Shown: positions 1 to 64,000 of the stretch, piece by piece
Layout: the number at the start of each line of letters is the position of its first letter
Numbering within the stretch: the stretch's first letter is position 1
Source of the DNA: an uncultured Chloroflexia bacterium
Lineage (GTDB): Bacteria; Chloroflexota; Limnocylindria; Limnocylindrales; CSP1-4
Assembly (NCBI GenBank): GCA_963736895.1
Contig: CAVTQU010000008.1
Span: forward strand, 436,535 to 500,534
Direction of reading: 5' to 3'
Length of the DNA stretch: 64,000 nt
The notes under the pieces: generated by a model
Told to the model about the DNA's origin: nothing
The model's input: the letters and a program-made list of their open reading frames with translations, nothing else
Database searches by the model: none
Program-made: the position numbers and the translations under genes

Positions 1-664
1 CTGACGACGATCGCCGTCGTCCTGATCTGCTTCTACACGTTCCCGGCCATCGTGACGATCGCGGCCGTGCCGCTGTACGGCGAGCGAATCGATCCGCTGA
101 GGGCCGGCGCGCTCGCCCTGTCGGGCATCGGGCTGGTGATCGTCGTCCTTGCGCCTGTACTGACGTCCAGTGACGTGAAGATCGACCCGACCGGAATCGG
201 GCTGGCGTTCGGAGCCGCCATCTGCCAGGCCAGCTTCATCCTGATCGTCGGCCGTGGCTTCGATCCGCTGCCAGCGCCAAAGGTCTCGCTGTTTGCGATA
301 TTCGCGGCCGGAGCGATGGGCTTGGCGCTGGCGATCCTTTTGGGGGACACGGCCGGCCTGCTGGTGCCGTTCCAGGACCCGGAGATCTGGCCGTGGATCA
401 TTGCCGGCGGGATCACCGGCGCGGCCATCCCGACGACGGCGTTCATTGCCGGCATCGGCATCATCGGGCCGAGTCGGGCCGCGATCATGATGACCATCGA
501 GCCGCTTGGTGGGCGTGGCTCTCGCGGCGCTGCTCCTCGGGGAGCGGCCGTTGCCGATTCAGCTCGTAGGCGGTGCTGCCGTGCTCACCGCCGCGGCGAT
601 TCTCCAGGTTGCGCCGCGCACCGCGCCGGTGCCGGCCGAGCCTGAGTCCGGCCCGATCGTCTAG
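1..664 (+). CDS. EamA/DMT family transporter (5' partial, frameshift near 507)
   Basis: Frame 1 is open from base 1 with multiple hydrophobic helices; ...IMMTIEP then a -1 shift gives VGVALAALLLGERPLPIQLVGGAAVL to TAG at 662-664, a typical EamA C-terminus. Confidence 0.8.
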
Positions 665-790
665 CGACCACTCGAGCGGCAACGGGCCGTAAATCGCCCA
701 CGGCTATACTCGGCCACGGCCCGAAACGTGCCGTCGGTGCAGCGCCCTACTCGCGCGGCCGGCCCTTCTGGAGATTCGACCGAGGTACCG

Positions 791-1669
791 TTGCGCGTCC
801 GAAAAGCCGTCTTTCCGGCCGCCGGTTGGGGAACAAGGTTTCTGCCCGCGACCAAGGCGCAGCCCAAAGAGATGCTGCCGCTCGTTGACAAGCCGGTTAT
901 CCAGTACGGCGTCGAAGAAGCTGTAGCCGCCGGCATCGAGCAGGTGGTCATCGTCACCAGCAGCCAGAAGCGCGCCATCGAGGACCATTTCGACCACTCC
1001 TACGAGCTCGAGCATCTGCTCGAGGCCAAGGGCGACATCGAGATGCTGCGCCGGGTACGGCAGATCGGGGACATGGTCCAGATCAGCTACGTCCGACAGA
1101 AGGAGCAGCTCGGCCTGGGCCACGCGGTGCTGATGGCCAAGGAGCTGGTTGGGCACGAGCCGTTCGCAGTGATCCTGTCCGACGACGTGGTGGTCAGCGA
1201 TCGCCCGTGCATTGGCCAGCTGATCGAGGCAAACCGGCAGACGCACTCGTCGGTCATTGCCGTGATGGAGGTGCCGGCAGACGAGGTGAGCCGCTACGGC
1301 ATCATCGATCCCGACCCCGACTTTCACAGCGACGACACCAGGCTTTACAAGATTCGAGGAGTCGTTGAGAAGCCGTCGCCGGCCAACGCGCCGAGCAACC
1401 TGGCGATCATCGGCCGTTACGTGTTGACGCCCCAGATCTTCGAGAAGCTCGAGGAGACGCAGGGCGGCGCGGGCGGCGAGATCCAGCTGACAGACGCGAT
1501 CGCGGCCCTGCAGTCCAATCAGGATGTGTATGCGTATGCATTCGAGGGGCAGAGATACGACGCCGGCACTACCATGGGCTGGCTCAAGGCTTCAGTCGAG
1601 CTGGCGCTCGAACGTCACGACATCGGCGCCGAGTTCCGCCGATACCTAGCCAGTCTCGACCTCAGCTGA
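791..1669 (+). CDS. galU: UTP--glucose-1-phosphate uridylyltransferase
   Basis: RKAVFPAAGWGTRFLPATKAQPKEMLP, QLGLGHAVL, VEKP, GEIQLTDA motifs. Probable TTG start at 791 after GAGG (ORF open from 728). Confidence 0.95.
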   Translation: MRVRKAVFPAAGWGTRFLPATKAQPKEMLPLVDKPVIQYGVEEAVAAGIEQVVIVTSSQKRAIEDHFDHSYELEHLLEAKGDIEMLRRVRQIGDMVQISYVRQKEQLGLGHAVLMAKELVGHEPFAVILSDDVVVSDRPCIGQLIEANRQTHSSVIAVMEVPADEVSRYGIIDPDPDFHSDDTRLYKIRGVVEKPSPANAPSNLAIIGRYVLTPQIFEKLEETQGGAGGEIQLTDAIAALQSNQDVYAYAFEGQRYDAGTTMGWLKASVELALERHDIGAEFRRYLASLDLS

Positions 1670-1793
1670 GCCGAAACAGACGCAAATCGTCGACCGGATG
1701 CTCGTCACAGCTCCCGTCCTCGCTCTCAATCAACGCGCAGTCGGTGCGCTCACGCCACCGTCACCGGCGTAAGGAAACCAGGGGTACTCGCGT

Positions 1794-3866
1794 TTGGCCG
1801 AAGTCGGACAGATGCTCTACGGCCGCTACCGCATCGTCGAGCTGCTCGGCCAGGGCGGCATGGCGACGATATATCGCGGTCACGACTCGCAGCTGGGCCG
1901 CGATGTGGCCATCAAGGTGCTGCGCTCTGAATACGGCCGCGACCCGGCCTTCGTGGCTCGTTTCCGCCAGGAGGCGCAGTCAGCCGCTGTCCTGAATCAC
2001 CCCAACGTGGTGAACGTCTTCGACTTCGGCATGGAAGGCGGTGACCCGTTCATCGTCATGGAGCTGATCGACGGCGGGGACCTCGCTGGCAGGATCGCCG
2101 ATGGGCCGCTCGCGCCGGTCGAGGGCGCACGCATCGCCCAGCAGATCTACGAGGCCCTCGATGCGGCGCACGCCCGGGGCATCGTCCACCGCGACATCAA
2201 GCCGACCAACGTGCTCCTCACGAAGTCCGGCCGCGTCAAGGTCGCTGACTTCGGCATCGCTCGCGCCTTCTCCGAGGCGCAGCTGACGATGCCCGGCACG
2301 ACGCTGGGCAGCGTCCACTACTTCAGCCCCGAGCAGGCGCGCGGCGAGATGGTCACGTCCGCTTCGGATATCTATTCGGCCGGACTGGTCCTGTTTGAGA
2401 TGCTCACCGGGCGTCGCGCCTGGACCGGCGACTCGGCGGGCGCGGTTGCTGTCGCGCGGCTGACCGGCGATCCGCCAGTGCCATCGTCGGTCCACCCCGG
2501 TATCCCGCCGGTCCTCGACGAGGCAGTCGCGCGTGCCCTCGCCCGAATCCCCGCCGATCGGCCGACCGCCGGTGAGATGGCCGCGCTTCTCGGACGGTTC
2601 ATCGCCGATCCCAAGTACGCCACTGGCTTTGCCGCTGCCGGCGCTGCGGCCGCCGGAGCGGGAGCCGTCGCCGGGGCCGTGGCCTTGGACAGTGTCGCCG
2701 CGGCCCAGCTGGCAGCCCGGAACGCGGCTGGTTCGCAGGTAACGCAGCCCGTTGCCGGTGGTCCGCCGGGCTCAATCGGTGGCGAGGGCGCGGAGTCTGG
2801 CTACTACTCGGCACCGCCTCGCTACGACGCAACGGCCGACCAGTACGCTGGTGGTCCTGCCTATGGCACCGTCCGCGGCGGAGTTCCACCAAGACGCGGC
2901 ACGTACGTCGAGGAGGAGCCCGAGGACGAGGCGGGAGCCGGTCCGTGGGGCTGGATCGCGGCCATGCTCGCGGCGCTCGTTCTTTTCTCAGGCGGTTTGT
3001 TGCTGTTCCTGCTGCTGAGTCGTCCGGGCCCGGGCCCAGTGCTCAGCCCGGGAGTCCTGCTGGTACAGGTTCCGTCTTTTGTCGGGATGCCCTTCGATGC
3101 CGCTCAACGCGATGCCGATGACGCCGGCCTGGTCCTGACGGTGGGTCAATATGCCGTCGCCGAAAGCGCCGCGGAGAACACGGTGATCGCCCAGGATCCC
3201 GCCGCAGGTGGCCAGGTAGTCCGCGGCTCCCTCGTGTCGGTGACCCTCTCATCGCGCAGCCCAACGGTGCCGGTTCCGGACGTTTACCTCCAAACCGAAG
3301 CCCAATTCTTCGCGCTGCTCTCCCAAAACGACCTGCTGCCGGGTGTCCGCTCCGAGGCCTACGATCCAGTGGTTCCGCCGACCCTTCTCATTCTCACCAA
3401 CCCGCGTGCCGGCATCGAGGTCGCGCGCGGAACCGCGATCGACTACGTGGTCTCGCTTGGCCTACCGCCTACACCAACGCCACTCATAACGCCGACGCCC
3501 GAGATCACGCCGTCGCCGACTGCTCCACCCACACCTCCACCGGTTATCACACCTTCACCGGTCGTCACTCCTCCGCCACCTCCGACCCTGGCGCCCACGC
3601 CCACGGCTGAGCCCACGCCGGTTCCGACGCCGGTGACAGTCGGCAACTACTCCCTCTGCGGAACGCTGGGCGAGGCAAAGATGCAGATCGAAGCGGCCGA
3701 CCTCGTTGTTGGCATCGTCAACCCGCTGTCCGCGGGCACGATCGGTGACGACTGGCTCGTAGTTCCAGGGCAGCAGGCTCCAGAGCCGAATGCCCAGGTC
3801 CAGCCGGGTACGGCCGTTGACCTGGCAGTCAAAGCGCCGACTGATGGCCCACCGGAGTGTCCCTAG
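1794..3866 (+). CDS. pknB: Membrane Ser/Thr protein kinase with PASTA domains (PknB/Stk1-like)
   Basis: LGQGGMA, VAIKVL, HRDIKPTN, DFG and SPE kinase motifs; one TM helix; PASTA-like repeats (VPSFVG, VPDVY, VGNY) and a Pro/Thr linker. Confidence 0.9.
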   Translation: MAEVGQMLYGRYRIVELLGQGGMATIYRGHDSQLGRDVAIKVLRSEYGRDPAFVARFRQEAQSAAVLNHPNVVNVFDFGMEGGDPFIVMELIDGGDLAGRIADGPLAPVEGARIAQQIYEALDAAHARGIVHRDIKPTNVLLTKSGRVKVADFGIARAFSEAQLTMPGTTLGSVHYFSPEQARGEMVTSASDIYSAGLVLFEMLTGRRAWTGDSAGAVAVARLTGDPPVPSSVHPGIPPVLDEAVARALARIPADRPTAGEMAALLGRFIADPKYATGFAAAGAAAAGAGAVAGAVALDSVAAAQLAARNAAGSQVTQPVAGGPPGSIGGEGAESGYYSAPPRYDATADQYAGGPAYGTVRGGVPPRRGTYVEEEPEDEAGAGPWGWIAAMLAALVLFSGGLLLFLLLSRPGPGPVLSPGVLLVQVPSFVGMPFDAAQRDADDAGLVLTVGQYAVAESAAENTVIAQDPAAGGQVVRGSLVSVTLSSRSPTVPVPDVYLQTEAQFFALLSQNDLLPGVRSEAYDPVVPPTLLILTNPRAGIEVARGTAIDYVVSLGLPPTPTPLITPTPEITPSPTAPPTPPPVITPSPVVTPPPPPTLAPTPTAEPTPVPTPVTVGNYSLCGTLGEAKMQIEAADLVVGIVNPLSAGTIGDDWLVVPGQQAPEPNAQVQPGTAVDLAVKAPTDGPPECP

Positions 3867-3923
3867 CGGAGTAGTGCGCGGACGCACTCCCGACCGCGTT
3901 GGGTCGGCGTAGACTCGAAATCG

Positions 3924-4235
3924 ATGGCGACGTGGCGCTGCCCGAACTGCCGAACGGTCCAGGCTGATTCGTCCCGCTGTTTCCTGTGCGGTCGCTCCGC
4001 CACCAGCTGCGGGACGTGCGCCAACTTTCGTCAGTCGGTCGTCGGCGGTCTCGGCTTCTGCGGGCTCGACAAGAAACGCGCGCCGCTGAGCGGCGAAGAG
4101 CAGCGGGCGTGCTGGGCGGGCAGCTCCCAAGGACCGACCGACAGCATCTTTGCCGCATTTGCTGAAGCCACGGACAACGGCCTTATCACGGTGCGGCCGC
4201 CGCGCGGCAGCGTGAGACCAGTTACTGGACGGTGA
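3924..4235 (+). CDS. Small Cys-rich (zinc-ribbon-like) hypothetical protein
   Basis: 103 aa, ATG start; CPNC, CFLC, CGTC plus two more Cys; fills the gap after pknB. Confidence 0.7.
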   Translation: MATWRCPNCRTVQADSSRCFLCGRSATSCGTCANFRQSVVGGLGFCGLDKKRAPLSGEEQRACWAGSSQGPTDSIFAAFAEATDNGLITVRPPRGSVRPVTGR

Positions 4236-5333
4236 ACGAGGCGCTTCCCCGAAGCTCCTGACCTGAAGGCAGCGTCGCCAAAGCGGTCACCAGCCAGGCT
4301 CCCGTTGCGCTCGCATCGCCGGTCACAACCATGTTCGGCCAGGTCGCGCGGCCGCCGTCGGACGTCGTGGCACGGTAAGTGCTCGTGCCTCGGTTCGGCG
4401 GGGAGAGGCTGAACGTCACCGGCACGTTGTCCGCGGCGCGGCCAAGCTCGTCACGGACCAACGCCACAGCGCCGACCGTCGCCGGGAGATCGGATAGCGC
4501 CACGATCTCCGTGGATACCGTCAGGACGATCGAGGACAGACTCGTCGCCCGCGTCACCTCGAATCGGGTACTGCCCACGTTGCCGGCTGCGTCCCGGCTG
4601 CGCAGCACGAAAGCATTGGGACCCAGCTCCAATTCGATGGTTCGCCTGAAATCGCCCATCGTCCGAGACGGTCGCTTCGATCGGCCCGCCGGAGCTTTCT
4701 TCCTTGACCTCGATAGTGGCGCCTGGCTCAGTTCGGCCCCGTAGCGTTTCTGTCGGGTTGTAGACCATCCCGTCCGCGGCGGGGCTGGAGATCGATATTT
4801 CCGGTGCCGTTGAGTCGCGTACGACGGCCACTGAAACAGACATCTCACCTTCGCCCGCCGTCGCCCACGAGAGCGGCGCTGATCTCGTTCGAGCCTTCGT
4901 CGAGCGGGATGCCGCTGATCGTGAAGTTGCCTTCGCCCGGGACGCTGCGTTCGCGCACCACTCGCTCGTTGACGTATATGCGCAGCTGATCCGCCGTGGA
5001 TCGATCCAGGTCCGCGGGGAGTACCCCGGCGACATCGACGGTGGCCTCGTTGGTCACAGCGGGGTCCGGTTGAGTAAGCGTCACGCTGGGTGGCGGCGCC
5101 ACGCTCGGAGGCGGCTCGCCACGCCGCCCGGAGCCGTTGAACGTGCCACTGGCCAGCGCCAGCCCGGCTCCAACCAACAGGACAAGAGCCGCCGCCACGC
5201 CGATGCGCCGTGAGAAGCTGAAGCGTCGGGAGTGCGTCGGATCCTTGCGCTTGCGGCTGCGACCGGCCGGGCGCGCACCCTGCCGACGGGTGCCTTTGCT
5301 CTTCGTGTCAGCGCGCTTCGACGATCCCGGCAT
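4222..5333 (-). CDS. Membrane-anchored Ig-like-domain protein (two frameshifts, near 4860 and 4650)
   Basis: Basic N-terminus, TM helix, then beta-rich repeats (DSTAPEISISSP, GPNAFVLRSRDAAGN) spread across ORFs 4845..5333, 4451..5035 and 4222..4848. Confidence 0.7.
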
Positions 5334-5433
5334 CCGCGCGAATTGTCGCGGTGCGACAGACAGCGCGTTCGACGCCTCTGCGCGTGTACGCTAATGGCAA
5401 CGGTACCGGTCACGTGCCGTCTAGGGAGGTGGA

Positions 5434-5841
5434 GTGGATCAGTCGCGCAAACCGCTGGCAACGCTAGCCCGCACGGCTCTCCACGGACGTCCCACACCGC
5501 CGCAGCCGCCGCGTGGTCCCATCAGTCGGGTTTCCAGCAATCTGCTCATGCGACGGCCGGCCGAGCCGCCACAGGGCGCGGGAGCCTCGGTCCCACGCAT
5601 TCCGTTTGGCCTGCCGAACTTGCGCCGCAACGTGTGCCCGCACTTCTACATGACCGGTCCGCGCGGCCCCATTCCGATCAACGCGCCGCACCTTCTCAAG
5701 GCGCTCATGCGTCAGGACACCAACGTCGCGCGTTGCCAGCTGCGCGGCGGAGTGCACCTCGAGCAGGGCTACGTCTCTGACATCTGCCTCTCTCCGCGCT
5801 TCAACCAATGCGTCTTCTACGAGGACGAGCTCGACATCTGA
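5434..5841 (+). CDS. Hypothetical protein with C-terminal four-Cys motif
   Basis: GGAGG upstream of GTG; CPHF...C...C-x6-C-x-FY; lies directly upstream of folC. Confidence 0.65.
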   Translation: MDQSRKPLATLARTALHGRPTPPQPPRGPISRVSSNLLMRRPAEPPQGAGASVPRIPFGLPNLRRNVCPHFYMTGPRGPIPINAPHLLKALMRQDTNVARCQLRGGVHLEQGYVSDICLSPRFNQCVFYEDELDI

Positions 5842-5925
5842 CCGCACGCGTCGTGTCGGGCCGCGGTTCGGCGGCCGTCCACGAGGCGCGCAGCAGCGGC
5901 CAAAGGCCGTCTGCGGAGGTAGAAC

Positions 5926-7251
5926 GTGTCTCTCGAAGACGATGCCGATCCGCGCTACCGGGACGTTCTCGGCCGGCTGCAGGCGCGCGGAAGGTTTGGG
6001 ATCCACCTGGGGCTCGATCGCACGCACGCCATCCTCAAACGCCTTGGTGATCCGCATAAGGAACTGCGGGGCGCCCTCATTGGCGGCACCAACGGCAAGG
6101 GCAGCACGCAGCAGCTCGTCGCGTCGGTGCTGCGCGAAGGGGGCTACAGCGTCGGTCAGACGCCGAAACCTCATCTGGTCAGCTACCGCGAACGGATCGT
6201 GGTCGATGGCCAGCCCATCTCGCCCACCGATTTCGCCCAGCTGGTCGAAGAGGTCCTGGTCCAAGCCGACAAGGTCGAGGCGCGCCACGGCGCACCGACC
6301 GAGTTCGAGGTCCTGACCGCGGCTGCATTCGAGTGGTTCAGGCGCAGCAAGGTGGACGTGGCCGTCGTAGAGGTCGGTCTCGGTGGCCGCCTCGACGCGA
6401 CCAACGTCTGGCAAGGCGGTGTCAGCGCAATCACGAACGTCGCACTGGACCATATGGAGTACCTGGGCGATACGGTCGAGAAGATCGCCATCGAGAAGGC
6501 ACAAATCATCAAGCGCGGTGATTCCGCGGCGATCACTGGCGCCACCGAACCGGCGCTCGAGGAGATCCGCTTGCGCGCGGCGAGGGTCAACGTGCCCCTC
6601 GAGATCCGCGAGCCATTGGACGTGATCAGGCTGGATCGCAGCGGGGTCTTGGCCAGGACGGGGGCGGGTAGTGAGCTCAAGATCGGCCTGGTCGGTCGCC
6701 ACCAGGCAGCGAACGCGGCCGTGGCCCTGGGAATCCTGAATGGGCTCGATGCCGGCGGGATAGCACCGCTGAGGGATGGGGCAGTTGAGCGCGGGTTCGC
6801 CAACGCGCGTTGGCCGGGCCGGATGGAGCTCGTCAGCGTGGCCGGTCAGCCCGACATCCTGCTCGACGGCGCGCACAACCCGGCAGGAATGGCCGCGCTC
6901 GGCGAAGCCTTGACGGAGCTGCTCCCCCAGATGACGGCCGGATCACCAACGTTCGTGATTGGCATCCTGGCCAACCACTGGCAGGAGGGAATGCTCGACC
7001 CGGTGATCGATGCGGTCCCGAGCGGTGCCATGTTCGCCACGCGCGTGCCGGGCGCAGAAAACTCGCTGGAGCCACGCAAGCTGGCGTCCATCTGGGGTGC
7101 CGGTGCGGTGGAGATCGCGGTCCCGGAGCGCGCCTGGGAGTCCGCCCGCCAGCGCGCGGCCCAGGTCTCCGGTCCGTTGATCGTGTGTGGGTCGCTGTAC
7201 CTTGTCGGGTACATCAGGGCGCGGCTCATGGCGGCCGGCGCGATCGACTGA
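5926..7251 (+). CDS. folC: Folylpolyglutamate synthase/dihydrofolate synthase
   Basis: GTNGKGST, EVGLGGRLDATN, WPGRME, LDGAHNPAG. Confidence 0.95.
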   Translation: MSLEDDADPRYRDVLGRLQARGRFGIHLGLDRTHAILKRLGDPHKELRGALIGGTNGKGSTQQLVASVLREGGYSVGQTPKPHLVSYRERIVVDGQPISPTDFAQLVEEVLVQADKVEARHGAPTEFEVLTAAAFEWFRRSKVDVAVVEVGLGGRLDATNVWQGGVSAITNVALDHMEYLGDTVEKIAIEKAQIIKRGDSAAITGATEPALEEIRLRAARVNVPLEIREPLDVIRLDRSGVLARTGAGSELKIGLVGRHQAANAAVALGILNGLDAGGIAPLRDGAVERGFANARWPGRMELVSVAGQPDILLDGAHNPAGMAALGEALTELLPQMTAGSPTFVIGILANHWQEGMLDPVIDAVPSGAMFATRVPGAENSLEPRKLASIWGAGAVEIAVPERAWESARQRAAQVSGPLIVCGSLYLVGYIRARLMAAGAID

Positions 7252-7264
7252 ACACGGGAGGCAC

Positions 7265-8185
7265 ATGGACGCAACGCCCTCGGTCGACCTGCCCACGAAC
7301 GCCGAGTCGGGCATCCCCGAGCAGCCACCGCAGCCCACGCAGATCGGCCGCAAGGACTTCGCGTGGGGTAGCCGCACGTTCGTGATGGGCGTTGTCAATG
7401 TCACGCCCGATTCGTTCAGCGGCGATGGGTTGCTCGCCGCCGACAGCGGCAATCTCGCCGCCGCCGCGGCTGAACAGGCGGAGCAGATGGCCATGGAGGG
7501 CGCGGACCTCATAGATGTCGGCGGCGAGTCGACGCGTCCCGGACACGCGATCGTCGATGTTGCCGAGGAGCGCCGCCGTACCGAGCCGGTCGTGCGCGCG
7601 ATCCGTGCCGCGCTGCCGGATATGCCGATCAGCATCGATACGACCAAGCCCGAAATAGCGGCTGCCGCCCTGGACGCCGGTGCCGACCTACTGAACGACA
7701 TCTGGGGCACGGCCGACGACTCGGGCATGACGGCTTTGGCCGTTGAGCGCGGCGTGCCCATCGTCCTGATGCACAACCGCGCCGAGGCGCGCTACCGCAA
7801 CGTCGTCGCGGAGGTGATCGCCGATCTGCAGCGCGCCCTCGATCGTGCGCTGGCCGCCGGCGTCGACTGGAACAACCTCATCGTCGATCCGGGGATCGGG
7901 TTCGGCAAGACGCCGGAGCACAATCTGGCCGTGCTGCGCGATCTGTCGCTGATCACCGCTCTTGGTCGCCCGGTTCTTCTCGGGACGAGCCGCAAGTCGA
8001 CGATCGGCAAGGTGCTCGACCTGCCCGCCGATCAACGGCTGGAGGGTACCCTCGCAACGACGGCACTTGGAGTGGCCGCCGGGGCCGATATCGTGCGCGT
8101 CCACGACGTCGAGGCGAACGTCCGCGCGGCGCGGATGGCCGATGCCATTGTTCGTGGCGGTTGGCGCGAGGAGGACAACGAATGA
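7265..8185 (+). CDS. folP: Dihydropteroate synthase
   Basis: MGVVNVTPDSFSGDG, DVGGESTRPG, SIDT, DPGIGFGK, GTSRKS, RVHDV; ATG at 7265 after GGGAG. Confidence 0.95.
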   Translation: MDATPSVDLPTNAESGIPEQPPQPTQIGRKDFAWGSRTFVMGVVNVTPDSFSGDGLLAADSGNLAAAAAEQAEQMAMEGADLIDVGGESTRPGHAIVDVAEERRRTEPVVRAIRAALPDMPISIDTTKPEIAAAALDAGADLLNDIWGTADDSGMTALAVERGVPIVLMHNRAEARYRNVVAEVIADLQRALDRALAAGVDWNNLIVDPGIGFGKTPEHNLAVLRDLSLITALGRPVLLGTSRKSTIGKVLDLPADQRLEGTLATTALGVAAGADIVRVHDVEANVRAARMADAIVRGGWREEDNE

Positions 8186-8547
8186 GCGACCGCATCGTCC
8201 TGAGCCACATGGAATTCGAGGGTCATCACGGTGTTGGCGACGACGAACGGAGTCTCCCCCAGCTGATCGAGGTCGACGTCGAGATCTCTGCCGACCTTCA
8301 CGCCGCCGGCACGAGCGACGACCTCGAGCAGACCGTCAACTACAGCAGGGTGTTCGATCGGTGCCGACAGATCGTCGAAGAGCGCTCGTTCCATCTCCTG
8401 GAGGCGATCGGCCAGGCCATCGCATCGGATCTGCTCGATGGCTTCCCGCGCATCGAATCAGTCGTGGTGCGCGTCCGGAAGCCCGGCGTGCCTATTGACG
8501 GAGTGCTCGACTACGCGGGAGTCGAGATCGAGCGGTCGCGGTCCTAG
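8182..8547 (+). CDS. folB: Dihydroneopterin aldolase
   Basis: MSDRI, GHHGV...E, TVNYS, FHLLE, VRKP; ATGA overlap with folP. Confidence 0.92.
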   Translation: MSDRIVLSHMEFEGHHGVGDDERSLPQLIEVDVEISADLHAAGTSDDLEQTVNYSRVFDRCRQIVEERSFHLLEAIGQAIASDLLDGFPRIESVVVRVRKPGVPIDGVLDYAGVEIERSRS

Positions 8548-9929
8548 TCGAGCCCGGCCGGCCTCGTTCCAAGCGTCAGGCCCATCGACAGCGTCTGCCC
8601 GTCGCGCAGGACGCTGAGCGTCAGCCGATCGCCCGGCGAGAAGGCACTGAGGATGTCGTCGAGACCCTGTGACGTATCGATACGGATGCCGTTGATGGCC
8701 GTGATGATGTCGTTCGACTTGAGGCCTGCCGTCGCGGCGGGGCTATCGGGGACGATGGGCTCAGATCCGTCGGCCGTCTCGGGCGAGACCCAGGCGCCGT
8801 AGTCGATCGGCAGGTTGTTCTCGTCGGCGAGGCTCCTGTTCAGGGGCACATAGACCACGCCGATCCAGGGCCGGCTGAGTGGCTCGCCGGCCACCGCCTG
8901 GCGCATGATCGGCTTAGCGATGTTTATCGGGATGGCGAAGAAGATCCCCTGCGCCGACTCCGCGTAGGCGGTGCTCACACCGACGACGTTGCCTGCGGCG
9001 TCGACCAGCGGGCCGCCGGAGTTGCCCGGGTTGATCGCTGCGTCGGTCTGAACGAGGTTGCGCAGCTGGCGACGTTCGCCGGTCACCGGATCGCTGACCG
9101 CGAGCTGGCGGCCGAGCGCCGAGATGACACCCGATGTGACGCTATTGGTGAAGGTGCCCAGCGGGCTGCCGATAACGATGGCTGTCTGGCCCGGTTTGAG
9201 GGTTCCCGAGTCGCCGATCTGCGCGGCGGGCAGTCCCGTGGCGTCGATCTTGACGATCGCCAGGTCGGTGAGCGTATCGACGCCGTAGACGGTTGCCGGC
9301 AGCCGTCGGCCGTCCTGCAGCTCGACCGTAACCTGGGTCGCATCGGAGACCACGTGTCGGTTGGTGAGCACCCAGCCGTTGGGGTCGTAGATGATGCCCG
9401 AGCCAACGCCGGTCTCCGGCAGCGAGAACGGATCGGTCGCCTCGCCGGCACGGACGGTGATCGTGACCACGGCCGGGCTGACGGATTCGGCGGCGCTGGT
9501 TATCGCGGTCTGGTCGTCGACGATGACCGTCCGCGAGCTCGATTGGGGCTGCGGGGCTGGAGATGGCGACGCGACGGCAACGTTCGCGGATGTCAGGCTG
9601 CCGCTGTACACCAGGGCCATGTAGGTGACCGCCGAACCGATCGTCCCGGCGACGAGCGCCACGACGATGGCCATCGTGAGATACAGGCCTGAGCGGCCGC
9701 GCTTGCGTCGGCGCCGATCCTGGCCGGGGAGCGGCTCCAGCCAATGCTGGGGCGTCTGCTGCTGCCACGGCTGGGCGCTCCATGGCGAGCGCGTCTCCTG
9801 GGGCGGGCTGTAGGTGCTTGGACGTCCGTACGAAATCCCTGCGTTGGGATCCCCCACAGCCTCGGGAGGCGGGGGTGCGTAGGACTGAGTGTCTGGGTCG
9901 ATCTGATCCGGATCGCGCGGTTCTGTCAT
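8544..9929 (-). CDS. htrA: HtrA/DegP-like trypsin protease with TM anchor and PDZ domain
   Basis: GSGII, TNRHV (His), DLAIVK (Asp), QTDAAINPGNSGGPL (Ser), C-terminal PDZ. Confidence 0.92.
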   Translation of the reverse strand: MTEPRDPDQIDPDTQSYAPPPPEAVGDPNAGISYGRPSTYSPPQETRSPWSAQPWQQQTPQHWLEPLPGQDRRRRKRGRSGLYLTMAIVVALVAGTIGSAVTYMALVYSGSLTSANVAVASPSPAPQPQSSSRTVIVDDQTAITSAAESVSPAVVTITVRAGEATDPFSLPETGVGSGIIYDPNGWVLTNRHVVSDATQVTVELQDGRRLPATVYGVDTLTDLAIVKIDATGLPAAQIGDSGTLKPGQTAIVIGSPLGTFTNSVTSGVISALGRQLAVSDPVTGERRQLRNLVQTDAAINPGNSGGPLVDAAGNVVGVSTAYAESAQGIFFAIPINIAKPIMRQAVAGEPLSRPWIGVVYVPLNRSLADENNLPIDYGAWVSPETADGSEPIVPDSPAATAGLKSNDIITAINGIRIDTSQGLDDILSAFSPGDRLTLSVLRDGQTLSMGLTLGTRPAGLD

Positions 9930-9972
9930 CTGGGATTACTCACGGCAGCCGCAAGGTTGCCACGAACCTCGT

Positions 9973-11535
9973 TCAGGCGGGGACAGCGGCCGGTGAAGAA
10001 ACGGACATTTCGCGCGGCAAAGCAACGGAAACCTGCGTTCCAACGCCCGGAGTGCTGGTGATTGCGATGCGTCCATCGTGCATCTCCACGATCTGACGGA
10101 CGATCGACAGGCCAAGGCCGGATCCCGATGCGCGCGACTCGTGAGCCTGGGCTCCGCGGTAGAACCGGTCGAAGACCATCGGCAGTTCCTGCGGGTCGAT
10201 GCCCACGCCGGTGTCCACGACACGCATCTCGGCGCCCTCGTCGGTGGCCTCCAGAGTCACGTCGACCCTGCCGCCCCTGGGCGTGAACTTGATGGCGTTG
10301 CCAATGAGGTTGCCCAGCACCTGTCCAAGACGCTGAGGATCGTGCATCTGGCGCAACGGCTCGTCCGGAAGCGTCATCTCCAGGGTCACACCCTTGCGCT
10401 CCGCGCTGGGCATCTGCTGCTGGATTGTGTTCTCGACGACCGCGCGAAGATCGTCTGGACGAAGGTCCAGCAGGACAAGGCCCGATTCGAGCTTTGACAG
10501 CTCCAAGAGATTCGCGGCCAGCCAGTCCAGCCGATCGATCTGCTGGCGGCTCTGTTCGATGAACTCATGGCGCGTGGCCTCGTCCATGTGCTCTTCCTCG
10601 CCCAGCAGCTCGTTGAAGGTGCGCAGTGCGGCGATGGGTGTCCGCAGCTCATGTGACACGTCGGCGAGGAAATCGCGGCTGCGGTCGCGGTCCTTGCGGA
10701 TGAACTCGATCGAGCGTTGAAGGCGCTCGGCCATCGCGTTGAACGCCTCGGAGAGCTCCGCTACTTCCGGTGTTGCGCTCCGGGGCGTGACGCGGACGTC
10801 CAGGTGGCCCTCTGAGAGCTCGCGTGCCGCACCGGTCAGGCGGCGGATGGGCTGTGTCAGGCGGTCGGCGATGAACACCGACGCGATCACGGCGATGATC
10901 AGGGCGATGATCGCCGCAACGCTCAGGATCCCTGCAATGGTCTCCAGGGTCTGGGCCCGAAAGGTGAACGGTTGTGAGAGTTCAACAGTTACCAGCCGCT
11001 CGGGGGCTCCAGCGCCGGATTGACTCCAGAATGTGTCGGGAATCTGGACCTGGCCCGCGCCTGGATCGGACGAGATCGACTCGCGCTGCTGACCCGCCTG
11101 GCCGAAATCATCCGGTAGCGGGACCACAAGCTGGTAAGCCACCTGATCTGAATGCGCGGGGTCCGGTGCGATCGTGACGGTGACATTGGCCTGGGCGACG
11201 TCTCGCGCAAGCGTCAGCAGGAACCCGTCATCGGCTGTTCCGAGCGCAGAGCGAATGCCGTCGGCGGCGCTGAGCGGCTCGGTTGGCAGCAGGATGGGCT
11301 GAGCCGCGTTGCCGTTCGCGGTTTGATATTCGAAGATCTTGGTGGCAACGAAAAGCTTGACGACGCCTGCACGTCGATTGAGGTCGGCCGTCGACTGTTG
11401 GGCGAAGTAACCATCAAGCAGGCGCGGCAGGGTGGCGACCATCAGGCCCAGCGCGATGGCCACGACAAGGACGAACGCGATGACGAGTCGGGCTCGAAGC
11501 CCGGTAGCGAACTGCGGAATGTAGCGGCGCATCAA
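9973..11535 (-). CDS. HAMP-domain sensor histidine kinase
   Basis: Two TM helices, [15 protein letters not shown]-box, NAIKFT, DTGVGI, GSGLGL. Confidence 0.95.
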
Positions 11536-11541
11536 CGAGAC

Positions 11542-12240
11542 CTAGCGTTCGGCGAAGGCGTAGCCCGCTCCGCGGATGGTCAGGATGAAGGCAGGATCGG
11601 AGGGATCGTCCTCCAGCTTCTCGCGCAGGTGGCTGACGTGGACGTTGATCGTTTTCTCGTCCTGGTCCAGCGCTTCGTAGTCACGGACGAGCTCGAGCAG
11701 CTCCCGTCGAGTGAAGACGCGGCCTGGTTTGGATGCCAGGTGACGAAGGATCTCGAATTCCGTGGCAGTGAGGCTGATGCGCCGCGTGCCGCGCTGGACG
11801 CGGCGTCGCTCGAGGTCGATCAGCAGATCGCGATGGCGAATGACGCGGCCACCGGCGGCATCGGCCAGGTCGCCGTACGCGCGGCGCAACAGCGCCTTGA
11901 TACGGCTCATCAGCTCGCGCAGGCCGAACGGCTTGGTGAGGTAGTCGTCGGCGCCAAGCTCGAGGCCGATCACCTTGTCCATCTCCTCGTCGCGCGCGGT
12001 CAGGAACAGGACCGGCGCCTTATTTCCGGCGCCACGCACCCGGCGCAGCATCTCGAAGCCGTCCATGCCCGGAAGACGGACGTCGAGGATCACAAGATCC
12101 GGGGCGTTGCGCGTCGCCATCTCGAGGCCCTCTTCACCGTTCCGGGCCACGGTGACCTCGTAACCCTCCTGCTTCAGGGCATACTCGATCCCGCGCGCGA
12201 CGGCGTACTCGTCTTCGACGATGAGGATGGAAGCTGTCAT
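11542..12240 (-). CDS. OmpR-family response regulator
   Basis: ILIVEDE, LVILDVRLP, ADDYLTKPF, winged-helix C-terminus (TIRGAGY). Confidence 0.95.
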   Translation of the reverse strand: MTASILIVEDEYAVARGIEYALKQEGYEVTVARNGEEGLEMATRNAPDLVILDVRLPGMDGFEMLRRVRGAGNKAPVLFLTARDEEMDKVIGLELGADDYLTKPFGLRELMSRIKALLRRAYGDLADAAGGRVIRHRDLLIDLERRRVQRGTRRISLTATEFEILRHLASKPGRVFTRRELLELVRDYEALDQDEKTINVHVSHLREKLEDDPSDPAFILTIRGAGYAFAER

Positions 12241-12356
12241 GGCTGGTGATCGTACAACCGGCGGAGGCGCCGATTGGCTAAGGATGGATTGCCTTCGTTC
12301 AACCTGATGACCCGTGGCGGGCCAAATCTGTCGCTCGTGTTACGATCCGCGTCCCC

Positions 12357-13043
12357 ATGAAACGACCAACGCTCTCCGTACAGCCGCGCTCCGTCCGTGG
12401 CAAGGAAGTCGCCAAGCTCCGCCGAATTGGCACGCTGCCCGGCGTTGTCTACGGCGTCGGCCAGGAATTGCAGGCTATCGCGATGGATGCGCGCGAATTC
12501 GACCTCCTTCGACGCCAGGCGGGCCGCCACGCGGTCGTCGACCTGCAGCTCGACGGCGGCAAGCCGCTGCCCGTCCTGCTTCACGCGATCCAGGAGCACC
12601 CGGTCTCACGGAAGGCCATCCACATCGACTTCCTGGTCGTCAACATGGAAGAGGAGCGCACCATCGACGTGCCGATCCTCATCGTCGGTGAGTCGGACGC
12701 GGTCGAGAAAATGGGCGGCGTCCTCCTCCACCTGCGCGACTCGGTCCTTGTTCGCGCCAAGCCGGACGACATCCCTTCGGGCGTCGAGCTCGACATCACA
12801 ACACTGACCGACTTCGAGCTCACGCTCCACGCTTCAGACCTGCAAATTCCCGACGGCGTCACTCTCGTCACAGACGAGTCCGAGGCCGTAGCGCGCGTCC
12901 AGGCGCCGCGCATCGAGGAAGAGCCGGAGACCGTGGAGACAGAGGTCGCCGAGGGCGAAGCCGCCGAGGGCGCCGAAGGCGAGGCCGCCGAGGGCGCGGA
13001 GGGTGGCGAAGCCGCCGGATCCGGAGACGACTCCGAGTCTTAG
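12357..13043 (+). CDS. rplY: 50S ribosomal protein L25/general stress protein Ctc
   Basis: LRRIGTLPGVVYG, HPVSRKAIHIDF, acidic C-terminal tail. Confidence 0.93.
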   Translation: MKRPTLSVQPRSVRGKEVAKLRRIGTLPGVVYGVGQELQAIAMDAREFDLLRRQAGRHAVVDLQLDGGKPLPVLLHAIQEHPVSRKAIHIDFLVVNMEEERTIDVPILIVGESDAVEKMGGVLLHLRDSVLVRAKPDDIPSGVELDITTLTDFELTLHASDLQIPDGVTLVTDESEAVARVQAPRIEEEPETVETEVAEGEAAEGAEGEAAEGAEGGEAAGSGDDSES

Positions 13044-13067
13044 CCGCGCCTCATCAGGGCGGCCGCA

Positions 13068-13490
13068 CTACCCCGCGGCAGGCTCCGGTGGCAGCTCGCT
13101 GGTGCAGAACCTGCACCGCGTCGCATCAACAGCCACTTCTTCGTGGCAGAACGGGCACGTCCGCGTCGGCCCGGGCTTCGGCAGCAGCCAGCGAGTGATC
13201 AGGAACACCACGAACGCGACGATCACGAAGGTGAGCAGCGCGCTCAGGAACGTGCCGTAGCGGATCGCCACGGGGTCGCTCGTGGCCGTCCCTTCCTTGA
13301 GGACGATCTGTAGCTGGTCGAAATCGACCCCTCCGAGCAGCAAACCGATCGGCGGCATGATGATGTCGTTGACGAGCGACGCCACCACCGCCCCCAGCGC
13401 AACACCGAGCACCACGCCGACGGCGAGTGCCAATGCGTTGGACTTGGTCAGGAACGCGCGGAATTCGCTGAACATCTCTCCTCCACTCAC
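13068..13490 (-). CDS. mscL: Large-conductance mechanosensitive channel with C-terminal CxxC-CxxC ribbon
   Basis: FSEFRAFLTKSNALALAVGVVLG, VNDIIMPPIG, YGTFL; tail CPFC-x10-CRFC. Confidence 0.9.
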   Translation of the reverse strand: MSGGEMFSEFRAFLTKSNALALAVGVVLGVALGAVVASLVNDIIMPPIGLLLGGVDFDQLQIVLKEGTATSDPVAIRYGTFLSALLTFVIVAFVVFLITRWLLPKPGPTRTCPFCHEEVAVDATRCRFCTSELPPEPAAG

Positions 13491-13536
13491 CGACTGAGCC
13501 AGCCGCGGTAACGATACCGGCCGCTAACCTCACGAA

Positions 13537-14689
13537 GTGCTCCGATCGCTGCGAACGGCCATCATGGTCGGACTGCTTCTGGCGGCCTGCGCTAGTCCGG
13601 CGGGAAGCGCTCGACCGACGCCGACGACGCAACCAACGCACTTGAATCAACCATCGCTGGCGACCACAACAACGACGCCGAATGCGCCGGCGACCACACC
13701 TTCCTCAGCGCCCAGGCTCCCCGTCGATTCGCCGACCGCCGTTGGATCTTCTGCGGCACCCGCCGCAGAGTGGGTCCAGCGATCGGATGTAGCCGGTGGC
13801 CCCAGCGCCCGCCAGGACCACACCTGGACCGTCGACGAGGCGAACGAAGTCGCCTATCTCTTCGGTGGTCTCACGGCGGACGGAGCATCCAACGAGCTCT
13901 GGGCCTTCGATCTCGTCGGTCAGACCTGGACGCACGTCCAACCTGCGACAGATGGACCGGGCGCTCGCTTCGGCCACACGGCGACGTGGGTCCCTGGCGT
14001 TCGGTCTCGTTGTTTGGAGTGGCCAGGGGAAGTCGGCGTTCTTCGACGACATCTGGGCCTACGACCCCGGATCAAACTCCTGGACACAGCTGCCATCGGC
14101 AGGCGCGGTTCCTGAGGCCCGCTACGGTTCGTGCGCCACGCTAGGGCCGGACGGGGAGATGTGGATCAGCCACGGCTTCACCCAGGACGACGGCCGTTTC
14201 GCCGACACGCGCTCGTACGACTTCTCGAGCGCAATCTGGACGGATCGCACGCCCTCGGGCGACGTGCCGGTCAAACGCTGCCTGCATGACTGCTTCTGGT
14301 CAGCCGGCGGTCGGCTCATCCTTTACGGCGGGCAGACGACCGGAGTTGCGGCGTTGGGCGATATCTGGACGTTCGATCCCGCCGCTGGACGCTGGGAGAA
14401 GGGAATTGAGCAGGCTGCGCCGCCTCGTCAGCTCTACGCTTTGGCATCCGACCCTCGTTTCGGCAACCTGGTGTTCGGTGGCGGCAGCATTGACGGTGGC
14501 TTTCTCGGAGACACATGGGCCCTCGACTGGGGCGGACCGCAGCTGCACGCTCTCGAGTTCGCCGCCGGCCCCAGCGCTCGTGCCGGCGCGACGTTGATCG
14601 TTGATCCTGCCGGCCGTTACCTGCTTTTTGGAGGCACCAATCAGGACGGCCTGCTCGGCGACTTGTGGGACCTTTCGCTGCCCGAATAG
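13537..14689 (+). CDS. Kelch-repeat lipoprotein (frameshift near 14000)
   Basis: Lipobox LLAAC, P/T/S linker, repeated P-x-A-R...(F/Y)GG...D-x-W kelch blades across two frames. Confidence 0.8.
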
Positions 14690-14710
14690 CCACGTATTCG
14701 AGTACGTGGC
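14689..14710 (+). terminator. Perfect 8-bp hairpin at the kelch gene stop codon
   Basis: GCCACGTA-ttcgag-TACGTGGC; no U-tract. Confidence 0.35.
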
Positions 14711-14754
14711 GGTACGGATTTGCATGCGCGTAATGCGATCAGTGGGAAACCGGA

Positions 14755-14783
14755 TTGTTCGTGGAACCAGCGCGGCATAACGT
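14755..14783 (+). promoter_or_regulatory. Candidate sigma70-type promoter for the downstream structured RNA
   Basis: TTGTTC (14755-14760), 17 bp, TAACGT (14778-14783). Confidence 0.45.
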
Positions 14784-14789
14784 GCGTCA

Positions 14790-14901
14790 CAGACGTTGAA
14801 TGCGGAGTTCCCTCTCCTCCGCATCAAACGGTCAGGAGAACTCTTCTCCTGCTGAGGCCGGGCACGCCGCGCTGGGGCGCGCGCCCGGCCTCTTTCTATT
14901 T
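14790..14901 (+). ncRNA. Candidate small RNA with two pyrimidine-loop hairpins plus a terminator
   Basis: ATGCGGAG/CTCCGCAT stem with TTCCCTCTC loop; CAGGAGAA/TTCTCCTG stem; GAGGCCGGGC/GCCCGGCCTC stem followed by TTTCTATTT. No credible plus-strand CDS here. Confidence 0.45.
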
Positions 14902-15795
14902 CCCGGCCGCATTGCGGACTTGGGCCATCTGCCGGGCGCGCGCGGCAATAGCCGTCGCGAAGGTGCGCTCCGAGCCCGGCACAACGACCATGAAGAGTGA
15001 CGGCTCTGTCAGCTCCAGCTCCATCAGGATCGGCCGTCCATCCGACCCCGGGACCATGTCGACCCTGGCGTAGAGCAGCGGGCCCGCGTCGATGGGCACG
15101 GCCGCAACGGCGCGCAACGCCAGCTCGATCTGATCGTCGCTCGCGGTGCTAGGCGTGATCTCCTCGTCCAGATAGAGAGCATCTGCCGCGACTTCCGCCT
15201 TGCCCAACATCGCGCCCTTGCGGACGGCGTGGCTGAAACCGCCATCGATGAGGATCACAGCAGTCTCACCGACGTCGTCGATGGCATGCGCGAAGGGCTG
15301 CAGCATCACGGTGCGCCCGACATCGGTCAGCCGACGGATGTGGGCGGTCGCGAGGTCACGGGAACCTGCATCGCCGAGGTCGTAGCGCTGGGCGTCGATG
15401 GAGCCAGCGCCGATTGACGGCTTGATAACGAACTCGCCCGCGGTGGGCAGATCGATCGCATCCGAGGACGCGATCCACGTCGTGGTTACAGCCGGGACGC
15501 CAACCGCCGCGAGATCCTCCAGGTAGCGTTTGTCGGTGTTCCAGGCGACGATCTCCGGTGGGTTGAGGAGTCGCGGCACGGATCTCGCCCACGCCACGAA
15601 ACCATCTCGGTCATCCGTGTAGTCCCACGTTGAGCGGAGGATCGACAAGTCGAACCGCTCCCAGTCGACCGATGGGTCGTCCCACACGGAAGGCGTCACC
15701 CGCACGCCGAGATCGAGGAGCGGGCCGACGGCCAGCCGGTCATCCGGGTCGAGGTCGGGCAGACGCGAACAGGTGATGAGGGCTACGTCGAGCAA
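14896..15795 (-). CDS. RimK/glutathione-synthetase-like ATP-grasp ligase (DcsG-like)
   Basis: VWDDPSVDW, LRSTWDY, LLNPPEIVAWNTDKRYL, FVIKPSIGAGS, LYARVD, LMELELTEPSLF; probable TTG start at 15795. Confidence 0.85.
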   Translation of the reverse strand: MLDVALITCSRLPDLDPDDRLAVGPLLDLGVRVTPSVWDDPSVDWERFDLSILRSTWDYTDDRDGFVAWARSVPRLLNPPEIVAWNTDKRYLEDLAAVGVPAVTTTWIASSDAIDLPTAGEFVIKPSIGAGSIDAQRYDLGDAGSRDLATAHIRRLTDVGRTVMLQPFAHAIDDVGETAVILIDGGFSHAVRKGAMLGKAEVAADALYLDEEITPSTASDDQIELALRAVAAVPIDAGPLLYARVDMVPGSDGRPILMELELTEPSLFMVVVPGSERTFATAIAARARQMAQVRNAAGK

Positions 15796-15818
15796 GCCAG
15801 GGCCTGAGGCGGAGCGAG

Positions 15819-18157
15819 CTAGAGGACTGTCAGCTCGTTGGTGTGCGGGTCGGCTACGACAAACGTGCCCGTGTTGGACCAGTCGCTCCACTGCGACCCG
15901 TTGCCGTACTTGGAGCGAATGCGCCACGACCACGTGCCGGGCGCCATGTCGAACGTGGTGACGACCAGCGAGCCGGCTGCAGCGTCGTTGTTCTTGAGGG
16001 TCGCCTGTGAATCGACCGTGGCGAAGCCGTCGCGCGACAGCTGAACCTGCGCCCGCACGGCAGCTGGAGCGAGTCCGGGATTGGCCCACTTGAGGACCGC
16101 ACTCGATGCAATCACATCGGTAGTGGGCGCTGCGGCTGACTTGAGCCCCGACCAATGAACCACGAGGCGCGGTTCCAGCGTGCTTCCGCCGGTGGCACTC
16201 TCGGCGACAAGCCGCTTCCAGTGGCCGCGTCCTGCGTCGTCTGCATTTAGCACGAGGCCGTAGTTGGTCGTTGCGCCGGAGACGACGTCGGTAACGAACG
16301 ACGTGACGTCGATGTTCGACCACTGGCCCTGCGTCGTCTCAGCCGTTGTCGCCTGTGGTTCGGACGCTGGGCGAGCGTTCCACGTCAGTGTGCGCACGTC
16401 CCAGTCTTCAGTGACGCGTGCCACAGTCGAGGTACTGGGGGCCTCGGAGTCACTCTGCCAGTAGGGGAACGCGTCCAGCGAGGCCGACTCGATAGTTGTG
16501 CCGGTGAACAGGGTGGCCAGGCCCGGGAAGCGCAGGTACGCCTCGTTGTCGTCGCGCCGATCGGGTCGGCGGCCGTGCCACAGCTCGGCGTAGCCCGGCG
16601 CCTCGGGCCGCTGGTACGTGGAGAAGTTCGTGTTCGGGTGCGCGCTCGAGGCGAAGGTGTGGAGCGCGGCCGTCGCGTTGGTCGGGAAGTCGACGACGCC
16701 GAGATCGACGAAGGCCGGGTAGACGGCCTCGTCCAGCGCTGCGCGGTCGAGGACCAGCGTCAATGAGCTCGGCAGCGGCGTCCGAGCTGTCGACACGCAA
16801 CGAGACAGCGCCCGGTCGAACGGCGCCGCCATCGCCCTCGATGTCTGATGAGTCGAGAAGCATCGGACTGGGGATCCGGCCAAGGACAGCGCCATCGGCG
16901 TTGCGCAGGGTTACGGAGCCGTCTACCTCGGCGGCGAGCGTCAAACCAGCCGCATCGACATCGAATGTCACGGAGCGAGCAGCCGGTTCCTTGCTCAGGA
17001 TCAGGAATGCCTTGAAGCCGTCCGCCCGCGGGAAGATGCGCAGCCCGACACCGGGACCGAGCAGGTCGCGGTAGTCCGCGTACTCACCGTTCACGCCAAG
17101 CTCGGGAGCTCCAGCGTCGTCGCTTGCGCCGCGCGGATCCAAAGCGAGCGAAACGTCGCCAGCCTGCAGGCCAACAAGTGGCGCGTCTGTCGAGGCGTCG
17201 GCAACCGTGACCTTTACGGGTGACTTGTCCGAGACGGCCCCGGAGGTGTCGGAGTGCGCCGTGCTCAGGAACTGCAAACCGGAGGTCGATCGGCTGCCAT
17301 TCCGCGGAGCCCTGCGGCAGGTAGTTGATCGGCCGGGCAAAGAGCTCGGTCGTGAACTGACCGTGATCGTCGTAGGTGCGCGAGTTGGCGGTTCGAAGGT
17401 CGACGCGTTCGTCGCCCGCGACCGCAGGTCCCTGTGCGATGTCCTCGGCCGGCGCTTCTGGCGCCCACGCCACCGCTGGAACGAGCGCGGCCGGCGCTTC
17501 GGGAGTGTCGTTGAGGATCGTCGGCAGGACGATATGCCCGGGCTTGAACGGGCCGCGCTTGCCGGTCCAGTCGACCGCCAGGAAGCCCGTCGGTGGGATC
17601 GTGATGCCAGCCAGCGAGTGGACTGTGACGCCGGTGACCAGCGCGCTGATGACGCGGCCGTCGCCGAGGTAGATGCCGATGTGCTCGCCGTTGCCGTAGA
17701 TGACGAGGTCACCGCGCTCGGCTTCCTCGGGATCGGTGGTCAGCAGGTTGTGGGCCGCGAACCAGCGCAGATAGCCCGCGGCACGCATGCGCAGGCCGCC
17801 GATCTGGTTGAGCTCGGCAGAATTCGAGAAGGCGCGGAAGACAAGGCCGGAGCAGTCGATGGTGTCCGGGCCTTCGGTTCCGACGCGATACGCGACGCCG
17901 AGATAGGAGCGCGCGGCCGCGATCATGGCCTCGATACGCGCGTCGGCGGCAGGATCGTTGGTGGTGGATTCGTTCCGTGCTGCGGGTGTGAGCCGGTTGA
18001 GAGACGGTGCCCTGGTCGGCAGGCGGGTGGGCGGGATCGTCGGCAAAGACGGCCGCCGGCAGCACCGTGACGACCGCTGCGAGGGCAGCCGCTAACGCGA
18101 GACTGAGGCGGCGACGGTGGCCATATGTGGAGCGGCTCACGGAAGGACCGTGGGCAT
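15819..18157 (-). CDS. Secreted NlpC/P60 peptidase fused to a DNRLRE-type wall-protein module (at least 3 frameshifts)
   Basis: Signal peptide (RRRLSLALAAALAAVV...VFA); DCSGLV and HIGIY catalytic motifs; RTANSRTY...FARPINY...WQPIDL; YPAFVD; TLTWN-x-RP and NYGLVL (DNRLRE-like). Confidence 0.7.
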
Positions 18158-18206
18158 CTGTCTCCCCCTCTGTCTGGGCACTAGCGGCAGGCTGGGACGC
18201 CATCGC

Positions 18207-18281
18207 TGGAGCCGACACTCGGATTTGAACCGAGGACCTGCTGTTTACGAAACAGCTGCTCTACCGCTGAGCTATGTCGGC
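18207..18281 (-). tRNA. tRNA-Thr (anticodon CGT)
   Basis: GCCGACA acceptor stem, GCTCAGCGGTAGAGC D-arm, GCTGT-TTCGTAA-ACAGC anticodon arm, GGTTCAAATCC T-arm, encoded CCA. Confidence 0.97.
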
Positions 18282-18387
18282 GCCGACGGTAATAGTAGCA
18301 ATCGGCACCTTCAACCCCTTTTGTCCATCTAATTGCGCAGTGACGCGCGTCATATGTCAATATAGATGCGCTGGCGGCGCCCAGCGT

Positions 18388-19752
18388 TCAATCTTGGATT
18401 CGCAAGATCGGATGGTTGGCATTGAACATGTCGGTCGGGTCGTATTTCGTCTTCGCCAGCAACAGCCGGTCGTAGGTCTCGGCGGGAAAAATTGTTCGCG
18501 GGTCGACCGCTGACTCGGCGAAGTTCAGGTACTTCCGACCGCTGTCCCAGGGCCTTAGTGCGTCGAGTACGAGCTTGGAGTGCCGATCCACTGCTTCGTA
18601 CGCCTCCGTGTCGGGAGCCAAGCCGAAAGTGAAGGTCACGAAGGGCTGATCGATCGCATCCAGCACACCGTTATCGGGCGTACGCAACTTCGGCCGCGCC
18701 ACCCAGGTGGCGAACCTCGAAATGCAGGAGCGGCGAGCCGACGAATGCCTCCACGGCTTTGTCGATGGCCGCTGCCGGGAAATCGGTAAGCAGGAGCCCG
18801 TCGCCGGTGTAGGGCAAGCGGCTACTCCGGATCCATGTGGACGGTGCTCAGGTCGCTCGGCGGCATCATCGTCACCGTGTCGAACTCGGGTCCGAGGTCG
18901 CGGAGCGCTGCACTAGGAGCGGCCGCCCTCGGTGGCCGTGCCGAGGAAAGCCGCCTCGACCATTGCGAACGAGCGGCCGCGCAGGTGCTCGGGCAGGAAC
19001 TCAGCGTTCGGGAGCTGCAGCATGCGGCACAGCGATTCGCACTCATCCGGCACGGTCTCGATCCATCGAACGCCATGCGTTGAGGATCTCGGTTGCGCGC
19101 TCGATCGGCCAGAACAGGGCGCCGGCGTAGATCTCCGTGATCGGGAACAGCTCTAGCTCGAGCGCGGTCACGGCAGCAGAAGTTGCCGCCTCCGCCACGG
19201 ATCGCCCAGAAGAGCTCCGGTTCAGTCTCCCAGTCGATGCGCGAGGTGACGGCCGTCCGCGGTGACCACCTCGGCCGCGACGATCGAGTTGCAGGCGAGC
19301 CCGAACATGCGAACCATCCAGCTCAGGCCGCCGCCAAGCGCGTAGCCGAATACTCCGACGTCCGGCGATGTGCCCGCGAGATAGGCAAGACCGTGCTCGC
19401 CGGCGGCCACGGCGAGTGGCTTTCCGAGCGTTCCCGGCTCGATCCTGGCACGCCGCGCACTCGGATCGATCTCGATGCCGCGCATCCGGTCCCATTTCAG
19501 GAGCAGCGTGTCGCGGCTCCAGTCGATGGTGCCGGCGTTGTGGCCGCCGGCGTTGAACGCGATGCGCAGGCCGCGCTCCGCGGCCATATTAGCGATCGTG
19601 GCAACCACGTCGTCCGCCGACTCTGGGTAGACGATGGCCACCGGCCGCTGGTCGACAGCGAGATTCCACGACTTCCGCGCGGTGTCCCAGGCTTCGTCTG
19701 TGGGCAGGACGATCTCGCCCTGGATGCGGCCGCTCACATCACGAAGGTCCAT
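18388..19752 (-). pseudogene. FAD-binding oxidoreductase (berberine-bridge family), multiply disrupted
   Basis: GGHN FAD motif, ELFWAIRGGGGNF, C-terminal YLNF...KYDPTDMFNANHPI; several frameshifts plus an in-frame TAG (MDPE*P) near 18822-18824. Confidence 0.7.
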
Positions 19753-20961
19753 CTAGATGATCTGATTCGTCTTCAGCTCCGCGATGGTGGGCGGGTCGTA
19801 GCCGAGCTCGGCCAGGATCTCGCCCGAGTGCTCCCCGAGGAGCGGCGGTGCGGAGCGGATCGAGGCCGGCGTGTCGGACAGCTTGTAGGGCAGGCCGACC
19901 TGGCTGATCGGGCCGAGCCGCGGATGATCGACAACCTGCGTCATGCCGCGGGCCTGGGCCTGCGCCTGGTCAAAGGCCTCAACGACGCCGTTCACGGGCC
20001 CGCTCGGCACGTCCGCCGCGTCGAGCGCGGCGAGCCAGTTGGCCGACGGCTCCGAGATGAACCGTGCCGCCAGAAGCGGACGCAGCTCGGTGCGGTTGCG
20101 GACGCGCGCGTCGTTGTCGGCGAACCGTGGATCGGCGGTGAGATGGTCAAGGCCGAGGGCATGGCACAGGCGCGGCCACTGCCGTTCGCTGCCCACGGCA
20201 ACGGCAATCTCGCCATCCGCTGTAGCGAACGTCTCGTAGGGCACGATGTTCGGATGTGCGTTGCCGCGCCGATCTGGTGAGTGCCCGTTGACGAACGCGT
20301 TCTGGGCCTGGTTGATGAGCATCGCCAGCGTTGATTCGAGAAGCGACACGTCGATGCGCTGGCCGACGCCGGCGCGGATCGCGGCCAGGATGCCAACCGT
20401 CCCGAGCAGACCGGTGACGATGTCCGTGATCGCCACGCCGACCTTGGTGGGCTGACCGCCGTCGGCATCGGCAAAGCCGGTCACGGACATCAAGCCGCCA
20501 ACCGCCTGGGCGATGAAGTCGTAGCCCGGCTTGCCCGCGTCTGGGCCATCGGCGCCGTAGCCGGTGATCGCCAGGTGAACGAGGCGCGGATTGATCTCAG
20601 CGAGACGGGAGTCGTCGAAGCCCAGCTTGGCCAGCCCGCCGGGACGATGGTTCTCGATGAGGACGTCCGACTTCTCGAGCAGCCGCCCGAGGACCTCTTG
20701 CCCCTGTGGCTGCCGGAGATCCAGTCGCAGGCTGCGCTTGTTTCGATTCACCGCCAGGAAGTACGCCGCGACGCGTTCGCCGTCGGCCTCCACCCACGGC
20801 GGGCCATACCCGCGCGTGGCGTCTCCGTCGGGTGGCTCGACCTTGATCACGTCGGCACCGAGATCGGCAAGCACCATCCCGCTGTACGGCCCGGCAAGAA
20901 CCGTGGACAGCTCGAGGACGCGGATTCCCGCCAGCGGGCCGGGGTGCGCTTCTTCGCTCAT
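19753..20961 (-). CDS. CaiB/BaiF class III CoA-transferase
   Basis: GPLAGIRVLEL, LADLGADVIKVEPP-GD, NRNKRSL, DVLIENHRPG, APPLLGEHS. Confidence 0.93.
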   Translation of the reverse strand: MSEEAHPGPLAGIRVLELSTVLAGPYSGMVLADLGADVIKVEPPDGDATRGYGPPWVEADGERVAAYFLAVNRNKRSLRLDLRQPQGQEVLGRLLEKSDVLIENHRPGGLAKLGFDDSRLAEINPRLVHLAITGYGADGPDAGKPGYDFIAQAVGGLMSVTGFADADGGQPTKVGVAITDIVTGLLGTVGILAAIRAGVGQRIDVSLLESTLAMLINQAQNAFVNGHSPDRRGNAHPNIVPYETFATADGEIAVAVGSERQWPRLCHALGLDHLTADPRFADNDARVRNRTELRPLLAARFISEPSANWLAALDAADVPSGPVNGVVEAFDQAQAQARGMTQVVDHPRLGPISQVGLPYKLSDTPASIRSAPPLLGEHSGEILAELGYDPPTIAELKTNQII

Positions 20962-20996
20962 GCCTTTGCGATCGTAGCGGGCCATAATCCGCGCAC

Positions 20997-21818
20997 GTGA
21001 TCGGCCTCGAGCTCATCGCCTTCGCGGTTGCCCTGGGGGCCGGCGTTTTCGGCGCGCTGGTCGGCGTCGGTGGCGGCCTGATCATCGTGCCGCTGCTGGT
21101 CGCGTTCGGGGTCGAGGTCCACAGCGCGATCGGGGTGAGCCTGCTCGGCGTGATCAGCGTCTCGACCGCCGGCTCGGTTTCGTACCTGAAGGCCAGGTTC
21201 GTCAATCAGCGCCTCGGCCTCACGCTGCTCGTGGCCACGGCCGCGGCGGGCATCATCGGCGGCTACGTCGCGGGACTGCTCGACGCGCGCACGTTGAGCG
21301 CCGTCTTCGCGCTCGTCCTGGTTGTCGTGGCAATCGAGATGCTGCGCGCGCGGACACGGCCGCCAGCCGAGGTCGTGGGCGAACCGGGCGCCTACGAGAT
21401 CGACGCGAGCTACGTGGAGCCGACGACCGGCGAGACGATCGACTACCGCGCGCGACACGTCCGTCTCGCGATGGTCGTGTCACTCGCGGCGGGCGCCATG
21501 TCCGGCTTGCTGGGTATCGGCGGCGGGATAGTCAACGTACCAACGATGAACGTGTTGATGGGCGTGCCCATTCGGGTCGCCACGGCAACGAGCACGTACA
21601 TGCTGGGAGCGACCGCGGCTGCCAGCGCCGTTATCTACCTGAGTCGCGGGCAGATCGACGGCCAGCTGGCGGCGGCCGTGGTTTCCGGAGTCTTCATCGG
21701 CGCCACTGTCGGCGCCCGCATCTCGCGACGTGTGCCGCGAGACGTATTGAGCCTCATCTTCGTTGCCCTGGCCGCAATTCTGTCCGCCCAGATGGTGTTG
21801 CGGGTAATCGGAACATGA
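20997..21818 (+). CDS. Sulfite exporter TauE/SafE family protein
   Basis: GALVGVGGGLIIVP and GLLGIGGGIVNVP repeats; about 8 TM helices. Confidence 0.9.
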   Translation: MIGLELIAFAVALGAGVFGALVGVGGGLIIVPLLVAFGVEVHSAIGVSLLGVISVSTAGSVSYLKARFVNQRLGLTLLVATAAAGIIGGYVAGLLDARTLSAVFALVLVVVAIEMLRARTRPPAEVVGEPGAYEIDASYVEPTTGETIDYRARHVRLAMVVSLAAGAMSGLLGIGGGIVNVPTMNVLMGVPIRVATATSTYMLGATAAASAVIYLSRGQIDGQLAAAVVSGVFIGATVGARISRRVPRDVLSLIFVALAAILSAQMVLRVIGT

Positions 21819-22105
21819 CGGCCAACCAAGCCGTGACCATGCTCACGATCCGCGCCCTGCGTGCCGGTTCCGCCTTCGCCATCACGATGCTGCTGGCAGG
21901 CCTCGTGCTGACCGCGGTCGGTAGCGACGTGGGGGTTCGCGCCGCGCTGCTGGGAGTGCTGGCGATGATCGCCACGCCTGTGCTTGGGCTGGTCGCGACG
22001 ACGATCGAATCGTGGGATCGCGACCGCACGTCAGCCCTGCTGGCTGTCGCCGTTCTCGGCGTGCTGGTGGTCGCCAGCGGCGTGGCCCTGTTCGTCGGCC
22101 GCTAG
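21815..22105 (+). CDS. Small membrane protein (DUF1634-like partner of TauE)
   Basis: ATGA overlap with tauE; 3 hydrophobic helices; IATP motif. Confidence 0.65.
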   Translation: MTANQAVTMLTIRALRAGSAFAITMLLAGLVLTAVGSDVGVRAALLGVLAMIATPVLGLVATTIESWDRDRTSALLAVAVLGVLVVASGVALFVGR

Positions 22106-22138
22106 TTGGCCGCCAGGCAAAAAGTGCCGGACAAACGA

Positions 22139-22169
22139 GCACGGCCCGGGGAGGGGGCCCGGGCCGTGC
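22139..22169 (-). terminator. 12-bp perfect hairpin between convergent genes
   Basis: GCACGGCCCGGG-gaggggg-CCCGGGCCGTGC; followed on the minus strand by TCGTTTGT. Confidence 0.5.
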
Positions 22170-22356
22170 CAATTCGATGCGGGAGCGCCCCGTCACCAGA
22201 CGCTTCGCATTTGTTGGGATCTCTTGTTAGGCCGAACTCTAAGCGCAGAGCGCGGAGCAACCCATAGCGCATGGCTGATTGAGGCTTGCATCTACATAAC
22301 GTGCGTAGATATTCGTCGCGGCCGAATCGGCCGCATAAAAGCCTCGAACTGGCCGG

Positions 22357-24024
22357 CTAGCCTGCGGTGACTCCGGCCATCACGGCCTTCTCTGCCAACC
22401 CGACGGGCAGTCGTCCGCTGCCCGCCAGAGTGTCGTGGAACTCGCGCAGGGCATGGATCGGGATGTCAGCGCGCGGCTGGCTGGCCAGTCCCCGTGCCGC
22501 GAGGTAGCGGTCGCGAATACGCAGGATCTCGAGGCAGCCCGTGAGGTAGGCCGACGCCTGGGTTGGCCACGAGCAGTAGCGACCGACCTCGGCCTTGGCC
22601 GTGGGCTCGGTCAGCGACGTCTTGGCGATCATGAACTCGACCGCCTCGTCGTGGGTCATCTCACCCATGTGCAGGCTCGTGTCGACCACGATCCGCGCTG
22701 CGCGGAAGATCGTCGCTTCCAGGTGGTAGAGCTCCTGGATCGGCTCGGTGAAGAAGCCGCGCTCGCGCATGACGCGCTCGGCGTAGAGGCCCCAGCCCTC
22801 GCTGAAGTAGGGCGTGCCAAGAACGAGCCGCAGCGGCGGCGCCATGATCTTGCTCCAGGTGATGTGCCAGTGATGGCCCGGATACGCCTCGTGCACCGCG
22901 GTCGTTGGGATGCCGCCATAGGAGTTCGAGGCGAGCCGTTCCTGGATTTCTTCCTCGCTTGTGCCGTCCGGCGCGATCGGCACGAAGAAATGTCCCTGCC
23001 GTCGATCGCTGAATGACGGCGGTCCGCTGTAGGACGCGACTGCGAATAGCGGGCGGGTAAAGACAGGCGCGGGCTCGACCGAGCACGACTCGCCCTCGGG
23101 CAGGGTGACCAGGCCGGTTGCCACTAGAAACTGGCGCGACTTCTCGGTCCACTCCGCGTAGGCGAGGCGCATCTCTTCCTCGGTCCGCGGATGGTCCTCG
23201 TTTGCCTCGTGCAGGACCTTGCCCCAATCCGGTGAGCCATTGATCTGTCGCGCCAGCTCCTGCATCTCAGCGTCGAGGCGGTCGTACTCCACCTGTCCCA
23301 GCTCCCGTAATGAGCGGGCGTCGTAGTCGAGTCGCTCACGTTCCTGGAGCTGCCTGGTGTAACGCTCCTCGCCGTATTTCCATTCACCGGTGGCCTGCTC
23401 GGCGAGCGTTACCAGGTGTTCCGCGTAGTCATCGAGAGCGTCCCCAGCTATGGCGCCCGCCTCCTGGAGGCGATAGCTCTGGGCGTCCGTCTCGGCCTCG
23501 GTGGCCAGCATCGTGCGGGCGTACGTGGCACCGGCACGTGCCGAGGCCATCCCGCGCTCGACGATGAGCCGGCTTGCCAGCTCGGGATCGAGGTTTGCCT
23601 TCGCTTCCTGTAGCGCGCCGGGCACCTGCTCGAGCCGCGACACGGCCGCGTCGACGAGTTCGGCCGTCGGCCGCAGGTGGTTGAGGAAGAGGTAGAAGAG
23701 GCCGTTGAGGATGGGGCCCGAATAGATGGTCGGGTCCCGTTTCCACGCCTGCCAGTCGGAGTGGATCACTCGACCACGCAGCGTGGCCATGGCCAGCTGG
23801 CGGTCGATCTCCTGGTCCGCGGTGAGGCCTTCGCCGGCTGCTTCGAATCGGTCGAACCATTCCTGCGCATCGGTATCGCGCTTATGAAAAGCAGCGGCCG
23901 AAAGGTCGTCCAGCCTGTCGTCGTACTCAGTTTTGCCGTGGTACGAGGCCATGACGGGGGACGTCTCGAACTCGTTCGTGATGAACTCGTCGACCAAATT
24001 GTCGAAGGCGTCGTTACCTGTCAT
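22357..24024 (-). CDS. DUF885 family protein (zinc metallopeptidase-like)
   Basis: HEAYPGHH, YFSEGWGLYAE, RAARIVVDTSLH, PTQASAY. Confidence 0.92.
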   Translation of the reverse strand: MTGNDAFDNLVDEFITNEFETSPVMASYHGKTEYDDRLDDLSAAAFHKRDTDAQEWFDRFEAAGEGLTADQEIDRQLAMATLRGRVIHSDWQAWKRDPTIYSGPILNGLFYLFLNHLRPTAELVDAAVSRLEQVPGALQEAKANLDPELASRLIVERGMASARAGATYARTMLATEAETDAQSYRLQEAGAIAGDALDDYAEHLVTLAEQATGEWKYGEERYTRQLQERERLDYDARSLRELGQVEYDRLDAEMQELARQINGSPDWGKVLHEANEDHPRTEEEMRLAYAEWTEKSRQFLVATGLVTLPEGESCSVEPAPVFTRPLFAVASYSGPPSFSDRRQGHFFVPIAPDGTSEEEIQERLASNSYGGIPTTAVHEAYPGHHWHITWSKIMAPPLRLVLGTPYFSEGWGLYAERVMRERGFFTEPIQELYHLEATIFRAARIVVDTSLHMGEMTHDEAVEFMIAKTSLTEPTAKAEVGRYCSWPTQASAYLTGCLEILRIRDRYLAARGLASQPRADIPIHALREFHDTLAGSGRLPVGLAEKAVMAGVTAG

Positions 24025-24093
24025 TCAGCCCTTCCGATGCTCGGCGTGGCGCCAGGGGCGTCACTGACTCGATGCTATCCCTCGCCGCCGTTT

Positions 24094-24955
24094 CTAGGGT
24101 GCCTTCGGGTCGAAGAATCGACAGCGATAGGCGATGGCGCACCGTTCGTGATCGGGTCGTTGTGCGTGGCAGGTCCGTCGGCCATGAGTGATCAGGTTGA
24201 CGTGCGCCTCGTGGACCTCGCCGTCGGCCAGCAGGGCCTGGAGGTAGTCGTGCGCCTGCTCGGCCGTGGCTTTCGTCGGGATCAGGCCGATGCGCTTGCT
24301 CACCCGCTCCACGTGTCGATCGACCGGCATCAGCGGCATGCCGAAGGCGAACAGCAGGACGACCGAAGCCGTCTTCCGCCCGATTCCCGGGACGGAGGTC
24401 AACCATGCCAGTGCCTCCTGCGGTGGGAGATCGGCCAGGAACTCGAGAGAAAAGTCGCCCCGCTCGTCGAAGATGCGACGCAGGACGGCCTGGATTCGCG
24501 GCGCCTTGGTCGGTGCGAGGCCACCGGGGCGGATCGTGTCGATCAGCTCGTCCAGCGGCGCGTCGGCCACGGCGGCCCAGTCGGCGACGCTTTCGGTGAT
24601 GCCGACTCCTCCCCAGCCGGCTCGAAATCCGCTGCCCTGACCGGGTTGCGCCGCGCCAGGCTGGGCCGGCCAGCGGCGGCACAAGAGGTCGAATGCCTTT
24701 TCGGCGTTGATGTCGGCGCTGTTCGCCGACAGCATGGTCAGGATCAGTTCGCTCGTCGGGTCGTACACGCGTTGCCACGTTGGTTGGCCGTACATGGAGC
24801 GCAGCGCAAACAGCGTGTCCTGCAACGAGCCCCGGCCGGTATCGAGTAAGCCTGTTCGTCCAGGCGCGCACCGGATCGACCTTGCGGCGCTTGACCTTCT
24901 TCTTTGCCGCGGTCGCCTTCGCAGTGGTCGCCTTGGCGGCGGTCGCGGCCATCAC
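24094..24955 (-). CDS. nth: Endonuclease III (HhH-GPD DNA glycosylase), frameshift near 24828
   Basis: LILTMLSANSAD, PGIGRKTASVVL, MPVDRHV; Fe-S motif C-x6-H-x2-C-x5-C; basic N-terminal tail in the upstream frame. Confidence 0.88.
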
Positions 24956-26124
24956 AATGCCTCGCCCAGCGTGACGAGTCTCGCGGCGCGCTCAGCGGCC
25001 CTGATGAGCGGCGCGGCTCCCGCGGCCATTGCCTCCTCGAGAGTCGTCGGCTGCTCCGCGACCGGCACGACGATCGCGCCAAGCGCGCCAAGCGCGGCGA
25101 TTCCTTCCGGTGTCGCGCCTCCCCCGAACGCCACGCAGGCCCTCCCCGCGTCACTGGCGCGCTGGGCAACGCCTTGTGCGGTCTTGCCGAAGCTGGTCTG
25201 CTCGTCGATCCGGCCCTCCCCGGTGAGCACCACATCAGAGGTCGCGAGGGCTTCGTCGAAGCCGGTCAGCTCCATGACGATCTCGACACCAGGCCGGATC
25301 GCGAACGACGCGAATCGATCCGCGATTGCCAGCAGTCCGGCTGTCGTGCCACCGGCGGCACCCGCGCCGGGCACGTCCCGGATCGTTGCGCCAGACTCCA
25401 CTTCGAGAAGATCCGCATAGCGCTCCAGGTTCGACTCCAGCACGGCGACCTGCGATTTGCTGGCGCCTTTCTGCGGGCCGTAAGTCCGCGCGGCGCCCTG
25501 CTTGCCGAGCAGCGGGTTGCGTACGTCCGAGGCAATCGTGAGCTGCACCTCGCTGAGTATGGGCGAGACGTCGCTCAGGTCCACGCGGGAGAGCCGGGCG
25601 AGCGAGCCGCCGCCGCCTTCATCCAGGGCGATGCCCCGATCGTCGAAGAAACGGACGCCGAGCGCCGAGAGGACGCCTGCTCCTCCGTCAGTCGTCGCAC
25701 TGCCGCCAAGGCCGAGCACGATGTTGCGCACGCCGAGGCCGATTGCCGTTGCCAGGACGAGCCCCGTCCCGAAGGTCGAGGCAGCAAGCGGATCGCGCTC
25801 GTCCGTCTCCAAGCGGGACAGGCCGGAGGCCGATGCCAGCTCGACCACGCCATCGGTTCCGCGGCGCAGGAACGTGGCCCGAATCGGGCGGCCCAGTGGA
25901 TCTCGCGCATGGGCGGGCAGCTCCAGCCAATCCGTGGACGCCGCCTTGATCGCTTCGAGCGTGCCCTCGCCGCCGTCCGCGAGCGGGATAAGCCGGATTT
26001 CGTCTGAAGGTCGGGCGCGGCGCCAGCCATCGCCAAGGGCACGCGCTACGGCCGTGGGGTCGAGCGATCCCTTGAACGAATCGGGCGCTACGAGAACGCG
26101 CAGGGCAGGGTTCAGCCGATTCAG
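24952..26124 (-). CDS. glxK: Glycerate kinase (GlxK/GarK family)
   Basis: In frame upstream of the listed ORF: LRVLVAPDSFKGSL, PLADGGEGT; then STFGTG, GLGGSATTDGG, GAGAAGG, TGEGRIDEQT. Start codon uncertain (CTG at 26124 or 26103). Confidence 0.92.
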   Translation of the reverse strand: MNRLNPALRVLVAPDSFKGSLDPTAVARALGDGWRRARPSDEIRLIPLADGGEGTLEAIKAASTDWLELPAHARDPLGRPIRATFLRRGTDGVVELASASGLSRLETDERDPLAASTFGTGLVLATAIGLGVRNIVLGLGGSATTDGGAGVLSALGVRFFDDRGIALDEGGGGSLARLSRVDLSDVSPILSEVQLTIASDVRNPLLGKQGAARTYGPQKGASKSQVAVLESNLERYADLLEVESGATIRDVPGAGAAGGTTAGLLAIADRFASFAIRPGVEIVMELTGFDEALATSDVVLTGEGRIDEQTSFGKTAQGVAQRASDAGRACVAFGGGATPEGIAALGALGAIVVPVAEQPTTLEEAMAAGAAPLIRAAERAARLVTLGEAL

Positions 26125-28052
26125 GCGGGGGTCGCCACCGCGGCGGTGTCGGTTTCGGCGCGACGTTCCGCATATTCGGGGATGCGGATCATCGGCGGTC
26201 GCTCCTGGTCGGCCAGCTCGATGACCTCAAGGGACAGCTTGCCCGGCCCGGAGCGCGGCAGCTTCATCGTCGACCCCAGCTCGGCAAAGAGCCGCGCCTT
26301 GCGTCGCTCCTCGAGCCGTTTCATGACTGCCTGGAGGATCACGAAGCTCATTCGCGACAGCCCCTCTAGCTCCTGGTTGCGATGGACGCGGATGTCGAGG
26401 TCGACCTGTCCGAAGCCGGGCAGGCCCAATCGCTCCGAAAGGTCGATGAGGTGGCCGATCTCTACCGCATAGCCCGTGAAGAACGGGATCTGCTCGAGTT
26501 GGTCGCGACGCCCGGCGTACTCCCCGGCGAGTGGCTGGATGTAGCCCGAGAGCTCGGGGAAGAACAGGTTGATCAGCGGCCGGGCGACAAGCTCGGTGAC
26601 GCGTCCGCCGCCGCCCTCCTTGAGCACGCCGCCCTCGACGATGGGCCGTTGGTAGTAGGCCTTCACGTACCCGATGCGCGACTCGGCGAGGAGTGGACCA
26701 AGGGTGCCGTAAAGGAACCGCGGGTGCCAGTCGATGACGTCGGTGTCGCACCAGGCGATCAGGTCACCACTCGTCGCGTACAGGCTTTTCCACAGGGCCT
26801 CGCCCTTGCCGCGGTAGCTGCCGTAGCGCGGCAGGATCTCCGAGTGGAGCACGACGCGAGCGCCCTCGGACTCGGCGATCGCGCGTGTGTCGTCGTCCGA
26901 TTCCGAGTCGACCACCACCAGCTCGTCGATCAGCGGGAACTTCTCCATCAGCTCGGCACGGGCCATTCGAACGATCGGCCCGATCGTGGCCGCCTCGTTG
27001 AGCGTCGGCAAAACCGCGCTGATCGTCAGCTCGCGACGCTCCTTCAAGGCCACGAGCCGGCCGATGTCCGCGAACTCGTTGTGGTGGTAGTTCGATTCGG
27101 CGAACCAGCGCTCGACCCGCGCCGGGATGCTTCGTCCGGCCTCGGCGGCTCGGTCGGCCGCCTCCAGCGTCTCGGCTTGCTCGGCTCGTTGCTCGAACGC
27201 TGAGCGCACCAGCGGCTCCCGCGTCTTGACGACGATCACCGTTGGCTTGGCCTGTTGGGCGATCGATTCGGGGAGGGCCCCGAATAGAGCGCCGTCCGCC
27301 TGCGCCACGTCGGTCGGCGTCATTGCGCTGGCGCCCATGACCACCAGCTGAGCTTCGTCGGCCTGCCGAATGATCGCGCCGACCACGTTGTGGCCCTCGA
27401 CCAGCAGTGGCCGCGCCGGATCGCCGCCGTGCTGCTGCACGAACGTGGCGAGGGCGCGTTCTGCCTGGGCGCGAATGCCAGGCCCGATGTCGGGCGGGAC
27501 AACGTGCATCACGTCAACAGTGGCTTCGAAATAGCGACCTAGCGCGCCGGCGTAGGCGAGGGCCAGCTCGGCGTGTGGACCGCCGCGAACGGGAGCCAGG
27601 ATCCGCTCGATGGCCTTCACGCCGCGCTGCTTGACCACCGCGATGTTGCACGGCGAGTCGCGCACGACCTCGTCGATCGTCGGCGAGAAGACGGCCTCGG
27701 CGCCGCCCTTTCCACCCGACCGGCCGCCCCAGCCGAAGATGATCAGGTCGCTCTCTTCCTCGGCGGCGAGCTCGATGATTCCCTCAGCGGCGCGCCGGCC
27801 GATACGGACCACCGTTCGGAGTTCCACGCCCTCGGGCGCAAAGTCGAGCACTCTTTGCAGGAGGCGTCGTGCCTGCCGCGCCCGAGTAGCCCCTTCAGAG
27901 AGCGGCATGCCCTCGGGCACCTCGACGATCCCCAAAGCGGTGAGCACGCCACCGTGAGCGAGCAAAGCCGATCCGATGCGAACCAGGTCGGCCGCAGTCC
28001 TCGGATTTGCCAATGGGATGAGGATTTTCTGAGGCAGTATGGCGGCGCTCAT
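26121..28052 (-). CDS. gpgS: Tandem universal-stress-protein domains fused to glucosyl-3-phosphoglycerate synthase
   Basis: N-terminal KILIPLAN/RILAPVRGGPH USP folds; C-terminal LPTLNEAATIG, GKGEALWKSL, DTD, GGGRVTELVARP, QPLAGEYAG, RVHRNQ. Confidence 0.88.
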   Translation of the reverse strand: MSAAILPQKILIPLANPRTAADLVRIGSALLAHGGVLTALGIVEVPEGMPLSEGATRARQARRLLQRVLDFAPEGVELRTVVRIGRRAAEGIIELAAEEESDLIIFGWGGRSGGKGGAEAVFSPTIDEVVRDSPCNIAVVKQRGVKAIERILAPVRGGPHAELALAYAGALGRYFEATVDVMHVVPPDIGPGIRAQAERALATFVQQHGGDPARPLLVEGHNVVGAIIRQADEAQLVVMGASAMTPTDVAQADGALFGALPESIAQQAKPTVIVVKTREPLVRSAFEQRAEQAETLEAADRAAEAGRSIPARVERWFAESNYHHNEFADIGRLVALKERRELTISAVLPTLNEAATIGPIVRMARAELMEKFPLIDELVVVDSESDDDTRAIAESEGARVVLHSEILPRYGSYRGKGEALWKSLYATSGDLIAWCDTDVIDWHPRFLYGTLGPLLAESRIGYVKAYYQRPIVEGGVLKEGGGGRVTELVARPLINLFFPELSGYIQPLAGEYAGRRDQLEQIPFFTGYAVEIGHLIDLSERLGLPGFGQVDLDIRVHRNQELEGLSRMSFVILQAVMKRLEERRKARLFAELGSTMKLPRSGPGKLSLEVIELADQERPPMIRIPEYAERRAETDTAAVATPA

Positions 28053-29422
28053 GCGCGGCTCCCCGCACCAGCCGCGGTTTCGGGCACGTGAGGGCTCACC
28101 TGGGCCCATCGCGCCAGCAAGTACGGCTTGGCCAGCTCGTAGGCTCGAGCCTGGCGTTCGACGAATTGTTCGGCCTGGTCCGTGGTCAGGTCCTTCGTCT
28201 CAACGATCAGGCTTGCGACGCGACCGAAGTAGACGGGGATCAGCGACGCCACCAGCTTGTCGATCGGCACCAGCCTTTGGTGGTACGCCACGGCCGTGTC
28301 GTAGATGAGTCGAGCCCACGTCTCGTCCGGAAAGTGGAAGCCGCTGTCCTCAGCGGGCGTGGGCTTGTCTGCTCGCCCGGCTGCCTCCGCGGCCCGTCCC
28401 GCCTCCGTTGCCAGCCGCTCGACGGCGGTCAACGTTTCGGGCGCCAGCGAAGTGCGCCACGAGTCGCCTGCTGTCAGCAATCCCTTGGCAAACTCGTCAA
28501 GCAGGCGAGTCACGTTCACCTCGAGAGGGGGCGGGTCGATGATGCGCTCGAAGCCATAGACCGGGATGTCGTGGGTGGCGCTGACCTCGAGCCAACGGTC
28601 GGCATGCGCCTCGGTCAGCCGCAGCAGGGTGCTGACCACCTGGCTGAACATCGGCCCCAGGTCGGAGCCCGGATCCTTCGGGTCGTGGACCTTGGCACCG
28701 AGGCGCGTCTGGCACACGGCGAAGCCGCCGGTGATCGCCTTTGTAGTCATCCAGATGTCGATGCCGAACTTGCTGACGTCGGCGTCCCAGTCGTCCTGCT
28801 CGAGGTAGTGCGCGACGAGATCGCCGCTGACGCCGAAGTCGCCGCCGATGGGCTGACGGATGCGCAATCCGTAGAGGGCCCTTGTCATCGGGTAGGTGAC
28901 GGTGTTGGTGATCGTTCCGTCGTACTTGTAGCGCGAGTAGAGGGGCGCGACGTAGTCGAAGCCGCCCTTCTGGATCGGTCCGGCGAGCAGCTCGATCCAT
29001 TCGGGGATGATGGAACGCAGGTCCGAGTCGACCACGACCAGGGCCTGCACCTTCAGCGCATGGGCGATCTGGAAGATCGTGCGCAGTGCGGCGCCCTTGC
29101 CGCCGACACCGTCTACCTCGGGATACGTGAGGCTGATTCGCTGCAGGCGGTTGCGGGGCCGGACGAGCAGGATGCTCTCGACGTAGTCCGGCGGCTCGGT
29201 CTCGACGACGACGCGTTGGGTGCCATCCGGCGACCCGGCATCCGCGTTGACCAGGACCGGTCGCAGATCGGGGAAGTACTGGACGAGGCCGGCCTGCGCC
29301 GCACGCACCACGTAGCCGATCGTTGCCGCGTTCTTGAACGACGGAATGCCGACCATGATGTCGGCGCTGCCGAGGCGCGCCACCTCTTCGCGAATCGCCT
29401 GGGGGAGGGCGGACGAAGGCAT
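28049..29422 (-). CDS. Glucosylglycerate/mannosylglycerate synthase-like glycosyltransferase (Ggs-like)
   Basis: VGIPSFKNAATI, GKGAAL, DSDLRSI, RYKYDGTITN, RQPIGGDFG, FGIDIWMT, KVHDPKDP. Confidence 0.78.
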   Translation of the reverse strand: MPSSALPQAIREEVARLGSADIMVGIPSFKNAATIGYVVRAAQAGLVQYFPDLRPVLVNADAGSPDGTQRVVVETEPPDYVESILLVRPRNRLQRISLTYPEVDGVGGKGAALRTIFQIAHALKVQALVVVDSDLRSIIPEWIELLAGPIQKGGFDYVAPLYSRYKYDGTITNTVTYPMTRALYGLRIRQPIGGDFGVSGDLVAHYLEQDDWDADVSKFGIDIWMTTKAITGGFAVCQTRLGAKVHDPKDPGSDLGPMFSQVVSTLLRLTEAHADRWLEVSATHDIPVYGFERIIDPPPLEVNVTRLLDEFAKGLLTAGDSWRTSLAPETLTAVERLATEAGRAAEAAGRADKPTPAEDSGFHFPDETWARLIYDTAVAYHQRLVPIDKLVASLIPVYFGRVASLIVETKDLTTDQAEQFVERQARAYELAKPYLLARWAQVSPHVPETAAGAGSRA

Positions 29423-29432
29423 CAACCTGACC

Positions 29433-30546
29433 TTACCAGCGGGGCGCTTCCAACCGATCTGGCTGATCGGCAAGGATTACTCGGGCGGGATCCGCAGCGG
29501 GAATCGGCACCGCGGTGTCCATCGAGCGGCCAAGGATGTGCATCGCCCAATCCGGCGAGCGATAGCCGGCCTCGTCAAATCGAGCCACGTTGTCAGCGAA
29601 CAGCGGGCTCTTCTCGGGAAGACGAAGGCGCATCGACTCTCTGGCGATCGATCGGACCTTCTCGAGCAGCTCGATTGCCGGCTCGACGCCTCCCACGAGC
29701 AGGGCTGCCCGCAACGCCGAGTCTTCCGACGGCAGCTGAATCCGCGGCATGATGGCAATAGCCCAGGCGCCTGGTTTGTCACTCGAGGGACTGCCGCTGA
29801 CCACTACTTCGGCTCGCTCCAGGTGCCTCGCGAAGGCATCGCGGGTCAGCTCGTTCATCGCCCAGGCGCGGGGCTCGAAAAGGCGCAAACCGGCGTTGAA
29901 GCTCGCGTCCTCCGACACCAGCGGCCACAGCGAATCCGCGTCAACAGGATCTGCGACGAACCCGCCTCGGGTGAGCTCGCGGAGCACCCTTTCCCGCTTC
30001 GCGGTCGCAGCAGCCCGTACGTCCGCGTCGAACGCGCTTGGCTCGTCCTCGTCCGAATCGGGATCGACCGTCCACCACAGGCTGCGAAACACGACGAGCA
30101 GGTTGATTCCGTCCTTGGCGCCGAGGCGGTGCGATGCCTCGTTGTCGGCTCCCGTTGCGTAGCGGACTATCGACGCGTCCTGCGCCTCAACCCAATGTAG
30201 CTCGGCTATCTGCAGATCGGCGGCGACGCCCATTCCACGGACGCGCGGGATCGACGCGGATGCCTTCGAGCCACGCCTCTGTCGGCGCGGCGAGCGCAAC
30301 GCGGGTGATCGCGACCACCTGGCCCACATCCAGTGGATTGCCCTCGGCGTCCTGGCCGCCGGGCTCGCCAACGGTCCCGACCAGAAACGCGCCATCGGAC
30401 GCGGACAACCAGACCGGCCACGCGTTTGGGACGTAGTCCCAGCCGTGCCACGTCTGGCTGGCGAAGTCGAGGACCGACTCGCGATCCTGCTCTCTTGCTC
30501 GGCGGACAACCAGCGGCCAGGGTCGAATGTTTGCCTGCTCGCTCAC
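29433..30546 (-). CDS. GNAT-family N-acetyltransferase (frameshift near 30240)
   Basis: VRRAREQD...WDYVP...AWLEGIRVDP then RGMGVA...NEASHRL; GTG start overlaps the upstream stop. Confidence 0.75.
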
Positions 30547-31253
30547 ATCTTGGGCATTCGCTCGACCAGCGCCCATTCGGCGGTTTCCTCGCCGGGGCGA
30601 TAGCGACTGTTCGAGCCTTTCATGATCACTCCGCGGAATCCGGCGCTGCGCCAGGTGTTGAACCAGCTTCGGATCGGCGGCCGGGTCCATGGCGAGACGC
30701 GCACCAGGTCGCTCTGGCTGATGAGCGACTCGAGCACCCGTTTACGCTCGAGCAGTGGCGCATCGAACAGCGTCTGATCATCGACGCTCAGCAGGTCGAC
30801 GGCCACGAACGCTGCCACGCCTTCGCGACGCGGCCCTCGTGGCTCGTACTTCACGTCCGACTCCGGCGTGCCGCCCAGGAAGAACTTGCGAATCGGGTTG
30901 ACCGTCGGGAACATGCCGATCGCCGTGTTCTCGCCACCGGCGGTGGCTTCGCGGGTGATCACGCCGTCGATCACGGCTTCCGTGGCCTGCACGGCACGGC
31001 GCAGCTGATCGAATGCCTGGGGCGCATCGAGCGTCGCATCGTCGCCGTACTCGTCGATCACGAAGACATTGCCCCACTCGTCGGCAATCTCCGAATCGCG
31101 GTAGTAGGCCAGCACGCGCGTGCCGGTCCAGATCGGCTCGAGGATCGGATCGATCACCTCGGGTACGTAGCGACCGCGCTTGACCGTCTGCGGCCGCCAT
31201 TCGCGCGGATCCTTCGGGATCTCGGGCAGAGCTTTAGCGTCGGGCTTTGTCAT
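30543..31253 (-). CDS. ATP-dependent DNA ligase adenylation-domain homolog lacking catalytic residues
   Basis: EPIWTGTR (KxDGxR position), IDGVI, VAVDLL, LLERKRVLESL, RGVIMK, SRYRPG...W; no OB domain. Confidence 0.75.
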   Translation of the reverse strand: MTKPDAKALPEIPKDPREWRPQTVKRGRYVPEVIDPILEPIWTGTRVLAYYRDSEIADEWGNVFVIDEYGDDATLDAPQAFDQLRRAVQATEAVIDGVITREATAGGENTAIGMFPTVNPIRKFFLGGTPESDVKYEPRGPRREGVAAFVAVDLLSVDDQTLFDAPLLERKRVLESLISQSDLVRVSPWTRPPIRSWFNTWRSAGFRGVIMKGSNSRYRPGEETAEWALVERMPKM

Positions 31254-32231
31254 TCGCTGTACCCCTGCGGATGAGCCTGATGCCAGCGCCAGGCACTGCC
31301 GATCATCTCATCCAGTGTCCCGTGGCGCGGCTGCCAGCCCAGCATCTCGAACGCCTTCGCGTTCGACGCAACGAGAACGGCCGGATCGCCCTCGCGTCGC
31401 GGGGCGAAAGTGTGCGGCACTTCGTGGCCCACTACCGTCTCGGCGGCGTTGAGCATCTCGATCACGCTGAAGCCGGAGCCGGAGCCAAGATTGCACGCAA
31501 TGTGCGTGGCGCTGACCGAGGCGGTCATCTCGAGCGCCGCGATGTGCGCGTCGGCCAGGTCCAGTACGTGGATGTAGTCACGAATGCACGTTCCGTCGGG
31601 CGTGTCGTAGTCGGTGCCGTAGACCTTGAGCGACTCGCCGCCGAGCGCGGCCTGGAGCATGTTCGGGATCAGGTGGCTCTCCGGCGTGTGATCCTCGCCG
31701 CGCTCGTCTGTGGCGCCGGCAACGTTGAAGTAGCGCAGCGAGACGCCTGCCATGTCGTAGGCCCGCGCGTACCAGTCGAGAGCGGCTTCGAAGGCGCGCT
31801 TCGTCTCGCCGTAGGCATTGATCGGCTGCTTGGGAGAGTCCTCCATGATCGGCGAATTGGCCACCCCGTACACGGCGGCGCTCGACGAGAACACGATCCT
31901 GTTGACGTCCGCAGCACGCATCGCGTCGAGAAGGGCGATGCCGCCCACGACGTTGTTCTGGAAGTAGAGCGCGGGATCGACCACCGATTCGGGAGCCAGC
32001 GACCGACCGGCGCAATGGAGGACCGCGTCGATCCGACCCTCGCGCAGCACGCGTTCGACCAACAGCTTGTTCGAGTTGTCGCCCTCGATCAGCGGCGCTT
32101 CCGCGTGGAACCGCGTCACGATGACCGCGCATCAGTGAATCGAGTACGACCACGTCGTGGCCGCCGGCGACGAGCCGCTCCACCGTGACGCTGCCGACGT
32201 ATCCGGCACCGCCGGTGACCAAAACCCTCAC
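31250..32231 (-). CDS. galE: UDP-glucose 4-epimerase (frameshift near 32120)
   Basis: [49 protein letters not shown]. Confidence 0.93.
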
Positions 32232-32689
32232 TGGTTGTCTCTCACTCGCTCGTCTCTCCTGGCTTGTTGCGCTTCTCTTCGGCCGCCCGATGATCGGCCA
32301 TCGAGGGGTTGCGGTTGAACACGAACTGCTCTGACGGGCGAGCGTCCGGGTTTGGGACGTTCCGGCTGTTCGTCTGTGGCTCGGAGGCTCGGTGTCAGCG
32401 GTTGCCCGACGTCGGCGGCGGCCTGCTCGGCGTCGCGCCGGCTCAAGACCTCGGCCAGTCGCAACTCGAGACGGATCGCGGCCGCGTTCTCAGGATCGAT
32501 CTCGAGCGCACGGCGCGCCTGCTGGTACGCCAGACGATCATCGCCGCGCTCCAGCGCGACGCGCGCCAGCCCAACGACCGCGATCGCGTTGAGCGGATCC
32601 TGCTCGAGCGCGCTGGTGTAGATGCGCTCGGCCTGGTCGACCAGGCCGACGACCAGCAGTCGCTCGGCTTGCAGCAGGGCTTCGATCAC
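32228..32689 (-). CDS. Tetratricopeptide-repeat protein
   Basis: [28 protein letters not shown]...[14 protein letters not shown]; GTGA overlaps at both ends. Confidence 0.8.
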
Positions 32690-34072
32690 CGGGCGACCGC
32701 CGTCTCTTCGTGTGCGAGCCACTTGCGCGCCTCGGCGAGGAGGCTCTCGCGGCTGTTCAGTGATGGTTCGGCGATGACCAAGCCGAGGAGGCGCTCGAGC
32801 AGCTCCCCGACCACCGGGCCCGGGGCGATGCCCAGCTCGCTCACCAGGTCGTCACCGTGAACGGCCAGCTCGCGCAGGCTCAGCGGTGAACCCGGCATCC
32901 AGTTCGGCCCTGACTCGCTTGTCGAGCTCCTCGATATGGCCGGCGTCCGGTGGCAGGCCACTGCCGATGTTGTCGGCGCGTCGAAGGTTGATCAGCCGAT
33001 CGACGCGGTCGCGGCCGATGCGCCGGATGAAACGCCGAACCGCGGCGCCGCTCCAGCGCGACTCGTAGCTGAACATGTGGTTGCGCGATGAGCGCGGCCA
33101 CTGTCTCGACGTCGCGTCGCGGAAAGGCGAGGCGCGTGAGCAGCGCTTCGGCCAGCTTGGCGCCCTCCTCGTCATGGCCGATGAAATGTCCGTCGGCGAA
33201 CGTCGGCGGCTTGCCGATGTCGTGCAGCAGGGCGGTGAGCCGCAGCAGCTCATCGTCCGGATCCACCGTGGCAGCACCGTCGAGCGTCGCCAGCGAGTGG
33301 CCCCACAGGTCGTGGCCGGTGATCTTGTCCTGCGGCACGCCGCGCTGTGCCGCGAGCTCGGGCAGGGCGTGGTCCAGCACGCCGGTCTCGGCGAGGATCG
33401 CAAAGGCCCGCGAGGGCGGATCGGCCCGGATCATCTTGCGCAGCTCGTCGCCGATTCGCTCGGCAGACACCCATTGCGCCGTCTCGGCCGTGGCCGCCAT
33501 CGCCGCCAGCGTCTCCGGCTCGATCTCGAAGCCCAGCTGAGCGGCCAGACGTGCTGCGCGCAGGAGGCGAAGCGCATCCTCGTCAAATCGAACCTGCGGC
33601 TCGCCGACAGCGCGTAGCAACGCCTGCCTGAAGGTCGGCCATCCCACCGGTCGGATCGACCCAGCGCGCCGTCCGCGTCCGCATCCGCGGCTCCGCGGCC
33701 CCAGGCGATCGCGTTGACCGTGAAATCGCGCCGCGCCAGGTCCTCCTCGAGCGAATCGGTGAACGTGACCGAATCAGGGCGCCGGTGATCGGCGTAGCGA
33801 TGGTCGCGGCGGAAGGTCGTGACCTCGGCGATCGGCGTCGACCGACCAATCGTGACCGTGCCGAAGCGGTTCTTGTACTGGCTCCCCGGGAAGAGGCTCA
33901 GCGTTCGCTCGGGCAGGGCGTCGGTGGCGATGTCCCAGTCCGTGACGGGGCGTCGCAAGAGCGAATCGCGCACGCCGCCGCCCACCAGGTACGCCGCGTG
34001 GCCGTTCGACCAGAGGGTCTGGAGGATGTCCTGCACGTCGGCCGGCACATCCGGGGGTGCCGACTGCTCCAT
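32686..34072 (-). CDS. cca: CCA tRNA nucleotidyltransferase with HD domain (frameshifted)
   Basis: YLVGGGVRD, DWDIAT, RRDFTVNA, EDALRLLRAAR, ERIGDEL, LLHDIGK; about three frameshifts. Confidence 0.9.
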
Positions 34073-34088
34073 GAAGCCGATGATCGGC

Positions 34089-34605
34089 CTAGTTACGCCC
34101 GATGAACAGGTAGTCGCGCCAGGGCTCGTTGCGCGGGTCGGCGAGATACGGGGTGAACAGCGTGTAGACGTCGCAGCGCGGCTCGAACGGGTCGCGCATG
34201 AGGCGCATCCGTGCCTCGTCAGCCAGGCGGCCGCCCTTGCGGTGGTTGCAGTGCTTGCACGCGGCAACGAGGTTGTCCCAGGTGTGCGCGCCGCCGCGAT
34301 GCCGCGGAATGATGTGGTCGAGCGTCAGGTCGTGCGTCTGGACGCCGCAGTACTGGCAGGTGTACTTGTCGCGCGCAAAGATCTCCTTGCGCGACAGCCT
34401 GACACGCGGACGTGGCCGCTTGATTCGGTGGTGGAGCCGGATCACGGACGGAGCGCGGAATATCTGCCGTCGCGGTCCGAACCTCGTGATGGTCGTACTG
34501 GATGACCTCTGCCTTCTCGCCGAAGACGAGGCGAAACGCGCGTCTTACGTTGCAGACGTTGAGTGGCTCGTAGTCAGAGTTGAGAAGAAGTACGACGCTG
34601 TCCAT
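34089..34605 (-). CDS. HNH endonuclease (McrA-like; frameshift near 34465)
   Basis: VLLLNSDYEPL, PSVIRL, CQYC, TLDHIIP, WDNLVAAC-x2-CNHRKG. Confidence 0.9.
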
Positions 34606-34702
34606 CGCTCCCTGAAGCCAGCCGGGACTCGACCGGGCGACGCTCGCATCGTAGCAAGAGAACGCGTGACCTGTTCACGCTGCCGATCTGAGCGCCGCGG
34701 AC

Positions 34703-35638
34703 TCAGATCAGGCGCTGACCGGTGGCGCTGTCCCAGCCGCCGGCCTGGCCTACTTTGCTGGCGAGCGGCTTGCCCAGCGCGTCGGCGATGAATCGAGCCG
34801 CCTCGAGCACGCCTGGCGAGGCGCGCGCCATGCTCGATTCCGAGCCCATCGAGCAGGTACACGAGATCCTCCGTCGCGAGATTTCCGGCCGCGCCGGGTG
34901 CGTACGGGCAGCCACCCGTGCCGCCGGTGGACGAGTCGAAGCAGGTGACGCCGTCCTCGAGCCCGGCTACCACGTTGGCCAGCGCAGTGCCCCGCGTGTC
35001 GTGGAAGTGGTAGGCGAGCTGATCGAGCGCAATTCCTGCCGCCGATCGTGGCCGCCGTCAGGTCATGGACCTGGCTGGGCACGCCGACGCCGATCGTGTC
35101 GCCGAGGCAGATCTCGTCGGCACCGAGGTCGACCAGCCGCTGGCTGACCTCGACCACCTTGTCGATCGCAACCGCGCCGGTGAAGGGGCAGCCGAACGCC
35201 GTGGAAACGTACGCGCGCTTCCACCAGCCAAGCTCGGTGGCGCGCATCAGGACCGGCGCGAAAAGCCTCGATTGACTCGTCGATCGTCATGCCGATGTTG
35301 CGGCGCGTGAACTCGTCGCTCGCGGCGGTGAACACGGCCAGCGCGTCCGCGCCAGCTGCCTCGGCGCGCTCCATGCCGCGCATGTTGGGGACGAGGACCG
35401 GGTAGCGAACGCCGTCGCGCGGCTGGTCGCGCAGAGCCGCCATCAGGTCGTCGGCGTCGGCGAGCTGCGGGATGGCGCTCGGTGACACGAAGCTCGTCGC
35501 CTCGATCTCGCGCAGCCCGGCGTCGCGGAGCAGCTCGATGTAGCGCAGCTTCGCCTCGGTCGAGATCGGCGTCGCTTCGTTCTGGAGGCCGTCGCGCGGC
35601 CCGACTTCGTAGATGCGGACGCGAGTTGGGTAATCCAT
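34703..35638 (-). CDS. liuE: Hydroxymethylglutaryl-CoA lyase (frameshifted)
   Basis: EVGPRDGLQNE, FGCPF, LGDTIG, GGCPYAPGAAGNLATEDL. Confidence 0.92.
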
Positions 35639-35676
35639 CGGCCATTCGAGTCTAGGCCGCGTCGCGCGATCGCGTT

Positions 35677-37715
35677 CTAGGTCAGTTCCACCAGCGTCTC
35701 GGTGCGCTGGACCTGCTGTCCGCGCTGGACCAGGACGCGCACGACACGGCCCGGCGCGGGCGCGGGAATCGTGTTTTCCATCTTCATCGCCTCGAGGACC
35801 ACCAGCACCTGGCCGGCCTCGACCGTGTCTCCCTCGGCCACTCGGACGTCAATCACGGTTCCGGGCATTGGCGCGGTCACGCTTTCACCGGCGGTGCCTT
35901 CGTGGGCTGCATGTCGCGCGGCCGACTTCGACGGTCGGCGCGGGAGCGAGCCGGGCAACGATCGACCGACCATCGAGATCCAGCACGACCGACCCATCCG
36001 ACCGCAGCGGCGACGGCTGCCGCCGGTGGCCTCGGCTGGACGCAGATCGACTGTCCGCTCCTCGTCGGCGATCTCGATTCGCAGGCGTGGTGGCGCGTTG
36101 AGCCGAAAGCCGACCCGCGGCCCGAGATCACGGGCTGCCTGGCTGGCGACCGCGGCGGCGCGGTCTGCCATGCATCGGCCGGCAGCGACTCGTCACCGTG
36201 CCAGCTGTCGTCGATCAGGCCCGTGTACATGTCCCCGGCGCGAACGTCAGATCGCGCGGTGAGCCAGCGCAGGAAGCCGCGGTTGGTGGTGACGCCCAGG
36301 ACGCTGGTGTCGTCCAGCGCGGTGCTCGAGCCGATCAAGTGACTCGGCACGATCAGCTCCGTGGGCGATCAGCTTGGCCAGCAGCGGGTCATATCTCGTT
36401 CCGACGACGTCGCCGCTGCCGATGCCGGCATCGACACGCAGACCGTCGATGCGTGGCCACTCGAGACCGATGATCTCGCCCGTTGCCGGAAGGAAGCCGG
36501 CATTCGGGTCCTCGGCGTACAGCCGTGCCTCGATTGCATGGCCATCAAATCGAATCGTGCTGGCTGGACGTCTCGAGTGGCTGCGCCGGACGCGATCGCG
36601 ATCTGGTCCGCCACCAGGTCGCGGCCGGTGACGAGCTCGGTCACCGGATGCTCCACCTGCAGGCGCGCGTTGACCTCCAGGAAGTAGAAGCTCCCGTCCG
36701 AGTCGAGCAGGAACTCGACGGTGCCGGCGCCGACGTAGCCGGAGGCACGGATCAAGGTCAGCGCCGCCTCGCCGAGACGTGCGCGCAGCGGCGCGTCGAC
36801 GACGAGCGAAGGCGCCTCTTCGATCACCTTCTGGTGGCGTCGCTGGAGCGAGCACTCACGCTCGCCGAGATGGATGGCGTTGCCGTGCGCGTCCGCGAGG
36901 ATCTGCACCTCGATGTGCCTCGGCCGCGGCGAGGTAGCGCTCCAGGATCAGCCGCTCGTCGCCGAATGAAGACTGTGCCTCGCGCCGTGCACGGGCGAGC
37001 GGTCTCGACCATCTCGGCAGGCTCGGCCACCACGTGCATGCCCTTGCCGCCACCGCCGGCGCTCGGCTTGACCAGCACCGGGAAACCGATTCGCTCGGCC
37101 TCGCCGGTGAGCGTCTCGATCGGACTGGTCGTCGCCGTCGTAGCCCGTCAGGACGGGACGCCGAGCCGCGCGGCCAGCTTGCGCGCAGCGGCCTTGTCGC
37201 CGACCGCACGCATCGCTTCTGGCGGTGGGCCGATCCAGACCAGGTTTGCGTCGATGACGGCCGCGGCGAACTCGGCGTTCTCGGCCAGGAAGCCGTAGCC
37301 GGGGTGGATCGCGTCGGCGCCGGACGCGCGCGCCGCGTCGAGGATGGCCGCACCATCGAGGTAGTTGCCGCGCAGAGGGCACGATCTCGTCGGTCGCGCC
37401 CGTCCACCAGGCGCGCGCCTGATCCTCTGCGACGAGCGCAAGAGAGCGGATGCCGAGCTGTCGGCAGGTTCGGGCAATGCGAACGACCAGCTCCCCGCGG
37501 TTGGCGACCAACAGGCGGCCGATCTTCCGCGGTGACGCTGAACTCGGACGCAGGTCCGCTGGCGGACAGGAGTCGGCGAGCGCGCTCGCGTCGACCTTGA
37601 CGCGTGATCCGACCTTGACCGACGGCAGCCGTCCCTCACGCAGCCACCGCTGCACCGTTCGAGTGCTGACTCCCAGCCGTCGGGCCGCCTCGCCCGGCCC
37701 AATCGCGTCGCTCAT
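35677..37715 (-). CDS. liuD: Methylcrotonyl/acyl-CoA carboxylase alpha subunit (BC-BCCP) with N-terminal Xis-like HTH (frameshifted downstream of the HTH-BC junction)
   Basis: [26 protein letters not shown]; [62 protein letters not shown] biotinylation site. Confidence 0.88.
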
Positions 37716-37750
37716 GACGCGAATGTCGCGTTTGTCGCGTTACATGTCAA
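37715..37750 (-). promoter_or_regulatory. Leaderless promoter overlapped by three 9-bp-period direct repeats
   Basis: TTGACA (37750-37745), 17 bp, GACATT (37727-37722), 6 nt, then ATG; repeats CGCGACA, CGCGACA, CGCGTCA. Confidence 0.7.
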
Positions 37751-37753
37751 CCG

Positions 37754-39945
37754 CTAGGGCAAGCGGCGTGCGGCAAAGACGGAGACCCAAGGCGTGAACG
37801 GACTGACGATTGCCGCTGGCATCGACTGCCCGGACGCGGTAGCGATAGGTCGCCTGCCGCGGTGCCCGATTGACGTACGAGGTGCCCGTCACTGTCGCGA
37901 TCCGAGTGCTGCCTCGAAAAACCCTGTATTTGAGTGGGCCACCCTGGTCGTCCACGCTTGGGCCCCAGGTGAGTCGGACCCGTCGTCCGTCCGAGAGGTT
38001 CGCCCTTGAAGTTGGTTGGCACGTTCGGCGGAGTTACGTCAACTGGATGCAGCCTCACCCGCGTGATAGCTGCGGATCCCACGTTTCCGGACGTGTCGAC
38101 GGCCGCGACTGTGTACTCGTATGTCGCGTTTGTCGGGAGCCCGGTGTCGACGAACACTCTCGTTCCGGCGAGCAGCGTCGTTACGAGCTCGCCGTCACGC
38201 CTCACCTCGTAGCCGAGCAGCCCGACGTTGTCCCTGGCCGCCAGCCATTTCAGTCGAGCGGACGATTCGCTGGTCATCGAGGCGGTCAGTCCGAAGACCT
38301 GGCCGGGAGGGCTCATGTCGGGGACCGCGAAATCAAGCGTTGCGGCCTCGCTGACATTGCCTGCGCCATCCACCGCGTAGACGCTGAACTGGTAGGTGAC
38401 ACCCTCTTCGATGCGGACGTCGATGAGCTCCAGCTCAGGCGTGGCGGCGTAAGCGAGACCATTTCGGAAAACGCGGTAGCCGTCGACGGCCACGTCGTCG
38501 GTCGCCGCGGACCAACGTAGCGTTCCGACTCGCGGGCCGTTGACTGAGCCTGTCAGATCGGCCGGTGCGGACGGTGGCGTTGTGTCGCCGCCACCTGGTG
38601 GCGGTGGTGGAGGGGGTGGGGCAGTGTCACGGCCTATCTGGATGGACACGTCGGCACCAGTCGAATCCACGGCCAGGACGGTGACGTAGATTTTGTTGAT
38701 CGGGTCCGCGAACGTCCGGCCAACTCTCAGCGGCGCGTCAGAGAACGAGCTCGTCTCGGGCATCGTGTCGATCAGCTTCGATCGGACGGCAGCTTGATCC
38801 GGCGCGATGCGAATCGTCACTCCGTTCGTGGCGGCCGATGTCGCGGAGAAGTCGTCGAACAGCCCGTACGGCTGGCGGTACTCGAGGTAGTAGTAGTCGC
38901 CGCCTGACTTCGGTACCCGCAGGACGCGCCTGCCGCTGCCCGCCGTCTCGGCCGGCGCAATGCGGTACTTCCCCTGCGCGGTCACAGTCTGAACTTCATC
39001 GGCAGCGACCAGTCCCAGGTGCATGCGATGCCAGTTGTGGAAATGGCGCTGTCCGGTGAAGCCCATCACGTCGAACGGATCGCCGTATTCATCCAGGGAG
39101 CAGTCAGACGAAAAAGCGACCCGCACGCCGTTCTTTTTGCAGATGAGCGCCGCTGCATGGTCGAGACCAAAGTTGTGGCCGAGCTCGTGGCTGGCCACAT
39201 ACGTCGTCAGCTCGCCGTTCACCCAGCTGTTGCGGCCGGGGACACTGGCCATGCCGGACCACCAGCAGCTCTCCTGGCGCGGGAACGCGTAGACCACGTT
39301 CGTGTACTGGGTCAGATCGATGCCCGCCCTCGCAGCGGCTCTTCGGGCAGCCGATCCCCAGTCGTTGTACTCACAGCGATAGGTGCTGGTGGCGAGCGTG
39401 AAATAGCCGAAGACGTCGCCCGACAGTGCCATCTGGCCACCGGACACCTCGGCGTAATAAGCGGCCACTGAGCGCTCTCCGCTGAAGTAGAGATCGTCGA
39501 CGGTGGCCTTGGTCCAAGGCACAGCAGGTGGGCCGCTCGACGGCTGCTGGAAGTTCAGCAGGAGCACGGCCACTCGCGGAGAGGTCGGCGCGAGGCTCTG
39601 CGCACCTGTCGAGTTGAGCGTTGCGCTCGGTCCGGCCACGGTGTCGGGAGAGTTGCTCACCTCGAGCGAAGTGCCGTCGCGGTGTCCAGCAAGGCGAACC
39701 TGGGTGCCAGGGAGGAGCTGCGATTCGTCGACGCCGATCAGGACAAGGCGTCCACTGCCTGTGTCGAGCATCGCGACACGGCTCGACGTGCGACTGGCGA
39801 ACTCGTCAGCTACATCGAACGTGACGCGGCCAGCCACGATTTCGTCCGAGCCGGCAGCGATTGCCGCGTCCGGTATCGCCAGCGCGGCTGTGGCGATGAG
39901 CATCAATCCGACTGCGAGTTTGTGCTTGGTGACGGCCAAACCCAT
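37754..39945 (-). CDS. Secreted M11-like metzincin metallopeptidase with three FN3 repeats (3' frameshifts)
   Basis: Signal peptide; HELGHNFGLDH, EYGDPFDVMG Met-turn; DTTPPSAP, PDMSPPGQV and DVTPPNVP FN3 starts. Confidence 0.85.
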
Positions 39946-40058
39946 TCCCCTCTGACCGCATGCCAAAGGCCAGCCCGCGGACCGATTGTCCGATGCGCCT
40001 CAGTGGAGCAACGTGGTCCCTAATGGCCAGACAGGCAGGCACTTGCGGAGGCCGCTGA

Positions 40059-40868
40059 TCATACGTCGCCTGGTTCCCTCCAGGATGGCTCACGTTTCTC
40101 GAGGAACGCTCGCAGGCCTTCCTGGCCCTCGGCGCTGGTTCGCTGCGTAGCGATACGCCGTGCCGTGTGCCAGCGCGTCGACTCGTGCGGCAAGCCGCGG
40201 ACTTCTCGGACGATCGCCTTCGCGGCGCGGGCGGCTGTTGGCCCGGCCGCCAGCAGATCGTTGACCGCGGCATCGACGACCGAATCGAGCGCCTCTTCGC
40301 CCTCGACGACCTCATGGACGAGGCCGATGCGCAGGGCTCGCATCGCATCGAAGCGCTTGCCCGACGGGAAGAGTGCCCGGGCGTGGCTCTCCCCGATCTT
40401 GGTTATCACGAACGGGCTGATCACCGCTGGCAGGATACCGAGGCGCGTCTCGGTGAAGCCGAATTTCGCGCCGGTTTCGGCGATGACCAGGTCGCTGACC
40501 GCACACAGGCCCATGCCGCCGCCGAGCGCCGCGCCCTGGACGCGTGCGATGACCGGGACGGGGCAGGTGTCAATGGCATCGAACATCTCGGCCATGACCA
40601 TCGCGTCCTGCTCGTTCTGCTCTCGCGTCAAGCCCAGGCTCGCGCGCATCCAGGTGATGTCGGCTCCGGCGCAGAAGGACGGTCCATTGCCGGCAAGGAC
40701 GACGGCCCGCAGCTGATCTGGGGGCTCTTCGGCCAGCCTACGAAACGTTGAGCGCAGCTCCCCGATGAGCTCGGCATTGAACGCGTTGTGAACCTCCGGC
40801 CGATCGAGAGTGACGCGCGCGACGACCCCGCCCGGTCCGATCCGCGCCAGGTCGAGAGATTCGGACAT
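40059..40868 (-). CDS. liuC: Enoyl-CoA hydratase, methylglutaconyl-CoA hydratase type
   Basis: LDRPEVHNAFN, FCAGADI, GAALGGGMGL, FTETRLGILPAVISP, EGQEGLRAFLEKR. Confidence 0.88.
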   Translation of the reverse strand: MSESLDLARIGPGGVVARVTLDRPEVHNAFNAELIGELRSTFRRLAEEPPDQLRAVVLAGNGPSFCAGADITWMRASLGLTREQNEQDAMVMAEMFDAIDTCPVPVIARVQGAALGGGMGLCAVSDLVIAETGAKFGFTETRLGILPAVISPFVITKIGESHARALFPSGKRFDAMRALRIGLVHEVVEGEEALDSVVDAAVNDLLAAGPTAARAAKAIVREVRGLPHESTRWHTARRIATQRTSAEGQEGLRAFLEKREPSWREPGDV

Positions 40869-42160
40869 CAATCGGCCTGGCCGTGTGGCTCGTACTTGTA
40901 TAGGCGGCGGACGCCGATCGGGCGAAAGCCCATGCGCTGCAGGTTGGTGTTGCTTGCACCATCCGGCTCGGCCCAAGAGCCGACAAGGTCGCAGCCCTGC
41001 GCGATTGCGTGCCGGACGCGAGCGGCGATCAATGATCGCTGGATCCCCTGACCCTGGGCTTCGACCTGTACCGACGCGCCGCGCAACCAGCCCGCTCCGG
41101 CATTTACGTGGAGTGACGCGGCCCCAACAGGCTTGCCATTCAGCTCGGCGAGGAACAGCCACCGATGCGGCCACTTGGCGAGTCGCTCGTAGACCACGTG
41201 CCACGGATTTGGCTTGGTCGGATCGAGCAGACCGCTCGTAACCGCGGTGGTGCCGTGGACGTTGGAGTAGAGGCTCGCATCCTCGCGTCCGATGATGCGC
41301 ACGGTCAGGCCAGCCGGACCAGGCGCATCCGGCACGTTCAGCGGGTCCGCGGCATGGACATTGACCGTGGTCTCTGCCTCCGCGCCGGGCCAGGGAGACT
41401 CGTCGAGCCAGAGCCACCCGGCAGATTTGTGCTTGTCGTAGAACGCGTAGGCCGTGTCGATCAGGTTGGGATATTTGACGAAGCCCGAGGCGTGGTTGAA
41501 GGCGGGGCCCTCGAGCGAGGGAGCAGACGACATCGCCAGCTCACCGTCCTCCACGTAATCGATCGCAAGACCGCCGTCTATTGCCGCTCGCCACGAGGCA
41601 ATCATCGACTTTCGCTCGACCTTGTCGAGCCGGTCGAGCATCAGCCATTCGGCCGCCCTCGAATTTGGCGGAGCCGGTGTGATGGTGATCAAATCGCCTG
41701 GCTTGACTTCGCCCTCGGACAGCACCCGGGCATACATTCGACTGTCGGATGGATGCAGGTCGATCGACATGCGGCTGAATTGGCCGTCGGCGAAGTTGCC
41801 TATCTGGGTCTTGCACGGCGTCGCTGAGTTCGAGACCTCCAGCTGGAGCTCGTTGCCAACGCGGGCAATCGTGCCCACGGGCAGCAGCGACCACTCGACC
41901 CCTGTCGTAGTCAGGTTTTCGCCGACGCTCCCGGGCTCCACGGGGTGACCCTCGGCCTGGAGGCGCTCGATCGCCTCGATTCCGTACAGGCACACGGCCT
42001 GATACGGCCCGCCGTGCACCGTGTTCTCGCGGTGCTTGTCACCTTCGAGTCCGAACTTGCCGACCCAAGCCCGCTCGACCGGGCGCTTGGGCACGCCGCC
42101 GCCCGAAACGTTGACCTGAAGGACTCGACCAGTCGTCGGCAAGGCGCTGCCCGTCTTCAC
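40868..42160 (-). CDS. MOSC (YiiM-like) domain fused to GNAT domain
   Basis: VNVSGGGVPK, HGGPYQAVCLY, GENLTT, PC motif; C-terminal WLRGASV...QGQGIQRSLI, SNTNLQRMGF. Confidence 0.85.
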   Translation of the reverse strand: MKTGSALPTTGRVLQVNVSGGGVPKRPVERAWVGKFGLEGDKHRENTVHGGPYQAVCLYGIEAIERLQAEGHPVEPGSVGENLTTTGVEWSLLPVGTIARVGNELQLEVSNSATPCKTQIGNFADGQFSRMSIDLHPSDSRMYARVLSEGEVKPGDLITITPAPPNSRAAEWLMLDRLDKVERKSMIASWRAAIDGGLAIDYVEDGELAMSSAPSLEGPAFNHASGFVKYPNLIDTAYAFYDKHKSAGWLWLDESPWPGAEAETTVNVHAADPLNVPDAPGPAGLTVRIIGREDASLYSNVHGTTAVTSGLLDPTKPNPWHVVYERLAKWPHRWLFLAELNGKPVGAASLHVNAGAGWLRGASVQVEAQGQGIQRSLIAARVRHAIAQGCDLVGSWAEPDGASNTNLQRMGFRPIGVRRLYKYEPHGQAD

Positions 42161-42177
42161 GAGCCGATCCTAGTGGC

Positions 42178-42609
42178 CTATGTCCGCTCGGGCAGGTCCA
42201 TCACGTAAAGACCACATGTCTCGTCGAGCACACGCCTCACGGTGGCGTCTTCAACGGCCAACCAAAGCTCGAGCAATGGCCGCGCGATGAGCTCGTTGAG
42301 ATGTCCGCCCATCAGCGACAGATCGCGCCGGCCAAGACTGACGTGCGCATGGAGAAATGGAGCGTTCTCGCGGATCGTGACGTTGCCCACAAGGCTGATC
42401 AGCTCCATCTGCTCGTCGAAAGCATGGGTCTCGTAAGCCTTCTGCTCCCAGTTGAACCAAGAGAACGTCGCGTGCTGAACCGCCCCGAGCCCGGTGACGG
42501 AGGCGTACTCGATGCCTTGGGCAACGAGCCAGGGTGTCATCGACTCGACGAGGGGTTCGCCGGTCTCGAATCGGAGCTGGAACCGTTCACCAAACTGCTG
42601 AAATCGCAT
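42178..42609 (-). CDS. DUF296/PPC-domain protein
   Basis: VTGLGAV, MELISLVGNV, LHAHVSLG, MGGHL, ELW. Confidence 0.88.
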   Translation of the reverse strand: MRFQQFGERFQLRFETGEPLVESMTPWLVAQGIEYASVTGLGAVQHATFSWFNWEQKAYETHAFDEQMELISLVGNVTIRENAPFLHAHVSLGRRDLSLMGGHLNELIARPLLELWLAVEDATVRRVLDETCGLYVMDLPERT

Positions 42610-42800
42610 TCAGGTCGACTCCCTAAAACGGCCGAGTATCGCCTGCATCATTACCGATGCGTGAGCCGAGGGGTCAAGACCTCGACCCCACCCTCGACGA
42701 GTCGACTTCTGCGTCCGAGAATCGCTCACATCGATAATTCGGCCGTTCCGTGCGACAAGGACCTATGCGTCTTTTACGGCAGTCTTCTGCAACGCGTCTT

Positions 42801-43385
42801 ATGCCACGGTTAGTGCATGGCCTAACGATGTGGGCGATATTCGCTCTGTTTGTCGTCTGCTCATGCGCAAGCCCTGCCTCGAGCCCGGTTGCGAGCTCAG
42901 AACGGACCGCGCCGGTACGAACAGATGAAGGGAGGACAGCTGCCGTGACTTTCACATTGACCAGTTCAGCGTTCGCGGAGGGCGACCAGATCCCCGTCGA
43001 CAACACGTGTGACGGCGCCAATCAGCCGATCCCGCTCGAGTGGAGCGGCGTGCCGGATGGCACGGCCGAACTGGCGCTCATCATGGATGACCCGACCGCC
43101 CGCGGCTTCGTCCACTGGGTGGTGGTTGGGATTCCATCCGACGCGACCGGCATTCAAGGCGATCTTCCGGTGGGTGCTACAGCGGGAAAGGGCAGCTTCG
43201 CGAAGGCGGGCTACGGCGGACCCTGCCCACCGTCGGGTACCCACACCTACGACTTCACGCTCTACGCGCTGTCAGCCCCGCTCAACCTTGGTGGCACGCC
43301 GACTGCCGATCAGGTGCGCTCAGCCGCGGCCGACAAGACCATCGAGCAGGCAAAGCTCAGTGGGAGGTACACCCGCCAGCGTTAG
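42801..43385 (+). CDS. YbhB/YbcL (PEBP) family protein, probable lipoprotein
   Basis: LTSSAFAEGDQIP, LALIMDDP, FVHWVV, YGGPCPPSGTHTY-F-LYAL; start uncertain (42801 or 42828). Confidence 0.88.
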   Translation: MPRLVHGLTMWAIFALFVVCSCASPASSPVASSERTAPVRTDEGRTAAVTFTLTSSAFAEGDQIPVDNTCDGANQPIPLEWSGVPDGTAELALIMDDPTARGFVHWVVVGIPSDATGIQGDLPVGATAGKGSFAKAGYGGPCPPSGTHTYDFTLYALSAPLNLGGTPTADQVRSAAADKTIEQAKLSGRYTRQR

Positions 43386-43437
43386 TCTTCCGCGCGATGA
43401 ACGCGCGCTTGCGGCTGCTGGCGCACCGATCTGACCG

Positions 43438-44649
43438 TCAGCCGCGGCTGGTTCGGAGGAGCTCCTCACCGTCGTCGAACGTCGCCTGCGGTGACTCGTC
43501 GCCGCGCATCACGGCCCAGCCACCGGCCGCAACCAGCAACGCCAGGAACGCCAGGACGCCGATCGCGATGCTCAGGGTCGTGGCCTCGGCGATCAAGCCC
43601 ACGAGGGCTGGCCCCACGATGAAACCCGTGTAGCCGATCGTTGTAACGCGCGCGATCGCCGCGGCACGCCCGGCCGGGCTGGCAAGCCTGCCGGCACGGG
43701 CGAACAGTGCCGGAGCGACGGTGCTGATGCCGGCCCCGGCAAAGAAGAGTCCGATCAGGGCGACCAGCGGCGTGGGAGCGGCCGCGAGCACTGCCGTGCC
43801 GGCTGCAGAAACGAGGGCACCGCCCGACAGCAGCATCCGCTCGCTGAGTCGATCCCCAAACCGCTGACCAAATATGCGGCCGAGGAACATCGCTCCGGCA
43901 AACACGCCAGGCGCCGCACCTCCGAGAGCAGGCGAAGCGCCGAGGCCACCCTCGATGTGCAGCGCACTCCAGCTCTGGACGGCGTCCTCAACGAGGAACG
44001 CGGCGGCGCAGAGCGCGGCCAGGAACGCCAATCCGCCGAGGCCGGTAGCGGGCGAGCTGGAAGCAGCAGCGTCTTCGGTCTGGGAGGGCCGTTTCGCGAC
44101 ACGAGCGGTGCCGATGGAGCCGATGGCGACCACGGCGACGAACAGGGCTACGCTGATCAGCACCGGCGCCGGCCCGGCTCCGGCTTGTCGCGCCAGCCCC
44201 GTGGCAACGGCCGACACCAGAACCGCCAGCGAGAACATCGCGTGGGCGCCGAACATCAGTCGCGTCCCGCGCTCCGCTTCCACGTCGCTGACGGCCGCGT
44301 TCATGGAAACGTCCAACGCCCCGGATCCGGCTCCGGCGAGCGCTCCAAACAAGGCGAGCGTGAGAGGCGTCGTGGCAAAGATGGGTCCGACGATCGTCGC
44401 CGCGAAGATCAGGCCGCAGATCGGCAGCATCCACCAGCCCAGTCGCGGCCACAGGCGACCGGCGACGAGCATCGCCGGGATGGCGCCGACGCCCGCGAAC
44501 AGCAGCGCCACACCGAGTTCGCCATCGGTCGCGCCAACCTGAGACTTGAGATCGGGTATGAGCGCCGCCCACGCTCCCCAGAACGAGCCCAGCGCGGCGA
44601 AGCAAGCCAGCGGCCAGCGCGCGCTCATGCTTGGGCGGTCAAGCGACAT
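43438..44649 (-). CDS. Major facilitator superfamily transporter
   Basis: GSFWGAWAALIP, DVSMNAAV, GRIFGQRFGDRL, GYTGFIVGPALVG; about 12 TM helices. Confidence 0.88.
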   Translation of the reverse strand: MSLDRPSMSARWPLACFAALGSFWGAWAALIPDLKSQVGATDGELGVALLFAGVGAIPAMLVAGRLWPRLGWWMLPICGLIFAATIVGPIFATTPLTLALFGALAGAGSGALDVSMNAAVSDVEAERGTRLMFGAHAMFSLAVLVSAVATGLARQAGAGPAPVLISVALFVAVVAIGSIGTARVAKRPSQTEDAAASSSPATGLGGLAFLAALCAAAFLVEDAVQSWSALHIEGGLGASPALGGAAPGVFAGAMFLGRIFGQRFGDRLSERMLLSGGALVSAAGTAVLAAAPTPLVALIGLFFAGAGISTVAPALFARAGRLASPAGRAAAIARVTTIGYTGFIVGPALVGLIAEATTLSIAIGVLAFLALLVAAGGWAVMRGDESPQATFDDGEELLRTSRG

Positions 44650-44773
44650 CTGCGCCGATGCTACGTTGCGACCGTCCCAAGACGGATAGTCAAAGCAAAT
44701 TTGAACGCCATGGATGGCCATCGACTCATTAGGGTCGGAAGGCGTCCCCAATGGACGCCAGAAGGACTGTCAG

Positions 44774-45331
44774 GTGGATCGCGACCTCGTTGAGCAGGCG
44801 CAGAGGGGGGACCGGGAGGCCTTTGCCATCCTGGCCAGAACCCACGGTGACCGGCTCATGGCGATCGCCTACCGGATCTTGCGGGATGTCGGACGGGCCG
44901 AGGACGCCGTACAGCAGACGCTGGTGATCGCATGGCGCCAGTTGCATGGCCTCCGCGATCCGGACCGTTTCGACGCGTGGATTCAGCGCCTTCTTGTCCA
45001 CGCCAGCTACGCCGAGGCGCGTCGCTGGAAATCGTGGAATGCGAATGTTCGAGTCTTACCACTCGACGAGCCCGCTGGCCTCGATGAGGGGATGTCGGTG
45101 CACAACCGCGATCTGCTCGAACGGGGTTTCCGGCGACTGCCGCCAGACCAGCGGGCAATCCTTGTCTTTACGCATTACCTGGGCCTGACGCCAACCGAGA
45201 TTGCCGAACGACTGGAAATCCCGGTTGGCACGGCTCGTTCACGACTTCACTACGCCCACCGGGCGATGCGCGCGTCCCTCGAGGCCGATGAGCGACCGTC
45301 AGCGGTGGCAGCCGGAGGGCGCAACCGATGA
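44774..45331 (+). CDS. ECF RNA polymerase sigma factor (paralog A)
   Basis: AEDAVQQ...AWRQL, LRDPDRFDAW, EIAERLEIPVGTARSRLHYA. Confidence 0.92.
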   Translation: MDRDLVEQAQRGDREAFAILARTHGDRLMAIAYRILRDVGRAEDAVQQTLVIAWRQLHGLRDPDRFDAWIQRLLVHASYAEARRWKSWNANVRVLPLDEPAGLDEGMSVHNRDLLERGFRRLPPDQRAILVFTHYLGLTPTEIAERLEIPVGTARSRLHYAHRAMRASLEADERPSAVAAGGRNR

Positions 45332-46740
45332 CCGGTCAGCGCGAGCTCGAAAGCCTGCTCGTCGACTTCTTCGATCAGGGGCCTGTGCAGGTCGCGGACC
45401 GCGTGATCGAGGCTGCCCTCGTCGCAATTGACAGCAACACTGAGGCGCGCCGCTTGACGGCGCCGCGGAGGATCCGACTGATGAGCACCTTCAGGCGCCT
45501 CGCGGTGGCAGCCGTTTTCGGGCTGCTCGCCGTCGCGGCCGCTCTCTACTTCTCCCGGCCGCCCACGCAGATTGGCGCCACTCCCACACCGTCAGTAGGC
45601 GCCCGCTCAAGCCAGAACGTGGGCGTCGTCCCGAGTCCGACAGACTCGATGGCACCCGAAACCGCGCCGCCGACGACGCCGGTAACGCCGTCGCCTACCG
45701 CCACTTCCACTGCGACGGCTGGGGCGCTGATCGCGTACGTGCGCCAAATCGACAAGCCGGTGACCGCCATCGCGGACCCGAGCGTTTCGTGCCGACCCGT
45801 CGGCGAGGGTCCGACGTGTCCCGTGGATCGCGTGTGGCTGATCGGCACTGACGGAACAGGTTCGCGGGAACTCGTTCCCGATGGCACGGAACGGCAGCAG
45901 CTGCTCGGCTGGTCGCCCGATGGCAAGTACGTCATGTACACGGAGACCGACGTCGTGTACTTGTTCGACGTTGAGAGCGGTGAACCCGGGGCTCTCGACA
46001 TCGGATGTAAGCGGCATTGCTCAGGCGACGCAGCCCCACAGTTCTCGAGCGACGGTCAAGCCCTCGTCTTCACCCGCCGTGACCCGTCGGGCGGAAGCAT
46101 GGCTTTGGCGACGATGGATCTCGCCAGCGGTCAGATCGTCCAGCTGAGGTCGACCTCGGCCAATGGCGGGAGGAGTCCCGTCTGGGGGTGGAGTCCCGTC
46201 TGGTCTCCCGATCGCCAGCAGATTGTCTTCACCGGCGACAGTTGGGAGGCGGACCAGTTTGGTGACATGAATTGGGCCGCGTTCATCGTCGACGCGAACG
46301 GCGCGAACCTCCGTCAGGTCACTCCACCGAGCCTGGACGCGACAGATGCACGGTGGTCGCCCGATGGATCGCGGATCCTGTTCGACTCGTTCACCGCGGC
46401 GTTCGGTCCCTACATCAACACCATTCGCCCAGACGGAAGCGACCTGCGCCCGCTGATGACCGACGGCAACTCGCTTGGAGGTTCCTGGACTCCGGACGGG
46501 CGTATCTTGTTCGTGCGCAGGAGCTTTCCAAGTCAGTCCGCTTTGTGGACGATGGACGCCGATGGCGCCAACGCGACGGAGTTGATATCTGCCGATATCA
46601 CCGGCATCCGCGGCCTGCCCAATTCCATGTACTCCCCGAATGCGGCGTTCTGGCAACCGAGCGGCGGAGCGGCAATCGTGCCTCCGCCGTGGAATCCCCA
46701 CGTCGGCGACCCCGTTGGACCGCCGGCGCCGACACCCTAG
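45328..46740 (+). CDS. Putative anti-sigma factor with TolB/PD40-like beta-propeller
   Basis: ATGA-coupled to the sigma gene; short cytoplasmic N-terminus, TM helix, P/T linker, repeated WSPDG blades. Confidence 0.75.
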   Translation: MTGQRELESLLVDFFDQGPVQVADRVIEAALVAIDSNTEARRLTAPRRIRLMSTFRRLAVAAVFGLLAVAAALYFSRPPTQIGATPTPSVGARSSQNVGVVPSPTDSMAPETAPPTTPVTPSPTATSTATAGALIAYVRQIDKPVTAIADPSVSCRPVGEGPTCPVDRVWLIGTDGTGSRELVPDGTERQQLLGWSPDGKYVMYTETDVVYLFDVESGEPGALDIGCKRHCSGDAAPQFSSDGQALVFTRRDPSGGSMALATMDLASGQIVQLRSTSANGGRSPVWGWSPVWSPDRQQIVFTGDSWEADQFGDMNWAAFIVDANGANLRQVTPPSLDATDARWSPDGSRILFDSFTAAFGPYINTIRPDGSDLRPLMTDGNSLGGSWTPDGRILFVRRSFPSQSALWTMDADGANATELISADITGIRGLPNSMYSPNAAFWQPSGGAAIVPPPWNPHVGDPVGPPAPTP

Positions 46741-46818
46741 CTACGCCACGCACGAGCCGGCGCCCGGTTTCACGGGACTCGGCGGGTCTCTACGAGACGT
46801 GAGCTCGCAGACCGCTGA

Positions 46819-48450
46819 TCACATCCGGAAGACGCCGAACTTGGTCTCCGATATCGGCGCGTTCAGAGCCGCGCCAATGGCGATCGCCAGCACGTCGCGC
46901 GTCTGGGCGGGGTCGATCACGCCGTCGTCCCAGAGTCGGGCGGTCGAGTAATAGGGATTGCCCTCGCGCTCGTATTTCGCGCGGATCTCCTCGCGGTAGG
47001 CCTCCCGCTCCTCCTCGGAGCCGAACGTGCCGACCATCGACAGCACCATCGCCGCCTGTTCGCCGCCCATCACGCTGATGCGCGCGTTGGGCCACATCCA
47101 CAGCCCGCGGCTGCCGTAGGCACGGCCGGCCATGCCGTAGTTCCCGGCGCCGAACGAGCCGCCGATGATCACCGTGAACTTGGGCACGGACGTGGTCGCC
47201 ACGGCCGTCACCAGCTTCGCGCCGTCCTTGGCTATGCCGCCGGCTTCGTATTCGCGCCCGACCATGAAGCCGGTGATGTTCTGCAGGAACACCAGCGGCA
47301 CCCGGCGCTGCGAAGCGAGCTCGATGAAGTGCGCACCCTTCAACGCCGATTCGCTGAACAGCACGCCGTTGTTGGCGAGGATGCCGATTGGATAGCCATC
47401 CAAGTGGGCAAAGCCGGTCACCAGCGTCTCGCCGTAGCCGGCCTTGAACTCGTGGAACTCGGACCCATCCACCAGGCGGGCGATCACCTCGTGGACGTCG
47501 TACCCGCGCCGCAGGTCGGGTGTCACCGCGCCGTAGATCCCGTACGGATCGTCGGCCGCCACCGCGTCATCTGGATCGGGCGTGGCCACGGCTGGTTGTC
47601 GGAAGGCGAGTCGGGCCCACGGCGCTTCGGGCTTCTTCCAGGCCAGGCTGGCGATGATCTCTCGTCCGATCGCCAGCGCGTGCTCGTCATCGAGCGCCTC
47701 GTGGTCTGCCACGCCGCTGATGCGGGCGTGGACGCTGGCTCCGCCGAGCTCCTCGGCCGTGACGTCCTCGCCGGTCGCAGCCTTCACCAATGGCGGGCCG
47801 CCGAGGAAGATCGTCCCGGTGCCGCGGACGATGACCGTCTCGTCGCTCATGGCCGGCACGTACGCGCCACCGGCCGTGCTGCTGCCCATGACCAGCGCGA
47901 CCTGCGCGATGCCCGCCGCCGACATCTGCGCCTGGTTGTAGAAGATGCGGCCGAAGTGCTCGCGGTCGGGAAACACGTCGTCCTGGAGCGGCAGGAAGGC
48001 GCCGCCCGAGTCGACCAGATAGATGCACGGCAGGTGGTTGGCGAGCGCGATCTCCTGGGCGCGCAGGTGCTTCTTGACGGTCATCGGGTAGTAGGTGCCG
48101 CCCTTCACGGTCGCGTCGTTGGCGACGATCACGACATCGGTGCCGCTGACCCTGCCGATGCCCGTGACCATGCCGGCGCCGGGGGCCTCGTCGTCGTACA
48201 TGCCGTTGGCGGCGAGTGGCGACAGCTCGAGGAAGGCAGCTCCTGGGTCGAGCAGTCTGTCTATCCGTTCGCGAACAGGGAGCTTGCCGCGCTCACGATG
48301 TCGGGCGATCGACCGCTCGTCGCCGGCCGCGCCACGCTCGCTGATCGCGGCCGTCTTGGCGCGCAGCTCAGCCACCAACGCACGCATCGCGGCCGCGTTC
48401 GCCCGCGCCTCATCGCTGGTTGGGTCGACTCGCGTCGTCAGCACGGCCAC
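46819..48450 (-). CDS. liuB: Methylcrotonyl-CoA carboxylase beta (carboxyltransferase) subunit
   Basis: [61 protein letters not shown]. Confidence 0.93.
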
Positions 48451-48481
48451 GCGCCGATGTTACGGGCACGGGGATACGAAG

Positions 48482-48511
48482 AGGCGCCGAGTCCTTACGA
48501 ACTCGGCGCCT
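48482..48511 (-). terminator. 11-bp hairpin terminator after the lipoprotein gene
   Basis: AGGCGCCGAGT...ACTCGGCGCCT, followed on the minus strand by CTTCGT. Confidence 0.55.
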
Positions 48512-48559
48512 TACCGCGGAGGGGGATCGGGTCGCGTCTGTCAGATGGGTCCGATGCTG

Positions 48560-49294
48560 TCAGTTCGCCGGTTCGAACTCGACGGAGTCGAGGATGGCCT
48601 GCTCCTCAGCGAGTCCCTCGGCCGTCGCCTCTGGGAAGTGGAACGCCCACGCGACCACTCGCGTGCCATCGAGATCGAGCACCCAGGTGCGAACGACTTG
48701 TCCGGGGCCGTCGACGAAGAAGTAGATGCCTTGTTCGTCGGCCGCAAGGTAGAACGAATTTGCCGGGCACGGCAGCTCGTCATCGACCGTCAGCTCGATG
48801 TGCGTCGCCGGCCGTCCCCCGAGCGTCGTCTGGACCGGCTCGGTCGAGGTCAGGTTCGGGATATCGGCAAACGCCGCGATCAGGTCGTCGACGGTCGGCC
48901 CGACCTCGGGCGTCCGGAGCAGGTGACCGCAGGGGTCGGCGTACGTGTTGGCGATCGTGCCGAACCACACGAACATGCCGGTCGGAGGAAGAGTGTCCCC
49001 GCGGACGACCGAGTGCGAGTCGGCTGGCTCGGGGTCGGCCCGTTGCCAAGCGGGCGGCACGTCGACCACGACGCGAAGGGCTTCGGGGCCGTCGGTCACG
49101 TTTAGTCGCACCTGCCGGGTGGCGATCGACGGCGCCTGTGTCGCTGTCGGCGCGGGAGTCGCCGCAGGTGTGGCCGGCGGAGGCTGCGTCGGCGTTGGGG
49201 CGGGCGATGCCGAGGGTGCAGCGGTAGGGGCCGCGCCGGAACAGCCAGCGAGGATGCTCAAGGCGACGGAAGCAGCAAGGATCGTTCGGTTCAT
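48560..49294 (-). CDS. Hypothetical lipoprotein
   Basis: GGAGG RBS, lipobox ILAGC, P/T/A linker, globular C-terminal domain. Confidence 0.8.
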   Translation of the reverse strand: MNRTILAASVALSILAGCSGAAPTAAPSASPAPTPTQPPPATPAATPAPTATQAPSIATRQVRLNVTDGPEALRVVVDVPPAWQRADPEPADSHSVVRGDTLPPTGMFVWFGTIANTYADPCGHLLRTPEVGPTVDDLIAAFADIPNLTSTEPVQTTLGGRPATHIELTVDDELPCPANSFYLAADEQGIYFFVDGPGQVVRTWVLDLDGTRVVAWAFHFPEATAEGLAEEQAILDSVEFEPAN

Positions 49295-49442
49295 CGGTTC
49301 CTCCATGGCAGCGCGAAGCTGCGACTTCGTTTGATGACGGGACAGCAGGGCGTCGAGTGGCTCGGACGGTCGGAGAGTCAGCTCGTGTCAGGTTCGGTCT
49401 TGGTGCGTGGAACCGGTCCAGACACTCGCAGTACCTGATGCA

Positions 49443-50855
49443 TCACGGCACCTGCGAAGGGCTGGGGGTGCCCACGCGGTAGATGGAGCCACCCTTGCTG
49501 GGCGGAGCGACACAACACACTCGCGGGCTCCCGCGGTAAACATCGTTTGGGCTGTTCCACATCAGCAACAGGTCCCCGGCAACCCGCACCGATTGGTCGA
49601 TGCGTGGGAATTCAATGTCTACATCCAGCCGGCGCCACGTCTCGGTGCTCGGATTGAGCGCCCAGATTTGTTCGGGCTGGTATTCAGATCCGCCGTTCCA
49701 TATCTCGAACACCACCTCATCGCCGACCCACAGGCCGGACGCCGCGACTTGGTCGCCGAACACGCCGAGATCGCCGGGGAAGGCCGGCAAATCCGAGAGC
49801 AGAGTGCCGTTGCTATCGATCAGCTGGATCGGCGCACCTCTTTCGGATGGCACGTTGATGAACGTGGTCACGCGTCCGTCGGAGCCCGGAACGCCTACGA
49901 CCGCGGCAGACGAACCAACGTCGAGGATGGTCCACTTGCCCGCAGCCATGTCATAGCGAGCGATCTTGTCGAATTGCGGGTCGTAGCCAACATCCGCCAC
50001 GACGATCGAGTCACCGGTCCACCACATGCCGTCGCCGATCGAGAATGAGCCAGAAGAGTTGGCGAGGGTCCGCCAGCTGTCCGTGACCGGGTCGTAGGCG
50101 GCTGCGCCGATGTATTCGCGGGACGTTTCGGAGTCGCCCATTACGCCAAGGACGACGGCCTCCTCACCGGTCCAGAGCATCCTCGGATCCTTACCCGCGA
50201 ATCCAGCGGGTGGGCGCGGCAGAGCCCGCCAGGTATCAGTCACGGGGTTGTAGGCGGCACCGTCGTAGTAGAACGAGTCCTCGACACGGCCGCCCCACAC
50301 GATCATTTCCGAGCCGGTCCACGCCACAGCGGACTCGGAACGTGGGCTGAGGGGACCCGCAGCGATAACGCGCCACGTGCCTTTCGCCAGGTCGAACGCG
50401 GCACCACCTCCAGCCGAGCCGTAGATCCCGTCTCCCCATGCGATCAGCTCCGTACCGGTCCAGACCGAGGGCGGAGACGTGCGCGCATTGAGTGGCCAAT
50501 CCGGAATCTCGACCATCTCGCCGGGCGCGATCTCAGTGAAGACTTCAGAGCTGGCCGCCGTAGCAGTGGGACTCGCCGATGGCGTCGGCGATGGGTTGAC
50601 CGCGACGCCTGGCCTGTTGAAGTAGAGACCCAAGACCACGACGCCAACCACCAGAACGATGGCGGCGCCGGTCAGCGCAGGCACAAACCTGGGCGTGCTC
50701 AGTCTTCCCAGGAGTGCGCGCCAGCCCACCTGCTGCCTGCTTCGGCGGGTCCGCTCGAAGGTCGCGCCCAGCACCCGATCGGGAAGCCGCGCGGGAGCCG
50801 CCTGCTCCAACCATTGGCTGATCGATTCGTCGAGTCGCTTGTCAGTAGCCATCAC
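49443..50855 (-). CDS. Putative anti-sigma factor with kelch-like propeller
   Basis: Coupled to the sigma gene; short N-terminus, TM helix, repeated (V/A)WTG-x-E...WGG...YNP...W blades. Confidence 0.75.
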   Translation of the reverse strand: MMATDKRLDESISQWLEQAAPARLPDRVLGATFERTRRSRQQVGWRALLGRLSTPRFVPALTGAAIVLVVGVVVLGLYFNRPGVAVNPSPTPSASPTATAASSEVFTEIAPGEMVEIPDWPLNARTSPPSVWTGTELIAWGDGIYGSAGGGAAFDLAKGTWRVIAAGPLSPRSESAVAWTGSEMIVWGGRVEDSFYYDGAAYNPVTDTWRALPRPPAGFAGKDPRMLWTGEEAVVLGVMGDSETSREYIGAAAYDPVTDSWRTLANSSGSFSIGDGMWWTGDSIVVADVGYDPQFDKIARYDMAAGKWTILDVGSSAAVVGVPGSDGRVTTFINVPSERGAPIQLIDSNGTLLSDLPAFPGDLGVFGDQVAASGLWVGDEVVFEIWNGGSEYQPEQIWALNPSTETWRRLDVDIEFPRIDQSVRVAGDLLLMWNSPNDVYRGSPRVCCVAPPSKGGSIYRVGTPSPSQVP

Positions 50856-51403
50856 GCAATCCCGTTCTTGGCGACCGCGGGCTGACGCGCATCGGCCTGC
50901 AGGGCCGCCCGCATCGCCTCAGTCGCGTAATGAAGTCGTGATCTGGCGGTCCCCTCGGGTATGCCGAGCATTTGCGCTATCTCCGCCGCTGAGAACCCGC
51001 TGTAGTAATGCAAGACGACCACCGCCCTTTGCTCGGGCTTGAGTCGGCTGAATCCGCGCTCCAGCTGTTCTCGATCGGCGACGGATCCGGTGTCGTCGCT
51101 GATGGAAGCCTCGAGTGGGATCGGTCGTACCTGCTGTGACCAGCGCCGCAGTTGCCGGCCCTGATCTGCACAGGCATTGACCATGAGGCGATAGAGCCAG
51201 GCGTCGAACCTGTCCGGATCACGCAACGATGGAAGCTGCTGCCACGCGCGAACCAGGGCTTCCTGCACTGCGTCTTCCGCCAGGTCGGACTGCTGAAGGA
51301 TCAAGCGAGCGACTGCGTAGAGGCGATCACCGGCGGAGGTCGCGAGGACTTCGAATGCCTCGTGGTCCCCTCTGGCAGCAGCCTCGACGAGATCTCGTCT
51401 CAT
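50852..51403 (-). CDS. ECF RNA polymerase sigma factor (paralog B)
   Basis: AEDAVQEALVRAWQQL, LRDPDRFDAW, EIAQMLGIPEGTARSRLHYA. Confidence 0.92.
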   Translation of the reverse strand: MRRDLVEAAARGDHEAFEVLATSAGDRLYAVARLILQQSDLAEDAVQEALVRAWQQLPSLRDPDRFDAWLYRLMVNACADQGRQLRRWSQQVRPIPLEASISDDTGSVADREQLERGFSRLKPEQRAVVVLHYYSGFSAAEIAQMLGIPEGTARSRLHYATEAMRAALQADARQPAVAKNGIA

Positions 51404-51782
51404 ACCCTCTCCATTACCAGCACGACCTCAGTGGCACGCGCTGATAGTTATGACGGATGTGGCAAGGCGATTTACTCAATCTGGTTACTCAGGCCGTTGG
51501 ACGCCCAGGATTCGCTGAGTCGCTCCGCGGCGCTGACGACCGGCGGCGGTTCTCGACATCGCTCATTTCGGCCATTTTGGCGCTGGCCAAGGCGTTCCAG
51601 CGTGCATTTGAGTCGCTGGGTCGCATCAATCGGCGGCTTGGTGATCGGCAACGGGCTGTCCCTCGGCGTTGTCAACCTGTAAGCGACTCAACTTGTCAGA
51701 ACCGAGCCGGTGAGATAATCCCGACACAGCGGGACCCGGTCGAGCGATCCCGCGTTCGGAGTTGAGGATCCAAAGACACCAC

Positions 51783-52670
51783 GTGACCGAAGAAAAATCG
51801 ACCTGGACGACCAAGAAGGGCCTCGCCCAGATGCTCAAGGGCGGCGTCATCATGGACGTCGTCACGCCCGACCAGGCCAAGATCGCTGAGGATGCCGGCG
51901 CAGTCGCCGTCATGGCGCTCGAACGCGTTCCGTCTGACATCCGTGCCATGGGCGGTGTCGCGCGCATGAGCGACCCCTCGATGATCGTGGGGATCATGGA
52001 CGCGGTGACGATCCCGGTCATGGCCAAGGCGCGAATCGGCCATTTCGTCGAGGCGCAGGTCCTCGAGGCACTCGGGGTCGACTACATCGACGAGTCGGAG
52101 GTGCTCACGCCGGCGGACGAGGAGCACCACATCGACAAGCACGCCTTCAAGGTGCCGTTCGTGTGCGGTTGCCGCGATCTCGGGGAGGCGCTCCGCCGCA
52201 TCAGTGAGGGCGCAGCGATGATCCGCACCAAGGGCGAGGCGGGAACGGGGAACATCGTCGAGGCGGTCCGGCACATTCGAGCCGTGCATTCGGGCATCCG
52301 TTCGCTCCAGGCGATGCGCGAGGACGAGCTCTACGCGGCGGCCAAGGAGCTGCGCGCGCCGATCGAGCTCGTGCAGGACGTCGCCAGGAACGGCAAGCTA
52401 CCGGTAGTGAACTTCGTCGCCGGCGGGATTGCGACGCCCGCCGATGCGGCGCTGGCCATGCAGCTCGGCGCGGAGGGCGTGTTCGTGGGCAGCGGCATCT
52501 TCAAGGCAGAGGAACCGGCACGGACGGCGCACGCCATCGTCCAGGCCACCACCCACTTTGATAACGCTCAAATCGTTGCCGACGTTTCGAAGGGCCTCGG
52601 TGCGCCGATGCGCGGCCTGGAGGTCGCACAGATGGCGGACTCAGAGCGCCTCGCCGTCAGGGGCTGGTAG
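51783..52670 (+). CDS. pdxS: Pyridoxal 5'-phosphate synthase lyase subunit
   Basis: [48 protein letters not shown]. Confidence 0.97.
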
Positions 52671-52686
52671 CGGCGCAAAACAGTCA

Positions 52687-53364
52687 ATGAACACGCCGAG
52701 CCACCCGGTGCGCATCGGTGTCCTGGCGCTACAGGGCGCGTTCGCCGAGCACGTCGCCGTGCTGCGCCAGATCGGCGTCGAGCCCGTGCTCGTCCGACTC
52801 CCGTCCGACCTGGATGACGTCGCCGGCCTGATCCTGCCCGGCGGCGAGAGCACGACCATGCGCAAGCTCATCGATGAATGGGGGCTGCGTCAGCCGATCC
52901 TCGACCTGGCGAGCAAAGGCGCGCCCATCTTCGGCACGTGCGCAGGAATGATCCTGCTCAGCAGCGAGATCACCGACGGCGATGCGCCCGTCTTCCCGCT
53001 GCTCGACATCTCGGTGAAGCGCAACGCTTTCGGCCGCCAGCTCGAAAGCTTCGAATCGGAGCTGGACGTGCCCGTCCTGGGCGATCAGAAGGTCAAGGCG
53101 GTTTTCATCCGGGCGCCAATAGTCGAGCGCGTCGGACCAAGCGTCGACGTTATGGCACAACTGGAGGACGGACGCGTCGTGGCCGTCCGCAAGGGCCAGG
53201 TCATCGCCACGGCTTTCCACCCCGAACTGGCCGGAGAGACGCGTTTCCACCGTCTCGTGGCGACCATGGCAGCGGCGTATGCAGAGCCCGGTGAAGGGTC
53301 CGGACGGCGTCCGCATCCCATTCGTCGCACCTCCGTCGCGTCAACCAAGCGCGAGCCCGATTGA
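52687..53364 (+). CDS. pdxT: Pyridoxal 5'-phosphate synthase glutaminase subunit
   Basis: IGVLALQGAF, LPGGESTT, GTCAG, RNAFGRQ, FIRAP, FHPEL. Confidence 0.96.
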   Translation: MNTPSHPVRIGVLALQGAFAEHVAVLRQIGVEPVLVRLPSDLDDVAGLILPGGESTTMRKLIDEWGLRQPILDLASKGAPIFGTCAGMILLSSEITDGDAPVFPLLDISVKRNAFGRQLESFESELDVPVLGDQKVKAVFIRAPIVERVGPSVDVMAQLEDGRVVAVRKGQVIATAFHPELAGETRFHRLVATMAAAYAEPGEGSGRRPHPIRRTSVASTKREPD

Positions 53365-54480
53365 TCGAGCCACGCCGTTCTGTTGGTGCCCGTTCCGGAC
53401 GGGTGAGGCTTGCACGCCTGACCGACCTTGCAGCTGTCGGGGAACTCAGCCGGCTGTCGCACGCCGACCCTAAAGGCAAGGACTCGCCGATGCGCACGCT
53501 GGGCCTGCCCGTAACGGGCGGTCACATCGGTGTGTTCAGTCTCTTTCGCCTGCCCCTCGGGTCGTTCTGCCGCGACCGATCTGCTGTACGTCTACGAGGA
53601 GCGCGGCCGCCTCGCCGGGCTGGCACGCGTGGAGCGCGAAGGCATCCGCGACGAGTGGACGATCGTAGAGCTGGACGCGATCGACAATGGCACGGCCGGC
53701 GACATCCGTTTCCGTCTCGTCCAGCACATTCTGAGAGACGCCGGCAAGCGCGGAGCACTGCGCTTCCATGTCGCCTGTGCCGACAAGAGCGGTAACGTCG
53801 AGCTCTTCATGCAGGCGGGTTCGCACGCTACGGCGAGGAGAACATCCTCTACCGACCGCCCGAGGAGCCGCCTGTTCGGCTCACGTCGCCGAGAAGCGCA
53901 GCAGAGCGCGGCATCCGGCCCGCTGCGCCGCTCGACGCGCTACGAGCTCGACAAGCTCTACCGCTCGGCCACGCCGACGCCGGTCGCGCGGCTCGAGGAC
54001 TATCGCCAGCACCGACTGGGAGCGCCAGGGCAACGCACTGGCGCGTTCCACGCTCGTCGCTGACGCCGATCCTCCGCTTTGCCGACGTCGAGGCCTTTGT
54101 CCAGGAGTCGCCGGCGGGCCAGTCGGACGGCTGAGCCGTCTGGCGCCTTGTGTCAGATCGGCGTCGCGAAGGCGGATCAACCCGATTACATTCGCGTCAT
54201 CTGCGCGACCCGACCACGACTCCAAGTGAGCTCATCGCCTTCGGCCTGTCGGTCATCGCTGAGCGAAGCGTCGCGCTGGTCGGAGCTGATCGCGCGCTGG
54301 CAGCGCACTCGCCAGCCGGACGAGCGTGGCGTGTCAGCGCCGTGCGCACCTACGAGTCGCCGCTCGATCGGCGCTTCGAGGAGCATGGCTTCGTCAGCCA
54401 TCGCCACCGTCTCGCTGCTGATGAAGGAGGCTGCCGAGCGTGTAAGCGAAGCCAGCGTTCGTTCCGCTGTCCTGCGCTGA
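53361..54480 (+). CDS. GNAT-like hypothetical protein (multiple frameshifts)
   Basis: TTGA overlap with pdxT; VRLARLTDL, LAGLARV...W-x-IVEL, ELFMQAG, FEEHGF fragments in successive frames. Confidence 0.55.
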
Positions 54481-54512
54481 GGCACCGATGACGGTGCCAA
54501 ACCGAAGGCAAC

Positions 54513-56589
54513 ATGACCGACATGACCGACGAGCAGCCACTGCCGAGCGGCATCCGCGACGATCTCGAGGCGCTGCTTGTCGCACTGCCGCCGGAGATCG
54601 CCGAGCGTATTCGCGCGATTCCCGCGGAACGCGACGTGATCGAGGTCGTCATGGACCTTGGCCGCCCGCCTGAGGCTCGCTTCGGTGGCGGCGGCGAGGA
54701 GGTCCTGCTCGAGCGCGAGGTGACCGAGGAGGACATCCAGTACGTCATCGACCACATCGGCTCGTTCGGCGAGGACAACCGCGCCGGCATCGAGCGCACG
54801 CTGCATCGCATCAGCGCCATCCGCAACCGCAGCGGCAAGATCGTTGGCCTCACCGCGCGCATCGGCCGCGCCGTGTTCGGCACGATCGAGATCATCAAGG
54901 ACCTGGTCGAGTCGGGGAAGAGCGTCCTGATCATGGGCCGGCCGGGTATCGGCAAGACGACGATGCTGCGCGAGGCCGCGCGCGTGCTGGCCGACGAGCT
55001 CGACAAGCGCGTCGTCGTGGTCGACACGTCCAACGAGATCGCCGGCGACGGCGACATCCCGCACCCGGGGATCGGCCGCGCGCGACGCATGCAGGTGCGC
55101 ACGCCGGCGCAGCAGCACGCGGTGATGATCGAGGCGGTCGAGAACCACATGCCCGAGGTCATCGTCATCGACGAGATCGGGACGGAGCTCGAGGCAGCCG
55201 CGGCACGCACGATCGCCGAGCGCGGCGTCCAGCTCATCGGCACGGCGCACGGCAACAACCTCGACAACCTGATGCTCAACCCGACGCTGTCCGACCTGAT
55301 CGGTGGCATCCAGAGCGTCACGCTCGGTGACGAGGAGGCGCGCCGCCGCCGGACGCAGAAGAGCGTCCTGGAGCGCAAGGCGCCGCCGACGTTCGACGTC
55401 GTGGTCGAGATCCAGTCGCGCGACCGCGTGACGGTCCATCCCGACGTCGCCGACACGGTCGACGCGATGCTGCGCGGCGATCCGATCGCGCCCGAGCAGC
55501 GCTGGCGCGACGAAGGTGGCGGTCCACCGCTCGCAGGCACGGCCGCGGCCCGGGCCACAGAGCGCAGATGCCAGGCGAGCGTTTTGGCGGTCTCGTCGGC
55601 ACCGGCACGAGCGGCTTCGGAGCCCGTCGGGCGAGCCGGGCTGGCGCACGTCGCCGACTCTTCGCACGGTTCGGGCTGCAGCACCGAGCGCGGCTACCGA
55701 CCCGGCTATCGGCCCGGGCGCGACCGGCGGTTGGCGGCGCGGTCGGGCAGGCCGCTCATCGGGCTCGGGCTCGAGGGTCGCGGCCGCGATTCATGGGAGG
55801 ATGATCAACAACCCCGGCGCGACAGCGTTCCAAGCCGGGGAGCTAGCCGATCGAGGGCCGCTCGAGCGCGGCACGCCGCTGCCCGGAGCCGCGCGCGCGC
55901 GACATGCGCGAGTTCGAGCGTCAGCGTGAGTGGCGCGACTCGGCGGCGCGCGCGATCAACCAGCTACGCGTGGCGGATGCGTTCGATGGCGAAGAGGGCA
56001 CCGATGACGAGGGCGATGCCTTCTCGACGAGGACTTCGACGCTGACGACGACGGAGCTCGCCGGCGAGCGCCGACCGACGCCATTGCCGTCGGTCGGCGA
56101 GCGATCTCGTCGCTGCCCGAACATGAACGTGCTGGGCTTCGGCGTCAGCCACAAGCGCCTCGAGCAGGCGGTTCGCGAGCTGCAGCTGCCGGTGACCCTG
56201 GTGCGCGAGCCGGACGAGGCGGACGTCGTCGATCACGCTGCGCAACTACTTCAAGCAGAAGGCGCCGGCGCTACGCGACGCTGAGGAACGCGGCCTGCCG
56301 ATCTTCGTGCTGAAGTCGAACACGCTTGATCCAGGTCGAGTCCGCCCTGACGTCGATCTTCGCGCTGGAGGTCGATCCGCGCGACGCCGCGCTGCGCGAG
56401 GTCGAAGAGGCGATCGGCCTGGTCCACGCGCAGTCACAGCCGGTCGAGCTGTCGCCGCAGAACGCATACATCCGCCGGCTGCAGCACCAGATGGCCGAGC
56501 AGGCCAACCTCGTGTCGCACTCGCGCGGCCGCGAGCCCTACCGCCGAGTTCGGCTCTATCCGGATACGCCGCGCGCCCAACGCGGCTAA
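54513..56589 (+). CDS. SpoIIIAA/Ycf45-like AAA ATPase with C-terminal R3H domain (3' half frameshifted)
   Basis: [47 protein letters not shown]; later [14 protein letters not shown] and [10 protein letters not shown]. Confidence 0.88.
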
Positions 56590-58234
56590 CGCCTAGAGGC
56601 CGAGGCCAGAGGCCCTGGCCGGCGATGAGCGACGGCCGGCGACGAGCACGACTGACGGCGCAGGTCACCGGGCAGACGCGTGCGACCGAGGTCGAGAGCG
56701 GCGGCGACTGCGCGGGGAAGCGCTCGACGAACTTGCGCGCGTAGACGAGCGCAAAGCCGATGCCGACGAGCACGAAGGCCATGCCCAGGCCGAACGCGAT
56801 CGGTCAGCACGATGCCCCAGGCCGGCCGGCCGATCGAGATCGAGCCGATCAGCACCAGCAGCGCCGACACGGACGGGATCATGCCGCCCGACAGACCGAG
56901 CGCGAAGAGGCCGCGCTTGCCGATGCCCTGCTGGGGACAGGTGGGTGTGGCCCATCCCGTCGTGCTCGTGCCAGCCTCGGCTGGCACGCGCTGCGTGAAT
57001 GGTCGTGCTCGTGCTCGTGCTCGACGCCATGCTCGTGGGCGGCGGCGTGGCTTCGTGCGGCTCGCCGGCTGAGCACATCGACGCCGCAACGCGCGTGACC
57101 AGCAGGTAGCGTGCCGATCACGACCACGATCGCGCCTGACACGACGCTCAGGATGGGATAGAGGCTTGCTCGGCCGGGATGACCACGGCCGCGGAGAGGC
57201 TGAGAGCGCCCAGGGCAAGTACGCCGATCGTGTGCGACACCGTCACCGTCAGACCCAGGCCAACCGCCTGGCGGGCGTTGCCGCGCGAGCCGACCAGGTA
57301 GGCGGCCATGACGGTCTTGCCGTGGCCGGGAGAAACGGCGTGAAGCGCGCCCGAGCCCGACCGCGACGAGCAGCGACAGAGCGATGATCGGCGGCGTCAG
57401 GTCTGCCGCCTGGAAGAGCGCCGTGACGTCGCTGCCGAGCTCGGTCACGCCCGCCGGGGAGGATGGCCGGGGCGGGGGCCGCCTCTGCCGGCGCCACCGG
57501 CTCATCGGCTGGTATCGCCAGCGGTGGTCGGCCGTCGAAGCCAATCGGCGTCGCGTCGGGAACGGAGAAGGGCGGGCAGTGTCGGGCCGCCCGGCGTTCG
57601 CGACGAAGCGTCGCCGCCGATTGGCCAAGCGGAATGGACAGCAGGTCGGCGGGATAGTGGGTGAGCCGGTCGGATGTGCGCCGTCGTCGGGAGCGTCGCT
57701 GTCCTGCAATCGTCGCTCCGTCGCCCTCGCACGACGATCTCGCGCCAGCCCTGTCGCTCGGCGTAGGAAACGGTCCTCGAACGAGAACGCGGCAGCGGCC
57801 GCCAGAGCGCGACGGTCGAGCGCTGCGCTGTAGACGCACACGAGGCGCATCGTCGGATTGCCCTGACCCATCGGGAAGCTGATGCCGCGCTGACGGTCGT
57901 CCAGCGGCAGCGGCGAGCCGCCGACCGTCAGGTCGAGATCTGGGTCGCCAACGCCGCGCACTCGCGCCGCGTCGAAGGCGGCCGCCTCGGAGTCGGAGAC
58001 GTCGCCGTCGGCGTCGGTGTCCATCTGGCGGCGCTCGCTGAAGGTGGGGATCTCGGCGAAGTCGGTGACGTGGTCGACGAGAACGGCGTCCGTCGCCACG
58101 CGCAGCCCGTTGTAGTGGTTGATCGTGAAGTTGCCGAGCGGGTGTGCGCTCGTCGCTGGGACGACGAGCGCCAGTGCCGCGAGGGCGAGGGCGAACGCAG
58201 CGCCAGGACTGACAGCCGGCGCGCAGCGGTTCAT
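56586..58234 (-). CDS. NicO/RcnA-family nickel/cobalt transporter with N-terminal extracytoplasmic domain (heavily frameshifted)
   Basis: AHPLGNFTINHY; GALHAVSPGHGKTVMAAYLVGSRG; His-rich HEHGVEHEHEHDH; GLSGGMIPS. Confidence 0.8.
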
Positions 58235-59605
58235 TGACCGAGCGCCTTCTCGCGCCGCCTGGACTGACGAGCGGCGAGAACGGAGGATGAAGAGCGAGCG
58301 CCTGCTGGAGGTGTGCGCGCCCTGGTCGGTCAGGCCGTTGGCGATCTCGATGAGTCCGGCGTGGATCAGCAGCTTGGCGTCGGGCGTGCCCAGGCCATCG
58401 CCTGGCTCATGGCGCCCAGCGCCTCGGCGTCGCGGCCGGCGGCGTGGAGCGCCCAGGCGTATGTGTCGTAGCCGTAGATGTCCTTGCGGTTTCGAGCTCC
58501 GTCTGGGCGAGCGTCAGCGCCCGTCAGCGTCGCCATCCGTGATCGGACAGGAACAGGCTGTACTCGCGGTCGTAGACGGCCGCTGCCGGTCGCTGTGCAG
58601 GCCACGCGATGAACTCGACCGTGTGCGTACTGCTCGTGCCGCCGGCTGATCGCCGGACAGCGCGTACAGGTCGCCCAGGAACGCCACGTAGTCCGGCCGC
58701 GGCACGGCGGCCACGGCCGCTCGTAGGAACGAGATCGCACCGGCGATGTCGCCACGGGCGTAGGCCACGCGACCTTCGCCGGCCAAGTGCCAGCGCGTAG
58801 CCGGGCAGCGCGGCCAGGGCGGCCGAGTAGCTCGGCCGGCCGCATCGAGATCGCCGGCCAGCAGCTCGAATTCGGCGGCGGCGTAGTCGTAGAAGGCGAG
58901 GTCGGCGGCCAGTTCGCCACGCGCGTCGGCCGCCTCGGCGGCCTGCGTGGCCAGAGAGCTGCGCCTGGCCGGATCGCCTTCGAGGAACGCGAGTCGCGCC
59001 GGCGCGGACGGTGATCGGCGGGCCAGTCGACGCGGCTGTCGAGCTTTGTCAGCGCGATCGTCGCGTTGTCGACAGGTCGCCCGAGCTCGAAGGCAGCTAT
59101 CGAAGACGATCGCCAAGCGCGGCGTTCGCGATGGATTCTGTTCGAGGACAGTCGTCGCGTCGCGCAGCGCTCGTTGAAGTCGTGGAGCGTCGAGCTGCGA
59201 TCCTCGCCAGGCCGAGTCGAGGCATGCGTGCTCAGCGGCGCGATGTCGAGCGCGCTGCTGGTAGGCAGTCGTGCGCCGAGGTGAAGTTGGCGAGGTCGCC
59301 GGTCTGGCGGCCCTTCGAGTCGAACAGCGTCGCCAGGTATGACCACGCGGTGTCCGAGCTGGGGTGTCTCGCGGAGCCGGTCCTGCCAGAAGGCGATGCG
59401 GCGATCGACGTCGCTGGTGTCGACGCCGGCGACGCGGAGCGATCGGGTCAGCCGGCGTGATATCGGTCAGCGGATCCGCAGCGGCCGCCGGAGCCGGCGC
59501 CGCGACGGCCGGGGCCGGCACGGTGGCGGACGCAGCATCACGGGGCCACAGCTGCACGGTCGCGACGATGAGGATGGCGACCAGCGGCAGCACGAGGTAG
59601 CGCAC
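58231..59605 (-). CDS. Membrane-anchored TPR protein (heavily frameshifted)
   Basis: N-terminal TM helix; fragments DLAFYDYAAAEFEL, PRPDYVAFLGD, DIYGYDTYAWALHAAGR; ATGA overlap with the transporter gene. Confidence 0.72.
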
Positions 59606-59705
59606 GCGGCTGAACCGCGCGGGAAGAGATCGGCGAAGCGTGCCCGGAGGGCCCGGGGATGCCGCTTCGGCGATCCCCGGACTTCCGAGTCAGCGCCTGA
59701 GGCAC

Positions 59706-60741
59706 TCAATTGTTCGCCGCTGCGAGGAACGGCCAGCTGTTCGAGAACGATGCTGTCGTTGTCCACGCAGTCGGTGGTGATGGCGCCATTGGTGACGAGG
59801 TCGAGCTCGGCATCGATGACGTCATCGGAGAGACGACGACCGTTGAGGAAGCCGTCCGTGTTGCCCGTCTTGTAGGTCAGGATGTCCGGGATCAGCACGC
59901 CGGCGAGGCCGTTGGGATCCGCCGCGCCGAGTGCCGTCAGGACGTCCTCGACGTGATAGCGGTAACCGCGGCCAACCTGCTTGATGGGATTGCGTCTCGT
60001 TGAACTTCTGGCGATCGGCCTGGTCGGTCTCCTCGTTGTTGAAGACCGTGTTGATCGCCGGCCGACCCATCTGGTCCAGCTGATGGCCAGTTCGAGTCGA
60101 CTGTCGTGGCCCACACGCCGATGCCCATGTCGTTGCCGCCCAGCGAGCTGTTCGGCACCCTCAGGACGATGGCGCTGATGTTCAGGCCAAGGAAGAAGTC
60201 GTGGGTATTGCTGTCGCAGAAGGTGCGGCCATTGCCGTTGCCCAGGACCTGCGCCCTTGAAGGCGTCGAGGTCGAAGAAGAACGGATCGTCGAACAGGCC
60301 GGCAGTGGTTCGCCACCGCCGCCGATCAATGTCGACTCGGTGCCGGTCCAGCCCGCCCGCCAACCAGGTGTCGTTGCGCCACAGGTCGTAGCTCTGGACG
60401 CCCATGTTGTTGGGCTTGCCGAACTTGTACATGTACCTGATGTCGGCCTTGTGGTCGCCGTCCGTGTCGACCTTGATCAGGTAGTCGATCTTCGAGCCGA
60501 ACGTGGTGGGCGAGTTGGGCAGCGCGCCCGCGCCGGGATTGACGCCGAGGATGAACACGGTCTGGTTCCCGCCGTTGCCGCTGAAGACGTACAGGTCGGT
60601 GATGTCCCCTCGGCCGTTCTCCGACACCTTTGGCGAATCAAGGTGATCGGCCGCGTTGGCAATCGGTGCCAGACCGAATGAAAGGATCAGTAGTGAGCTG
60701 GCCAGCGAAGCCGCGGCTGCTCGTGTGCGCTCAGTGCGCAT
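59706..60741 (-). CDS. Secreted DUF4331 family protein (frameshifted)
   Basis: Signal peptide, then AADHLDSP, DITDLYVF, DDPFFFDL, MGRPAINT, NGRRLSDDVID; GGAGG RBS before the ATG at 60741. Confidence 0.88.
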
Positions 60742-60766
60742 ATGGTGAGTACCTCCTCGGTGGTTG

Positions 60767-60796
60767 AAAAACGCGTGCCGCCGACGTGGCGCACGC
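60767..60796 (-). terminator. Terminator-like hairpin inside the DUF4331 5' leader
   Basis: GCGTGC-GCC-acgtc-GGC-G-GCACGC followed by GTTTTT, just upstream of the RBS. Confidence 0.35.
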
Positions 60797-60896
60797 CGCG
60801 GCGCCTTGTGGCGCGCCGGACCTTGGGCATGTCCGTCTTTCTGGGGCGCTCCTCCTCGATCTGGGCCGGTCCTCATTCCGGGTTGTCACTCCTCTG

Positions 60897-60922
60897 TACG
60901 CAGCCGATCGCGAAAGGGATCA
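60897..60922 (-). promoter_or_regulatory. ECF (SigK-type) promoter for DUF4331-TPR-NicO
   Basis: TGATCC (60922-60917), 16 bp, CGTA (60900-60897). Confidence 0.6.
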
Positions 60923-61023
60923 GTGGCCCGTCGCTCGCCCGTCGCTAGACTGAATCCATGCCCGTCCGTGACCTGGAGTTGCGTTTTCTTCATGCCCCGC
61001 AAGCAGAAACGCCGGCTTCGAAG

Positions 61024-61049
61024 TGAACCGGCGGGGGGTGTTGGGCGAA
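61024..61049 (+). promoter_or_regulatory. ECF (SigK-type) autoregulatory, probably leaderless promoter
   Basis: TGAACC (61024-61029), 16 bp, CGAA (61046-61049); GTG start 7 nt downstream. Confidence 0.6.
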
Positions 61050-61056
61050 TGAAGCA

Positions 61057-61653
61057 GTGAGCGGCCACGCAGGAGTGGCTGCTGACGGTGCTGCCCAGGT
61101 AGGCACGTCCGACGAGGCGCTTCTCGAGCGTCTCGCAGCGGGTGTCGATGAGGACGCGCTGTCCGAGCTGTATGACCGCTATCAGGGTTCGATGTACGGA
61201 TTGGCGATGCGCATAACGGGTGACGCACAGATGGCCCAGGACGCTGTCCAGGAGGCCTTCGTCGGCATTTGGCGCAACGCCGCCCGCTATTCGGGCAGCA
61301 AGGCGTCGGTGCGCACCTGGATGATGTCCATCGCCCACCATCGCGCGATCGATCTCGTCAGGCGTCGTCGACCAACCTCGCCGCTCCCCGAGACGGAGAC
61401 CCAGGCTGTGGGCGAGGCGTTCAGGTCACCAGACGTGTGGCCTGAGGTTGCGCGAGCCGCAGACGCGGAAGCAGTTCGGCGAGCCATGTCCACCCTGCCC
61501 GACGCGCAGCGCGAGACCATCGAGCTGGCGTATTTCGAGGGCCTGACGCAGGTCGAGATCGCGGAACGAACGAATGCGCCCCTGGGGACCATCAAGAGCC
61601 GCGTCCGCCTTGGCCTGACTCAGATGCGGCGCATCCTCGAGGACACGGCATGA
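61057..61653 (+). CDS. ECF sigma factor, SigK-like
   Basis: ALSELYDRY, AQDAVQEAFVGIWRNA, HHRAIDLVRR, YFEGLTQ, PLGTIKSRVRLGL. Confidence 0.9.
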   Translation: MSGHAGVAADGAAQVGTSDEALLERLAAGVDEDALSELYDRYQGSMYGLAMRITGDAQMAQDAVQEAFVGIWRNAARYSGSKASVRTWMMSIAHHRAIDLVRRRRPTSPLPETETQAVGEAFRSPDVWPEVARAADAEAVRRAMSTLPDAQRETIELAYFEGLTQVEIAERTNAPLGTIKSRVRLGLTQMRRILEDTA

Positions 61654-62525
61654 CCGAGCCTTCGCTGACGCCACCGGGCGGAATCACATGCGAAGAGGTC
61701 ACCGAGCTTGCCGGCCTCTTCGTGCTGGACGCGCTCCAGCCGGATGAGCGAGCCGCTGTGGTGGCTCACCTCGAGACATGTCCTGAGGCGCACGAAGAGG
61801 TGCGCGCAATGGGCGGAGTGGCGCCGGCGCTGGCCTCGCTCGCCCAACCGGTCGATGCTCCGCCCGAGTTGAAGTCGCGCGTGATGGCCGCCTATGCCGC
61901 CGACGCAGCGGCGGGTCAGCTCGCTGCGCAGGGTGCTGCTCCGACCACCGTTACACATCCTGCGAAGATGCCGGGCCGCTACTCCACTGGCGAACGGATG
62001 AAGCCCGTGCCCGCCGCGACGCCGGCGGTCCCGTCAAGGGCTGCCTGGCGGGTGCCAGCTTGGGCGGGGTGGACGGCGGCCATCGCCGCGGTTCTAGTCC
62101 TGGCGGTTGTCGGCGTCTGGGCTCTCGGCCTTCAATCGCAGATTAACGACGCCAACCAGCGCGCCGCATTGCTGTCCGACGCCATCGCGGCTTATTCAGC
62201 GCCGGACTCCCAGACGGCGGTGCTCGACGACCCGAACTCATCCGCGGCGGGCTTCGCCGCTGTGACGGCCGACGGGACGGCCTATGTCGTACTGAGCGAC
62301 CTTCCGCCTGCGCCGTCGGGAAGTACCTACCAGGGCTGGTACATCGTCGACAACGCGCCGGTTTCCGCCGGCTTGGTCACCGTTGGGCCGGACGGCCTGA
62401 TGCTCATGACTGACTCGCAACCGGCATCTGGGACCTCGGCAATCGCGTTCACCGTCGAGCCGAGCGGTGGCTCCGAACAGCCGACCAGCCAGCCATTCGT
62501 CGTCGGCGAGCTTCAATCGGCCTGA
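61650..62525 (+). CDS. Anti-sigma factor, RskA-like
   Basis: LFVLDAL...HLETC, TM helix, C-terminal YQGWYI, SAGL, TVEPSGGSEQPT. Confidence 0.88.
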   Translation: MTEPSLTPPGGITCEEVTELAGLFVLDALQPDERAAVVAHLETCPEAHEEVRAMGGVAPALASLAQPVDAPPELKSRVMAAYAADAAAGQLAAQGAAPTTVTHPAKMPGRYSTGERMKPVPAATPAVPSRAAWRVPAWAGWTAAIAAVLVLAVVGVWALGLQSQINDANQRAALLSDAIAAYSAPDSQTAVLDDPNSSAAGFAAVTADGTAYVVLSDLPPAPSGSTYQGWYIVDNAPVSAGLVTVGPDGLMLMTDSQPASGTSAIAFTVEPSGGSEQPTSQPFVVGELQSA

Positions 62526-62526
62526 C

Positions 62527-63168
62527 GTGAGTGGCCTGTTCATCACACTCGAGGGGCCTGACGGCTCAGGCAAGAGCACCCAGCTCCGATTGTTGGGCGA
62601 TCTGTTGGCCGCTGAGGGCGTGCAACCGGTCAAGCTGACCCGTGAGCCCGGTGGGACGACGCTCAGTGAGCAGGTGCGCAAGGTTCTGATGGACTGGCAG
62701 GGCGAGCCCGATCCTTTGGTCGATGCCCTGCTCTTCAACGCCGCGCGACGTCAACACGTGACTGACGTCATCAAGCCCGCGCTGGAAGCTGGAGCGACGG
62801 TGGTCTGCGATCGATTCGGCGATTCGACCCTCGCCTACCAGGGCTACGGTTCAGGCGCGCCACTCGACCAATTGCGGACGATCATCGAAATTGCCACGGA
62901 CCGCCTGCGCCCGGCACGCACCATCCTCCTCGATATTCCTGTCGAGGTCGGACTGTCACGGCGACGCGGCGGCTCATTGGACGAGATGACGCGCTTCGAG
63001 ACAAACGACGACGCGCACGGCCCAGCTTTTCATCAGCGCGTTCGTGAGGGATATCTGGAGATGGCCGCGGCCGAACCCGAACGCTGGCGCGTCGTTGATG
63101 CTGGGCGCGAGCCGGACCAGGTTGCGGCGTCGGTGTGGGACGCCGTGCGCGACCTGTTCGAGTCCTAG
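62527..63168 (+). CDS. tmk: Thymidylate kinase
   Basis: FITLEGPDGSGKSTQ, TREPGGT, CDRFGDSTLAYQGYG, RVREGY. Confidence 0.96.
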   Translation: MSGLFITLEGPDGSGKSTQLRLLGDLLAAEGVQPVKLTREPGGTTLSEQVRKVLMDWQGEPDPLVDALLFNAARRQHVTDVIKPALEAGATVVCDRFGDSTLAYQGYGSGAPLDQLRTIIEIATDRLRPARTILLDIPVEVGLSRRRGGSLDEMTRFETNDDAHGPAFHQRVREGYLEMAAAEPERWRVVDAGREPDQVAASVWDAVRDLFES

Positions 63169-64000
63169 GAGCCGCTCCGGGCGACGATCGAGCCACGGCC
63201 GCGACGCTTCGCCTCGCCCAGCGCCGCTGTGGCGCCGGCAAGCAGCTCGTCGCTGGTAGCCCCGTCCTGTGGATAGACGACGGCACCGATGCTCAGGCTG
63301 ACCGGCTCACCACCCGCTTCCAGATTTGACAGGGCGTCACGAACGCGACGGCCGGCGACCTCGCCACCACCACCGGGCGCGATGAGCGCGAACTCGTCCG
63401 AGCCGTAGCGGGCGACGGTGTCCACGAGTCGAACCTGATCGGCCAGCGTTGCCGCCACGTGGCGCAGCACGTCGTCCGCGACCTGGGCACCGGCTCGCTC
63501 GTTGATCGCGGCGAACTCGTCGACATCGAATAGCAGGACGCTCAGCTGCGTCTCCTGGCGGGTTGCTCGGGCGATCTCCAGCTCGAGCATCCGCTCGAAT
63601 GTGACCCGGTTGGCGAGGCCCGTCAGCGCGTCGGTGTTGGCCAGCCGTCCGATCCAGTCGGCGCGTTCCTGGAGCGCGTTCTCGAGTCGGGCCTGACGGA
63701 TCGCGACCGCGCACAGGTCGGCCAGGGCGGTAAGCATGTTCTCCGGGCCCGCGACGTCGGGAACGCCGTCCGTGAAGGAGGCGAGCAGAACTCCCTCCGC
63801 GTCCTCACCGCCGGCGTCGTCGGAGGCGATCAGCGGCAGAGCAATCTGGCCTTCGGCTTCGGTCTGGTCGGCAATCGCGCGGGATTCGCCGCTGCCACCG
63901 GTCGCCATCCGGCGCTCGCGGACGACCTGCGCGACGAGCTCGGTGGGGTCATCGGCCGAGACCACTCCGTCGGCGGCCAGCTGGGCCGCGTCCAGACCGG
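63165..64000 (-). CDS. GGDEF-domain protein with upstream GAF-like region (5' partial)
   Basis: TDALTGLANR, DVDEFAAIN, RLVD, ARYGSDEF, SLSIG. Confidence 0.88.
   Translation of the reverse strand, partial: GLDAAQLAADGVVSADDPTELVAQVVRERRMATGGSGESRAIADQTEAEGQIALPLIASDDAGGEDAEGVLLASFTDGVPDVAGPENMLTALADLCAVAIRQARLENALQERADWIGRLANTDALTGLANRVTFERMLELEIARATRQETQLSVLLFDVDEFAAINERAGAQVADDVLRHVAATLADQVRLVDTVARYGSDEFALIAPGGGGEVAGRRVRDALSNLEAGGEPVSLSIGAVVYPQDGATSDELLAGATAALGEAKRRGRGSIVARSGS

Follow-up and report, generated by a model that had tools for sequence, protein, structure and literature searches.

Introduction

RsaE/RoxS and other small RNAs (sRNAs) of Firmicutes with a UCCC motif use unpaired C-rich loop motifs to target Shine-Dalgarno regions and do so largely independently of Hfq, and the regulators of RsaE/RoxS are ResD/Rex. 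The enterobacterial sRNAs MicA, RybB and MicL are made from promoters recognised by the ECF sigma factor Sigma-E and form the repressing arm of the Sigma-E regulon; they are Hfq-dependent and carry 5'-end seeds against outer-membrane-protein mRNAs. In Mycobacterium tuberculosis, the 6C RNA (B11/6C) needs no chaperone for the pairing of its C-rich loops with G-rich ribosome-binding regions in many mRNAs (PMC6486639). The alphaproteobacterial cuckoo RNAs consist of two to four adjacent hairpins, each with CCUCCUCCC in its loop, and pairing of the C/U loop with ribosome-binding sites has been proposed for them (PMC4615179).

The window, which is the whole 64-kb stretch of DNA analysed here, comes from a MAG of Limnocylindrales (Chloroflexota) of 3.0 Mb and 59% completeness, referred to below as G000. 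Within Chloroflexota, Limnocylindria is an uncultured class that is abundant in soil and freshwater, and we found no regulatory sRNA of this class described in the searched literature, as judged by title and abstract. A preliminary description of the window had proposed an sRNA of about 110 nt between two convergent genes, with loops resembling an anti-Shine-Dalgarno (anti-SD) sequence. We compared this locus with the systems above and with its homologues in related genomes.

Results

Architecture of the locus

The element is held by a 206-bp gap that extends from the stop codon of a kelch-repeat gene (TAG, 14687-14689, plus strand) to the stop codon of a convergent ATP-grasp gene (14896-14898, minus strand). 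About 200 bp without a credible coding sequence had been claimed for this place, and the comparison agreed with it: the open reading frames that overlap the element are not kept as frames, and the element is regarded as non-coding because the lengths of the indels among its homologues are not divisible by three. For the SD-like CAGGAG of the second hairpin, a small ORF downstream was also considered, but it has no start codon and its frame is broken by indels, so it was rejected. The genes and the parts of the predicted RNA are located in the window as follows.

13796-14689, plus strand: kelch-repeat gene (Pfam kelch families), upstream, a variable neighbour outside the element
14791-14901, plus strand: predicted sRNA transcript, about 108-111 nt, based on conservation from promoter through terminator, covariance-model matches and G-U bias
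14792-14833, plus strand: first hairpin (SL1), which displays the loop on an interrupted helix of about 14 bp, based on the minimum-free-energy fold and compensatory changes
14808-14816, plus strand: SL1 loop UUCCCUCUC, putative seed, anti-SD-like
14833-14851, plus strand: second hairpin (SL2), CAGGAGAA-CUC-UUCUCCUG, with arms CAGGAG/CUCCUG and a variable loop
14854-14892, plus strand: third hairpin (SL3), a GC-rich terminator hairpin with a 10-bp GC stem, a 5-bp apical extension and the apex GCGCUGGGGCGC
14893-14901, plus strand: U-rich tail UUUCUAUUU, an interrupted U tract, with no clean U run in homologues
14896-15795, minus strand: convergent ATP-grasp gene, start approximate, DcsG-like but below the cut-off (NCBIfam NF058666, 243 vs 360 bits)

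The upper stem of SL1 pairs 14800-14807 with 14817-14824 (8 bp), its basal helix pairs 14792-14797 with 14827-14833 (6 bp with one bulge), and the loop plus 3' arm reads UUCCCUCUCCUCC / UCCCUCUCCUCC. A stem of about 14 bp with a loop, a second stem, and a 10-bp GC stem with a U-rich tail had all been reported before, and each was recovered here as SL1, SL2 and SL3 with its tail, respectively. The transcript would begin at 14790-14794 and end within the U-rich tail, and the proposed length of about 110 nt with an own promoter and terminator is consistent with the invariant promoter-like motif upstream and the SL3 terminator downstream.

The predicted fold had an energy of -60.5 kcal/mol, compared with -39.9 +/- 3.3 kcal/mol for 200 shuffles (z = -6.17), and none of the 200 shuffles was as good. 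However, the minus strand folded equally well (z = -6.59), so the strand is not settled by fold energy. The terminator scan returned a hairpin at 14871-14889 plus the tail, and the U tail was present on the plus strand only. SL3 has the form of an intrinsic terminator, a GC-rich hairpin followed by a U tract, with a tract that is interrupted and varies in homologues, and because of this interruption (UUUCUAUUU) the termination efficiency is uncertain.

Comparison with described RNA families

Rfam 15 was searched at the gathering threshold with the 64-kb window, and in a sensitive mode (E <= 10) with positions 14650-14950 (301 nt). The sole match in the window at the gathering threshold was a tRNA at 18210-18281. 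In the sensitive search of 14650-14950 no family came up to its cut-off, the best being Pxr (19.4/80 bits), SorY (17.8/111) and SorX (14.5/46.6), and 6C and RsaE were absent from the matches up to E = 10. The earlier view that the RNA was undescribed is upheld by this absence of any Rfam family above threshold. Pxr of Myxococcus (RF01812) and SorY of Rhodobacter (RF02651), which gave the best sub-threshold alignments (E = 0.2-0.3), are three-hairpin sRNAs of similar length, and the first loop of Pxr is C-rich, but the likeness is one of general shape only.

The element resembles 6C RNA in its length of about 100 nt, in its occurrence in a high-GC, Hfq-less lineage of Terrabacteria and in its intrinsic terminator. 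However, the features that define 6C (two hairpins, loops of at least six C, an Rfam 6C match and an actinobacterial host) were not found in it. Its loops are UUCCCUCUC and CUC, with a CCCUCUC core where 6C has runs of six or more C, one loop is conserved while SL2 is variable or absent, and unlike 6C it is hosted by Chloroflexota MAGs. The promoters also differ, being of the ECF type in front of the element and SigA/SigB-type for 6C of Corynebacterium glutamicum (PMC5014011). With the cuckoo family (CcsR1-4/RSs0680, SmelC397; PMC4615179, PMC8034643) the element shares modular hairpins with covarying stems, a kept anti-SD-like C/U loop, a number of hairpin modules that varies among members and, presumably, a stress-linked expression. 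But the cuckoo motif CCUCCUCCC is absent from the G000 element, which has UCCCUCUCC instead, and the conserved motif occurs in SL1 only; the cuckoo family is alphaproteobacterial, Hfq-associated and often derived from 3'UTRs downstream of DUF1127 genes, and none of these applies to the element. On these comparisons the element is a member of neither the 6C nor the cuckoo family. RsaE/RoxS gave no Rfam match and differ from it in architecture, regulators and phylum, and MicA, RybB and MicL are unrelated to it in sequence and structure.

Distribution, copy number and neighbouring genes

The element is single-copy in G000. Of the 31 genomes that share the genus with G000, 22 gave full-length matches (73-89% identity) in a DNA search of 60 related genomes; five sister genera and the sister family gave nothing real. 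A covariance model was then built from 23 sequences (those retrieved by plain DNA similarity), and it added five members, including variants of 89-91 nt without SL2, which occur in three species genomes, one of them with two copies. At least 27 of these 31 genomes (Limnocylindrales soil MAGs) have a recognisable copy of the element; most genomes have a single copy and a few have two or three. Covariance-model scores were 72-127 bits in 83 loci. No convincing match to the model was obtained in 301 genomes of the class or, with lax filters, elsewhere in the family, where 38 other genera were covered. Outside the genus, marginal matches had 22-28 bits and no C/U loop, and in another genus (L163, 26.4 bits) a hairpin carries the apical GCGCUGGGGCGC on a different stem.

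A search with the SL3 sequence pattern returned just 29 stretches among 185,579 species genomes, 28 of which are labelled Chloroflexota, Chloroflexia, Anaerolineaceae or Limnocylindria/-ales, and the sole exception, a 4.4-kb contig of an "Egibacteraceae" MAG, is probably mis-binned. The pattern was also present on 53 metagenome contigs, all longer than 1 kb and none marking the end of a transcript. Within the reach of these searches, the element is confined to one genus of Limnocylindrales (Chloroflexota).

The ATP-grasp gene is the constant downstream neighbour (about 15 loci), and the distance from its stop codon to the 3' end of the sRNA is usually no more than about 20 nt. On the upstream side, about 12 genomes have a kelch gene and about 11 the gene for ribosomal protein L25/Ctc. 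In the window, L25 is found at 12357-13043, which suggests that insertion of the kelch gene has separated L25 from the element. Whether kelch or L25 precedes it, the element is accompanied by its promoter and by about 100 bp of upstream sequence. Since the upstream gene varies between kelch and L25, the element is not a kelch 3'UTR, which was the alternative that the preliminary description had itself raised; with L25 upstream in about half of the genus, the independence from the kelch gene held.

Structural covariation and strand

In a structure-blind MAFFT alignment, with the full SL1 included, 96.7% of the cells were paired and 9 pairs had double changes, while none of 500 shuffles was as good and slid partners paired at 40-52%. 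When 70 distinct sequences were aligned to the model, 98.7% of the predicted pairs held and 11 pairs had compensatory changes, which was matched by 0 of 500 shuffles. The structural conservation that had been suggested as a check was therefore found, in the form of compensatory changes at these 11 pairs. The bulk of the covariation signal came from SL1, with compensatory changes in 6 of the 7 upper-stem pairs (70 sequences) and covariation of the basal helix at pairs 6-45 and 9-41. SL3 had compensatory changes in 4 pairs, plus A-U/G-U and C-G/U-G exchanges.

The SL2 stem was invariant in sequence in 64 of 65 cases, with one compensatory variant (CAGGCG/CGCCUG). Its loop varied from 3 to 13 nt and was often not C/U-rich (e.g., CCAAAAC, AACCAAU), and the whole hairpin is dispensable, being absent from the short variants. 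The SL3 apical motif GCGCUGGGGCGC was invariant in the 23 sequences retrieved by plain DNA similarity; sequences retrieved with the SL3 pattern cannot vary at its fixed positions, and part of the SL3 invariance arises because the search pattern required those letters.

G-U pairs favour the plus strand. Eight exchanges from A-U to G-U and eight from C-G to U-G would be C.A mismatches on the minus strand, and in the 23-sequence MAFFT alignment the pairing was 97.0% on the plus strand vs 93.8% on the minus strand.

Promoter and upstream DNA

Conservation extends upstream of the predicted transcript into the following features.

14708-14755, no strand assigned: conserved upstream DNA blocks, from alignments of 28 and 66 upstream sequences, whichever the upstream gene
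14763-14767, plus strand: GGAAC, ECF-sigma-type -35 element, in 66 of 66 distinct upstream sequences
14778-14783, plus strand: TAACGT, the -10 element of the preliminary description, which fits TAnnnT as an alternative or overlapping sigma-70-type -10
14784-14788, plus strand: GCGTC, ECF-type -10 element, with CGT invariant in 66 of 66

The spacing between GGAAC and nCGTn was exactly 16 nt in all 66 distinct upstream sequences, and the -10 element was GCGTC in 52, CCGTC in 6, GCGTT in 4, TCGTC in 2 and GCGTA in 2 of them. The sequence form of an ECF-sigma promoter (GGAAC/AAC, a 16-17-nt spacer, CGT(C/T)) was found in 66/66, and GGAAC-N16-nCGTn was kept in paralogous copies as well, two in genome G016 and a separately aligned one in G010. 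Mapped promoters of sigmaH/sigmaE in C. glutamicum are GGAACn-N16-CGTT (PMC10012870), which is the same shape and spacing as the motif of the sRNA.

The promoter had previously been read as TTGTTC-17-TAACGT, and this was correct only in part. Both hexamers are there, and the -10 is kept as TAnnnT (T in 57/66, A in 65/66, final T in 65/66), but TTGTTC (14755-14760), 17 nt before TAACGT, is not conserved and TTG is present in about a third of the sequences. A sigma-70 consensus scan found no promoter in 14500-15100 or in 1-20000; the rRNA promoter of G000 is sigma-70-like (TTGACC-N18-CACAAT). Judged by conservation, the ECF reading GGAAC-N16-GCGTC is better supported than TTGTTC-17-TAACGT.

The upstream blocks consist of GTACGGAT-like / GTACGGATACC-like, CGTAA / CCGTAAC-like, ATCAGTG (14738-14744) and CCGGAT (14750-14755) / CGGCGGAT-like sequences. 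RNAalifold gave no consensus RNA structure for these blocks on either strand; they are probably DNA-level signals and may be regulator binding sites.

Candidate sigma factor

The motif GGAAC-N16-nCGTC recurs at one further conserved place, the gene of a conserved SigM/RpoE-like ECF sigma factor (G000:C1:93.6-94.3 kb). This second motif (G000:C1:94284-94309) overlaps the last codons of the sigma gene, and its -10 element is past the sigma stop codon, 8 nt before the GTG of an anti-sigma-like gene. Thirty sigma-ortholog loci were examined across the genus, and all but one (29) have the motif before the anti-sigma-like gene; TAnnnT is not kept at this site (e.g., GTGAGAACGTC, GATGCCTGACGTC). A comparable arrangement is known for rshA, an anti-sigma gene that is transcribed from a SigH-dependent promoter and hence read by the partner sigma (PMC3489674). 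Given the shared motif and the sigH-rshA precedent, the SigM/RpoE-like ECF sigma is a reasonable candidate for the activator of the sRNA gene. Among 27 sigma-70 region-2 matches in G000 (59% complete), no sigma gene had the motif upstream of itself. The genome-wide list of motif matches in G000 contained 62 entries, 43 of them outside confident ORFs, and such a list is too noisy to define the regulon.

Loop seed and candidate targets

The SL1 loop is the most conserved single-stranded part of the element, with a nearly invariant core in a stem that covaries: of 70 distinct sequences, about 56 have CCCUCUC and the others have close C/U-rich variants. The loop and the 3' arm resemble the 3' end of the 16S rRNA of G000 (...GAUCACCUCCUUUCU / ...CACCUCCUUUCU), and the anti-SD-like character that had been proposed is supported for this nearly invariant loop. 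No Hfq was found in 32 genomes of the genus, in a search that detected its positive controls, and no CsrA was detected in G000. By comparative evidence, the element combines the sequence features expected of a trans-acting base-pairing sRNA, namely a promoter, a terminator, a seed and no reading frame.

Outside the sRNA gene, G000 contains a single perfect 12-nt complement of the loop, GAGGAGAGGGAA, in codons 2-6 of the gene of a BldN-like ECF sigma (G000:C11:262454-263059); the chance expectation of a 12-nt match is about 13%. Throughout the genus this tract hardly varies, even at synonymous sites, where rare AGG/AGA codons are retained, and a covarying hairpin follows it. In other genera without the sRNA, this position is still purine-rich with a different sequence. 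Loop variants in genomes G024 and G015 were not mirrored in the sigma tract, and G010 changes on both sides, ambiguously. On this evidence we regard the BldN-like sigma mRNA as a doubtful target of the sRNA. A leaderless TAGACT promoter for the BldN-like sigma gene was also considered and rejected; it is not conserved in other genera, but TGTAAC-N15/16-GTGTT is.

A CpaE/TadZ-like gene has an 11-nt complementary site at its ribosome-binding site, the leader of an AzgA-like purine permease gene has two, and a further one precedes a lipoprotein gene (G000:C1:117835); these three mRNAs are put forward as hypothetical targets. Because anti-SD-like seeds match many sites, target prediction of this kind is unspecific.

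Discussion

The comparison gives good support for regarding the element as a new sRNA family of a mechanistic kind that is already known in other bacteria. Our preferred reading, which we hold with a probability of roughly 0.6, is that 14763-14901 on the plus strand is an independent ncRNA gene of about 110 nt, which would be ECF-driven and stress-induced and would block ribosome-binding sites through its C/U loop without Hfq. From the comparative data we infer its transcription, sigma assignment, base-pairing and target identity as follows. An ECF-type alternative sigma would recognise GGAAC-N16-GCGTC and drive transcription of the sRNA, which, given such a promoter, would probably be made under a stress signal. 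SL3 would end this transcription and probably that of the convergent ATP-grasp gene as well. SL1 would present the nearly invariant C/U-rich UCCCUCUCC(UCC), which resembles the 16S rRNA 3' end, and by pairing with the purine-rich (GGAGAGGGA-like) ribosome-binding regions of several mRNAs this loop could block initiation of translation. The pairing would go through G-C-rich pairs without Hfq, as in actinobacterial 6C RNA, and action in trans with translational repression is suggested by analogy with 6C, cuckoo and RsaE-type sRNAs. A loop-loop contact of GGGG in SL3 with UCCC in SL1 is a possibility.

Several other explanations were weighed against this reading, and three of them concern what is transcribed and from which promoter. 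The housekeeping sigma might use the TAnnnT at 14778-14783, with GGAAC as a regulator site (operator) and GCGTC as a discriminator, and the RNA would then be constitutive or growth-regulated. The conserved TAnnnT (A 65/66, final T 65/66) is in line with this, as is the fact that a start 7 nt downstream of it falls on the exact base of SL1, and the 6C RNA of C. glutamicum is SigA/SigB-dependent (PMC5014011). But the -35 position is poorly conserved, with TTG in about a third of the sequences, the sigma-70 consensus scan finds nothing, and GGAAC, the 16-nt spacing and CGT are present in 66/66 and recur at the sigma/anti-sigma locus without TAnnnT, and we consider a housekeeping promoter unlikely. 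We think it very unlikely that the element belongs to the upstream kelch or L25 gene as its structured 3' end (3'UTR plus terminator), possibly processed to an sRNA, with GGAAC...CGTC serving otherwise. It is true that the element is directly downstream of a same-strand gene in every genome, that the hairpin after the kelch stop (14690-14709) has no U tract, and that CcsR is a known 3'UTR-derived sRNA with anti-SD loops (PMC8034643). However, about 100 bp and the promoter motif travel with the element even where the upstream gene differs, both promoter elements and their spacing are invariant in 66/66, and the extra copies (two in G016, one in G010) keep the motif. A bidirectional terminator for the convergent genes, with fortuitous hairpins and DNA-level sites and no stable functional RNA, would explain why the ATP-grasp stop abuts SL3 in most genomes and why the minus strand folds equally well, but it is highly improbable: SL1, 60 nt from the ATP-grasp stop, covaries around an invariant loop, the G-U pairs favour the plus strand, and a terminator has no need of the invariant promoter-like motif in front.

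The remaining alternative accepts the RNA and changes its mode of action. Here an RNA-binding protein, or components of the ribosome, would be bound by the RNA, which would mainly serve as their sponge or scaffold, with the SL2 arms and the GCGCUGGGGCGC of SL3 as recognition sites. The SL2 stem is invariant in 64/65 around a freely varying loop, none of the 23 similarity-found sequences departs from the SL3 apex, and such invariant, non-covarying parts fit protein recognition as well as or better than pairing; the apical GCGCUGGGGCGC is even found on a different stem in another genus (L163). Yet SL2 is missing from the short variants in three species genomes, the SL3 invariance comes partly from the retrieval pattern, no CsrA or Hfq homologue was found, and conservation among the single-stranded parts is highest in the SL1 loop, as is classical for a pairing seed. 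We judge it distinctly unlikely that protein binding is the main function.

Within the preferred reading, a base-pairing sRNA under an ECF-type promoter, a further and rather improbable proposal is that the sRNA links two ECF sigma factors, in that the SigM/RpoE-like sigma would transcribe it and its loop would pair with GAGGAGAGGGAA of the BldN-like sigma mRNA. If true, an Hfq-less, uncultured, phylum-level lineage would have alternative sigma factors in a hierarchy that is mediated by an RNA.

No new kind of mechanism is revealed by this element, and its value is comparative: 70 distinct sequences with covariation, a defined promoter motif, a candidate sigma and ranked targets make up a clean case, from which a new Rfam family could be started. 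At the strength given above, it would extend the Hfq-free principle of a C/U loop directed at purine-rich ribosome-binding sites from Actinobacteria, Firmicutes and Alphaproteobacteria to Chloroflexota, and the promoter motif may help to define an ECF regulon in organisms that still resist cultivation.

The tract behind 16S rRNA

G000 C3:455619-455628 (locus L067, outside the window): tract GGGAGAGGGA, immediately 3′ of the mature 16S rRNA end

In the source MAG, G000, the mature 16S rRNA ended in …CCUCCUUUCUA and was directly followed by GGGAGAGGGA, and nine bases of this tract, namely GGAGAGGGA, were perfectly complementary to the sRNA loop UCCCUCUCC. The tract was unchanged in all genomes of the genus with an assembled rRNA operon (6/6), and in the sister family it differed and read GGGAGCUUCUG. 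Local pairing of the G000 tract with CCCUCCC farther downstream was also found.

ECF sigma genes and permease leader

G000 C11:262454-263140 (L080): BldN-like ECF sigma gene, candidate target; orthologs L081-L109 and L165-L192
G000 C1:94284-94330 (L193): ECF-type promoter motif GGAAC-N16-nCGTC in the SigM/RpoE-like sigma and anti-sigma locus; orthologs L194-L221
G000 C3:418972-419025: AzgA-like purine permease gene, leader with two copies of GAGGAGAGGGA spaced 42 nt apart

The BldN-like gene was kept throughout the family with an invariant TGTAAC-N15/16-GTGTT block; its frame stays open from the GTG/TTG within GTGTT onward, and both a tract rich in purines and a covarying hairpin fall inside the first approximately 15 codons.

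At the SigM/RpoE-like locus, the conserved GGAAC-N16-nCGTC motif overlapped the stop and final codons (M-E-L-L-R-E) of the sigma gene. Because its CGTC is placed 8 nt ahead of the GTG with which the anti-sigma-like gene follows, the sequence suggests that the anti-sigma transcript is leaderless at L193 and its orthologs. The sigma gene (G000 C1:93600-94420) was broken across two reading frames in G000 and whole in the relatives L194, L201 and L205; the split is likely an assembly indel, and similar indels may have disrupted further genes in this MAG. In the permease leader, the second GAGGAGAGGGA copy overlapped the ATG, and the permease frame was broken by an in-frame stop in the G000 assembly.

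Surroundings of the sRNA gene

Window 12357-13043: ribosomal protein L25/Ctc gene, 5′ of the kelch-repeat gene
Window 13796-14689: kelch-repeat gene, between L25/Ctc and the sRNA
Window 14708-14755: conserved DNA blocks GTACGG(A/G)TACC, CCGTA, ATCAGTG and CGGCGGAT, 5′ of the promoter

In about half of the genus, L25/Ctc and the sRNA were separated by the kelch-repeat gene; L25 immediately preceded the sRNA in the remaining half, so the kelch gene was either gained by insertion or lost. GTAC/CGGAT motifs recurred in the upstream blocks, where no RNA structure was found, and these blocks may be regulator binding sites.

Possible relatives elsewhere

DATMKC010000099.1 (L060): full sRNA copy (88 bits) on a 4.4-kb contig of an 'Egibacteraceae' MAG
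G288 C13:32524-32619 (L163): terminator-like hairpin in another genus of the family

The L060 copy differed by one base from one copy in the Limnocylindrales MAG SMAG_U13611, and its contig is probably mis-binned. The L163 hairpin had the same apical GCGCUGGGGCGC as SL3 of the sRNA on a different stem, with CCGTA/CGGAT-like blocks 5′ of it; its first loop, unlike that of the sRNA, was not C/U-rich. L163 and the sRNA may be distantly related, or they may have a protein-binding motif in common.

Follow-up and report, generated by a model that had tools for sequence, protein, structure and literature searches.

The window, the whole stretch of 64,000 nucleotides analysed here, carries on its reverse strand a gene, HTH-mccA, that encodes a helix-turn-helix (HTH) domain joined to a biotin carboxylase (Table 1). 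The open reading frame at 36948..37715(-) begins with the ATG at 37715 and reads from the HTH domain through the linker into the start of the biotin carboxylase (BC) domain without a stop. Pfam places HTH_17 (PF12728) at residues 8-47 (E 3e-10, 40.6 bits against a cut-off of 27) and Biotin_carb_N from residue 65 of the window frame; CPSase_L_D2, Biotin_carb_C and Biotin_lipoyl fall on frameshifted pieces 3' of the junction. The linker, ~17 residues rich in proline, serine and alanine, leads into the first strand and P-loop region of the biotin carboxylase. In the window sequence the stretch that separates the HTH from the BC domain offers neither an ATG nor a GTG in frame: the sole alternative start, a TTG at Leu69, falls within BC strand 1, and a GTG at codon 21 falls within the HTH.

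Table 1. Positions of the HTH-mccA gene, its promoter elements and neighbouring genes in the window.
Feature	Position	Strand	Remarks
HTH-mccA gene	35677..37715	(-)	HTH_17, linker, biotin carboxylase, BT domain and BCCP; stop codon 35677-35679
Winged helix-turn-helix domain, residues 4-47	37575..37706	(-)	HTH_17 / TIGR01764 excisionase class
Flexible linker, residues 48-64	37524..37574	(-)	Differs in length and sequence among relatives; low AF2 confidence
Biotin carboxylase (Biotin_carb_N, ATP-grasp, Biotin_carb_C)	36159..37523	(-)	Catalytic motifs found
BT domain and BCCP	35680..36158	(-)	Biotin_lipoyl ~35680-35883; biotinylation motif EAMKMEN
Frame changes in the biotin carboxylase part	near 37375, 37160, 37076, 37000, 36928, 36570, 36324	(-)	
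-35 hexamer TTGACA	37745..37750	(-)	Kept in the genus
-10 hexamer GACATT	37722..37727	(-)	17 nt past the -35 hexamer, 6 nt before the A of the ATG
Candidate operator, three head-to-tail 9-bp units AACGCGACA, AACGCGACA, TTCGCGTCA	37715..37741	(-)	Last base is the A of the ATG
HMG-CoA lyase (liuE)	34700..35638	(-)	38 nt downstream of mccA; three frame changes
Enoyl-CoA (methylglutaconyl-CoA-type) hydratase	40059..40856	(-)	Directly upstream of the HTH-mccA promoter in most relatives
FN3-rich peptidase gene	37747-39966		Between hydratase and HTH-mccA in the window

The carboxylase and its neighbourhood

The enzyme part has the BC-BT-BCCP domain set of a methylcrotonyl-CoA carboxylase (MCC) alpha subunit and lies in a liu-like cluster with an enoyl-CoA hydratase upstream and an HMG-CoA lyase downstream, which bears out the assignment made in the initial annotation. 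In an AF2 model of an intact genus-mate protein (45-sequence alignment, mean pLDDT 90.9), the enzyme body superposes on MCC/PCC alpha subunits, and its best structural matches are MCC alpha, with 42-43% identity to the human (8j7d), T. brucei (8rth) and P. aeruginosa (3u9s) proteins. The wider comparison with 3u9s, 8j7d and M. smegmatis 9yx0 gives a shared BC-BT-BCCP organization at 37-43% identity, and a like logic of gene neighbourhood. The BC catalytic motifs and the biotinyl-lysine motif AMKM are both found, and the enzyme part looks catalytically complete. We predict that the gene product is the alpha subunit of MCC, its substrate being assigned from gene context. Whether such a carboxylase acts on 3-methylcrotonyl-CoA or on geranyl- or propionyl-CoA is set by the beta subunit; the window hydratase resembles the gamma-carboxygeranoyl-CoA hydratase model too.

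The HMG-CoA lyase gene (model NF004283, 365 bits against a cut-off of 246) is probably co-transcribed with mccA. The carboxyltransferase gene, mccB, lies ~9 kb from mccA. A genus mate with a clean sequence has the order carboxyltransferase, three small genes, PCC-domain gene, MOSC-GNAT, enoyl-CoA hydratase, HTH-mccA, HMG-CoA lyase, HNH and CCA-adding enzyme, and the window differs from it only by the inserted FN3-rich peptidase gene. Judged by gene order, the neighbourhood is a liu-type cluster in which mccB is predicted to form a separate transcription unit.

Ungapped tblastn with an intact orthologue finds ~10 frame changes in the window copy of HTH-mccA, all downstream of the junction, so these indels do not explain the fusion, just as the initial annotation had argued. 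They belong to an indel-rich stretch at window positions ~30,000-38,000, where the CCA-adding enzyme gene has four frame changes in addition to those in the lyase, and the next two genes beyond have one each. In mccB and the PCC-domain, MOSC-GNAT and hydratase genes (40,000-48,500) there are none. Frame changes also disrupt the essential gyrA, which lies in another part of the contig. The genome is a long-read MAG of 11 contigs (3.0 Mb, 66% G+C, 59% estimated completeness). Because the frameshifts are regional and strike essential genes as well, we read them as local long-read indel error rather than gene decay. The same regional pattern, which takes in the CCA-adding enzyme and gyrA, speaks against the window copy being a pseudogene.

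Distribution and conservation of the fusion

We searched related genomes with the first 115 residues (HTH, linker and BC start). Eighteen of 24 genus-mate genomes match in single open frames of 668-746 residues. Across the class Limnocylindria (E <= 1e-12) the fusion is present in 117 of 251 genomes, representing 31 of 53 genera and two families, and in the phylum sample of 401 genomes none was found among ~350 other Chloroflexota. Most genera without the fusion have no orthologue of this mccA at all, according to a search with the enzyme body; a minority carry an orthologue that lacks the HTH (family f3, genus g3, and genomes G116, G169 and G205).

Nor is the fusion a rarity. When the HTH alone served as query in a word-seeded search of 5.8 billion proteins, 113 clusters were retrieved, of which 112 combine PF12728 with BC domains. 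They stem from Candidatus Limnocylindria or Limnocylindrales MAGs and bear names such as 'excisionase family DNA binding protein', 'MCC alpha subunit' and 'biotin carboxylase N-terminal domain-containing protein'; the databases hold hundreds of such automatically named copies. A scan of one genome per species gave 240 loci, and we inspected the best 80 of the 240. HTH and BC form one ORF in 75 of these best 80; in the remaining five, all long-read MAGs, a frameshift follows the HTH. Most of the 80 are labelled Limnocylindria, Limnocylindrales, Chloroflexota or Chloroflexia, Chloroflexi bacterium CSP1-4 among them; a few, labelled Anaerolineaceae, Egibacteraceae, Sulfotelmatobacter or Steroidobacteraceae, are probably mis-assigned. 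One apparent fusion of an HTH to an enoyl-CoA hydratase (P0115) proved to be a read-through product of a frameshifted long-read contig.

These homologues bear on the suspicion that HTH and BC are really separate genes, joined as an artefact or pseudogene of an error-rich assembly. The ~10 frameshifts of the window copy would fit that suspicion, as would an in-frame TGA between HTH and BC in one relative (G110). But in the window the reading frame stays open across the junction, the frameshifts are a feature of the region and extend to essential genes, and the two domains form a single ORF in more than 100 independent assemblies, many of them short-read. Because the same fusion runs uninterrupted, as an ORF of 660-700 residues, in short-read and long-read MAGs alike, the junction is not an assembly artefact. 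We regard this explanation as wildly improbable and, for the family as a whole, the assemblies compared indicate that it is already refuted. The fusion is real and in frame, as first proposed from the window alone: the window junction is open and the orthologues are single ORFs. A full-text literature search found no paper describing an HTH-carboxylase fusion, in line with the initial annotation, which knew of no such description. The 'helix-turn-helix' mentioned for Legionella MCC is a structural motif of the beta subunit and is unrelated.

The HTH domain is strongly conserved. Among 45 aligned sequences, whose overall identity is just 52-69%, residues P7, A11, R19, T20, V21, Q22, R23, W24, G28, L30 and G36 never vary. 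Throughout the class the sequence of the recognition helix, RTVQRW, is thus unchanged, while the linker varies freely. R23, the arginine of TVQRW, aligns with the arginine of TVTRW in BldC, which in BldC-DNA structures makes a base-specific contact that reads a G (PMC5859096). An invariant recognition helix that includes this DNA-reading position argues against a relic. The HTH-mccA fusion is under strong selection throughout Limnocylindria; it is ancient within the class, and it is borne on an apparently active enzyme, catalysis being predicted. We found no close paralogue of the HTH domain elsewhere in the window's own genome.

The assignment to the HTH_17/excisionase class of MerR-like winged helix-turn-helix (wHTH) domains also stands, since PF12728 and TIGR01764 (47.5 bits against 28.8) both score above cut-off. 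The BldC family model NF033787 stays below its cut-off (22.8 bits against 77), and PF00376 (MerR) matches residues 7-32 only. In the AF2 model the wHTH has pLDDT 83-92; residues 4-42 form a strand, two helices (H7-14 and H18-26) and a beta-hairpin wing (E32-35 and E38-42), followed by a low-confidence, disordered linker (residues 45-60). Foldseek with the isolated domain retrieves Pukovnik Xis (4j2n), BldC-DNA complexes (6ama and 6amk, rmsd 1.7-2.0 A), RacA, RdfS and MerR N-domains, and a PDB sequence search returns the same set. There is no MerR coiled-coil dimerization helix or effector domain in the protein: the wing passes through the disordered linker straight into BC strand 1.

The promoter and its 9-bp repeats

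The predicted promoter of HTH-mccA is conserved in the genus: TTGACA, 17 nt, GACATT, 6 nt, start codon. Across the genus no Shine-Dalgarno sequence lies upstream of the ATG. In the window genome TANNNT hexamers are most frequent at 6 nt ahead of start codons (106 there, background ~9), and because of this genome-wide peak leaderless mRNAs are taken to be common, with TANNNT-6-start a normal geometry. GACAWT is not in general use as a -10 box there, and the mccA -10 has a G at -12. From the promoter geometry, the lack of a Shine-Dalgarno sequence and the TANNNT peak we infer that mccA has its own promoter and gives rise to a leaderless mRNA.

The units of the candidate operator overlap the spacer, the -10 box and the predicted transcription start. 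When 42 loci from more than 25 genera are compared, the 14-mer GCGACAWTCGCGNC adjoins the start codon (0 nt) in 28 of them; in family f4 it is invariant, as tGCGACAATCGCGAC, directly before the ATG. Information content drops to background right upstream of the 14-mer. Two or three 9-bp direct repeats of the form GCGACAnnn overlap the promoter. In the coding region the variation of the third unit falls on synonymous sites, as constraint at the protein level would predict.

The motif is essentially private to this gene. In 13 of 15 genomes the exact 14-mer occurs at mccA only, and two have a second exact copy; in one of the 15 the mccA copy has one mismatch. Ranked by PWM score, the mccA promoter site comes first in the window genome, and the same scan, covering the possibility of a wider regulon, gave no other convincing site. 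A second site upstream of mccB, the hydratase or other liu genes was not found, and regulation by the HTH would therefore be local autoregulation at most. Several other candidates were discarded. Extra genomic copies of GCGACAAACGCGACA are coding coincidences (YDKRDI in DnaE, PTNATYEY in the FN3 peptidase); GCGACATTCGCGAC, which recurs in f4 genomes, encodes SDIRDESD in gyrA and is no operator; and an internal inverted repeat pair at +122..+134 encodes VSRSSL, occurs in f4 only and is absent from the window's genus.

How much of this conservation is due to the promoter alone? The first repeat unit doubles as the -10 box, and loci of family f3 (g25) that lack the HTH keep GGCGACAAT 8-9 nt before the ATG. 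Since this unit is kept without the HTH, part of the motif conservation can be put down to the promoter. The second unit, CGCGAC at -6..-1, behaves differently: it is absent from six of six g25 loci, and from all ~19 HTH-less orthologues examined. Other HTH-less orthologues show translational coupling to the hydratase (GTGA overlap, or a Shine-Dalgarno sequence in G205), and G116 has CCACAAT-N6-GTG. The direct-repeat character therefore goes with the HTH, the second unit being missing wherever the HTH is missing. This association is suggestive, and few independent evolutionary events lie behind the contrast. The GC-rich discriminator could also serve the promoter in its own right.

The same data can be turned into an account in which the HTH has no role on DNA, serving instead in protein-protein contacts or assembly or persisting as a tolerated relic, and the motif is a leaderless promoter and nothing else. 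GACAAT or GACATT sits exactly at the expected leaderless -10 position, the f4 -10 is preceded by TG like an extended -10, the g25 orthologues retain GGCGACAAT without an HTH, and HTH-less orthologues exist and are presumably functional. However, six consecutive recognition-helix residues have stayed invariant across class-level divergence. A promoter alone would not be expected to have an invariant discriminator, CGCGAC, that repeats the -10-flanking GCGAC at 9-bp phase. This discriminator vanishes whenever the HTH does. We consider the account unlikely, though it deserves to be taken seriously.

Proposed self-regulation and its alternatives

The initial annotation had proposed that the alpha subunit represses its own genes. 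We favour a form of this idea: the tethered HTHs are predicted to bind the repeats in the manner of BldC and to autorepress a leaderless mccA-liuE transcript. On the evidence of conservation and promoter architecture, we would not be surprised to see this prediction either succeed or fail. Two to three HTH domains would bind head-to-tail on the 9-bp GCGACAnnn units; the occupied units would cover the -10 box, the discriminator and the start codon; and the bound domains would occlude RNA polymerase, so that mccA-liuE would be repressed. Such feedback could match synthesis of the alpha subunit to need or to the beta subunit at hand, a balance that would make sense because mccB is transcribed from a separate locus. 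Indirect support comes from the invariant recognition helix together with direct repeats over the gene's own -10 box and start codon, and from the second repeat unit, which occurs only where the HTH does. Against autorepression we count the architectural nature of the RacA and Xis relatives, and the low score with the BldC model. The further suggestion of a gate worked by beta-subunit assembly, biotinylation or acyl-CoA/ATP is wholly speculative.

BldC of Streptomyces (6ama, 6amk) provides a close parallel. It binds 9-bp direct repeats head-to-tail, two units at whiI and four at smeA (PMC5859096), and recognition of units of this length makes the same 9-bp period at mccA meaningful. Like the domain described here, BldC is reduced to a MerR-like wHTH and lacks both coiled coil and effector domain; the folds match at ~2 A rmsd and the TVxRW recognition helix is common to both. 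The counterpart of its repeat binding, two or three direct 9-bp units at the mccA promoter, is seen here on the DNA side only. The differences are considerable. BldC is a free protein of 68 residues, whereas the Limnocylindria domain is fused to a carboxylase part of ~600-610 residues. BldC is a pleiotropic developmental regulator that recognizes AT-rich AATTxxxxC units, whereas the mccA repeats are GC-rich (GCGACAnnn) and occur at essentially one locus per Limnocylindria genome.

The best sequence and fold matches are excisionases (lambda Xis, Pukovnik Xis 4j2n and RdfS), which likewise oligomerize head-to-tail on direct repeats. These act in site-specific recombination of mobile elements, whereas the host gene here encodes a core metabolic enzyme, and no integrase or att context was found around it. 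LiuR, which controls the same pathway in proteobacteria and also has a MerR-type wHTH, had been cited as a parallel, but the likeness turns out to be one of analogy only. LiuR is a protein of its own, a full-length MerR dimer that has both coiled coil and effector domain and binds palindromes; the HTH-mccA domain is an HTH alone, and fused. Classical MerR promoters have a spacer of 19-20 bp and a palindromic operator, whereas the mccA promoter has 17 bp and direct repeats. With this spacer and no dimerization helix, MerR-type activation is ruled out.

Excisionase-like and RacA-like relatives invite another explanation, in which the HTH binds DNA without gene-specific repression and instead tethers or organizes the carboxylase on the nucleoid, or acts at other sites. 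The nearest folds do include the architectural RacA, Xis and RdfS, and MCC filaments of higher order are known in other organisms. Moreover, f4 genomes have three to four tandem 9-bp CGACAnnnn units just upstream of gyrA. But these arrays are absent from f1 and f3, the window genome included, even though f1 has the fusion; a link between arrays and fusion is not supported, the arrays being confined to f4. The single motif common to all fusion genes lies on their own promoter, and the window genome offers no other good sites. We judge this explanation distinctly improbable.

A bolder version of self-regulation would make the carboxylase itself the sensor, with its HTHs polymerizing BldC-style on the leaderless promoter and, in f4, perhaps also occupying the gyrA arrays. 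This version strikes us as a long shot. If it were true, the promoter would be bound by alpha subunits that are free or idle, or by the alpha6-beta6 complex through its trimeric alpha caps with their three tethered HTHs, and promoter occupancy would report alpha:beta assembly or catalytic state. MCC would then be the first biotin-dependent carboxylase to act as a transcription factor, and occupancy of the f4 arrays would tie leucine catabolism to gyrase expression.

Several trigger enzymes carry a fused DNA-binding domain: BirA (biotin ligase and bio repressor), PutA and NadR. HTH-mccA resembles the BirA and PutA type in combining catalytic and DNA-binding-type domains in one polypeptide. Those enzymes bind an operator of their cognate pathway according to metabolic state, and HTH-mccA has a candidate operator. 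BirA too belongs to biotin metabolism, but it has a different wHTH and dimerizes on a palindrome when loaded with biotinyl-AMP. To our knowledge no biotin-dependent carboxylase carries a DNA-binding domain, and we class the fusion as a variant that would extend the trigger-enzyme kind.

Biotin-dependent carboxylases are among the best-studied metabolic enzymes, and a class-wide fusion with a matching candidate operator makes a testable case of self-regulation. If the prediction holds, it would extend both the trigger-enzyme concept and the direct-repeat binding of BldC and Xis to central catabolism. Limnocylindria are an abundant, uncultured lineage of soil and freshwater, and the fusion offers a handle on their gene regulation.

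Genes next to the hydratase gene

In the window, the enoyl-CoA hydratase (ECH) gene of the liu cluster is preceded immediately on its 5′ side by a PCC/DUF296 gene together with a MOSC-GNAT fusion; both are coupled to it and are a conserved part of the cluster. Between the hydratase and the HTH-mccA fusion gene sits a gene for an FN3-repeat peptidase, an arrangement shared with genome G005; no such insertion is present between these two genes in genome G002. The window copy has a frameshift at its C-terminal end, and after frame correction its stop codon overlaps the -35 box of the mccA promoter.

Features beside the hydratase gene
Feature	Window position	Strand	Remarks
PCC/DUF296 gene + MOSC-GNAT fusion	40868-42609	-	also at locus L016, 5855-7811
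Peptidase, ~740 aa	37747-39966	-	zinc-metalloprotease-like HELGH motif; several FN3-like repeats

Interrupted reading frames

Frameshift errors in the window are clustered. Within positions ~30,000-38,000, mccA carries about 10 frame changes, the CCA-adding enzyme gene 4 and the HMG-CoA lyase gene 3, with one each in the next two genes. By contrast, at positions 40,000-48,500 there are none in mccB, the PCC gene, the MOSC-GNAT fusion or ECH. The interval ~30,000-38,000 is probably a badly polished piece of a long-read MAG. A single TGA separates the HTH (~45 aa) from the biotin carboxylase domain, in a shared frame, at locus L108 (G110:C1; family f1, genus g12). This codon could represent a true split, a sequencing error or read-through.

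Repeats at mccA and gyrA

At loci L038-L051 of family f4, the coding sequence of the fusion gene contains an inverted GTCGC pair with 9-bp phasing, at +122 to +134, where it coincides with the codons of the conserved wing-end motif VSRSSL. The pair is present in 11 of 20 f4 loci and absent from the window's genus. At locus L028 (G189, genus g17), two tandem copies of GATGCGCGACAATCGCG, 26 nt apart, are found 5′ of the start codon.

Family f4 also has 3-4 tandem 9-bp units upstream of gyrA, 20-45 nt before the start codon, as in GCGACATTC GCGACATTC GCGACAATG. Such arrays precede gyrA at loci L095, L096 and L101 and in genomes G046, G126, G194 and G260; none was found in families f1 and f3, the window's genome included.

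Probable leaderless transcription

Across the whole of the window's genome, TANNNT hexamers peak exactly 6 nt 5′ of predicted start codons (106 against a background of ~9). Judged from this peak, leaderless transcripts appear to be common in this member of the Limnocylindria, side by side with SD-led genes.

Follow-up and report, generated by a model that had tools for sequence, protein, structure and literature searches.

Conserved 9-bp direct repeats over the promoter of a helix-turn-helix-fused carboxylase gene in Limnocylindrales: a candidate autoregulatory operator

A conserved repeat element overlaps the promoter of a gene that encodes a biotin-dependent carboxylase subunit with an N-terminal helix-turn-helix (HTH) domain, in a Limnocylindrales (Chloroflexota) MAG with a 3.0-Mb genome. 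The repeat unit, CGCG(A/T)CA plus two bases that are mostly A or T, runs head to tail over the promoter spacer, the -10 and the start point. The element overlaps the carboxylase gene's own promoter and is a candidate operator, to which we infer that the fusion protein binds. The reading that we favor, with a probability of about 0.7, is that the repeats are a local operator on which the fused HTH would assemble head to tail, resulting in negative autoregulation of a leaderless promoter. The relevant features of the window (the whole 64-kb stretch of DNA that was analysed) are as follows.

37750-37745, minus strand: -35 hexamer TTGACA, read from the sequence; 6/6 consensus match
37744-37728, minus strand: spacer of 17 nt, read from the sequence
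37727-37722, minus strand: -10 hexamer GACATT, the last six bases of R2
37715-37713, minus strand: ATG start codon, with 6 nt between GACATT and ATG
37731..37739, minus strand: R1, CGCGACAaa, within the 17-nt spacer (7-mer at 37739-37733)
37722..37730, minus strand: R2, CGCGACAtt, including the -10 (7-mer CGCGACA at 37730-37724)
37713..37721, minus strand: R3, CGCGTCAtg, over the predicted transcription start and the ATG (7-mer at 37721-37715)
37704..37712, minus strand: weak fourth unit, aGCGACgcg, in codons 2-4 (Ser-Asp-Ala; 7-mer AGCGACG at 37712-37706)
37700..37725, no strand: inverted repeat CATTCGCGTC / GACGCGATTG around ATGAGC, 9/10 positions complementary
37575..37715, minus strand: N-terminal winged HTH, residues 1-47 (PF12728 HTH_17)
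35677..37715, minus strand: HTH-fused biotin carboxylase / biotin carrier subunit gene of the methylcrotonyl-CoA carboxylase (MCC) alpha type; domains by Pfam
34750..35638, minus strand: HMG-CoA lyase gene, split by a frame change (PF00682, NF004283)
37747..39966, minus strand: M11-like peptidase gene with fn3 domains, upstream and co-directional, its 3' end reaching the -35

Three head-to-tail 9-bp repeats had been described here, together with a perfect TTGACA 17 bp from GACATT and an ATG 6 nt further on, and reading of the minus strand bore out the coordinates, the period and the promoter geometry. R1 to R3 keep an exact 9-bp period (plus-strand starts at 37733, 37724 and 37715), which the weak fourth unit continues after R3; this last unit may be a by-product of coding. 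The geometry fits a leaderless sigma-70-type promoter, with a -35/-10 spacing within the 17 +/- 1 nt criterion and the A of the ATG only 7 nt past the -10, a space too short for a ribosome-binding site. No purine-rich stretch was seen between the -10 and the ATG, and the start codon lies at the predicted start point without a Shine-Dalgarno sequence. A simple sigma-70 promoter scanner (threshold 4/6 per hexamer) called no promoter at the array because GACATT has just three of six matches to TATAAT (A2, A4 and T6). An in-frame TAA at 37742-37740 on the minus strand excludes a start codon farther upstream. For the same reason we rejected the idea that the conserved block encodes an N-terminal protein extension (in-frame (R/H)DKRDI): the block has no start codon ahead of it, and the block-to-start distance varies by 6-9 nt among relatives, shifting the frame.

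Relatives were located by a contig scan with the HTH pattern alone; the generic RLLVANRGE pattern saturated the output. We aligned 41 related sites, 39 of them promoter sites of distinct homologous fusions of the same type. A 20-nt block comprising R1 and R2, AACGCGACAAACGCGACATT, was near-invariant across the 41 sites (1.1-2.0 bits per position), and each position of TTGACA was kept in 28-37 of them (0.9-1.4 bits per position). The three bases between TTGACA and the block, as well as all flanks, carried <0.5 bits, whatever the upstream gene; that gene differs in relatives (enoyl-CoA hydratase, membrane protein), and the promoter block is kept regardless. The spacer is 17 nt, or 18 nt in a few relatives, and the start codon follows the -10 at a distance of 6-9 nt. 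R1 had a mean match to CGCGWCA of 6.4/7 (39 loci) and R2 of 6.6/7, with the G, A, C and A of R2 invariant in 41/41 sites. R3 is perfect in the window and degenerate in the clade, where its in-phase mean match was 3.6/7 (39 loci); it reached at least 5/7 at 19/39 loci in phase versus 0-4 loci at out-of-phase offsets. The fourth unit averaged 2.5/7 and was kept solely at loci with an MSDA- or VSDA-type N-terminus. The alignment demonstrates strong selection on R1, R2 and the -35 in the window's clade. Of the three repeats described originally, only R1 and R2 are strongly conserved within the window's genus; R3 is conserved weakly there, degenerate but in phase.

Fusions from more distant genera, 57 in number, carry two units, nGCGACA(A/C)T-CGCG(A/C/T)CA, placed 2-3 nt before the ATG. 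Unit 1 (GCGACAAT) is the counterpart of R2, and unit 2 (CGCGNCA) is the counterpart of R3. TTGCnn occurs 17 nt upstream of GACAAT in many of these fusions (nine inspected by eye), with about 9 nt or more between the -10 and the start codon. Here the comparison establishes that the R2 and R3 equivalents are under strong selection. The expectation that the repeats would recur upstream of homologous fusions was therefore borne out, by a near-invariant -35, R1 and R2 at 39 loci and by two units at the 57 distant ones. The distant loci also contain an antisense array inside the HTH-coding region, at about +119, with at least two units in 53/57 loci and three in 47/57. Synonymous codons are frozen over this internal array: Arg is CGT, Val is GTC and Ala is GCG (each 18/18), Phe is TTT (10/10), and Leu is confined to TTA, TTG or CTT. 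At invariant Arg, Val, Ala and Gly residues elsewhere in the same alignment, which served as a control, 3-6 codons are in use. The frozen codons of this sister clade show clearly how a regulatory code in DNA can be laid over a protein code.

We considered whether the block might be promoter sequence alone, that is, core elements plus a spacer or discriminator preference of the housekeeping or an alternative sigma factor, with no dedicated repressor and with incidental repeats. The -35 and -10 do fall within the conserved block, GACA is common to both hexamers (TTGACA, GACATT), and RNA polymerase contacts with promoter spacers are known. However, the spacer bases are as invariant as the hexamers, which would be unexpected from sigma contacts alone, distant genera carry the repeat unit past the -10 as well, and the block is found at no other promoter in the genome. 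Moreover, an antisense array in a coding region, with three units at 47 of the 57 distant loci and frozen codons, cannot be a promoter element. We consider this explanation improbable.

Complementarity within the region raises a different alternative, in which an upstream transcription start (e.g., read-through from the gene before it) would place the repeats in a 5' leader, where they would pair downstream and mask the start codon. They would pair with codons 3-4 (GACGCG) in the window and with the antisense internal array in distant genera. Unit 3 indeed pairs as an inverted repeat with codons 3-4 (CATTCGCGTC-atgagc-GACGCGATTG), a compensated variant of this inverted repeat around the ATG is present at one related locus (L013: GGCGTC...GACGCC), and the upstream units of the distant genera are complementary to the internal array at 16/18 positions (manual pairing). 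Nevertheless, the inverted repeat is kept in only some relatives and the start-codon hairpin in few, and the best-conserved units, R1 and R2, are without a complementary partner in the window's clade, where synonymous sites downstream of the promoter are free. In the distant genera, unit 2 has A, C or T at its middle position against a fixed internal array, so that there is no compensation. The promoter geometry, in turn, predicts a leaderless transcript that would lack the upstream arm. An RNA element therefore seems very unlikely.

The exact triple CGCGWCA-N2 array has a single occurrence over both strands of the 3.02-Mb genome, compared with about 2e-4 triple arrays expected per genome from the 7-mer frequency. 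Allowing up to two mismatches, we found 2 overlapping matches in the 64-kb window versus a mean of 0.01 in 100 dinucleotide-preserving shuffles of it; the second match arises because the weak fourth unit extends the period. CGCGWC-like words are common at 66% G+C (14,063 CGCGWC words in this genome), so that three repeats might be put down to chance or to slippage, without function. The expected counts speak against such an origin, conservation in about 100 genomes of related soil bacteria refutes it, and we assign it a negligible probability.

A genome scan for CGCGWCA-N2 arrays had been suggested as a way to define a regulon. Our PWM scan of the window's genome revealed no second non-coding site and no regulon, an outcome that fits a purely local, autoregulatory site. 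Several coding matches were judged coincidental: the second-best PWM match (C11:387969), which encodes the DnaE motif QYDKRDIE; matches of about 20 bits in sister genomes, which correspond to the same DnaE motif (checked in the window's genome and in genome G006); the third match (C2:32402), inside a 1146-aa ORF; and a near-copy at about position 38139 of the window, inside an fn3 coding region (PTNATYEY). An order-wide pattern search for three GCGWCA units was noisy, also matching exact 9-bp tandem repeats that encode tripeptide repeats, and was used solely to locate arrays at fusion genes.

The repeats were also sought at seven HTH-less orthologues from five genera, and none were found. Among the orthologues compared, the motif is demonstrably present with HTH-carrying ones only, and its occurrence follows that of the fused HTH through more than 17 genera. 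One genome of the window's own genus (G004) has lost the HTH and the promoter together; a single deletion could have removed both, and the loci that combine HTH and repeats cluster in the phylogeny.

This distribution bears on the possibility that the repeats are the operator of an unlinked factor, either an HTH_17/BldC-like protein or a regulator of leucine catabolism, and that the fused HTH has some other role. The genome does encode three other HTH_17 proteins, one of them a stand-alone, 64-aa BldC-like protein. The recognition helices of these proteins differ from that of the fused HTH, however, and no regulator gene is a conserved neighbor, the upstream genes being different between genomes. 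A general regulator with no other target site in the genome would also be odd. That the motif follows the fused HTH from genus to genus and is absent from HTH-less orthologues speaks against an unlinked factor, too. We therefore consider an unlinked factor unlikely, although less so than the promoter-only and RNA explanations.

The fused domain matched PF12728 HTH_17 with E = 3e-10 (40.6 bits vs. a cut-off of 27), and on an intact orthologue TIGR01764 "excise" was matched with E = 6.8e-11 (42.4 bits vs. a cut-off of 28.8). A match to the MerR HTH family PF00376 (E = 3.9e-7) covers the first part of the model alone (positions 2-27 of 38), and the next domain after the HTH is Biotin_carb_N, without a MerR-type coiled-coil dimerisation helix or effector-binding domain. 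An AF2 model of the HTH comprises H7-14, H18-27, E32-35 and E38-42, with a pLDDT of 74-85 up to residue 40 and of about 65 for residues 41-50; the linker beyond is disordered. The top Foldseek matches were Pukovnik Xis, BldC, RacA and RdfS (TM 0.73 for Xis, and 0.70-0.73 for BldC at an rmsd of 1.7-1.9 A). A PDB sequence search with the HTH gave Pukovnik Xis (E = 4e-5), RacA (3.5e-4) and BldC (0.065), and WD40 matches in the same search were dismissed as repeat artefacts. Across 15 relatives, 20 of the 46 HTH alignment columns are invariant. Unlike stand-alone family members of about 55-75 residues, this HTH is fused, with a linker of roughly 15-35 residues to the biotin carboxylase, and 226 database proteins combine HTH_17 and BC domains.

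All four carboxylase domains (BC-N, ATP-grasp, BC-C and biotinyl) were identified by Pfam, on separate ORF pieces in the window and within one intact ORF of 660-700 aa in relatives. At least seven frame changes break the carboxylase gene in the assembly. These were mapped against an intact 660-aa orthologue by ungapped HSPs; gapped tblastn ran through the frame changes and masked them. There were no obvious homopolymers at the frame-change points, and we claim no homopolymer error signature. The frame changes are probably assembly errors; if they are instead real, the circuit would be dead in this organism. The C-terminal reading frame of the M11-like peptidase gene appears shifted as well. 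The HMG-CoA lyase gene lies about 38 nt past the carboxylase stop on the same strand and is probably co-transcribed from the repeat-bearing promoter. Its position directly downstream, along with an enoyl-CoA hydratase gene that lies upstream within the window and is the immediate neighbor in many relatives, provides a leucine-catabolism context. NCBIfam assigned to the carboxylase generic biotin-carboxylase models alone, with scores below their cut-offs, and some JGI records label it an MCC alpha subunit.

In the circuit that we propose, the operator would lie within a sigma-70-type leaderless promoter that drives the HTH-fused MCC alpha gene and probably the HMG-CoA lyase gene. The product's own Xis/BldC-like winged HTH would occupy the repeats head to tail, with each 9-bp unit taking one protomer, and its presence on the spacer, the -10 and the start site would keep RNA polymerase out, such that the enzyme represses its own synthesis. 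Avidity may come from the multimeric state of the enzyme, since MCC alpha subunits form trimeric caps (PMC12776079), and release might occur through a metabolic or assembly signal. We favor repression over activation, at odds of roughly three to one, because the -10 and the start site both lie under repeat units and because a spacer of 17 nt is already optimal. The original prediction had named the repeats as the cognate operator of the fused HTH, completing an autoregulatory circuit. The absence of the repeats from the HTH-less orthologues and the kinship of the HTH with Pukovnik Xis, BldC and RacA support that proposal; the binding of the HTH itself is what we infer from them.

A more tentative extension, which we think may well not hold, is that the carboxylase is a trigger enzyme of leucine catabolism. 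The HTHs of an alpha3 cap would match three-unit arrays, and beta assembly, biotinylation or acyl-CoA would set promoter occupancy. The sister-clade protein might additionally bind an operator in its own wing codons (at about +119, antisense), looping or roadblocking its own gene. If this were true, one and the same stretch of sequence would specify both the binding domain of the protein and the site that it binds.

The closest mechanistic precedent is Streptomyces BldC (PDB 6AMA, 6AMK), which had already been cited as a model for head-to-tail binding. That precedent holds: at promoters, BldC protomers line up head to tail along direct repeats, each protomer taking one 9-bp unit and each site having 2 to 4 of them (PMC5859096). 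BldC has the same small winged-HTH fold without a coiled coil, and its period and unit numbers match the array. In contrast, BldC acts as a free protein of 68 residues, governs a large developmental regulon and recognizes an AT-rich unit, AATTnnnnC (PMC5859096), whereas the HTH described here forms the N-terminal end of a carboxylase (about 670 residues), with a GC-rich unit, CGCGWCA, and its sole site at its own promoter. By both sequence and fold, Pukovnik Xis (PDB 4J2N) is the closest solved relative of the fused HTH. Mycobacteriophage Xis-type proteins bind cooperatively to direct-repeat arrays, the type of array seen here, but unlike the fusion they are stand-alone recombination directionality factors or phage gene regulators. 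One Xis-like protein, D29 Gp36, recognizes GC-rich direct repeats and acts as a repressor of the genes downstream (PMC12266134); its repeats are 15-19 nt apart, compared to 9 nt here.

Bacillus subtilis RacA (PDB 5I41, 5I44) has a MerR-like winged HTH and a GC-rich half-site, GGCGTCA (in TGACGCCGGCGTCA; PMC4914108), that resembles CGCGTCA and CGCGACA. It differs in binding an inverted repeat as a symmetric dimer held by a coiled coil, and it is a chromosome anchor with no promoter regulation. The MerR activators CueR, SoxR and BmrR share the N-terminal HTH type and an operator between the -35 and the -10. Classical MerR proteins, however, possess a coiled-coil dimerisation helix and an effector domain and recognize a palindrome in 19-20-bp spacers, as opposed to the direct repeats, 17-bp spacer and lack of a coiled coil found here.

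Biotin-dependent carboxylases are textbook enzymes. Our literature search turned up no subunit of a biotin-dependent carboxylase that carries a sequence-specific DNA-binding domain and has an operator of its own, and no description of an HTH-carboxylase fusion; the "helix-turn-helix" mentioned in a Legionella MCC preprint refers to a structural motif within the beta subunit. The system is ready to test: the candidate operator spans 27-36 bp and has a well-defined unit, natural variants number about 100 in two architectures, and natural HTH-less controls are available. Its hosts, the soil Limnocylindrales, are abundant, uncultured Chloroflexota.

Enzymes that control their own transcription are few. 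Among these trigger enzymes, BirA is both the biotin ligase and the repressor of the bio operon, and PutA is both proline dehydrogenase and the put repressor. The fusion resembles them in having an N-terminal DNA-binding domain on a metabolic enzyme and a candidate operator at the promoter of its own pathway, an arrangement that would couple the state of the enzyme to transcription. As in proteins of the BirA and PutA type, the HTH and the enzyme are in one polypeptide, which is uninterrupted in dozens of relatives. The differences lie in the DNA-binding folds and in the enzymes: BirA binds an inverted repeat as a dimer through a winged HTH, and PutA uses a ribbon-helix-helix. If the circuit works as we propose, a metabolic enzyme can acquire the head-to-tail binding mode of Xis and BldC through fusion, and a new class would be added to the short list of self-repressing enzymes represented by BirA and PutA.

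Read directly on the minus strand of the window, the promoter of the HTH-carboxylase gene is arranged as listed below.

Promoter features of the HTH-carboxylase gene (window coordinates)
37750-37700, minus strand: promoter region sequence, TTGACAtgtaaCGCGACAaaCGCGACAttCGCGTCATGagcGACGCGatt
37750-37745, minus strand: -35 hexamer, TTGACA
37744-37728, minus strand: 17-nt spacer
37727-37722, minus strand: -10, GACATT
37715-37713, minus strand: ATG, its A lying 7 nt past the last T of GACATT
37712-37706, minus strand: weak fourth unit aGCGACg, extending the 9-bp period into codons 2-4

The ATG is fixed as the start because an in-frame TAA lies at 37742-37740 and no start codon intervenes. CGCGWCA 7-mers begin at 37739 (unit R1), 37730 (R2), and 37721 (R3) in minus-strand coordinates, giving three units with a period of exactly 9 bp. 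The original prediction had placed the repeats correctly, including the exact period, and its TTGACA, 17-nt spacer, GACATT, and ATG 6 nt on are as read here. That the repeats arose by chance has a next to negligible probability: the exact triple CGCGWCA array occurs once in the 3.02-Mb genome, compared to ~2e-4 expected from the 7-mer frequency, and dinucleotide-preserving shuffles of the window (n = 100) gave 0.01 array matches with two mismatches permitted. We conclude that the triple array is real. An inverted repeat (CATTCGCGTC / GACGCGATTG) also flanks ATGAGC at window positions 37700-37725; it is retained in one relative (L013) through a compensated change (GGCGTC...GACGCC) and absent from most others.

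The ORF from this ATG encodes an HTH_17/MerR-type helix-turn-helix at residues 8-47 (PF12728, E = 3e-10), joined by an ~18-residue linker to the biotin carboxylase N-terminus. Beyond that N-terminus the carboxylase gene is split into several ORF pieces in the window assembly, with at least seven frame changes from 37378 to 35940 relative to an intact 660-aa orthologue. The HMG-CoA lyase gene (34750-35638) is split by at least one frame change, and the upstream peptidase/fn3 gene (739-aa ORF) has a split, out-of-frame C-terminus, all of these within window 34750-39966. Since the genome (3.0 Mb, 11 contigs) scores only 59% completeness, assembly indels are the likely cause. With an enoyl-CoA hydratase upstream of the carboxylase and the HMG-CoA lyase directly downstream, the gene context is that of leucine catabolism, and orthologues are named 3-methylcrotonyl-CoA carboxylase (MCC) alpha subunit in some databases. 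The close relatives are Chloroflexota MAGs bearing the label Candidatus Limnocylindrales or Limnocylindria; several belong to one MAG series whose contigs are very large. A Limnocylindrales-type locus was also present on contigs labelled Egibacteraceae, Sulfotelmatobacter, and Caenarcaniphilales (loci L031 and L070 and protein P0034), which are likely mis-binned contigs or mislabelled MAGs.

Within the genus, ~27 of 31 genomes have the fusion, which also occurs in three sister genera, mostly as an uninterrupted ORF; when GTDB species representatives were searched with only the HTH, 39 loci emerged, all of them fused (three frameshift-broken). In an alignment of 41 distinct sites, TTGACA carried 0.9-1.4 bits per position, the three bases after it ~0.1 bit, and a 20-nt block (AACGCGACAAACGCGACATT) 1.1-2.0 bits per position, six of its positions being invariant; 3' of the block came a C (0.7 bit) and a G (0.4 bit), then noise alone. 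The block is retained regardless of whether the upstream gene encodes the hydratase, the fn3 protein, or another product, indicating that R1, R2, and the -35 are under strong purifying selection, which covers spacer positions beyond what a sigma factor alone would fix. R3 was compared with CGCGWCA, in exact 9-bp register, in the 39 aligned sites that are promoter sites; it averaged 3.6/7 and reached at least 5/7 in 19 of these 39 loci, vs. 0-4 loci at offsets of -4 to +6, and was perfect in the window and one other locus. Of the three repeats originally proposed, R1 and R2 are thus strongly conserved in the window's genus, but R3 appears there as a weak, degenerate unit that keeps the phase; its counterpart in the sister clade is strongly conserved. 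At all loci of the window's clade the start codon falls 6-9 nt past GACATT, a gap too short for a ribosome-binding site, which supports a leaderless transcript. A stretch in the fn3 coding region at ~38123-38139 on the minus strand (CCGACAAACGCGACATA, encoding PTNATYEY) shares an exact run of 15 bases with the operator block, on the same strand and 400 nt upstream of the promoter; this likeness is probably coincidental.

Of the 32 genera represented by 201 sampled genomes of the order, 17 have the fusion. We retrieved 57 loci from the distant genera, with N-terminal regions 45-55% identical to that of the window, and all 57 have two 9-bp units just upstream of the ATG. Their motif reads nGCGACA(A/C)T-CGCG(A/C/T)CA, then 2-3 nt and the ATG; the -10 (GACAAT) lies within the first unit, and TTGCnn stands 17 nt upstream of GACAAT in many loci (nine checked by eye). 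When the alignment is anchored on the -10, R2 and R3 of the window match these two units, and R1, the spacer unit, is an addition in the window's clade. Footprinting upstream of homologous fusions, as the original prediction had suggested, therefore bore it out, both in the retained block and -35 and in these paired units. In one distant locus (L127; G123:C117) the promoter motif gatGCGCGACAATCGCG precedes the fusion gene as a tandem duplicate, its copies ~27 nt apart. Loci L084-L088, from one distant genus, have an extra antisense two-unit motif (GTCGCGTTTGTCGTGTT) ~100 nt before the ATG, where the upstream membrane-protein gene ends (3' end); there it codes for VAFVVF, and may be either a third operator or a coincidence of coding.

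The distant genera (loci L074-L092 and L114-L151) also carry an antisense three-unit CGCGWCA array inside the gene, at ~+119 to +145 counted from the start codon (at +119 in 38 loci), with at least two units in 53/57 loci and three in 47/57. In the sense direction it is TGTCGCgtyTGACGCgttnGACGC, coding for WRVA(F/S)DA(F/L)DA where the HTH domain ends. Synonymous codons are frozen across the array (Arg as CGT, Val as GTC, and Ala as GCG, each 18/18; Phe as TTT, 10/10; Leu restricted to TTA, a rare codon, TTG, or CTT), whereas elsewhere in that alignment invariant Arg, Val, Ala, and Gly residues are written with 3-6 different codons, indicating that selection acts on the DNA or RNA sequence and not on the protein alone. 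The window's clade shows free variation at the equivalent codons and thus has no internal element. This internal array, together with the spacer invariance, contradicts the idea that the conservation reflects the promoter alone, which we consider distinctly improbable. An RNA helix formed by the repeats is more doubtful still, since R1 and R2 have no pairing partner in the window's clade, the sister clade shows no compensation (unit 2 is variable, the internal array fixed), and a leaderless transcript would be missing the upstream arm.

HTH-less MCC-alpha orthologues from five genera had no upstream repeats (genomes G004, G076, G093, G129, G097, G115, and G082). G004 (L029 / L094, G004:C90) belongs to the window's own genus and the other six lie elsewhere; it is a natural deletion variant that has lost everything from the promoter, including the promoter block, through the HTH end, and its carboxylase starts at a TTG that overlaps the enoyl-CoA hydratase stop codon (TGA), a case of translational coupling. 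Another genome, G080, first scored as fusion-less, has a frameshifted fusion with both arrays. When the window's genome was scanned with the PWM, no further non-coding site turned up; the search for further sites proposed originally thus yielded no regulon, but an element private to the HTH-carboxylase gene. We rejected one candidate, the DnaE-type polymerase motif QYDKRDIE (CAGTACGACAAACGCGACATCGAG; C11:387951-387971 of the window's genome, G000, and L154 in G006), as a coding mimic of the operator; it was inspected in these two genomes, and similar ~20-bit matches exist in other genus genomes. The window's genome encodes three other HTH_17 proteins (C3:370684-370842, C8:37215-37364, and C3:114694-114840): one is a 64-aa stand-alone, BldC-like protein, one lies N-terminally in a 952-aa open frame, and one precedes what, by eye, may be a molybdate-binding (TOBE-like) segment. 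Any of these might bind the repeats instead, but their recognition helices differ, and we regard binding by another protein as unlikely.

By sequence, the nearest solved structures to the fused domain are Pukovnik Xis (E = 4e-5), RacA (3.5e-4), and BldC (0.065). An AlphaFold model of the N-terminal 75 residues shows a helix, turn, helix, and two-stranded wing (pLDDT 74-85 for the first 40 HTH residues, ~65 for 41-50), and Foldseek ranked Pukovnik Xis (TM 0.73), BldC (TM 0.70-0.73, rmsd 1.7-1.9 A), RacA, and the RdfS excisionase in that order. These belong to precisely the group of MerR-like winged HTH proteins in which a dimerisation helix is missing and assembly takes place on DNA. Among 15 relatives, 20 of 46 HTH alignment columns are invariant, and the linker after the HTH is unconserved. 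BldC binds direct repeats head to tail, each 9-bp unit taking one protomer and each promoter holding 2-4 units (PMC5859096), the Xis-like D29 Gp36 represses transcription via GC-rich direct repeats (PMC12266134), and the RacA half-site, GGCGTCA (PMC4914108), resembles the CGCGWCA unit.

The promoter-like geometry is conserved and puts the start codon where transcription is predicted to begin, and the conserved 9-bp direct-repeat element spans the spacer, -10, and start point and is strictly associated with orthologues bearing the Xis/BldC-like domain. Every computational test available supports the original reading of the repeats as the operator of the fused HTH in an autoregulatory circuit. 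We propose that the HTH would bind the 9-bp repeats head to tail, cover the -10 and start site, and so repress its own gene, and probably the following HMG-CoA lyase gene as well. Since the units reach over the start site and the spacer already measures 17 nt, we favour repression over activation in the MerR style. MCC alpha subunits form trimeric caps (PMC12776079), and three HTH domains tethered to one cap might engage a three-unit array with high avidity; speculatively, assembly state or ligand state could be the switch.

We found 226 database proteins of the fusion type, annotated automatically as, for example, 'excisionase family DNA binding protein' or 'MCC alpha subunit', and a full-text literature search found no description of the HTH-carboxylase fusion or its operator. 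Unlike classical MerR systems, the fusion has no coiled coil, palindrome, or long spacer. It resembles BldC and Xis in its proposed action on direct repeats, although those are stand-alone proteins and this domain is fused to a carboxylase, and it would resemble BirA and PutA as an enzyme controlling its own genes.

Follow-up and report, generated by a model that had tools for sequence, protein, structure and literature searches.

Proteins of the HupE/UreJ_2 family are regarded as nickel importers, and amino-terminal Cu/Ni (ATCUN) sites have the form NH2-X-X-His, as in the Asp-Ala-His of serum albumin. In the anglerase-permeases (Franco Cairo et al., Nat Commun 2025, PMC12537917; PDB 9GCE), an Ang-1 or Ang-2 domain is joined to HupE/UreJ-2, and the portions of that paper drawn on here describe, within one chain, a signal peptide cut right before a conserved His, an outer domain of beta-sandwich type and, beyond a flexible linker, a metal permease, for which a role in uptake is proposed. 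In RcnA-RcnB of Escherichia coli, a permease for Ni/Co efflux is paired with an accessory protein in the periplasm, and the regulator is RcnR and not an ECF sigma factor. In Mycobacterium tuberculosis, the genes of SigK and RskA (ECF18/19 clade) lie in the order sigma then anti-sigma next to those of the secreted proteins, mpt70/mpt83, and the redox pair C133/C183 of SigK is kept in 94% and 56% of the SigK-type groups ECF18 and ECF19 (one figure for each group; PMC7509140).

The locus studied here lies in a window (the whole stretch of DNA that was analysed, 64,000 nucleotides) from an uncultured Chloroflexia bacterium. We find that it is one copy of a widespread, conserved and uncharacterised envelope gene set, which, judging from its sequence, probably serves in the extracytoplasmic handling of copper or nickel. 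The explanation that we favour overall, with confidence a little above even, is that of an intact envelope metal module with the stepwise working proposed below, in which the numerous frame breaks are artefactual.

Gene layout and the regulator pair

An ECF sigma factor gene (61057..61653, plus strand; intact, 198 aa, Pfam Sigma70_r2 and r4_2) overlaps by 4 nt the gene of an RskA-type anti-sigma factor (61650..62525, plus strand; intact, 291 aa), and the pair is divergent from minus-strand genes for a DUF4331 protein, a TPR protein and a permease. This order, already proposed in the original prediction, is borne out by Pfam, by alignment with orthologues and by synteny in seven relatives within the genus. 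The product of 61650-62525 has the make-up of an RskA-type protein, with an N-terminal cytoplasmic zf-HC2 domain (32.5 bits, cut-off 22.2), one TM helix and a C-terminal RskA_C domain outside (77.5 bits, cut-off 29.4). Both domains exceed their Pfam cut-offs, as the earlier assignment would have it; RskA_N reaches 23 bits, slightly under its cut-off of 27, and the NCBIfam model NF052375 gives 146.5 bits against a cut-off of 100.

The sigma factor, 67% identical to its orthologue in the related genome G014, finds its top NCBIfam match among ECF models in the SigK subfamily (NF007228), but the score of 156.1 bits is under the curated cut-off of 226 bits. "SigK-like" therefore holds as a best match only, and by sequence the name SigK is a matter of resemblance alone. 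The 198 residues include no cysteine, so that a pair of the C133/C183 type is absent and the redox logic of the M. tuberculosis system, which had been offered as an analogy, is not transferable. The two systems share the zf-HC2 and RskA_C domains of the anti-sigma factor and the sigma-then-anti-sigma gene pair adjoining secreted-protein genes, whereas the neighbouring targets here are DUF4331, TPR and permease in place of mpt70/mpt83.

An ECF-type promoter-like box, ATCCCTTTCGCGATCGGCTGCGTA (60897..60920, minus strand), lies ahead of the DUF4331 start at a distance of 156-179 nt. The block is kept in 9/9 sequences of the genus and is the only strict copy of ATCC-N15-18-CGTA in this intergenic region. 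Among 66 DUF4331 loci, 22 carry this motif upstream of the gene, where 0.75 would be expected and 200 shuffles gave at most 4. The adjacency and the box suggest that the adjacent sigma factor may control the operon. Two observations count against our favoured explanation: the box upstream of the sigma gene itself (GTGAACC...) is unlike the DUF4331 box, and sigma genes show no enrichment of the joint motif in front of them (3/23 versus 1.3 expected).

DUF4331, its TPR partner and the His-first permease

The DUF4331 gene (59709..60741, minus strand, start at 60741) encodes a short form of about 343 aa in which a signal peptide is followed by ADHLDSP, with predicted cleavage at ...ANA|ADHLDSP. 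Because of the frame breaks considered in the last section, Pfam sees only DUF4331 fragments in the window's ORFs, and neither TPR nor NicO. Even so, one ORF fragment reaches 72.8 bits against PF14224 (cut-off 27) and places the protein in the family, although just two parts of the profile, positions 2-85 and 356-395, are in one frame; the score rises to 144.9 bits for the intact orthologue, and the stitched sequence is stop-free and 65% identical to the intact G014 protein. His33, the third residue of the predicted mature protein, is invariant across 101 diverse sequences. A signal peptide, a small -1 residue and then [A/S]-D-H were found in 117/150 cluster representatives (-1 A, G or S in 115/117, predicted +1 A or S in 116/117, +2 D in 114/117), and signal peptide and [A/S]-D-H likewise in 66/66 loci examined. 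DUF4331 sequences thus have a predicted free N-terminus, His3 and no Pro at position 2, and the processed end has the form of an ATCUN site that may bind Cu or Ni. The likeness to serum albumin is in this invariant X-X-His; unlike there, the motif sits on a folded protein of 310 residues, and its cleavage site is predicted. Many Asp residues are also invariant, including D150, D155 and D286, and our search found no fold relative of DUF4331. Clustering of the family at 50% identity gives 2,768 groups, and its close homologues number over 5,000; the literature searched held no mention of it, in line with the earlier statement that it has no assigned function.

The TPR protein (58231..59605, minus strand; the start may be further upstream, up to about 59707) has a single N-terminal membrane helix, with the repeats outside by the positive-inside rule. 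It is 53-55% identical to the G014 protein in frameshift-aware alignment, and its orthologue exceeds the Pfam cut-offs for TPR_19 (33.6 bits), TPR_2 (32.3) and TPR_14 (30.7), while the broken ORFs of the window gave no TPR match. Its stop overlaps the permease start in ATGA at 58231-58234.

The permease (56593..58234, minus strand) is a NicO/RcnA-like fusion of signal peptide, His1 outer domain and 6-TM domain. Its stop is at 56593-56595; the left border of 56586 drawn earlier marks where an out-of-frame ORF ends. The outer domain starts with HPLGNFTINHY and has an EF-hand-like DTDADGDVSDSE loop, and the membrane part has a HAVSPGHGK motif and a His-rich loop, which follows three helices in the model and would accordingly be cytoplasmic, as in RcnA. 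The window permease is 70-73% identical to its orthologue (frameshift-aware alignment), which matches NicO PF03824 at 35.7 bits, above the cut-off. The window DNA, its frame broken, gives 27.1 bits (cut-off 27.7), and the window's own permease ORFs have no NicO match in Pfam. Elsewhere in the genome there is no further NicO-type match. The best NCBIfam match of the orthologue is the RcnA-type NF007454, at 108.9 bits below the cut-off of 195, so of the original description as a His-rich NicO/RcnA-type transporter the His-rich loop stands, the NicO match holds for the orthologue, and full RcnA membership is unsupported.

The pattern A-x-A|HPLGNFTINHY, with His first after a cleavage deduced by the -3/-1 rule alone, is present in 118/120 homologues, and this His (H27) is invariant in 82 sequences. 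When the permease model was searched against 350,542 PDB chains, 9GCE, the Cu-bound Ang-1, ranked first (probability 1.00, E 4.5e-3; a weak match, TM 0.42 on target), followed by the Zn-binding PA4063; the outer domain has no sequence match in the PDB. The permease resembles the anglerase-permeases in a strictly conserved His predicted to come first after cleavage, in the order of outer domain, linker and metal permease, and in its top fold match. [quoted passage not shown] With RcnA-RcnB, it shares the 6-TM core, the H-x3-PGHGK motif, the cytoplasmic His-rich loop of the model and the pairing of a permease with a secreted accessory protein whose gene lies next to it. The match to the RcnA family, however, stays below its cut-off, RcnA itself has no His1 outer domain, and RcnB is unrelated to DUF4331.

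Across a comparative set of 80 loci from at least eight phyla, the constant core is DUF4331 plus TPR, with the TPR gene at most 4 kb from DUF4331 in 40/46 full-flank loci. The permease is present in 14/46, so that most DUF4331-TPR pairs have no adjacent permease, and the NicO fusion occurs in Chloroflexota and Actinomycetota only. The coupling of all five families proposed earlier is accordingly a property of this genus and of most Chloroflexota, not of the family as a whole; what co-occurs generally is DUF4331 with TPR. [quoted passage not shown] Five genomes of the genus have urease, a Ni enzyme, without the module, which counts against our favoured explanation.

Proposed working and the metal

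In the working that we propose, the RskA-type anti-sigma factor would hold the SigK-like ECF sigma factor at the membrane, as their family assignment suggests. Once freed, the sigma factor would read a promoter, ATCC-N16-CGTA, that lies some 150 nt ahead of DUF4331, and DUF4331, TPR and permease would be transcribed as a coupled operon. The DUF4331 protein, of a fold without a solved relative, would be secreted and cut to start with Ala-Asp-His, the pattern of a Cu(II)/Ni(II) site of ATCUN type, and the TPR protein, anchored by its one helix with the repeats outside, would keep it beside the permease. The Ang-1-like, His-first outer domain of the permease may then hand the metal between DUF4331 and the RcnA-like channel.

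The original prediction of an extracytoplasmic metal-handling system is supported, not proven, by sequence and model: the support comes from the invariant X-X-His of DUF4331, the permease His1, its His1/HupE_UreJ_2 replacement in Planctomycetota and the Cu-bound Ang-1 as top fold match. The choice of Ni/Co as the metal fared less well, being no better supported than Cu. We lean slightly towards Cu or Ni being captured and imported rather than exported or loaded, although RcnA, an exporter, is the nearest match of the membrane domain and stress or efflux systems are more typically under ECF control than uptake systems.

These same two features underlie the strongest alternative, which we regard as rather unlikely, namely, that when the envelope is stressed or metal is in excess, Ni/Co (or Cu) leaves the cell through the permease, and that the ion is then taken up outside by the permease's His1 domain and by secreted DUF4331, either blocking re-entry in a detoxification, as RcnB does for RcnA, or loading DUF4331 as a metal-dependent client. 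Metal-stress efflux systems (e.g., CnrH) are typically under ECF sigma/anti-sigma control, the heavy-metal-linked group ECF290 also includes RskA-like anti-sigma factors (PMC7826278), and the best NCBIfam match and the position of the His-rich loop both point to RcnA. Against export stand the score under the RcnA family cut-off, the planctomycete slot filled by a HupE/UreJ_2 protein, of a kind proposed for uptake in the portions of PMC12537917 drawn on here, and the absence of a neighbouring permease from most DUF4331-TPR pairs.

A bolder version of the metal role, which we hold distinctly doubtful, is that DUF4331 is a new-fold extracytoplasmic Cu/Ni metalloenzyme built on its Ala/Ser-Asp-His end and that, together with TPR, it is what a SigK-like ECF/RskA switch for envelope stress ancestrally controls across phyla, with His1 permeases of NicO or HupE type having been recruited to feed DUF4331. 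With an active centre on the processed end, redox chemistry of ATCUN type, such as superoxide or peroxide turnover, would be possible.

Very unlikely, in our estimate, is a gene set with no tie to transition metals, in which DUF4331 and TPR are an envelope structural or assembly pair, e.g., a Ca-binding surface protein and its chaperone, and the permease adjoins them in particular lineages only, functionally unconnected. Such a pair would suit the scarcity of the permease among full-flank loci, the invariant Asp residues of DUF4331, which could be Ca sites, and its lack of a known fold relative. It would leave the invariant His at mature position 3 hard to explain, and exactly the same slot behind TPR is taken by two unrelated permease families that each bear a His1 outer domain, the permease start here even overlapping the TPR stop.

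If the metal module that we favour is correct, the invariant X-X-His end, the constant TPR partner and the two interchangeable His-first permeases would offer a cheap and concrete handle on Cu/Ni binding at the N-terminus for the very large DUF4331 family, and the recent anglerase idea would extend from HupE/UreJ to permeases of RcnA/NicO type.

Frame breaks and assembly quality

The minus-strand genes read earlier are all present, but none is a continuous reading frame here. They lie in a stretch of low-quality consensus (55518..60348) with 53 single-base frame breaks in 4.8 kb, which affects four genes on both strands: the 3' half of an R3H-ATPase gene, the permease, TPR and the 3' two-thirds of DUF4331. 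Frameshift-aware alignment with intact orthologues gave 6 frame changes in DUF4331 (60348, 60310, 60252, 60083, 59989 and 59751), 16 in TPR and 18-22 in the permease, together 40-44, and 13 in the R3H-ATPase gene; the sigma, anti-sigma, tmk and GGDEF genes had zero. The dense stretch begins within one gene and finishes within another, ignoring gene borders, at about one indel per 90 nt. A looser group of 12 breaks lies at 53364-54313 and a second broken patch at 32.7-35.7 kb. The G+C content of the broken stretch is 0.70-0.72, versus 0.666 in the remaining window. Of 66 breaks counted, 51 read as one surplus base. Stitched frames are 53-87% identical to orthologues, and their differences by codon position run third > first > second, as in intact neighbours and as expected of genes under selection.

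This pattern indicates that the breaks are almost certainly consensus errors of a long-read metagenome assembly and that the locus is intact in the living organism; in L016, a short-read relative, the module is fully intact. Counted against an artefact are the lack of a clear tie of the breaks to homopolymers and the excess of surplus over missing bases, which is atypical of the nanopore profile. That the breaks are real, with the operon and the R3H-ATPase gene decaying as pseudogenes or read through by recoding, agrees with their confinement to patches beside an intact sigma/anti-sigma pair but is highly improbable, since the indel spacing at such identity and third-position bias is incompatible with neutral decay, the surplus of bases runs counter to the tendency of bacterial pseudogenes towards deletion, the patch crosses genes on both strands while others strike unrelated genes, urease included, and no sequence context common to the breaks and able to direct recoding was seen.

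Where single-base errors were left uncorrected in this assembly, calls of genes and pseudogenes and estimates of completeness for the genome are therefore untrustworthy; that the genome, with 3.0 Mb in 11 contigs, is listed as only 59% "complete" also speaks for an artefact. The frame-broken state of the three genes went unmentioned in the original prediction. On another contig, the urease alpha gene is likewise split between frames.

Gene content and frame breaks at the locus

The families named in the original prediction, a secreted DUF4331 protein, a membrane-anchored TPR protein and a NicO/RcnA-type permease divergent from a sigma factor and an anti-sigma factor, were all found in the predicted order and orientation by ORFs, Pfam and a three-frame reading of the window (C8:436535-500534 of a 3.02-Mb genome with 11 contigs and 66% G+C), but the three structural genes are frame-broken in this copy. 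On the plus strand, the ECF sigma factor (61057-61653; Sigma70_r2 and r4) and the anti-sigma factor (61650-62525; zf-HC2 and RskA_C, 77.5 bits against a cut-off of 29.4) are intact and overlap by 4 nt. On the minus strand, as read in three frames, DUF4331 starts at 60741 with MRTERTR...IANA/ADHLDSP (the slash marking the predicted signal-peptide cut), the TPR protein has a single N-terminal hydrophobic helix, and the permease has a signal peptide, HPLGNFTINHY, an HAVSPGHGK motif and a His-rich loop. Pfam recognized DUF4331 in the window's own ORFs in pieces only and gave no TPR or NicO match there.

A frameshift-aware protein-to-DNA aligner was written for the purpose and queried with the intact orthologues of G014, a short-read relative (locus L016). 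All three minus-strand genes switch frame repeatedly: 6 times in DUF4331 (stitched identity of 65%, no in-frame stops), 16 times in the TPR gene (53%, 1-2 stops) and 18-22 times in the permease gene (70-73%, no stops). The same aligner gave 13 frame changes in the neighbouring R3H/SpoIIIAA-like ATPase gene (87.5%, no stops) and none in the sigma, anti-sigma, tmk and GGDEF genes beside the locus. This SpoIIIAA-like ATPase/PTPase-like/R3H-domain gene (54513-56589, plus strand) is intact in its ATPase half (54614-55518); the 13 breaks fall in what follows, the linker and the R3H portion, and the 510-aa ORF listed there is a chimera of frames. G014 has an extra gene between the permease and R3H-ATPase genes, encoding a 456-aa secreted protein with ELWKTDGT-type repeats (L016, 10158-11528, plus strand), which is absent from the window.

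Judged from their pattern, the frame breaks are very likely an assembly artefact. When some 75 kb surrounding the locus were surveyed with the proteins of two short-read relatives, the breaks fell into patches (32.7-35.7 kb and 53.4-60.35 kb in window coordinates), with essentially none elsewhere, and the dense stretch at 55,518-60,348 held 53 breaks over 4.8 kb. One edge of this stretch falls midway through the R3H-ATPase gene and the other a third of the way into DUF4331, so that the patch is independent of genes, operons and strands. A single surplus base is the reading of 51 of the 66 breaks, their association with homopolymers is weak, and the G+C content of the dense stretch is 0.70-0.72, compared to 0.666 in the remaining window. 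Bacterial pseudogenes show base loss, not gain. Substitutions relative to the orthologues are biased to the third codon position as strongly as in the intact neighbours (per-site differences by codon position of 0.26/0.18/0.44 for the permease and 0.27/0.18/0.49 for the sigma gene), and neutral decay at one indel per 90 nt would have added enough substitutions to wipe out this signal, which argues against decay. Real pseudogenes and programmed recoding were rejected in view of the indel density, the surplus-base bias, the retained signature of selection and the patch borders. The genome scores only 59% complete, although both its size and its contiguity exceed those of relatives scoring 90%. 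Its urease alpha gene, on another contig (G000:C10:41197-41551, minus strand), is split between two frames, the open frames being 354 and 153 aa long compared to 540-620 aa in relatives, and is likely another assembly error. Several relatives are long-read MAGs, among them that of locus L032, where the permease is in pieces. In the second patch (32700-35700), three minus-strand genes in a row, otherwise 67-86% conserved, carry 4, 1 and 3 breaks, and its signature matches that of the main patch. Because of the assembly errors, this copy is a poor exemplar of the module.

Distribution of the module

Scanning one genome from each species gave 80 loci with a DUF4331 relative, spanning Chloroflexota, Actinomycetota, Planctomycetota, Acidobacteriota, Myxococcota, Pseudomonadota, Bacteroidota, Eisenbacteria and Dormiibacterota, and iterative profiles from the genus proteins were searched against all of their ORFs. 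Co-occurrence was counted in the 46 loci whose flanks reach 3 kb or more upstream and 5 kb or more downstream. The specific TPR protein (E values of 1e-45 to 1e-145) lies no more than 4 kb from DUF4331 in 40 of these loci, while a fusion of NicO with a domain beginning in His at the predicted mature N-terminus (His1) is present in 14 (11/14 in Chloroflexota, 3/5 in Actinomycetota and 0 elsewhere). Of the 46, 14 have an adjacent sigma factor and 11 an RskA-type anti-sigma factor (9/14 and 8/14 in Chloroflexota). DUF4331 plus TPR forms the constant core, of which the five-gene form is an elaboration in Chloroflexota and Actinomycetota; co-occurrence of all five families as a general rule was not borne out, this pair being the only constant one in the 46 loci. 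The module is undescribed in the literature that we searched.

Three Planctomycetota loci (L043, 5700-6854; L048, 12389-13543; L081, 12343-13470) have a His1-domain/HupE_UreJ_2 permease (163 bits) right after DUF4331 and TPR. The gene begins at the TPR stop and encodes a signal peptide (...AYA/HKPSDSYL...), an outer domain with a weak DUF6702 match and HupE_UreJ_2, a layout that is exactly the anglerase-permease architecture described by Franco Cairo et al. 2025 (PMC12537917). That one slot is filled by two unrelated permease families, each His-first after cleavage, is the strongest comparative argument for transition-metal handling. Two database proteins that appear to be TPR-permease fusions, P0370 (888 aa) and P0344 (379 aa), are frame-error products at the ATGA gene junction; both retain the internal signal peptide before HPLGNF, and their TPR ends are garbled.

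Predicted mature N-termini and folds

When 101 diverse DUF4331 proteins were aligned, just seven columns proved invariant, among them His33, which is residue 3 past the predicted signal-peptide cut. We surveyed the N-termini of 150 representatives of 50%-identity clusters and found a signal peptide (median of 29 residues) in 117, with A/G/S at -1 in 115 and an allowed -3 residue in all of them. Past the predicted cut comes A or S (116/117), then D (114/117) and then H, and this [A/S]-D-H end is present in 66 of 66 loci with a placeable start, from Winogradskyella to Limnocylindria. A terminus of the form NH2-X-X-His is the textbook ATCUN (amino-terminal Cu(II)/Ni(II)) site, and the mature DUF4331 end, at the predicted cleavage site, would be of this form. 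Four further representatives begin with M-A/S-D-H without a signal peptide. M-A/S-D-H-L-D starts lacking a signal peptide, as called in the databases, are seen at L068 (9998; Dormiibacterota) and in P0149, P0213 and P0236, where removal of the initiator Met would again give a free X-D-H end; these are possibly cytoplasmic forms or mis-called starts.

In Proteobacteria, Myxococcota and Bacteroidota, DUF4331 looks frameshifted but is really encoded by two genes, the second with its own lipoprotein signal. Such adjacent pairs occur in Bacteroidota, Pseudomonadota, Myxococcota and Eisenbacteria (L088, 9986-11262; L089, L091, L094, L099 and about 20 further loci), the N-terminal half ending past an '...NVWA.T' block and the C-terminal half carrying a lipoprotein signal such as MKTIKYILGMAVIASLFLNC. 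This implies two separable domains, and the halves probably reassemble outside the cell. The DUF4331 model, a confident one (pLDDT of 90.2, pTM of 0.87), is a beta-sandwich with a helical subdomain; the protein has no sequence relative in the PDB, and a fold search of solved structures gave no relative (best E value of 0.01, TM of at most 0.21).

In the permease, A-x-A followed across the cut by HPLGNFTINHY is found in 118 of 120 homologues. His27, which is His1 of the predicted mature chain, is invariant in 82 sequences, as are the Cys pair C88 and C128, D68 and E79. The last two bound a canonical EF-hand-type loop in the outer domain, D68-x-D-x-D-G-x-V-x-x-x-E79 (DTDGDGQVSDAE; window about 57990-58030, residues 68-79 of the orthologue). 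The planctomycete HupE-type proteins have a similar loop (DADQDGKITWGE) at an equal distance from His1. In the permease model (pLDDT of 84.3), a disordered linker joins the beta-rich outer domain to six long helices, and the His-rich loop follows the third helix and is therefore placed in the cytoplasm. The permease has no sequence relative in the PDB, and its best fold match there was a weak one to the Cu-bound Ang-1 anglerase domain (9GCE; probability of 1.00, E value of 4.5e-3, TM of 0.42 on the target), followed by the Zn-binding periplasmic protein PA4063. Direct sequence comparison with the planctomycete outer domain aligned the EF-hand-like loop alone, and not significantly (E value of 0.28). 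With a weak 9GCE match and sequence similarity confined to the loop, the relation to anglerases is therefore one of functional resemblance, not membership.

Metal, direction of transport and regulation

It is probable that the module has a transition-metal role of some kind, and it may be seen as a His1-domain metal permease under ECF control. The metal-handling interpretation proposed earlier is in this respect plausible, but its restriction to Ni/Co is over-specific. The permease is the sole NicO-type gene of the genome, which has a urease and no [NiFe]-hydrogenase. Across the genus genomes, nine have both urease and the module, one the module only, five urease only and four neither; with urease in five genomes that lack the module, the overlap is not decisive and allows no conclusion on a link to nickel enzymes. 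As to direction, import is a tentative reading, favoured by the HupE/UreJ substitution in the permease slot and by the 'fishing' outer domains. Export or loading, to which the RcnA-like core, the modelled cytoplasmic His-rich loop and the ECF control would point, seems somewhat less likely.

The best NCBIfam model for the sigma factor is SigK, at 156 bits compared to a cut-off of 226, and the protein is without any Cys; the SigK label goes too far. By contrast, the SigK-type groups ECF18 and ECF19 retain the SigK redox cysteine pair in 94% and 56% of their members (PMC7509140). RskA-like anti-sigma factors are known also in ECF214 and the metal-linked ECF290 (PMC7826278).

Upstream of DUF4331, a (G)ATCC-N16/17-CGTA(A) block (window 60897-60920) is common to the nine genus sequences. 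Of 66 loci, 22 have ATCC-N15-18-CGTA in the 260 nt ahead of DUF4331, whereas 0.75 would be expected and none of 200 shuffles gave more than 4; among the 22 are loci of Planctomycetota, Myxococcota and Dormiibacterota that have no sigma gene next to them. This box is a putative ECF-type promoter, and we infer that the neighbouring sigma factor reads it. The published SigK binding site is reportedly of an ATCC...CGAAT type. In the 150-nt leader there was no Rfam match to a riboswitch or known RNA, and no sigma-70 promoter was found. A genome-wide search with the strict box gave 8 matches, no more than the 10-15 in shuffles, and was hence uninformative about a regulon. Autoregulation through the DUF4331 box was rejected, as the conserved box ahead of the sigma gene is a different one and the merged motif was not enriched in front of sigma genes (3/23 compared to 1.3 expected). 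This distinct box, GTGAACC-N15/16-..., lies 10-45 nt ahead of the sigma gene start (window 61010-61045, plus strand), reads GTGAACC-N16-CGAAT in the window, and has a -35-like half that is common to five genus sequences.

Follow-up and report, generated by a model that had tools for sequence, protein, structure and literature searches.

In an uncultured Chloroflexota (Limnocylindria) bacterium, the gene for a SigK-like ECF sigma factor and a gene of the family DUF4331 are transcribed away from each other across an intergenic region of 312 bp that carries two similar bipartite motifs. The locus raises the question of whether these motifs are promoters and, if so, whether both are read by the sigma factor encoded beside them. 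We examined the 64,000-nt stretch of contig that holds the locus (the window, in whose positions all coordinates are given) together with the whole genome, related loci and characterized ECF systems. From the sequence comparisons we consider it highly likely that the 312-bp region comprises two divergent ECF-type promoters, both read by the adjacent SigK-like sigma factor. The sigma factor belongs to a soil class that is uncultured and inaccessible to genetics, and it thereby gains a recognition motif validated by comparison and a regulon of two promoters.

The sigma and anti-sigma genes and the two motifs

The sigma gene (61057..61653, plus strand) encodes a 198-aa protein with the Pfam domains Sigma70_r2 (1e-19), Sigma70_r4_2 (3e-13) and Sigma70_ECF, as found in ECF (group IV) sigma factors, and the protein scores above the cutoff of NCBIfam TIGR02937. 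Its best NCBIfam family is SigK (NF007228), at 156.1 bits against a curated cutoff of 226, so we name the protein SigK-like rather than SigK in the strict sense. Among PDB entries, M. tuberculosis SigK (4NQW_A, E = 3e-32) matches it best, with RpoE, SigW and SigL ranking lower. The positions aligned to the SigK cysteines read VRRRR and MRRILE, and with not one cysteine in its 198 residues the protein lacks the SigK redox pair.

Directly downstream, as in ECF18 and ECF19, lies the gene of an RskA-type anti-sigma factor (61650..62525, plus strand), which overlaps the sigma stop codon (ATGA). Its product matches Pfam zf-HC2, RskA_N (below cutoff) and RskA_C (1.5e-21), and it exceeds the cutoff of NCBIfam NF052375 (146 bits against 100). 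The N-terminal domain (61650-61800, plus strand) carries the pattern H-x3-C-x3-H (AHLETCPEAH), not the classical H-x3-C-x2-C of zinc anti-sigma factors, and the orthologue in the same-genus genome G012 shares this pattern (AHIASCTRDH).

An earlier note on this DNA had described TGATCC-N16-CGTA on the minus strand, aimed at DUF4331, and TGAACC-N16-CGAA on the plus strand, 7 nt ahead of the sigma GTG, with identical spacing. Both sites are exactly where it placed them, and the common N16 can be read directly from the sequence. On the DUF4331 side, the -35 element TGATCC lies at 60922..60917 and the -10 element CGTA (extended, tGCGTAc) at 60900..60897 of the minus strand; in plus-strand reading this is TACG (60897-60900), 16 nt and GGATCA (60917-60922). 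On the sigma side, the -35 element TGAACC (61024-61029; with its flanking bases, (g)TGAACC(g) at 61023..61030) is followed after 16 nt by the -10 element CGAA (61046-61049), which the seven nucleotides TGAAGCA separate from the GTG at 61057. No start further upstream than this GTG is possible for the sigma gene, since TGAACC contains an in-frame stop, TGA. The -35 hexamers stand back to back with 102 bp between them. Both sites have the make-up of SigK-type promoters, namely (C/G)A(T/A)CC at -35 and CGAA or CGTA at -10, about 16 nt apart, one before the sigma operon and one before a target.

Conservation, chance level and rank in the genome

Orthologues of the sigma factor at 54-73% identity were found in 14 genomes of the same genus, which gave 15 loci for comparison. 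Upstream of the sigma ORF, only GTGAxCC (61023-61026 and 61028-61029) and the CG at 61046-61047 are invariant in these loci, and the 16-nt spacer varies freely. The motif GTGA[A/T/G]CC-N16-CG[C/A]A, with the -10 consensus gCG[C/A]At, stands immediately before the sigma gene in 15/15 loci. The DUF4331-side motif, T(G/C)ATCC-N16/17-CG(T/A)A, is kept in 13/15 loci with unrelated spacers of 16 or 17 nt. Eleven of the kept sites lie ahead of DUF4331 and two ahead of another secreted protein, while the two loci without a kept divergent site are one that ends at a contig edge and one with an intervening gene. The loci L013 and L014 (genomes G010 and G004; sigma 58% identical) have the same back-to-back pair with a different secreted protein in place of DUF4331 as the divergent gene, so the promoter architecture would predate the target gene in question or not depend on it.

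The start codon of the sigma gene, be it GTG, ATG or TTG, falls in one alignment column in 14/15 loci, where most have a distance of 11 nt, and two of 10 nt, between it and the C in the CG of the -10 element, and the genus alignment of 15 loci has no Shine-Dalgarno sequence before it. A single start-codon column at a set distance from the -10 element, with no Shine-Dalgarno sequence, implies a leaderless transcript, and by this alignment the sigma mRNA is probably leaderless, although two orthologues start with TTG, which is uncommon in leaderless mRNAs.

Outside the genus, TGA(A/T)CC-N16-CG(C/A)A occurs directly before nearly every sigma homologue from 72% down to 44% identity. It is also kept in a Thermomicrobiales MAG and in loci with a thymidylate kinase gene ahead of the sigma gene. 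The presence of the motif before the sigma gene throughout the genus and in nearly all of these homologues lends comparative support to the autoregulation that the earlier note had proposed.

We also retrieved 80 loci from many phyla with a DUF4331 alignment and searched the neighborhood of DUF4331 with profiles built from this sigma factor and this anti-sigma factor. A SigK-like sigma gene and an RskA-like anti-sigma gene lie within 4 kb of DUF4331 in 57/80 loci, head to head with it in 34. In 30 head-to-head loci outside the discovery set (mostly Gaiellales/Thermoleophilia, with one Dehalococcoidia), the motif [GC]A[AT]CC-N15-17-CG[ACT]A is present on the DUF4331 side in 28, on the sigma side in 27 and on both in 27, against an expectation of 0.11 for both strands and a maximum of 1 in dinucleotide shuffles; these loci are mutually related and hence not 30 independent events, though their spacers differ. 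Along with the 13 genus loci, they uphold the tie between the sigma factor and the divergent operon that had been drawn from the matching sites. Co-directional loci of Dehalococcoidia have GTGATCC-N16-CGAA ahead of the sigma gene and a second copy ahead of DUF4331, and loci of Bacteroidota and one of Planctomycetota have AA(A/T)CC-N16-CGTA. Among culturable bacteria, Flavobacterium and Gaiella strains are examples of carriers of the module. Downstream of DUF4331, 58 of the 80 loci have a TPR gene and 51 a NicO-like gene. Depending on the lineage, TGAACC and TGATCC are each found on either side, so one sigma factor may plausibly read both. The locus is thus one more clean cross-phylum case that links SigK-like sigma/anti-sigma pairs to a DUF4331-TPR-permease operon.

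The complete genome G002 has a gene between DUF4331 and the sigma gene, yet GTGATCC-N16-CGAA is still present about 170 nt ahead of DUF4331. The intervening gene is co-directional, about 290 codons long and by eye apparently sortase-like, and the DUF4331 there is of the long type. At this locus (L214:1159-1247), a back-to-back pair, CTGATCC-N16-CGTA and GTGATCC-N16-CGAA, serves the intervening gene and DUF4331, besides a sigma-proximal site.

The loose pattern TGAWCC-N16-CGWA occurs four times in the window against 0.37 expected, a count reached by 0/100 shuffles; the two extra matches lie within a tRNA-Thr gene and at a coding junction. The genome scan with this pattern that the earlier note had suggested does return both sites but does not discriminate, giving 23 matches in 3.02 Mb against about 17 expected when the window expectation is scaled up. 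The loose pattern is therefore too weak as proof by itself, and we dropped it as evidence.

A two-block position matrix was built from 41 sites, all from other genomes, and run over both strands of the 3.02 Mb. It ranks the sigma-side site 1st (21.6 bits) and the DUF4331-side site 2nd (20.4 bits) genome-wide, which makes good the claim of a usable recognition motif for the sigma factor, in the sense of a comparatively validated one. Matches of at least 14 bits number 31 in the genome and 34-43 in shuffled genomes, whose best scores are 18.5-21; the information in the motif is low, and regulon membership is unreadable from sequence alone. The matrix scan of the whole genome gave no further regulon member that could be named. 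With matches not above those in shuffles, and the next-best ones inside genes or tRNA, the regulon that can be detected in this genome appears to consist of the two promoters alone.

The divergent operon and the intergenic region

The DUF4331 gene (59710..60744, minus strand, 3' end approximate; Pfam PF14224) encodes a protein with a signal peptide and the mature end ADHLDSP. It is followed on the same strand by a TPR gene, the second gene of the operon (58231..59713, limits approximate), and by the gene of a NicO/RcnA-like, His-rich transporter (56590..58234, 3' end approximate). All three genes are frame-broken here: the tblastn pieces of DUF4331 lie in three frames, with the middle third out of frame, and the other two genes are present as ORF fragments. 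The operon is intact in the same-genus short-read MAG G012, with a DUF4331 protein of 343 aa that has a signal peptide, a TPR protein of 490 aa whose gene overlaps the DUF4331 stop, a transporter of 504 aa and, after it, an ELWxxDGT-repeat gene. The transporter of G012 matches Pfam NicO and falls below the cutoff of the NCBIfam nickel/cobalt efflux subfamily. We infer a metal-handling role for the DUF4331-TPR-NicO-like operon.

The transporter (58120-58234, minus strand, in the window; L053:5581-7095, minus strand) has a signal peptide that leaves a mature N-terminal His (SA, then HPLGNFTINHY). Its extracytoplasmic domain spans about 240 aa, and a loop on the cytoplasmic side is rich in His. 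By architecture alone the transporter is reminiscent of the Ang-2 permeases among the anglerase-permeases (Ang-1/Ang-2 with HupE/UreJ-2; PMC12537917), with which it has in common the signal peptide, the mature N-terminal His, the extracytoplasmic domain and the His-rich metal permease. However, the permease here matches NicO/RcnA rather than HupE/UreJ-2. The anglerase-permease paper mentions neither DUF4331 nor sigma factors (PMC12537917), and we found no mention of DUF4331 in the literature searched. The AlphaFold model of DUF4331 (pLDDT 78, pTM 0.80) gave no meaningful match in a Foldseek comparison with the PDB, where the best hits (E 3e-3, TM about 0.1) were all antibody Fabs, so the fold yields no functional clue.

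Judging by its -10 element, transcription toward DUF4331 would start at about 60889-60891, which predicts a 5' leader of about 146 nt (60745..60891, minus strand). The leaders of relatives measure about 100-150 nt and have a conserved SD-like block and a short hairpin. Conserved structure in the leader amounts to a 4-pair hairpin (-4 kcal/mol) with weak covariation, and Rfam has no match in the intergenic region, including this leader. Ahead of the true SD, relatives and this window alike have a GC hairpin and a second SD-like block further upstream, which reads GAGGAGGGACGCCTAGCGA in relatives and GAGGAGGAGCGCCCCAGA in this window; in the leader of this window the hairpin is followed by TTTTT, which makes it terminator-like. 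The intergenic region has two weak terminator-like hairpins, at about chance level.

On the plus strand, the genus-level divergent loci keep a TA(A/G)ACT element (TAGACT here, 60947..60952), which as cTA(A/G)ACT precedes the sigma -35 element by 33 or about 50 nt. It could be a housekeeping -10 element with a leaderless short ORF, for basal expression of the sigma factor, a reading that is unproven. The short ORF, of 22 codons in this window, stops at the TGA of the sigma -35 hexamer, and a strict sigma-70 promoter scan of the intergenic region gave no match. After cTA(A/G)ACT (60947-60969, plus strand) comes a conserved block, (C)GTGC(C/G)CGTCCC, which here reads ATGCCCGTCCGT.

Reading of the two promoters and relation to known systems

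The comparisons support reading the locus as an ECF unit of SigK type that regulates itself and is paired with a matched promoter for a divergent target, a design that is already known. The RskA-like membrane anti-sigma factor would hold the sigma factor until an envelope signal inactivates the anti-sigma factor, and the holoenzyme of the freed sigma factor would then read both promoters and switch on both units. At the sigma promoter, TGAACC-N16-CGAA, transcription would start at or next to the GTG at 61057 and yield a leaderless mRNA for the sigma and anti-sigma factors, so that self-activation would act as positive feedback, damped by the RskA-like anti-sigma factor made along with it. At the DUF4331 promoter, TGATCC-N16-CGTA, a start near 60890 would yield the DUF4331-TPR-NicO-like transporter operon behind its leader as the output. 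The motifs, their conservation, their genome rank and their joint occurrence with this sigma clade in several phyla come out of the computation, and it is sigma binding, the transcription starts, the leaderless start and the signal that we infer. Being compact, with one sigma factor, one anti-sigma factor and about 330 bp that hold two promoters, the module could be transferred to a laboratory host as a reporter for the RskA-releasing signal.

It is improbable that both sites are real ECF promoters read by a different ECF sigma factor, with the neighboring one as a passenger or a cascade target. The genome does hold many other ECF-like genes (51 first-look candidates), any of whose products could in principle read both sites; M. 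tuberculosis SigL reportedly uses a TGAACC-type -35 element; and the genus consensus is slightly unlike on the two sides (GTGAACC/CGCA before the sigma gene and T(G/C)ATCC/CGTA before DUF4331), which counts against a single reader. Yet the motif accompanies this sigma clade from phylum to phylum and precedes the sigma gene in nearly every homologue, SigL is a far weaker match than SigK to this sigma factor, and one gene alone in the genome matches it at E <= 1e-20. Still less probable is a role of the conserved blocks as operators, bound by a regulator such as a metal-responsive repressor, instead of as promoter elements. Such a regulator would suit a divergent operon that looks metal-related, and relatives carry a GGGATCCC palindrome just downstream of the DUF4331-side -10 element, but the palindrome is absent from the window. 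Moreover, two blocks are conserved at a constant distance of 16-17 nt, and the spacer between them varies freely; each site has an orientation and is aimed at a gene, with the C of the sigma-side CG set 11 nt from the start codon; and both fit the A(A/T)CC / CG(T/A)A pattern of ECF promoters. A chance resemblance chosen after the fact has a probability close to nil. The near-chance count of the loose pattern genome-wide and the two meaningless matches among its four in the window would fit it, but exactly these columns are conserved in 15 loci, the sites take the top two ranks with a matrix built without this genome, and the head-to-head loci have both sites in 27 of 30 cases.

With the two sites read as promoters of the adjacent sigma factor, the breaks in all three operon genes mean that the target is possibly inactive here or that the assembly has indel errors. 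The promoters might then be ancestral relics, the operon decaying to pseudogenes and sigma autoregulation alone remaining relevant in this organism, which we regard as unlikely. The breaks number at least three in DUF4331, with more in the TPR and transporter genes. Against decay, the transporter gene is also broken in another long-read MAG (G009) and intact in the short-read MAG G012; the two ends of DUF4331 share a frame, and over the whole span about 47% of positions are identical to the orthologue of G012; the DUF4331 promoter is itself intact; and the CheckM completeness of 59%, for 3.0 Mb in 11 contigs, is consistent with indel errors. The broken gene in G009, the intact one in G012 and the CheckM value lead us to prefer long-read assembly indel errors over gene decay, so that from the sequence data assembly errors rather than pseudogenes are the favoured explanation of the frame breaks. 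The neighboring gene at 54513-56045 (plus strand) likewise shifts frame.

A layout with two promoters is the ordinary design for an autoregulated ECF regulator. Like the locus described here, generic ECF operons (E. coli RpoE, B. subtilis SigW, M. tuberculosis SigE/SigL) have a -35 element with an AAC/ACC core and a -10 element with CG, 16-17 nt apart, and a sigma gene under its own sigma-dependent promoter that is co-transcribed with the anti-sigma gene, as is predicted here. Their -10 elements, however, are CGTC/CGTT, whereas ours is CG(A/C/T)A, and the present locus differs further in a transcript that is probably leaderless and in a matched divergent promoter for a single conserved target operon.

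The closer likeness is to M. tuberculosis SigK/RskA (ECF18/ECF19; PMC7509140, PMC7826278), where an ECF sigma factor is likewise followed by a single-pass RskA-type anti-sigma factor and the regulon is likewise very small and largely local (the sigK locus and mpt70/mpt83). SigK sites are conserved across Actinobacteria and even in Yersinia, whereas Mycobacterium smegmatis mc2155 lacks sigK-rskA (PMC7509140). In contrast to SigK, our sigma factor, which is only about 40% identical to it, does not have the Cys133/Cys183 pair of the M. tuberculosis protein, a pair conserved in 94% of ECF18 and 56% of ECF19 (PMC7509140). In the mpt83-sigK-rskA cassette, as set out in PMC7509140, the gene of a fasciclin (MPT83) lies beside sigK-rskA under a SigK site, whereas the neighboring target here is not mpt83 or another fasciclin gene but the operon of DUF4331 (PF14224), the TPR protein and the NicO-like transporter, and the host is an uncultured member of the Chloroflexota.

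According to a 2014 review, what M. tuberculosis SigK does is still "to be elucidated" (PMC4105308). We tentatively suggest, as a possibility that we think rather less likely than its opposite, that the SigK/RskA-like ECF clade as a whole has DUF4331-TPR-metal permease as its ancestral core regulon (with A(A/T)CC-N16-CG(A/T)A promoters, in Chloroflexota, Actinomycetota, Bacteroidota and Planctomycetota), that the Ni/Co/Cu status of the envelope is the RskA-type signal, and that the mpt70/mpt83 regulon is a later replacement.

The sites of the two systems can be compared directly in mycobacteria, for which we retrieved 80 sigK loci, 60 of them full-length, with the M. tuberculosis SigK chain from PDB 4NQW. 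The motif CCATCC(g)-N16-CGAAT(a), with variable spacers, lies upstream on the sigK strand in 33 of the 60 full-length loci, which bears out the earlier description of SigK-type promoters as having a (G)ATCC-like -35 and a CGAA-like -10 element. The mycobacterial -35 element is CCATCC where the sigma side here has GTGAACC, but both systems share the bipartite form A(A/T)CC-N16-CG(A/T)A. The mycobacterial sites are mostly about 4.1 kb upstream of sigK, apparently at the head of a sigK-containing operon, and four of the mycobacterial sigK loci have them as back-to-back pairs, as at the locus studied here.
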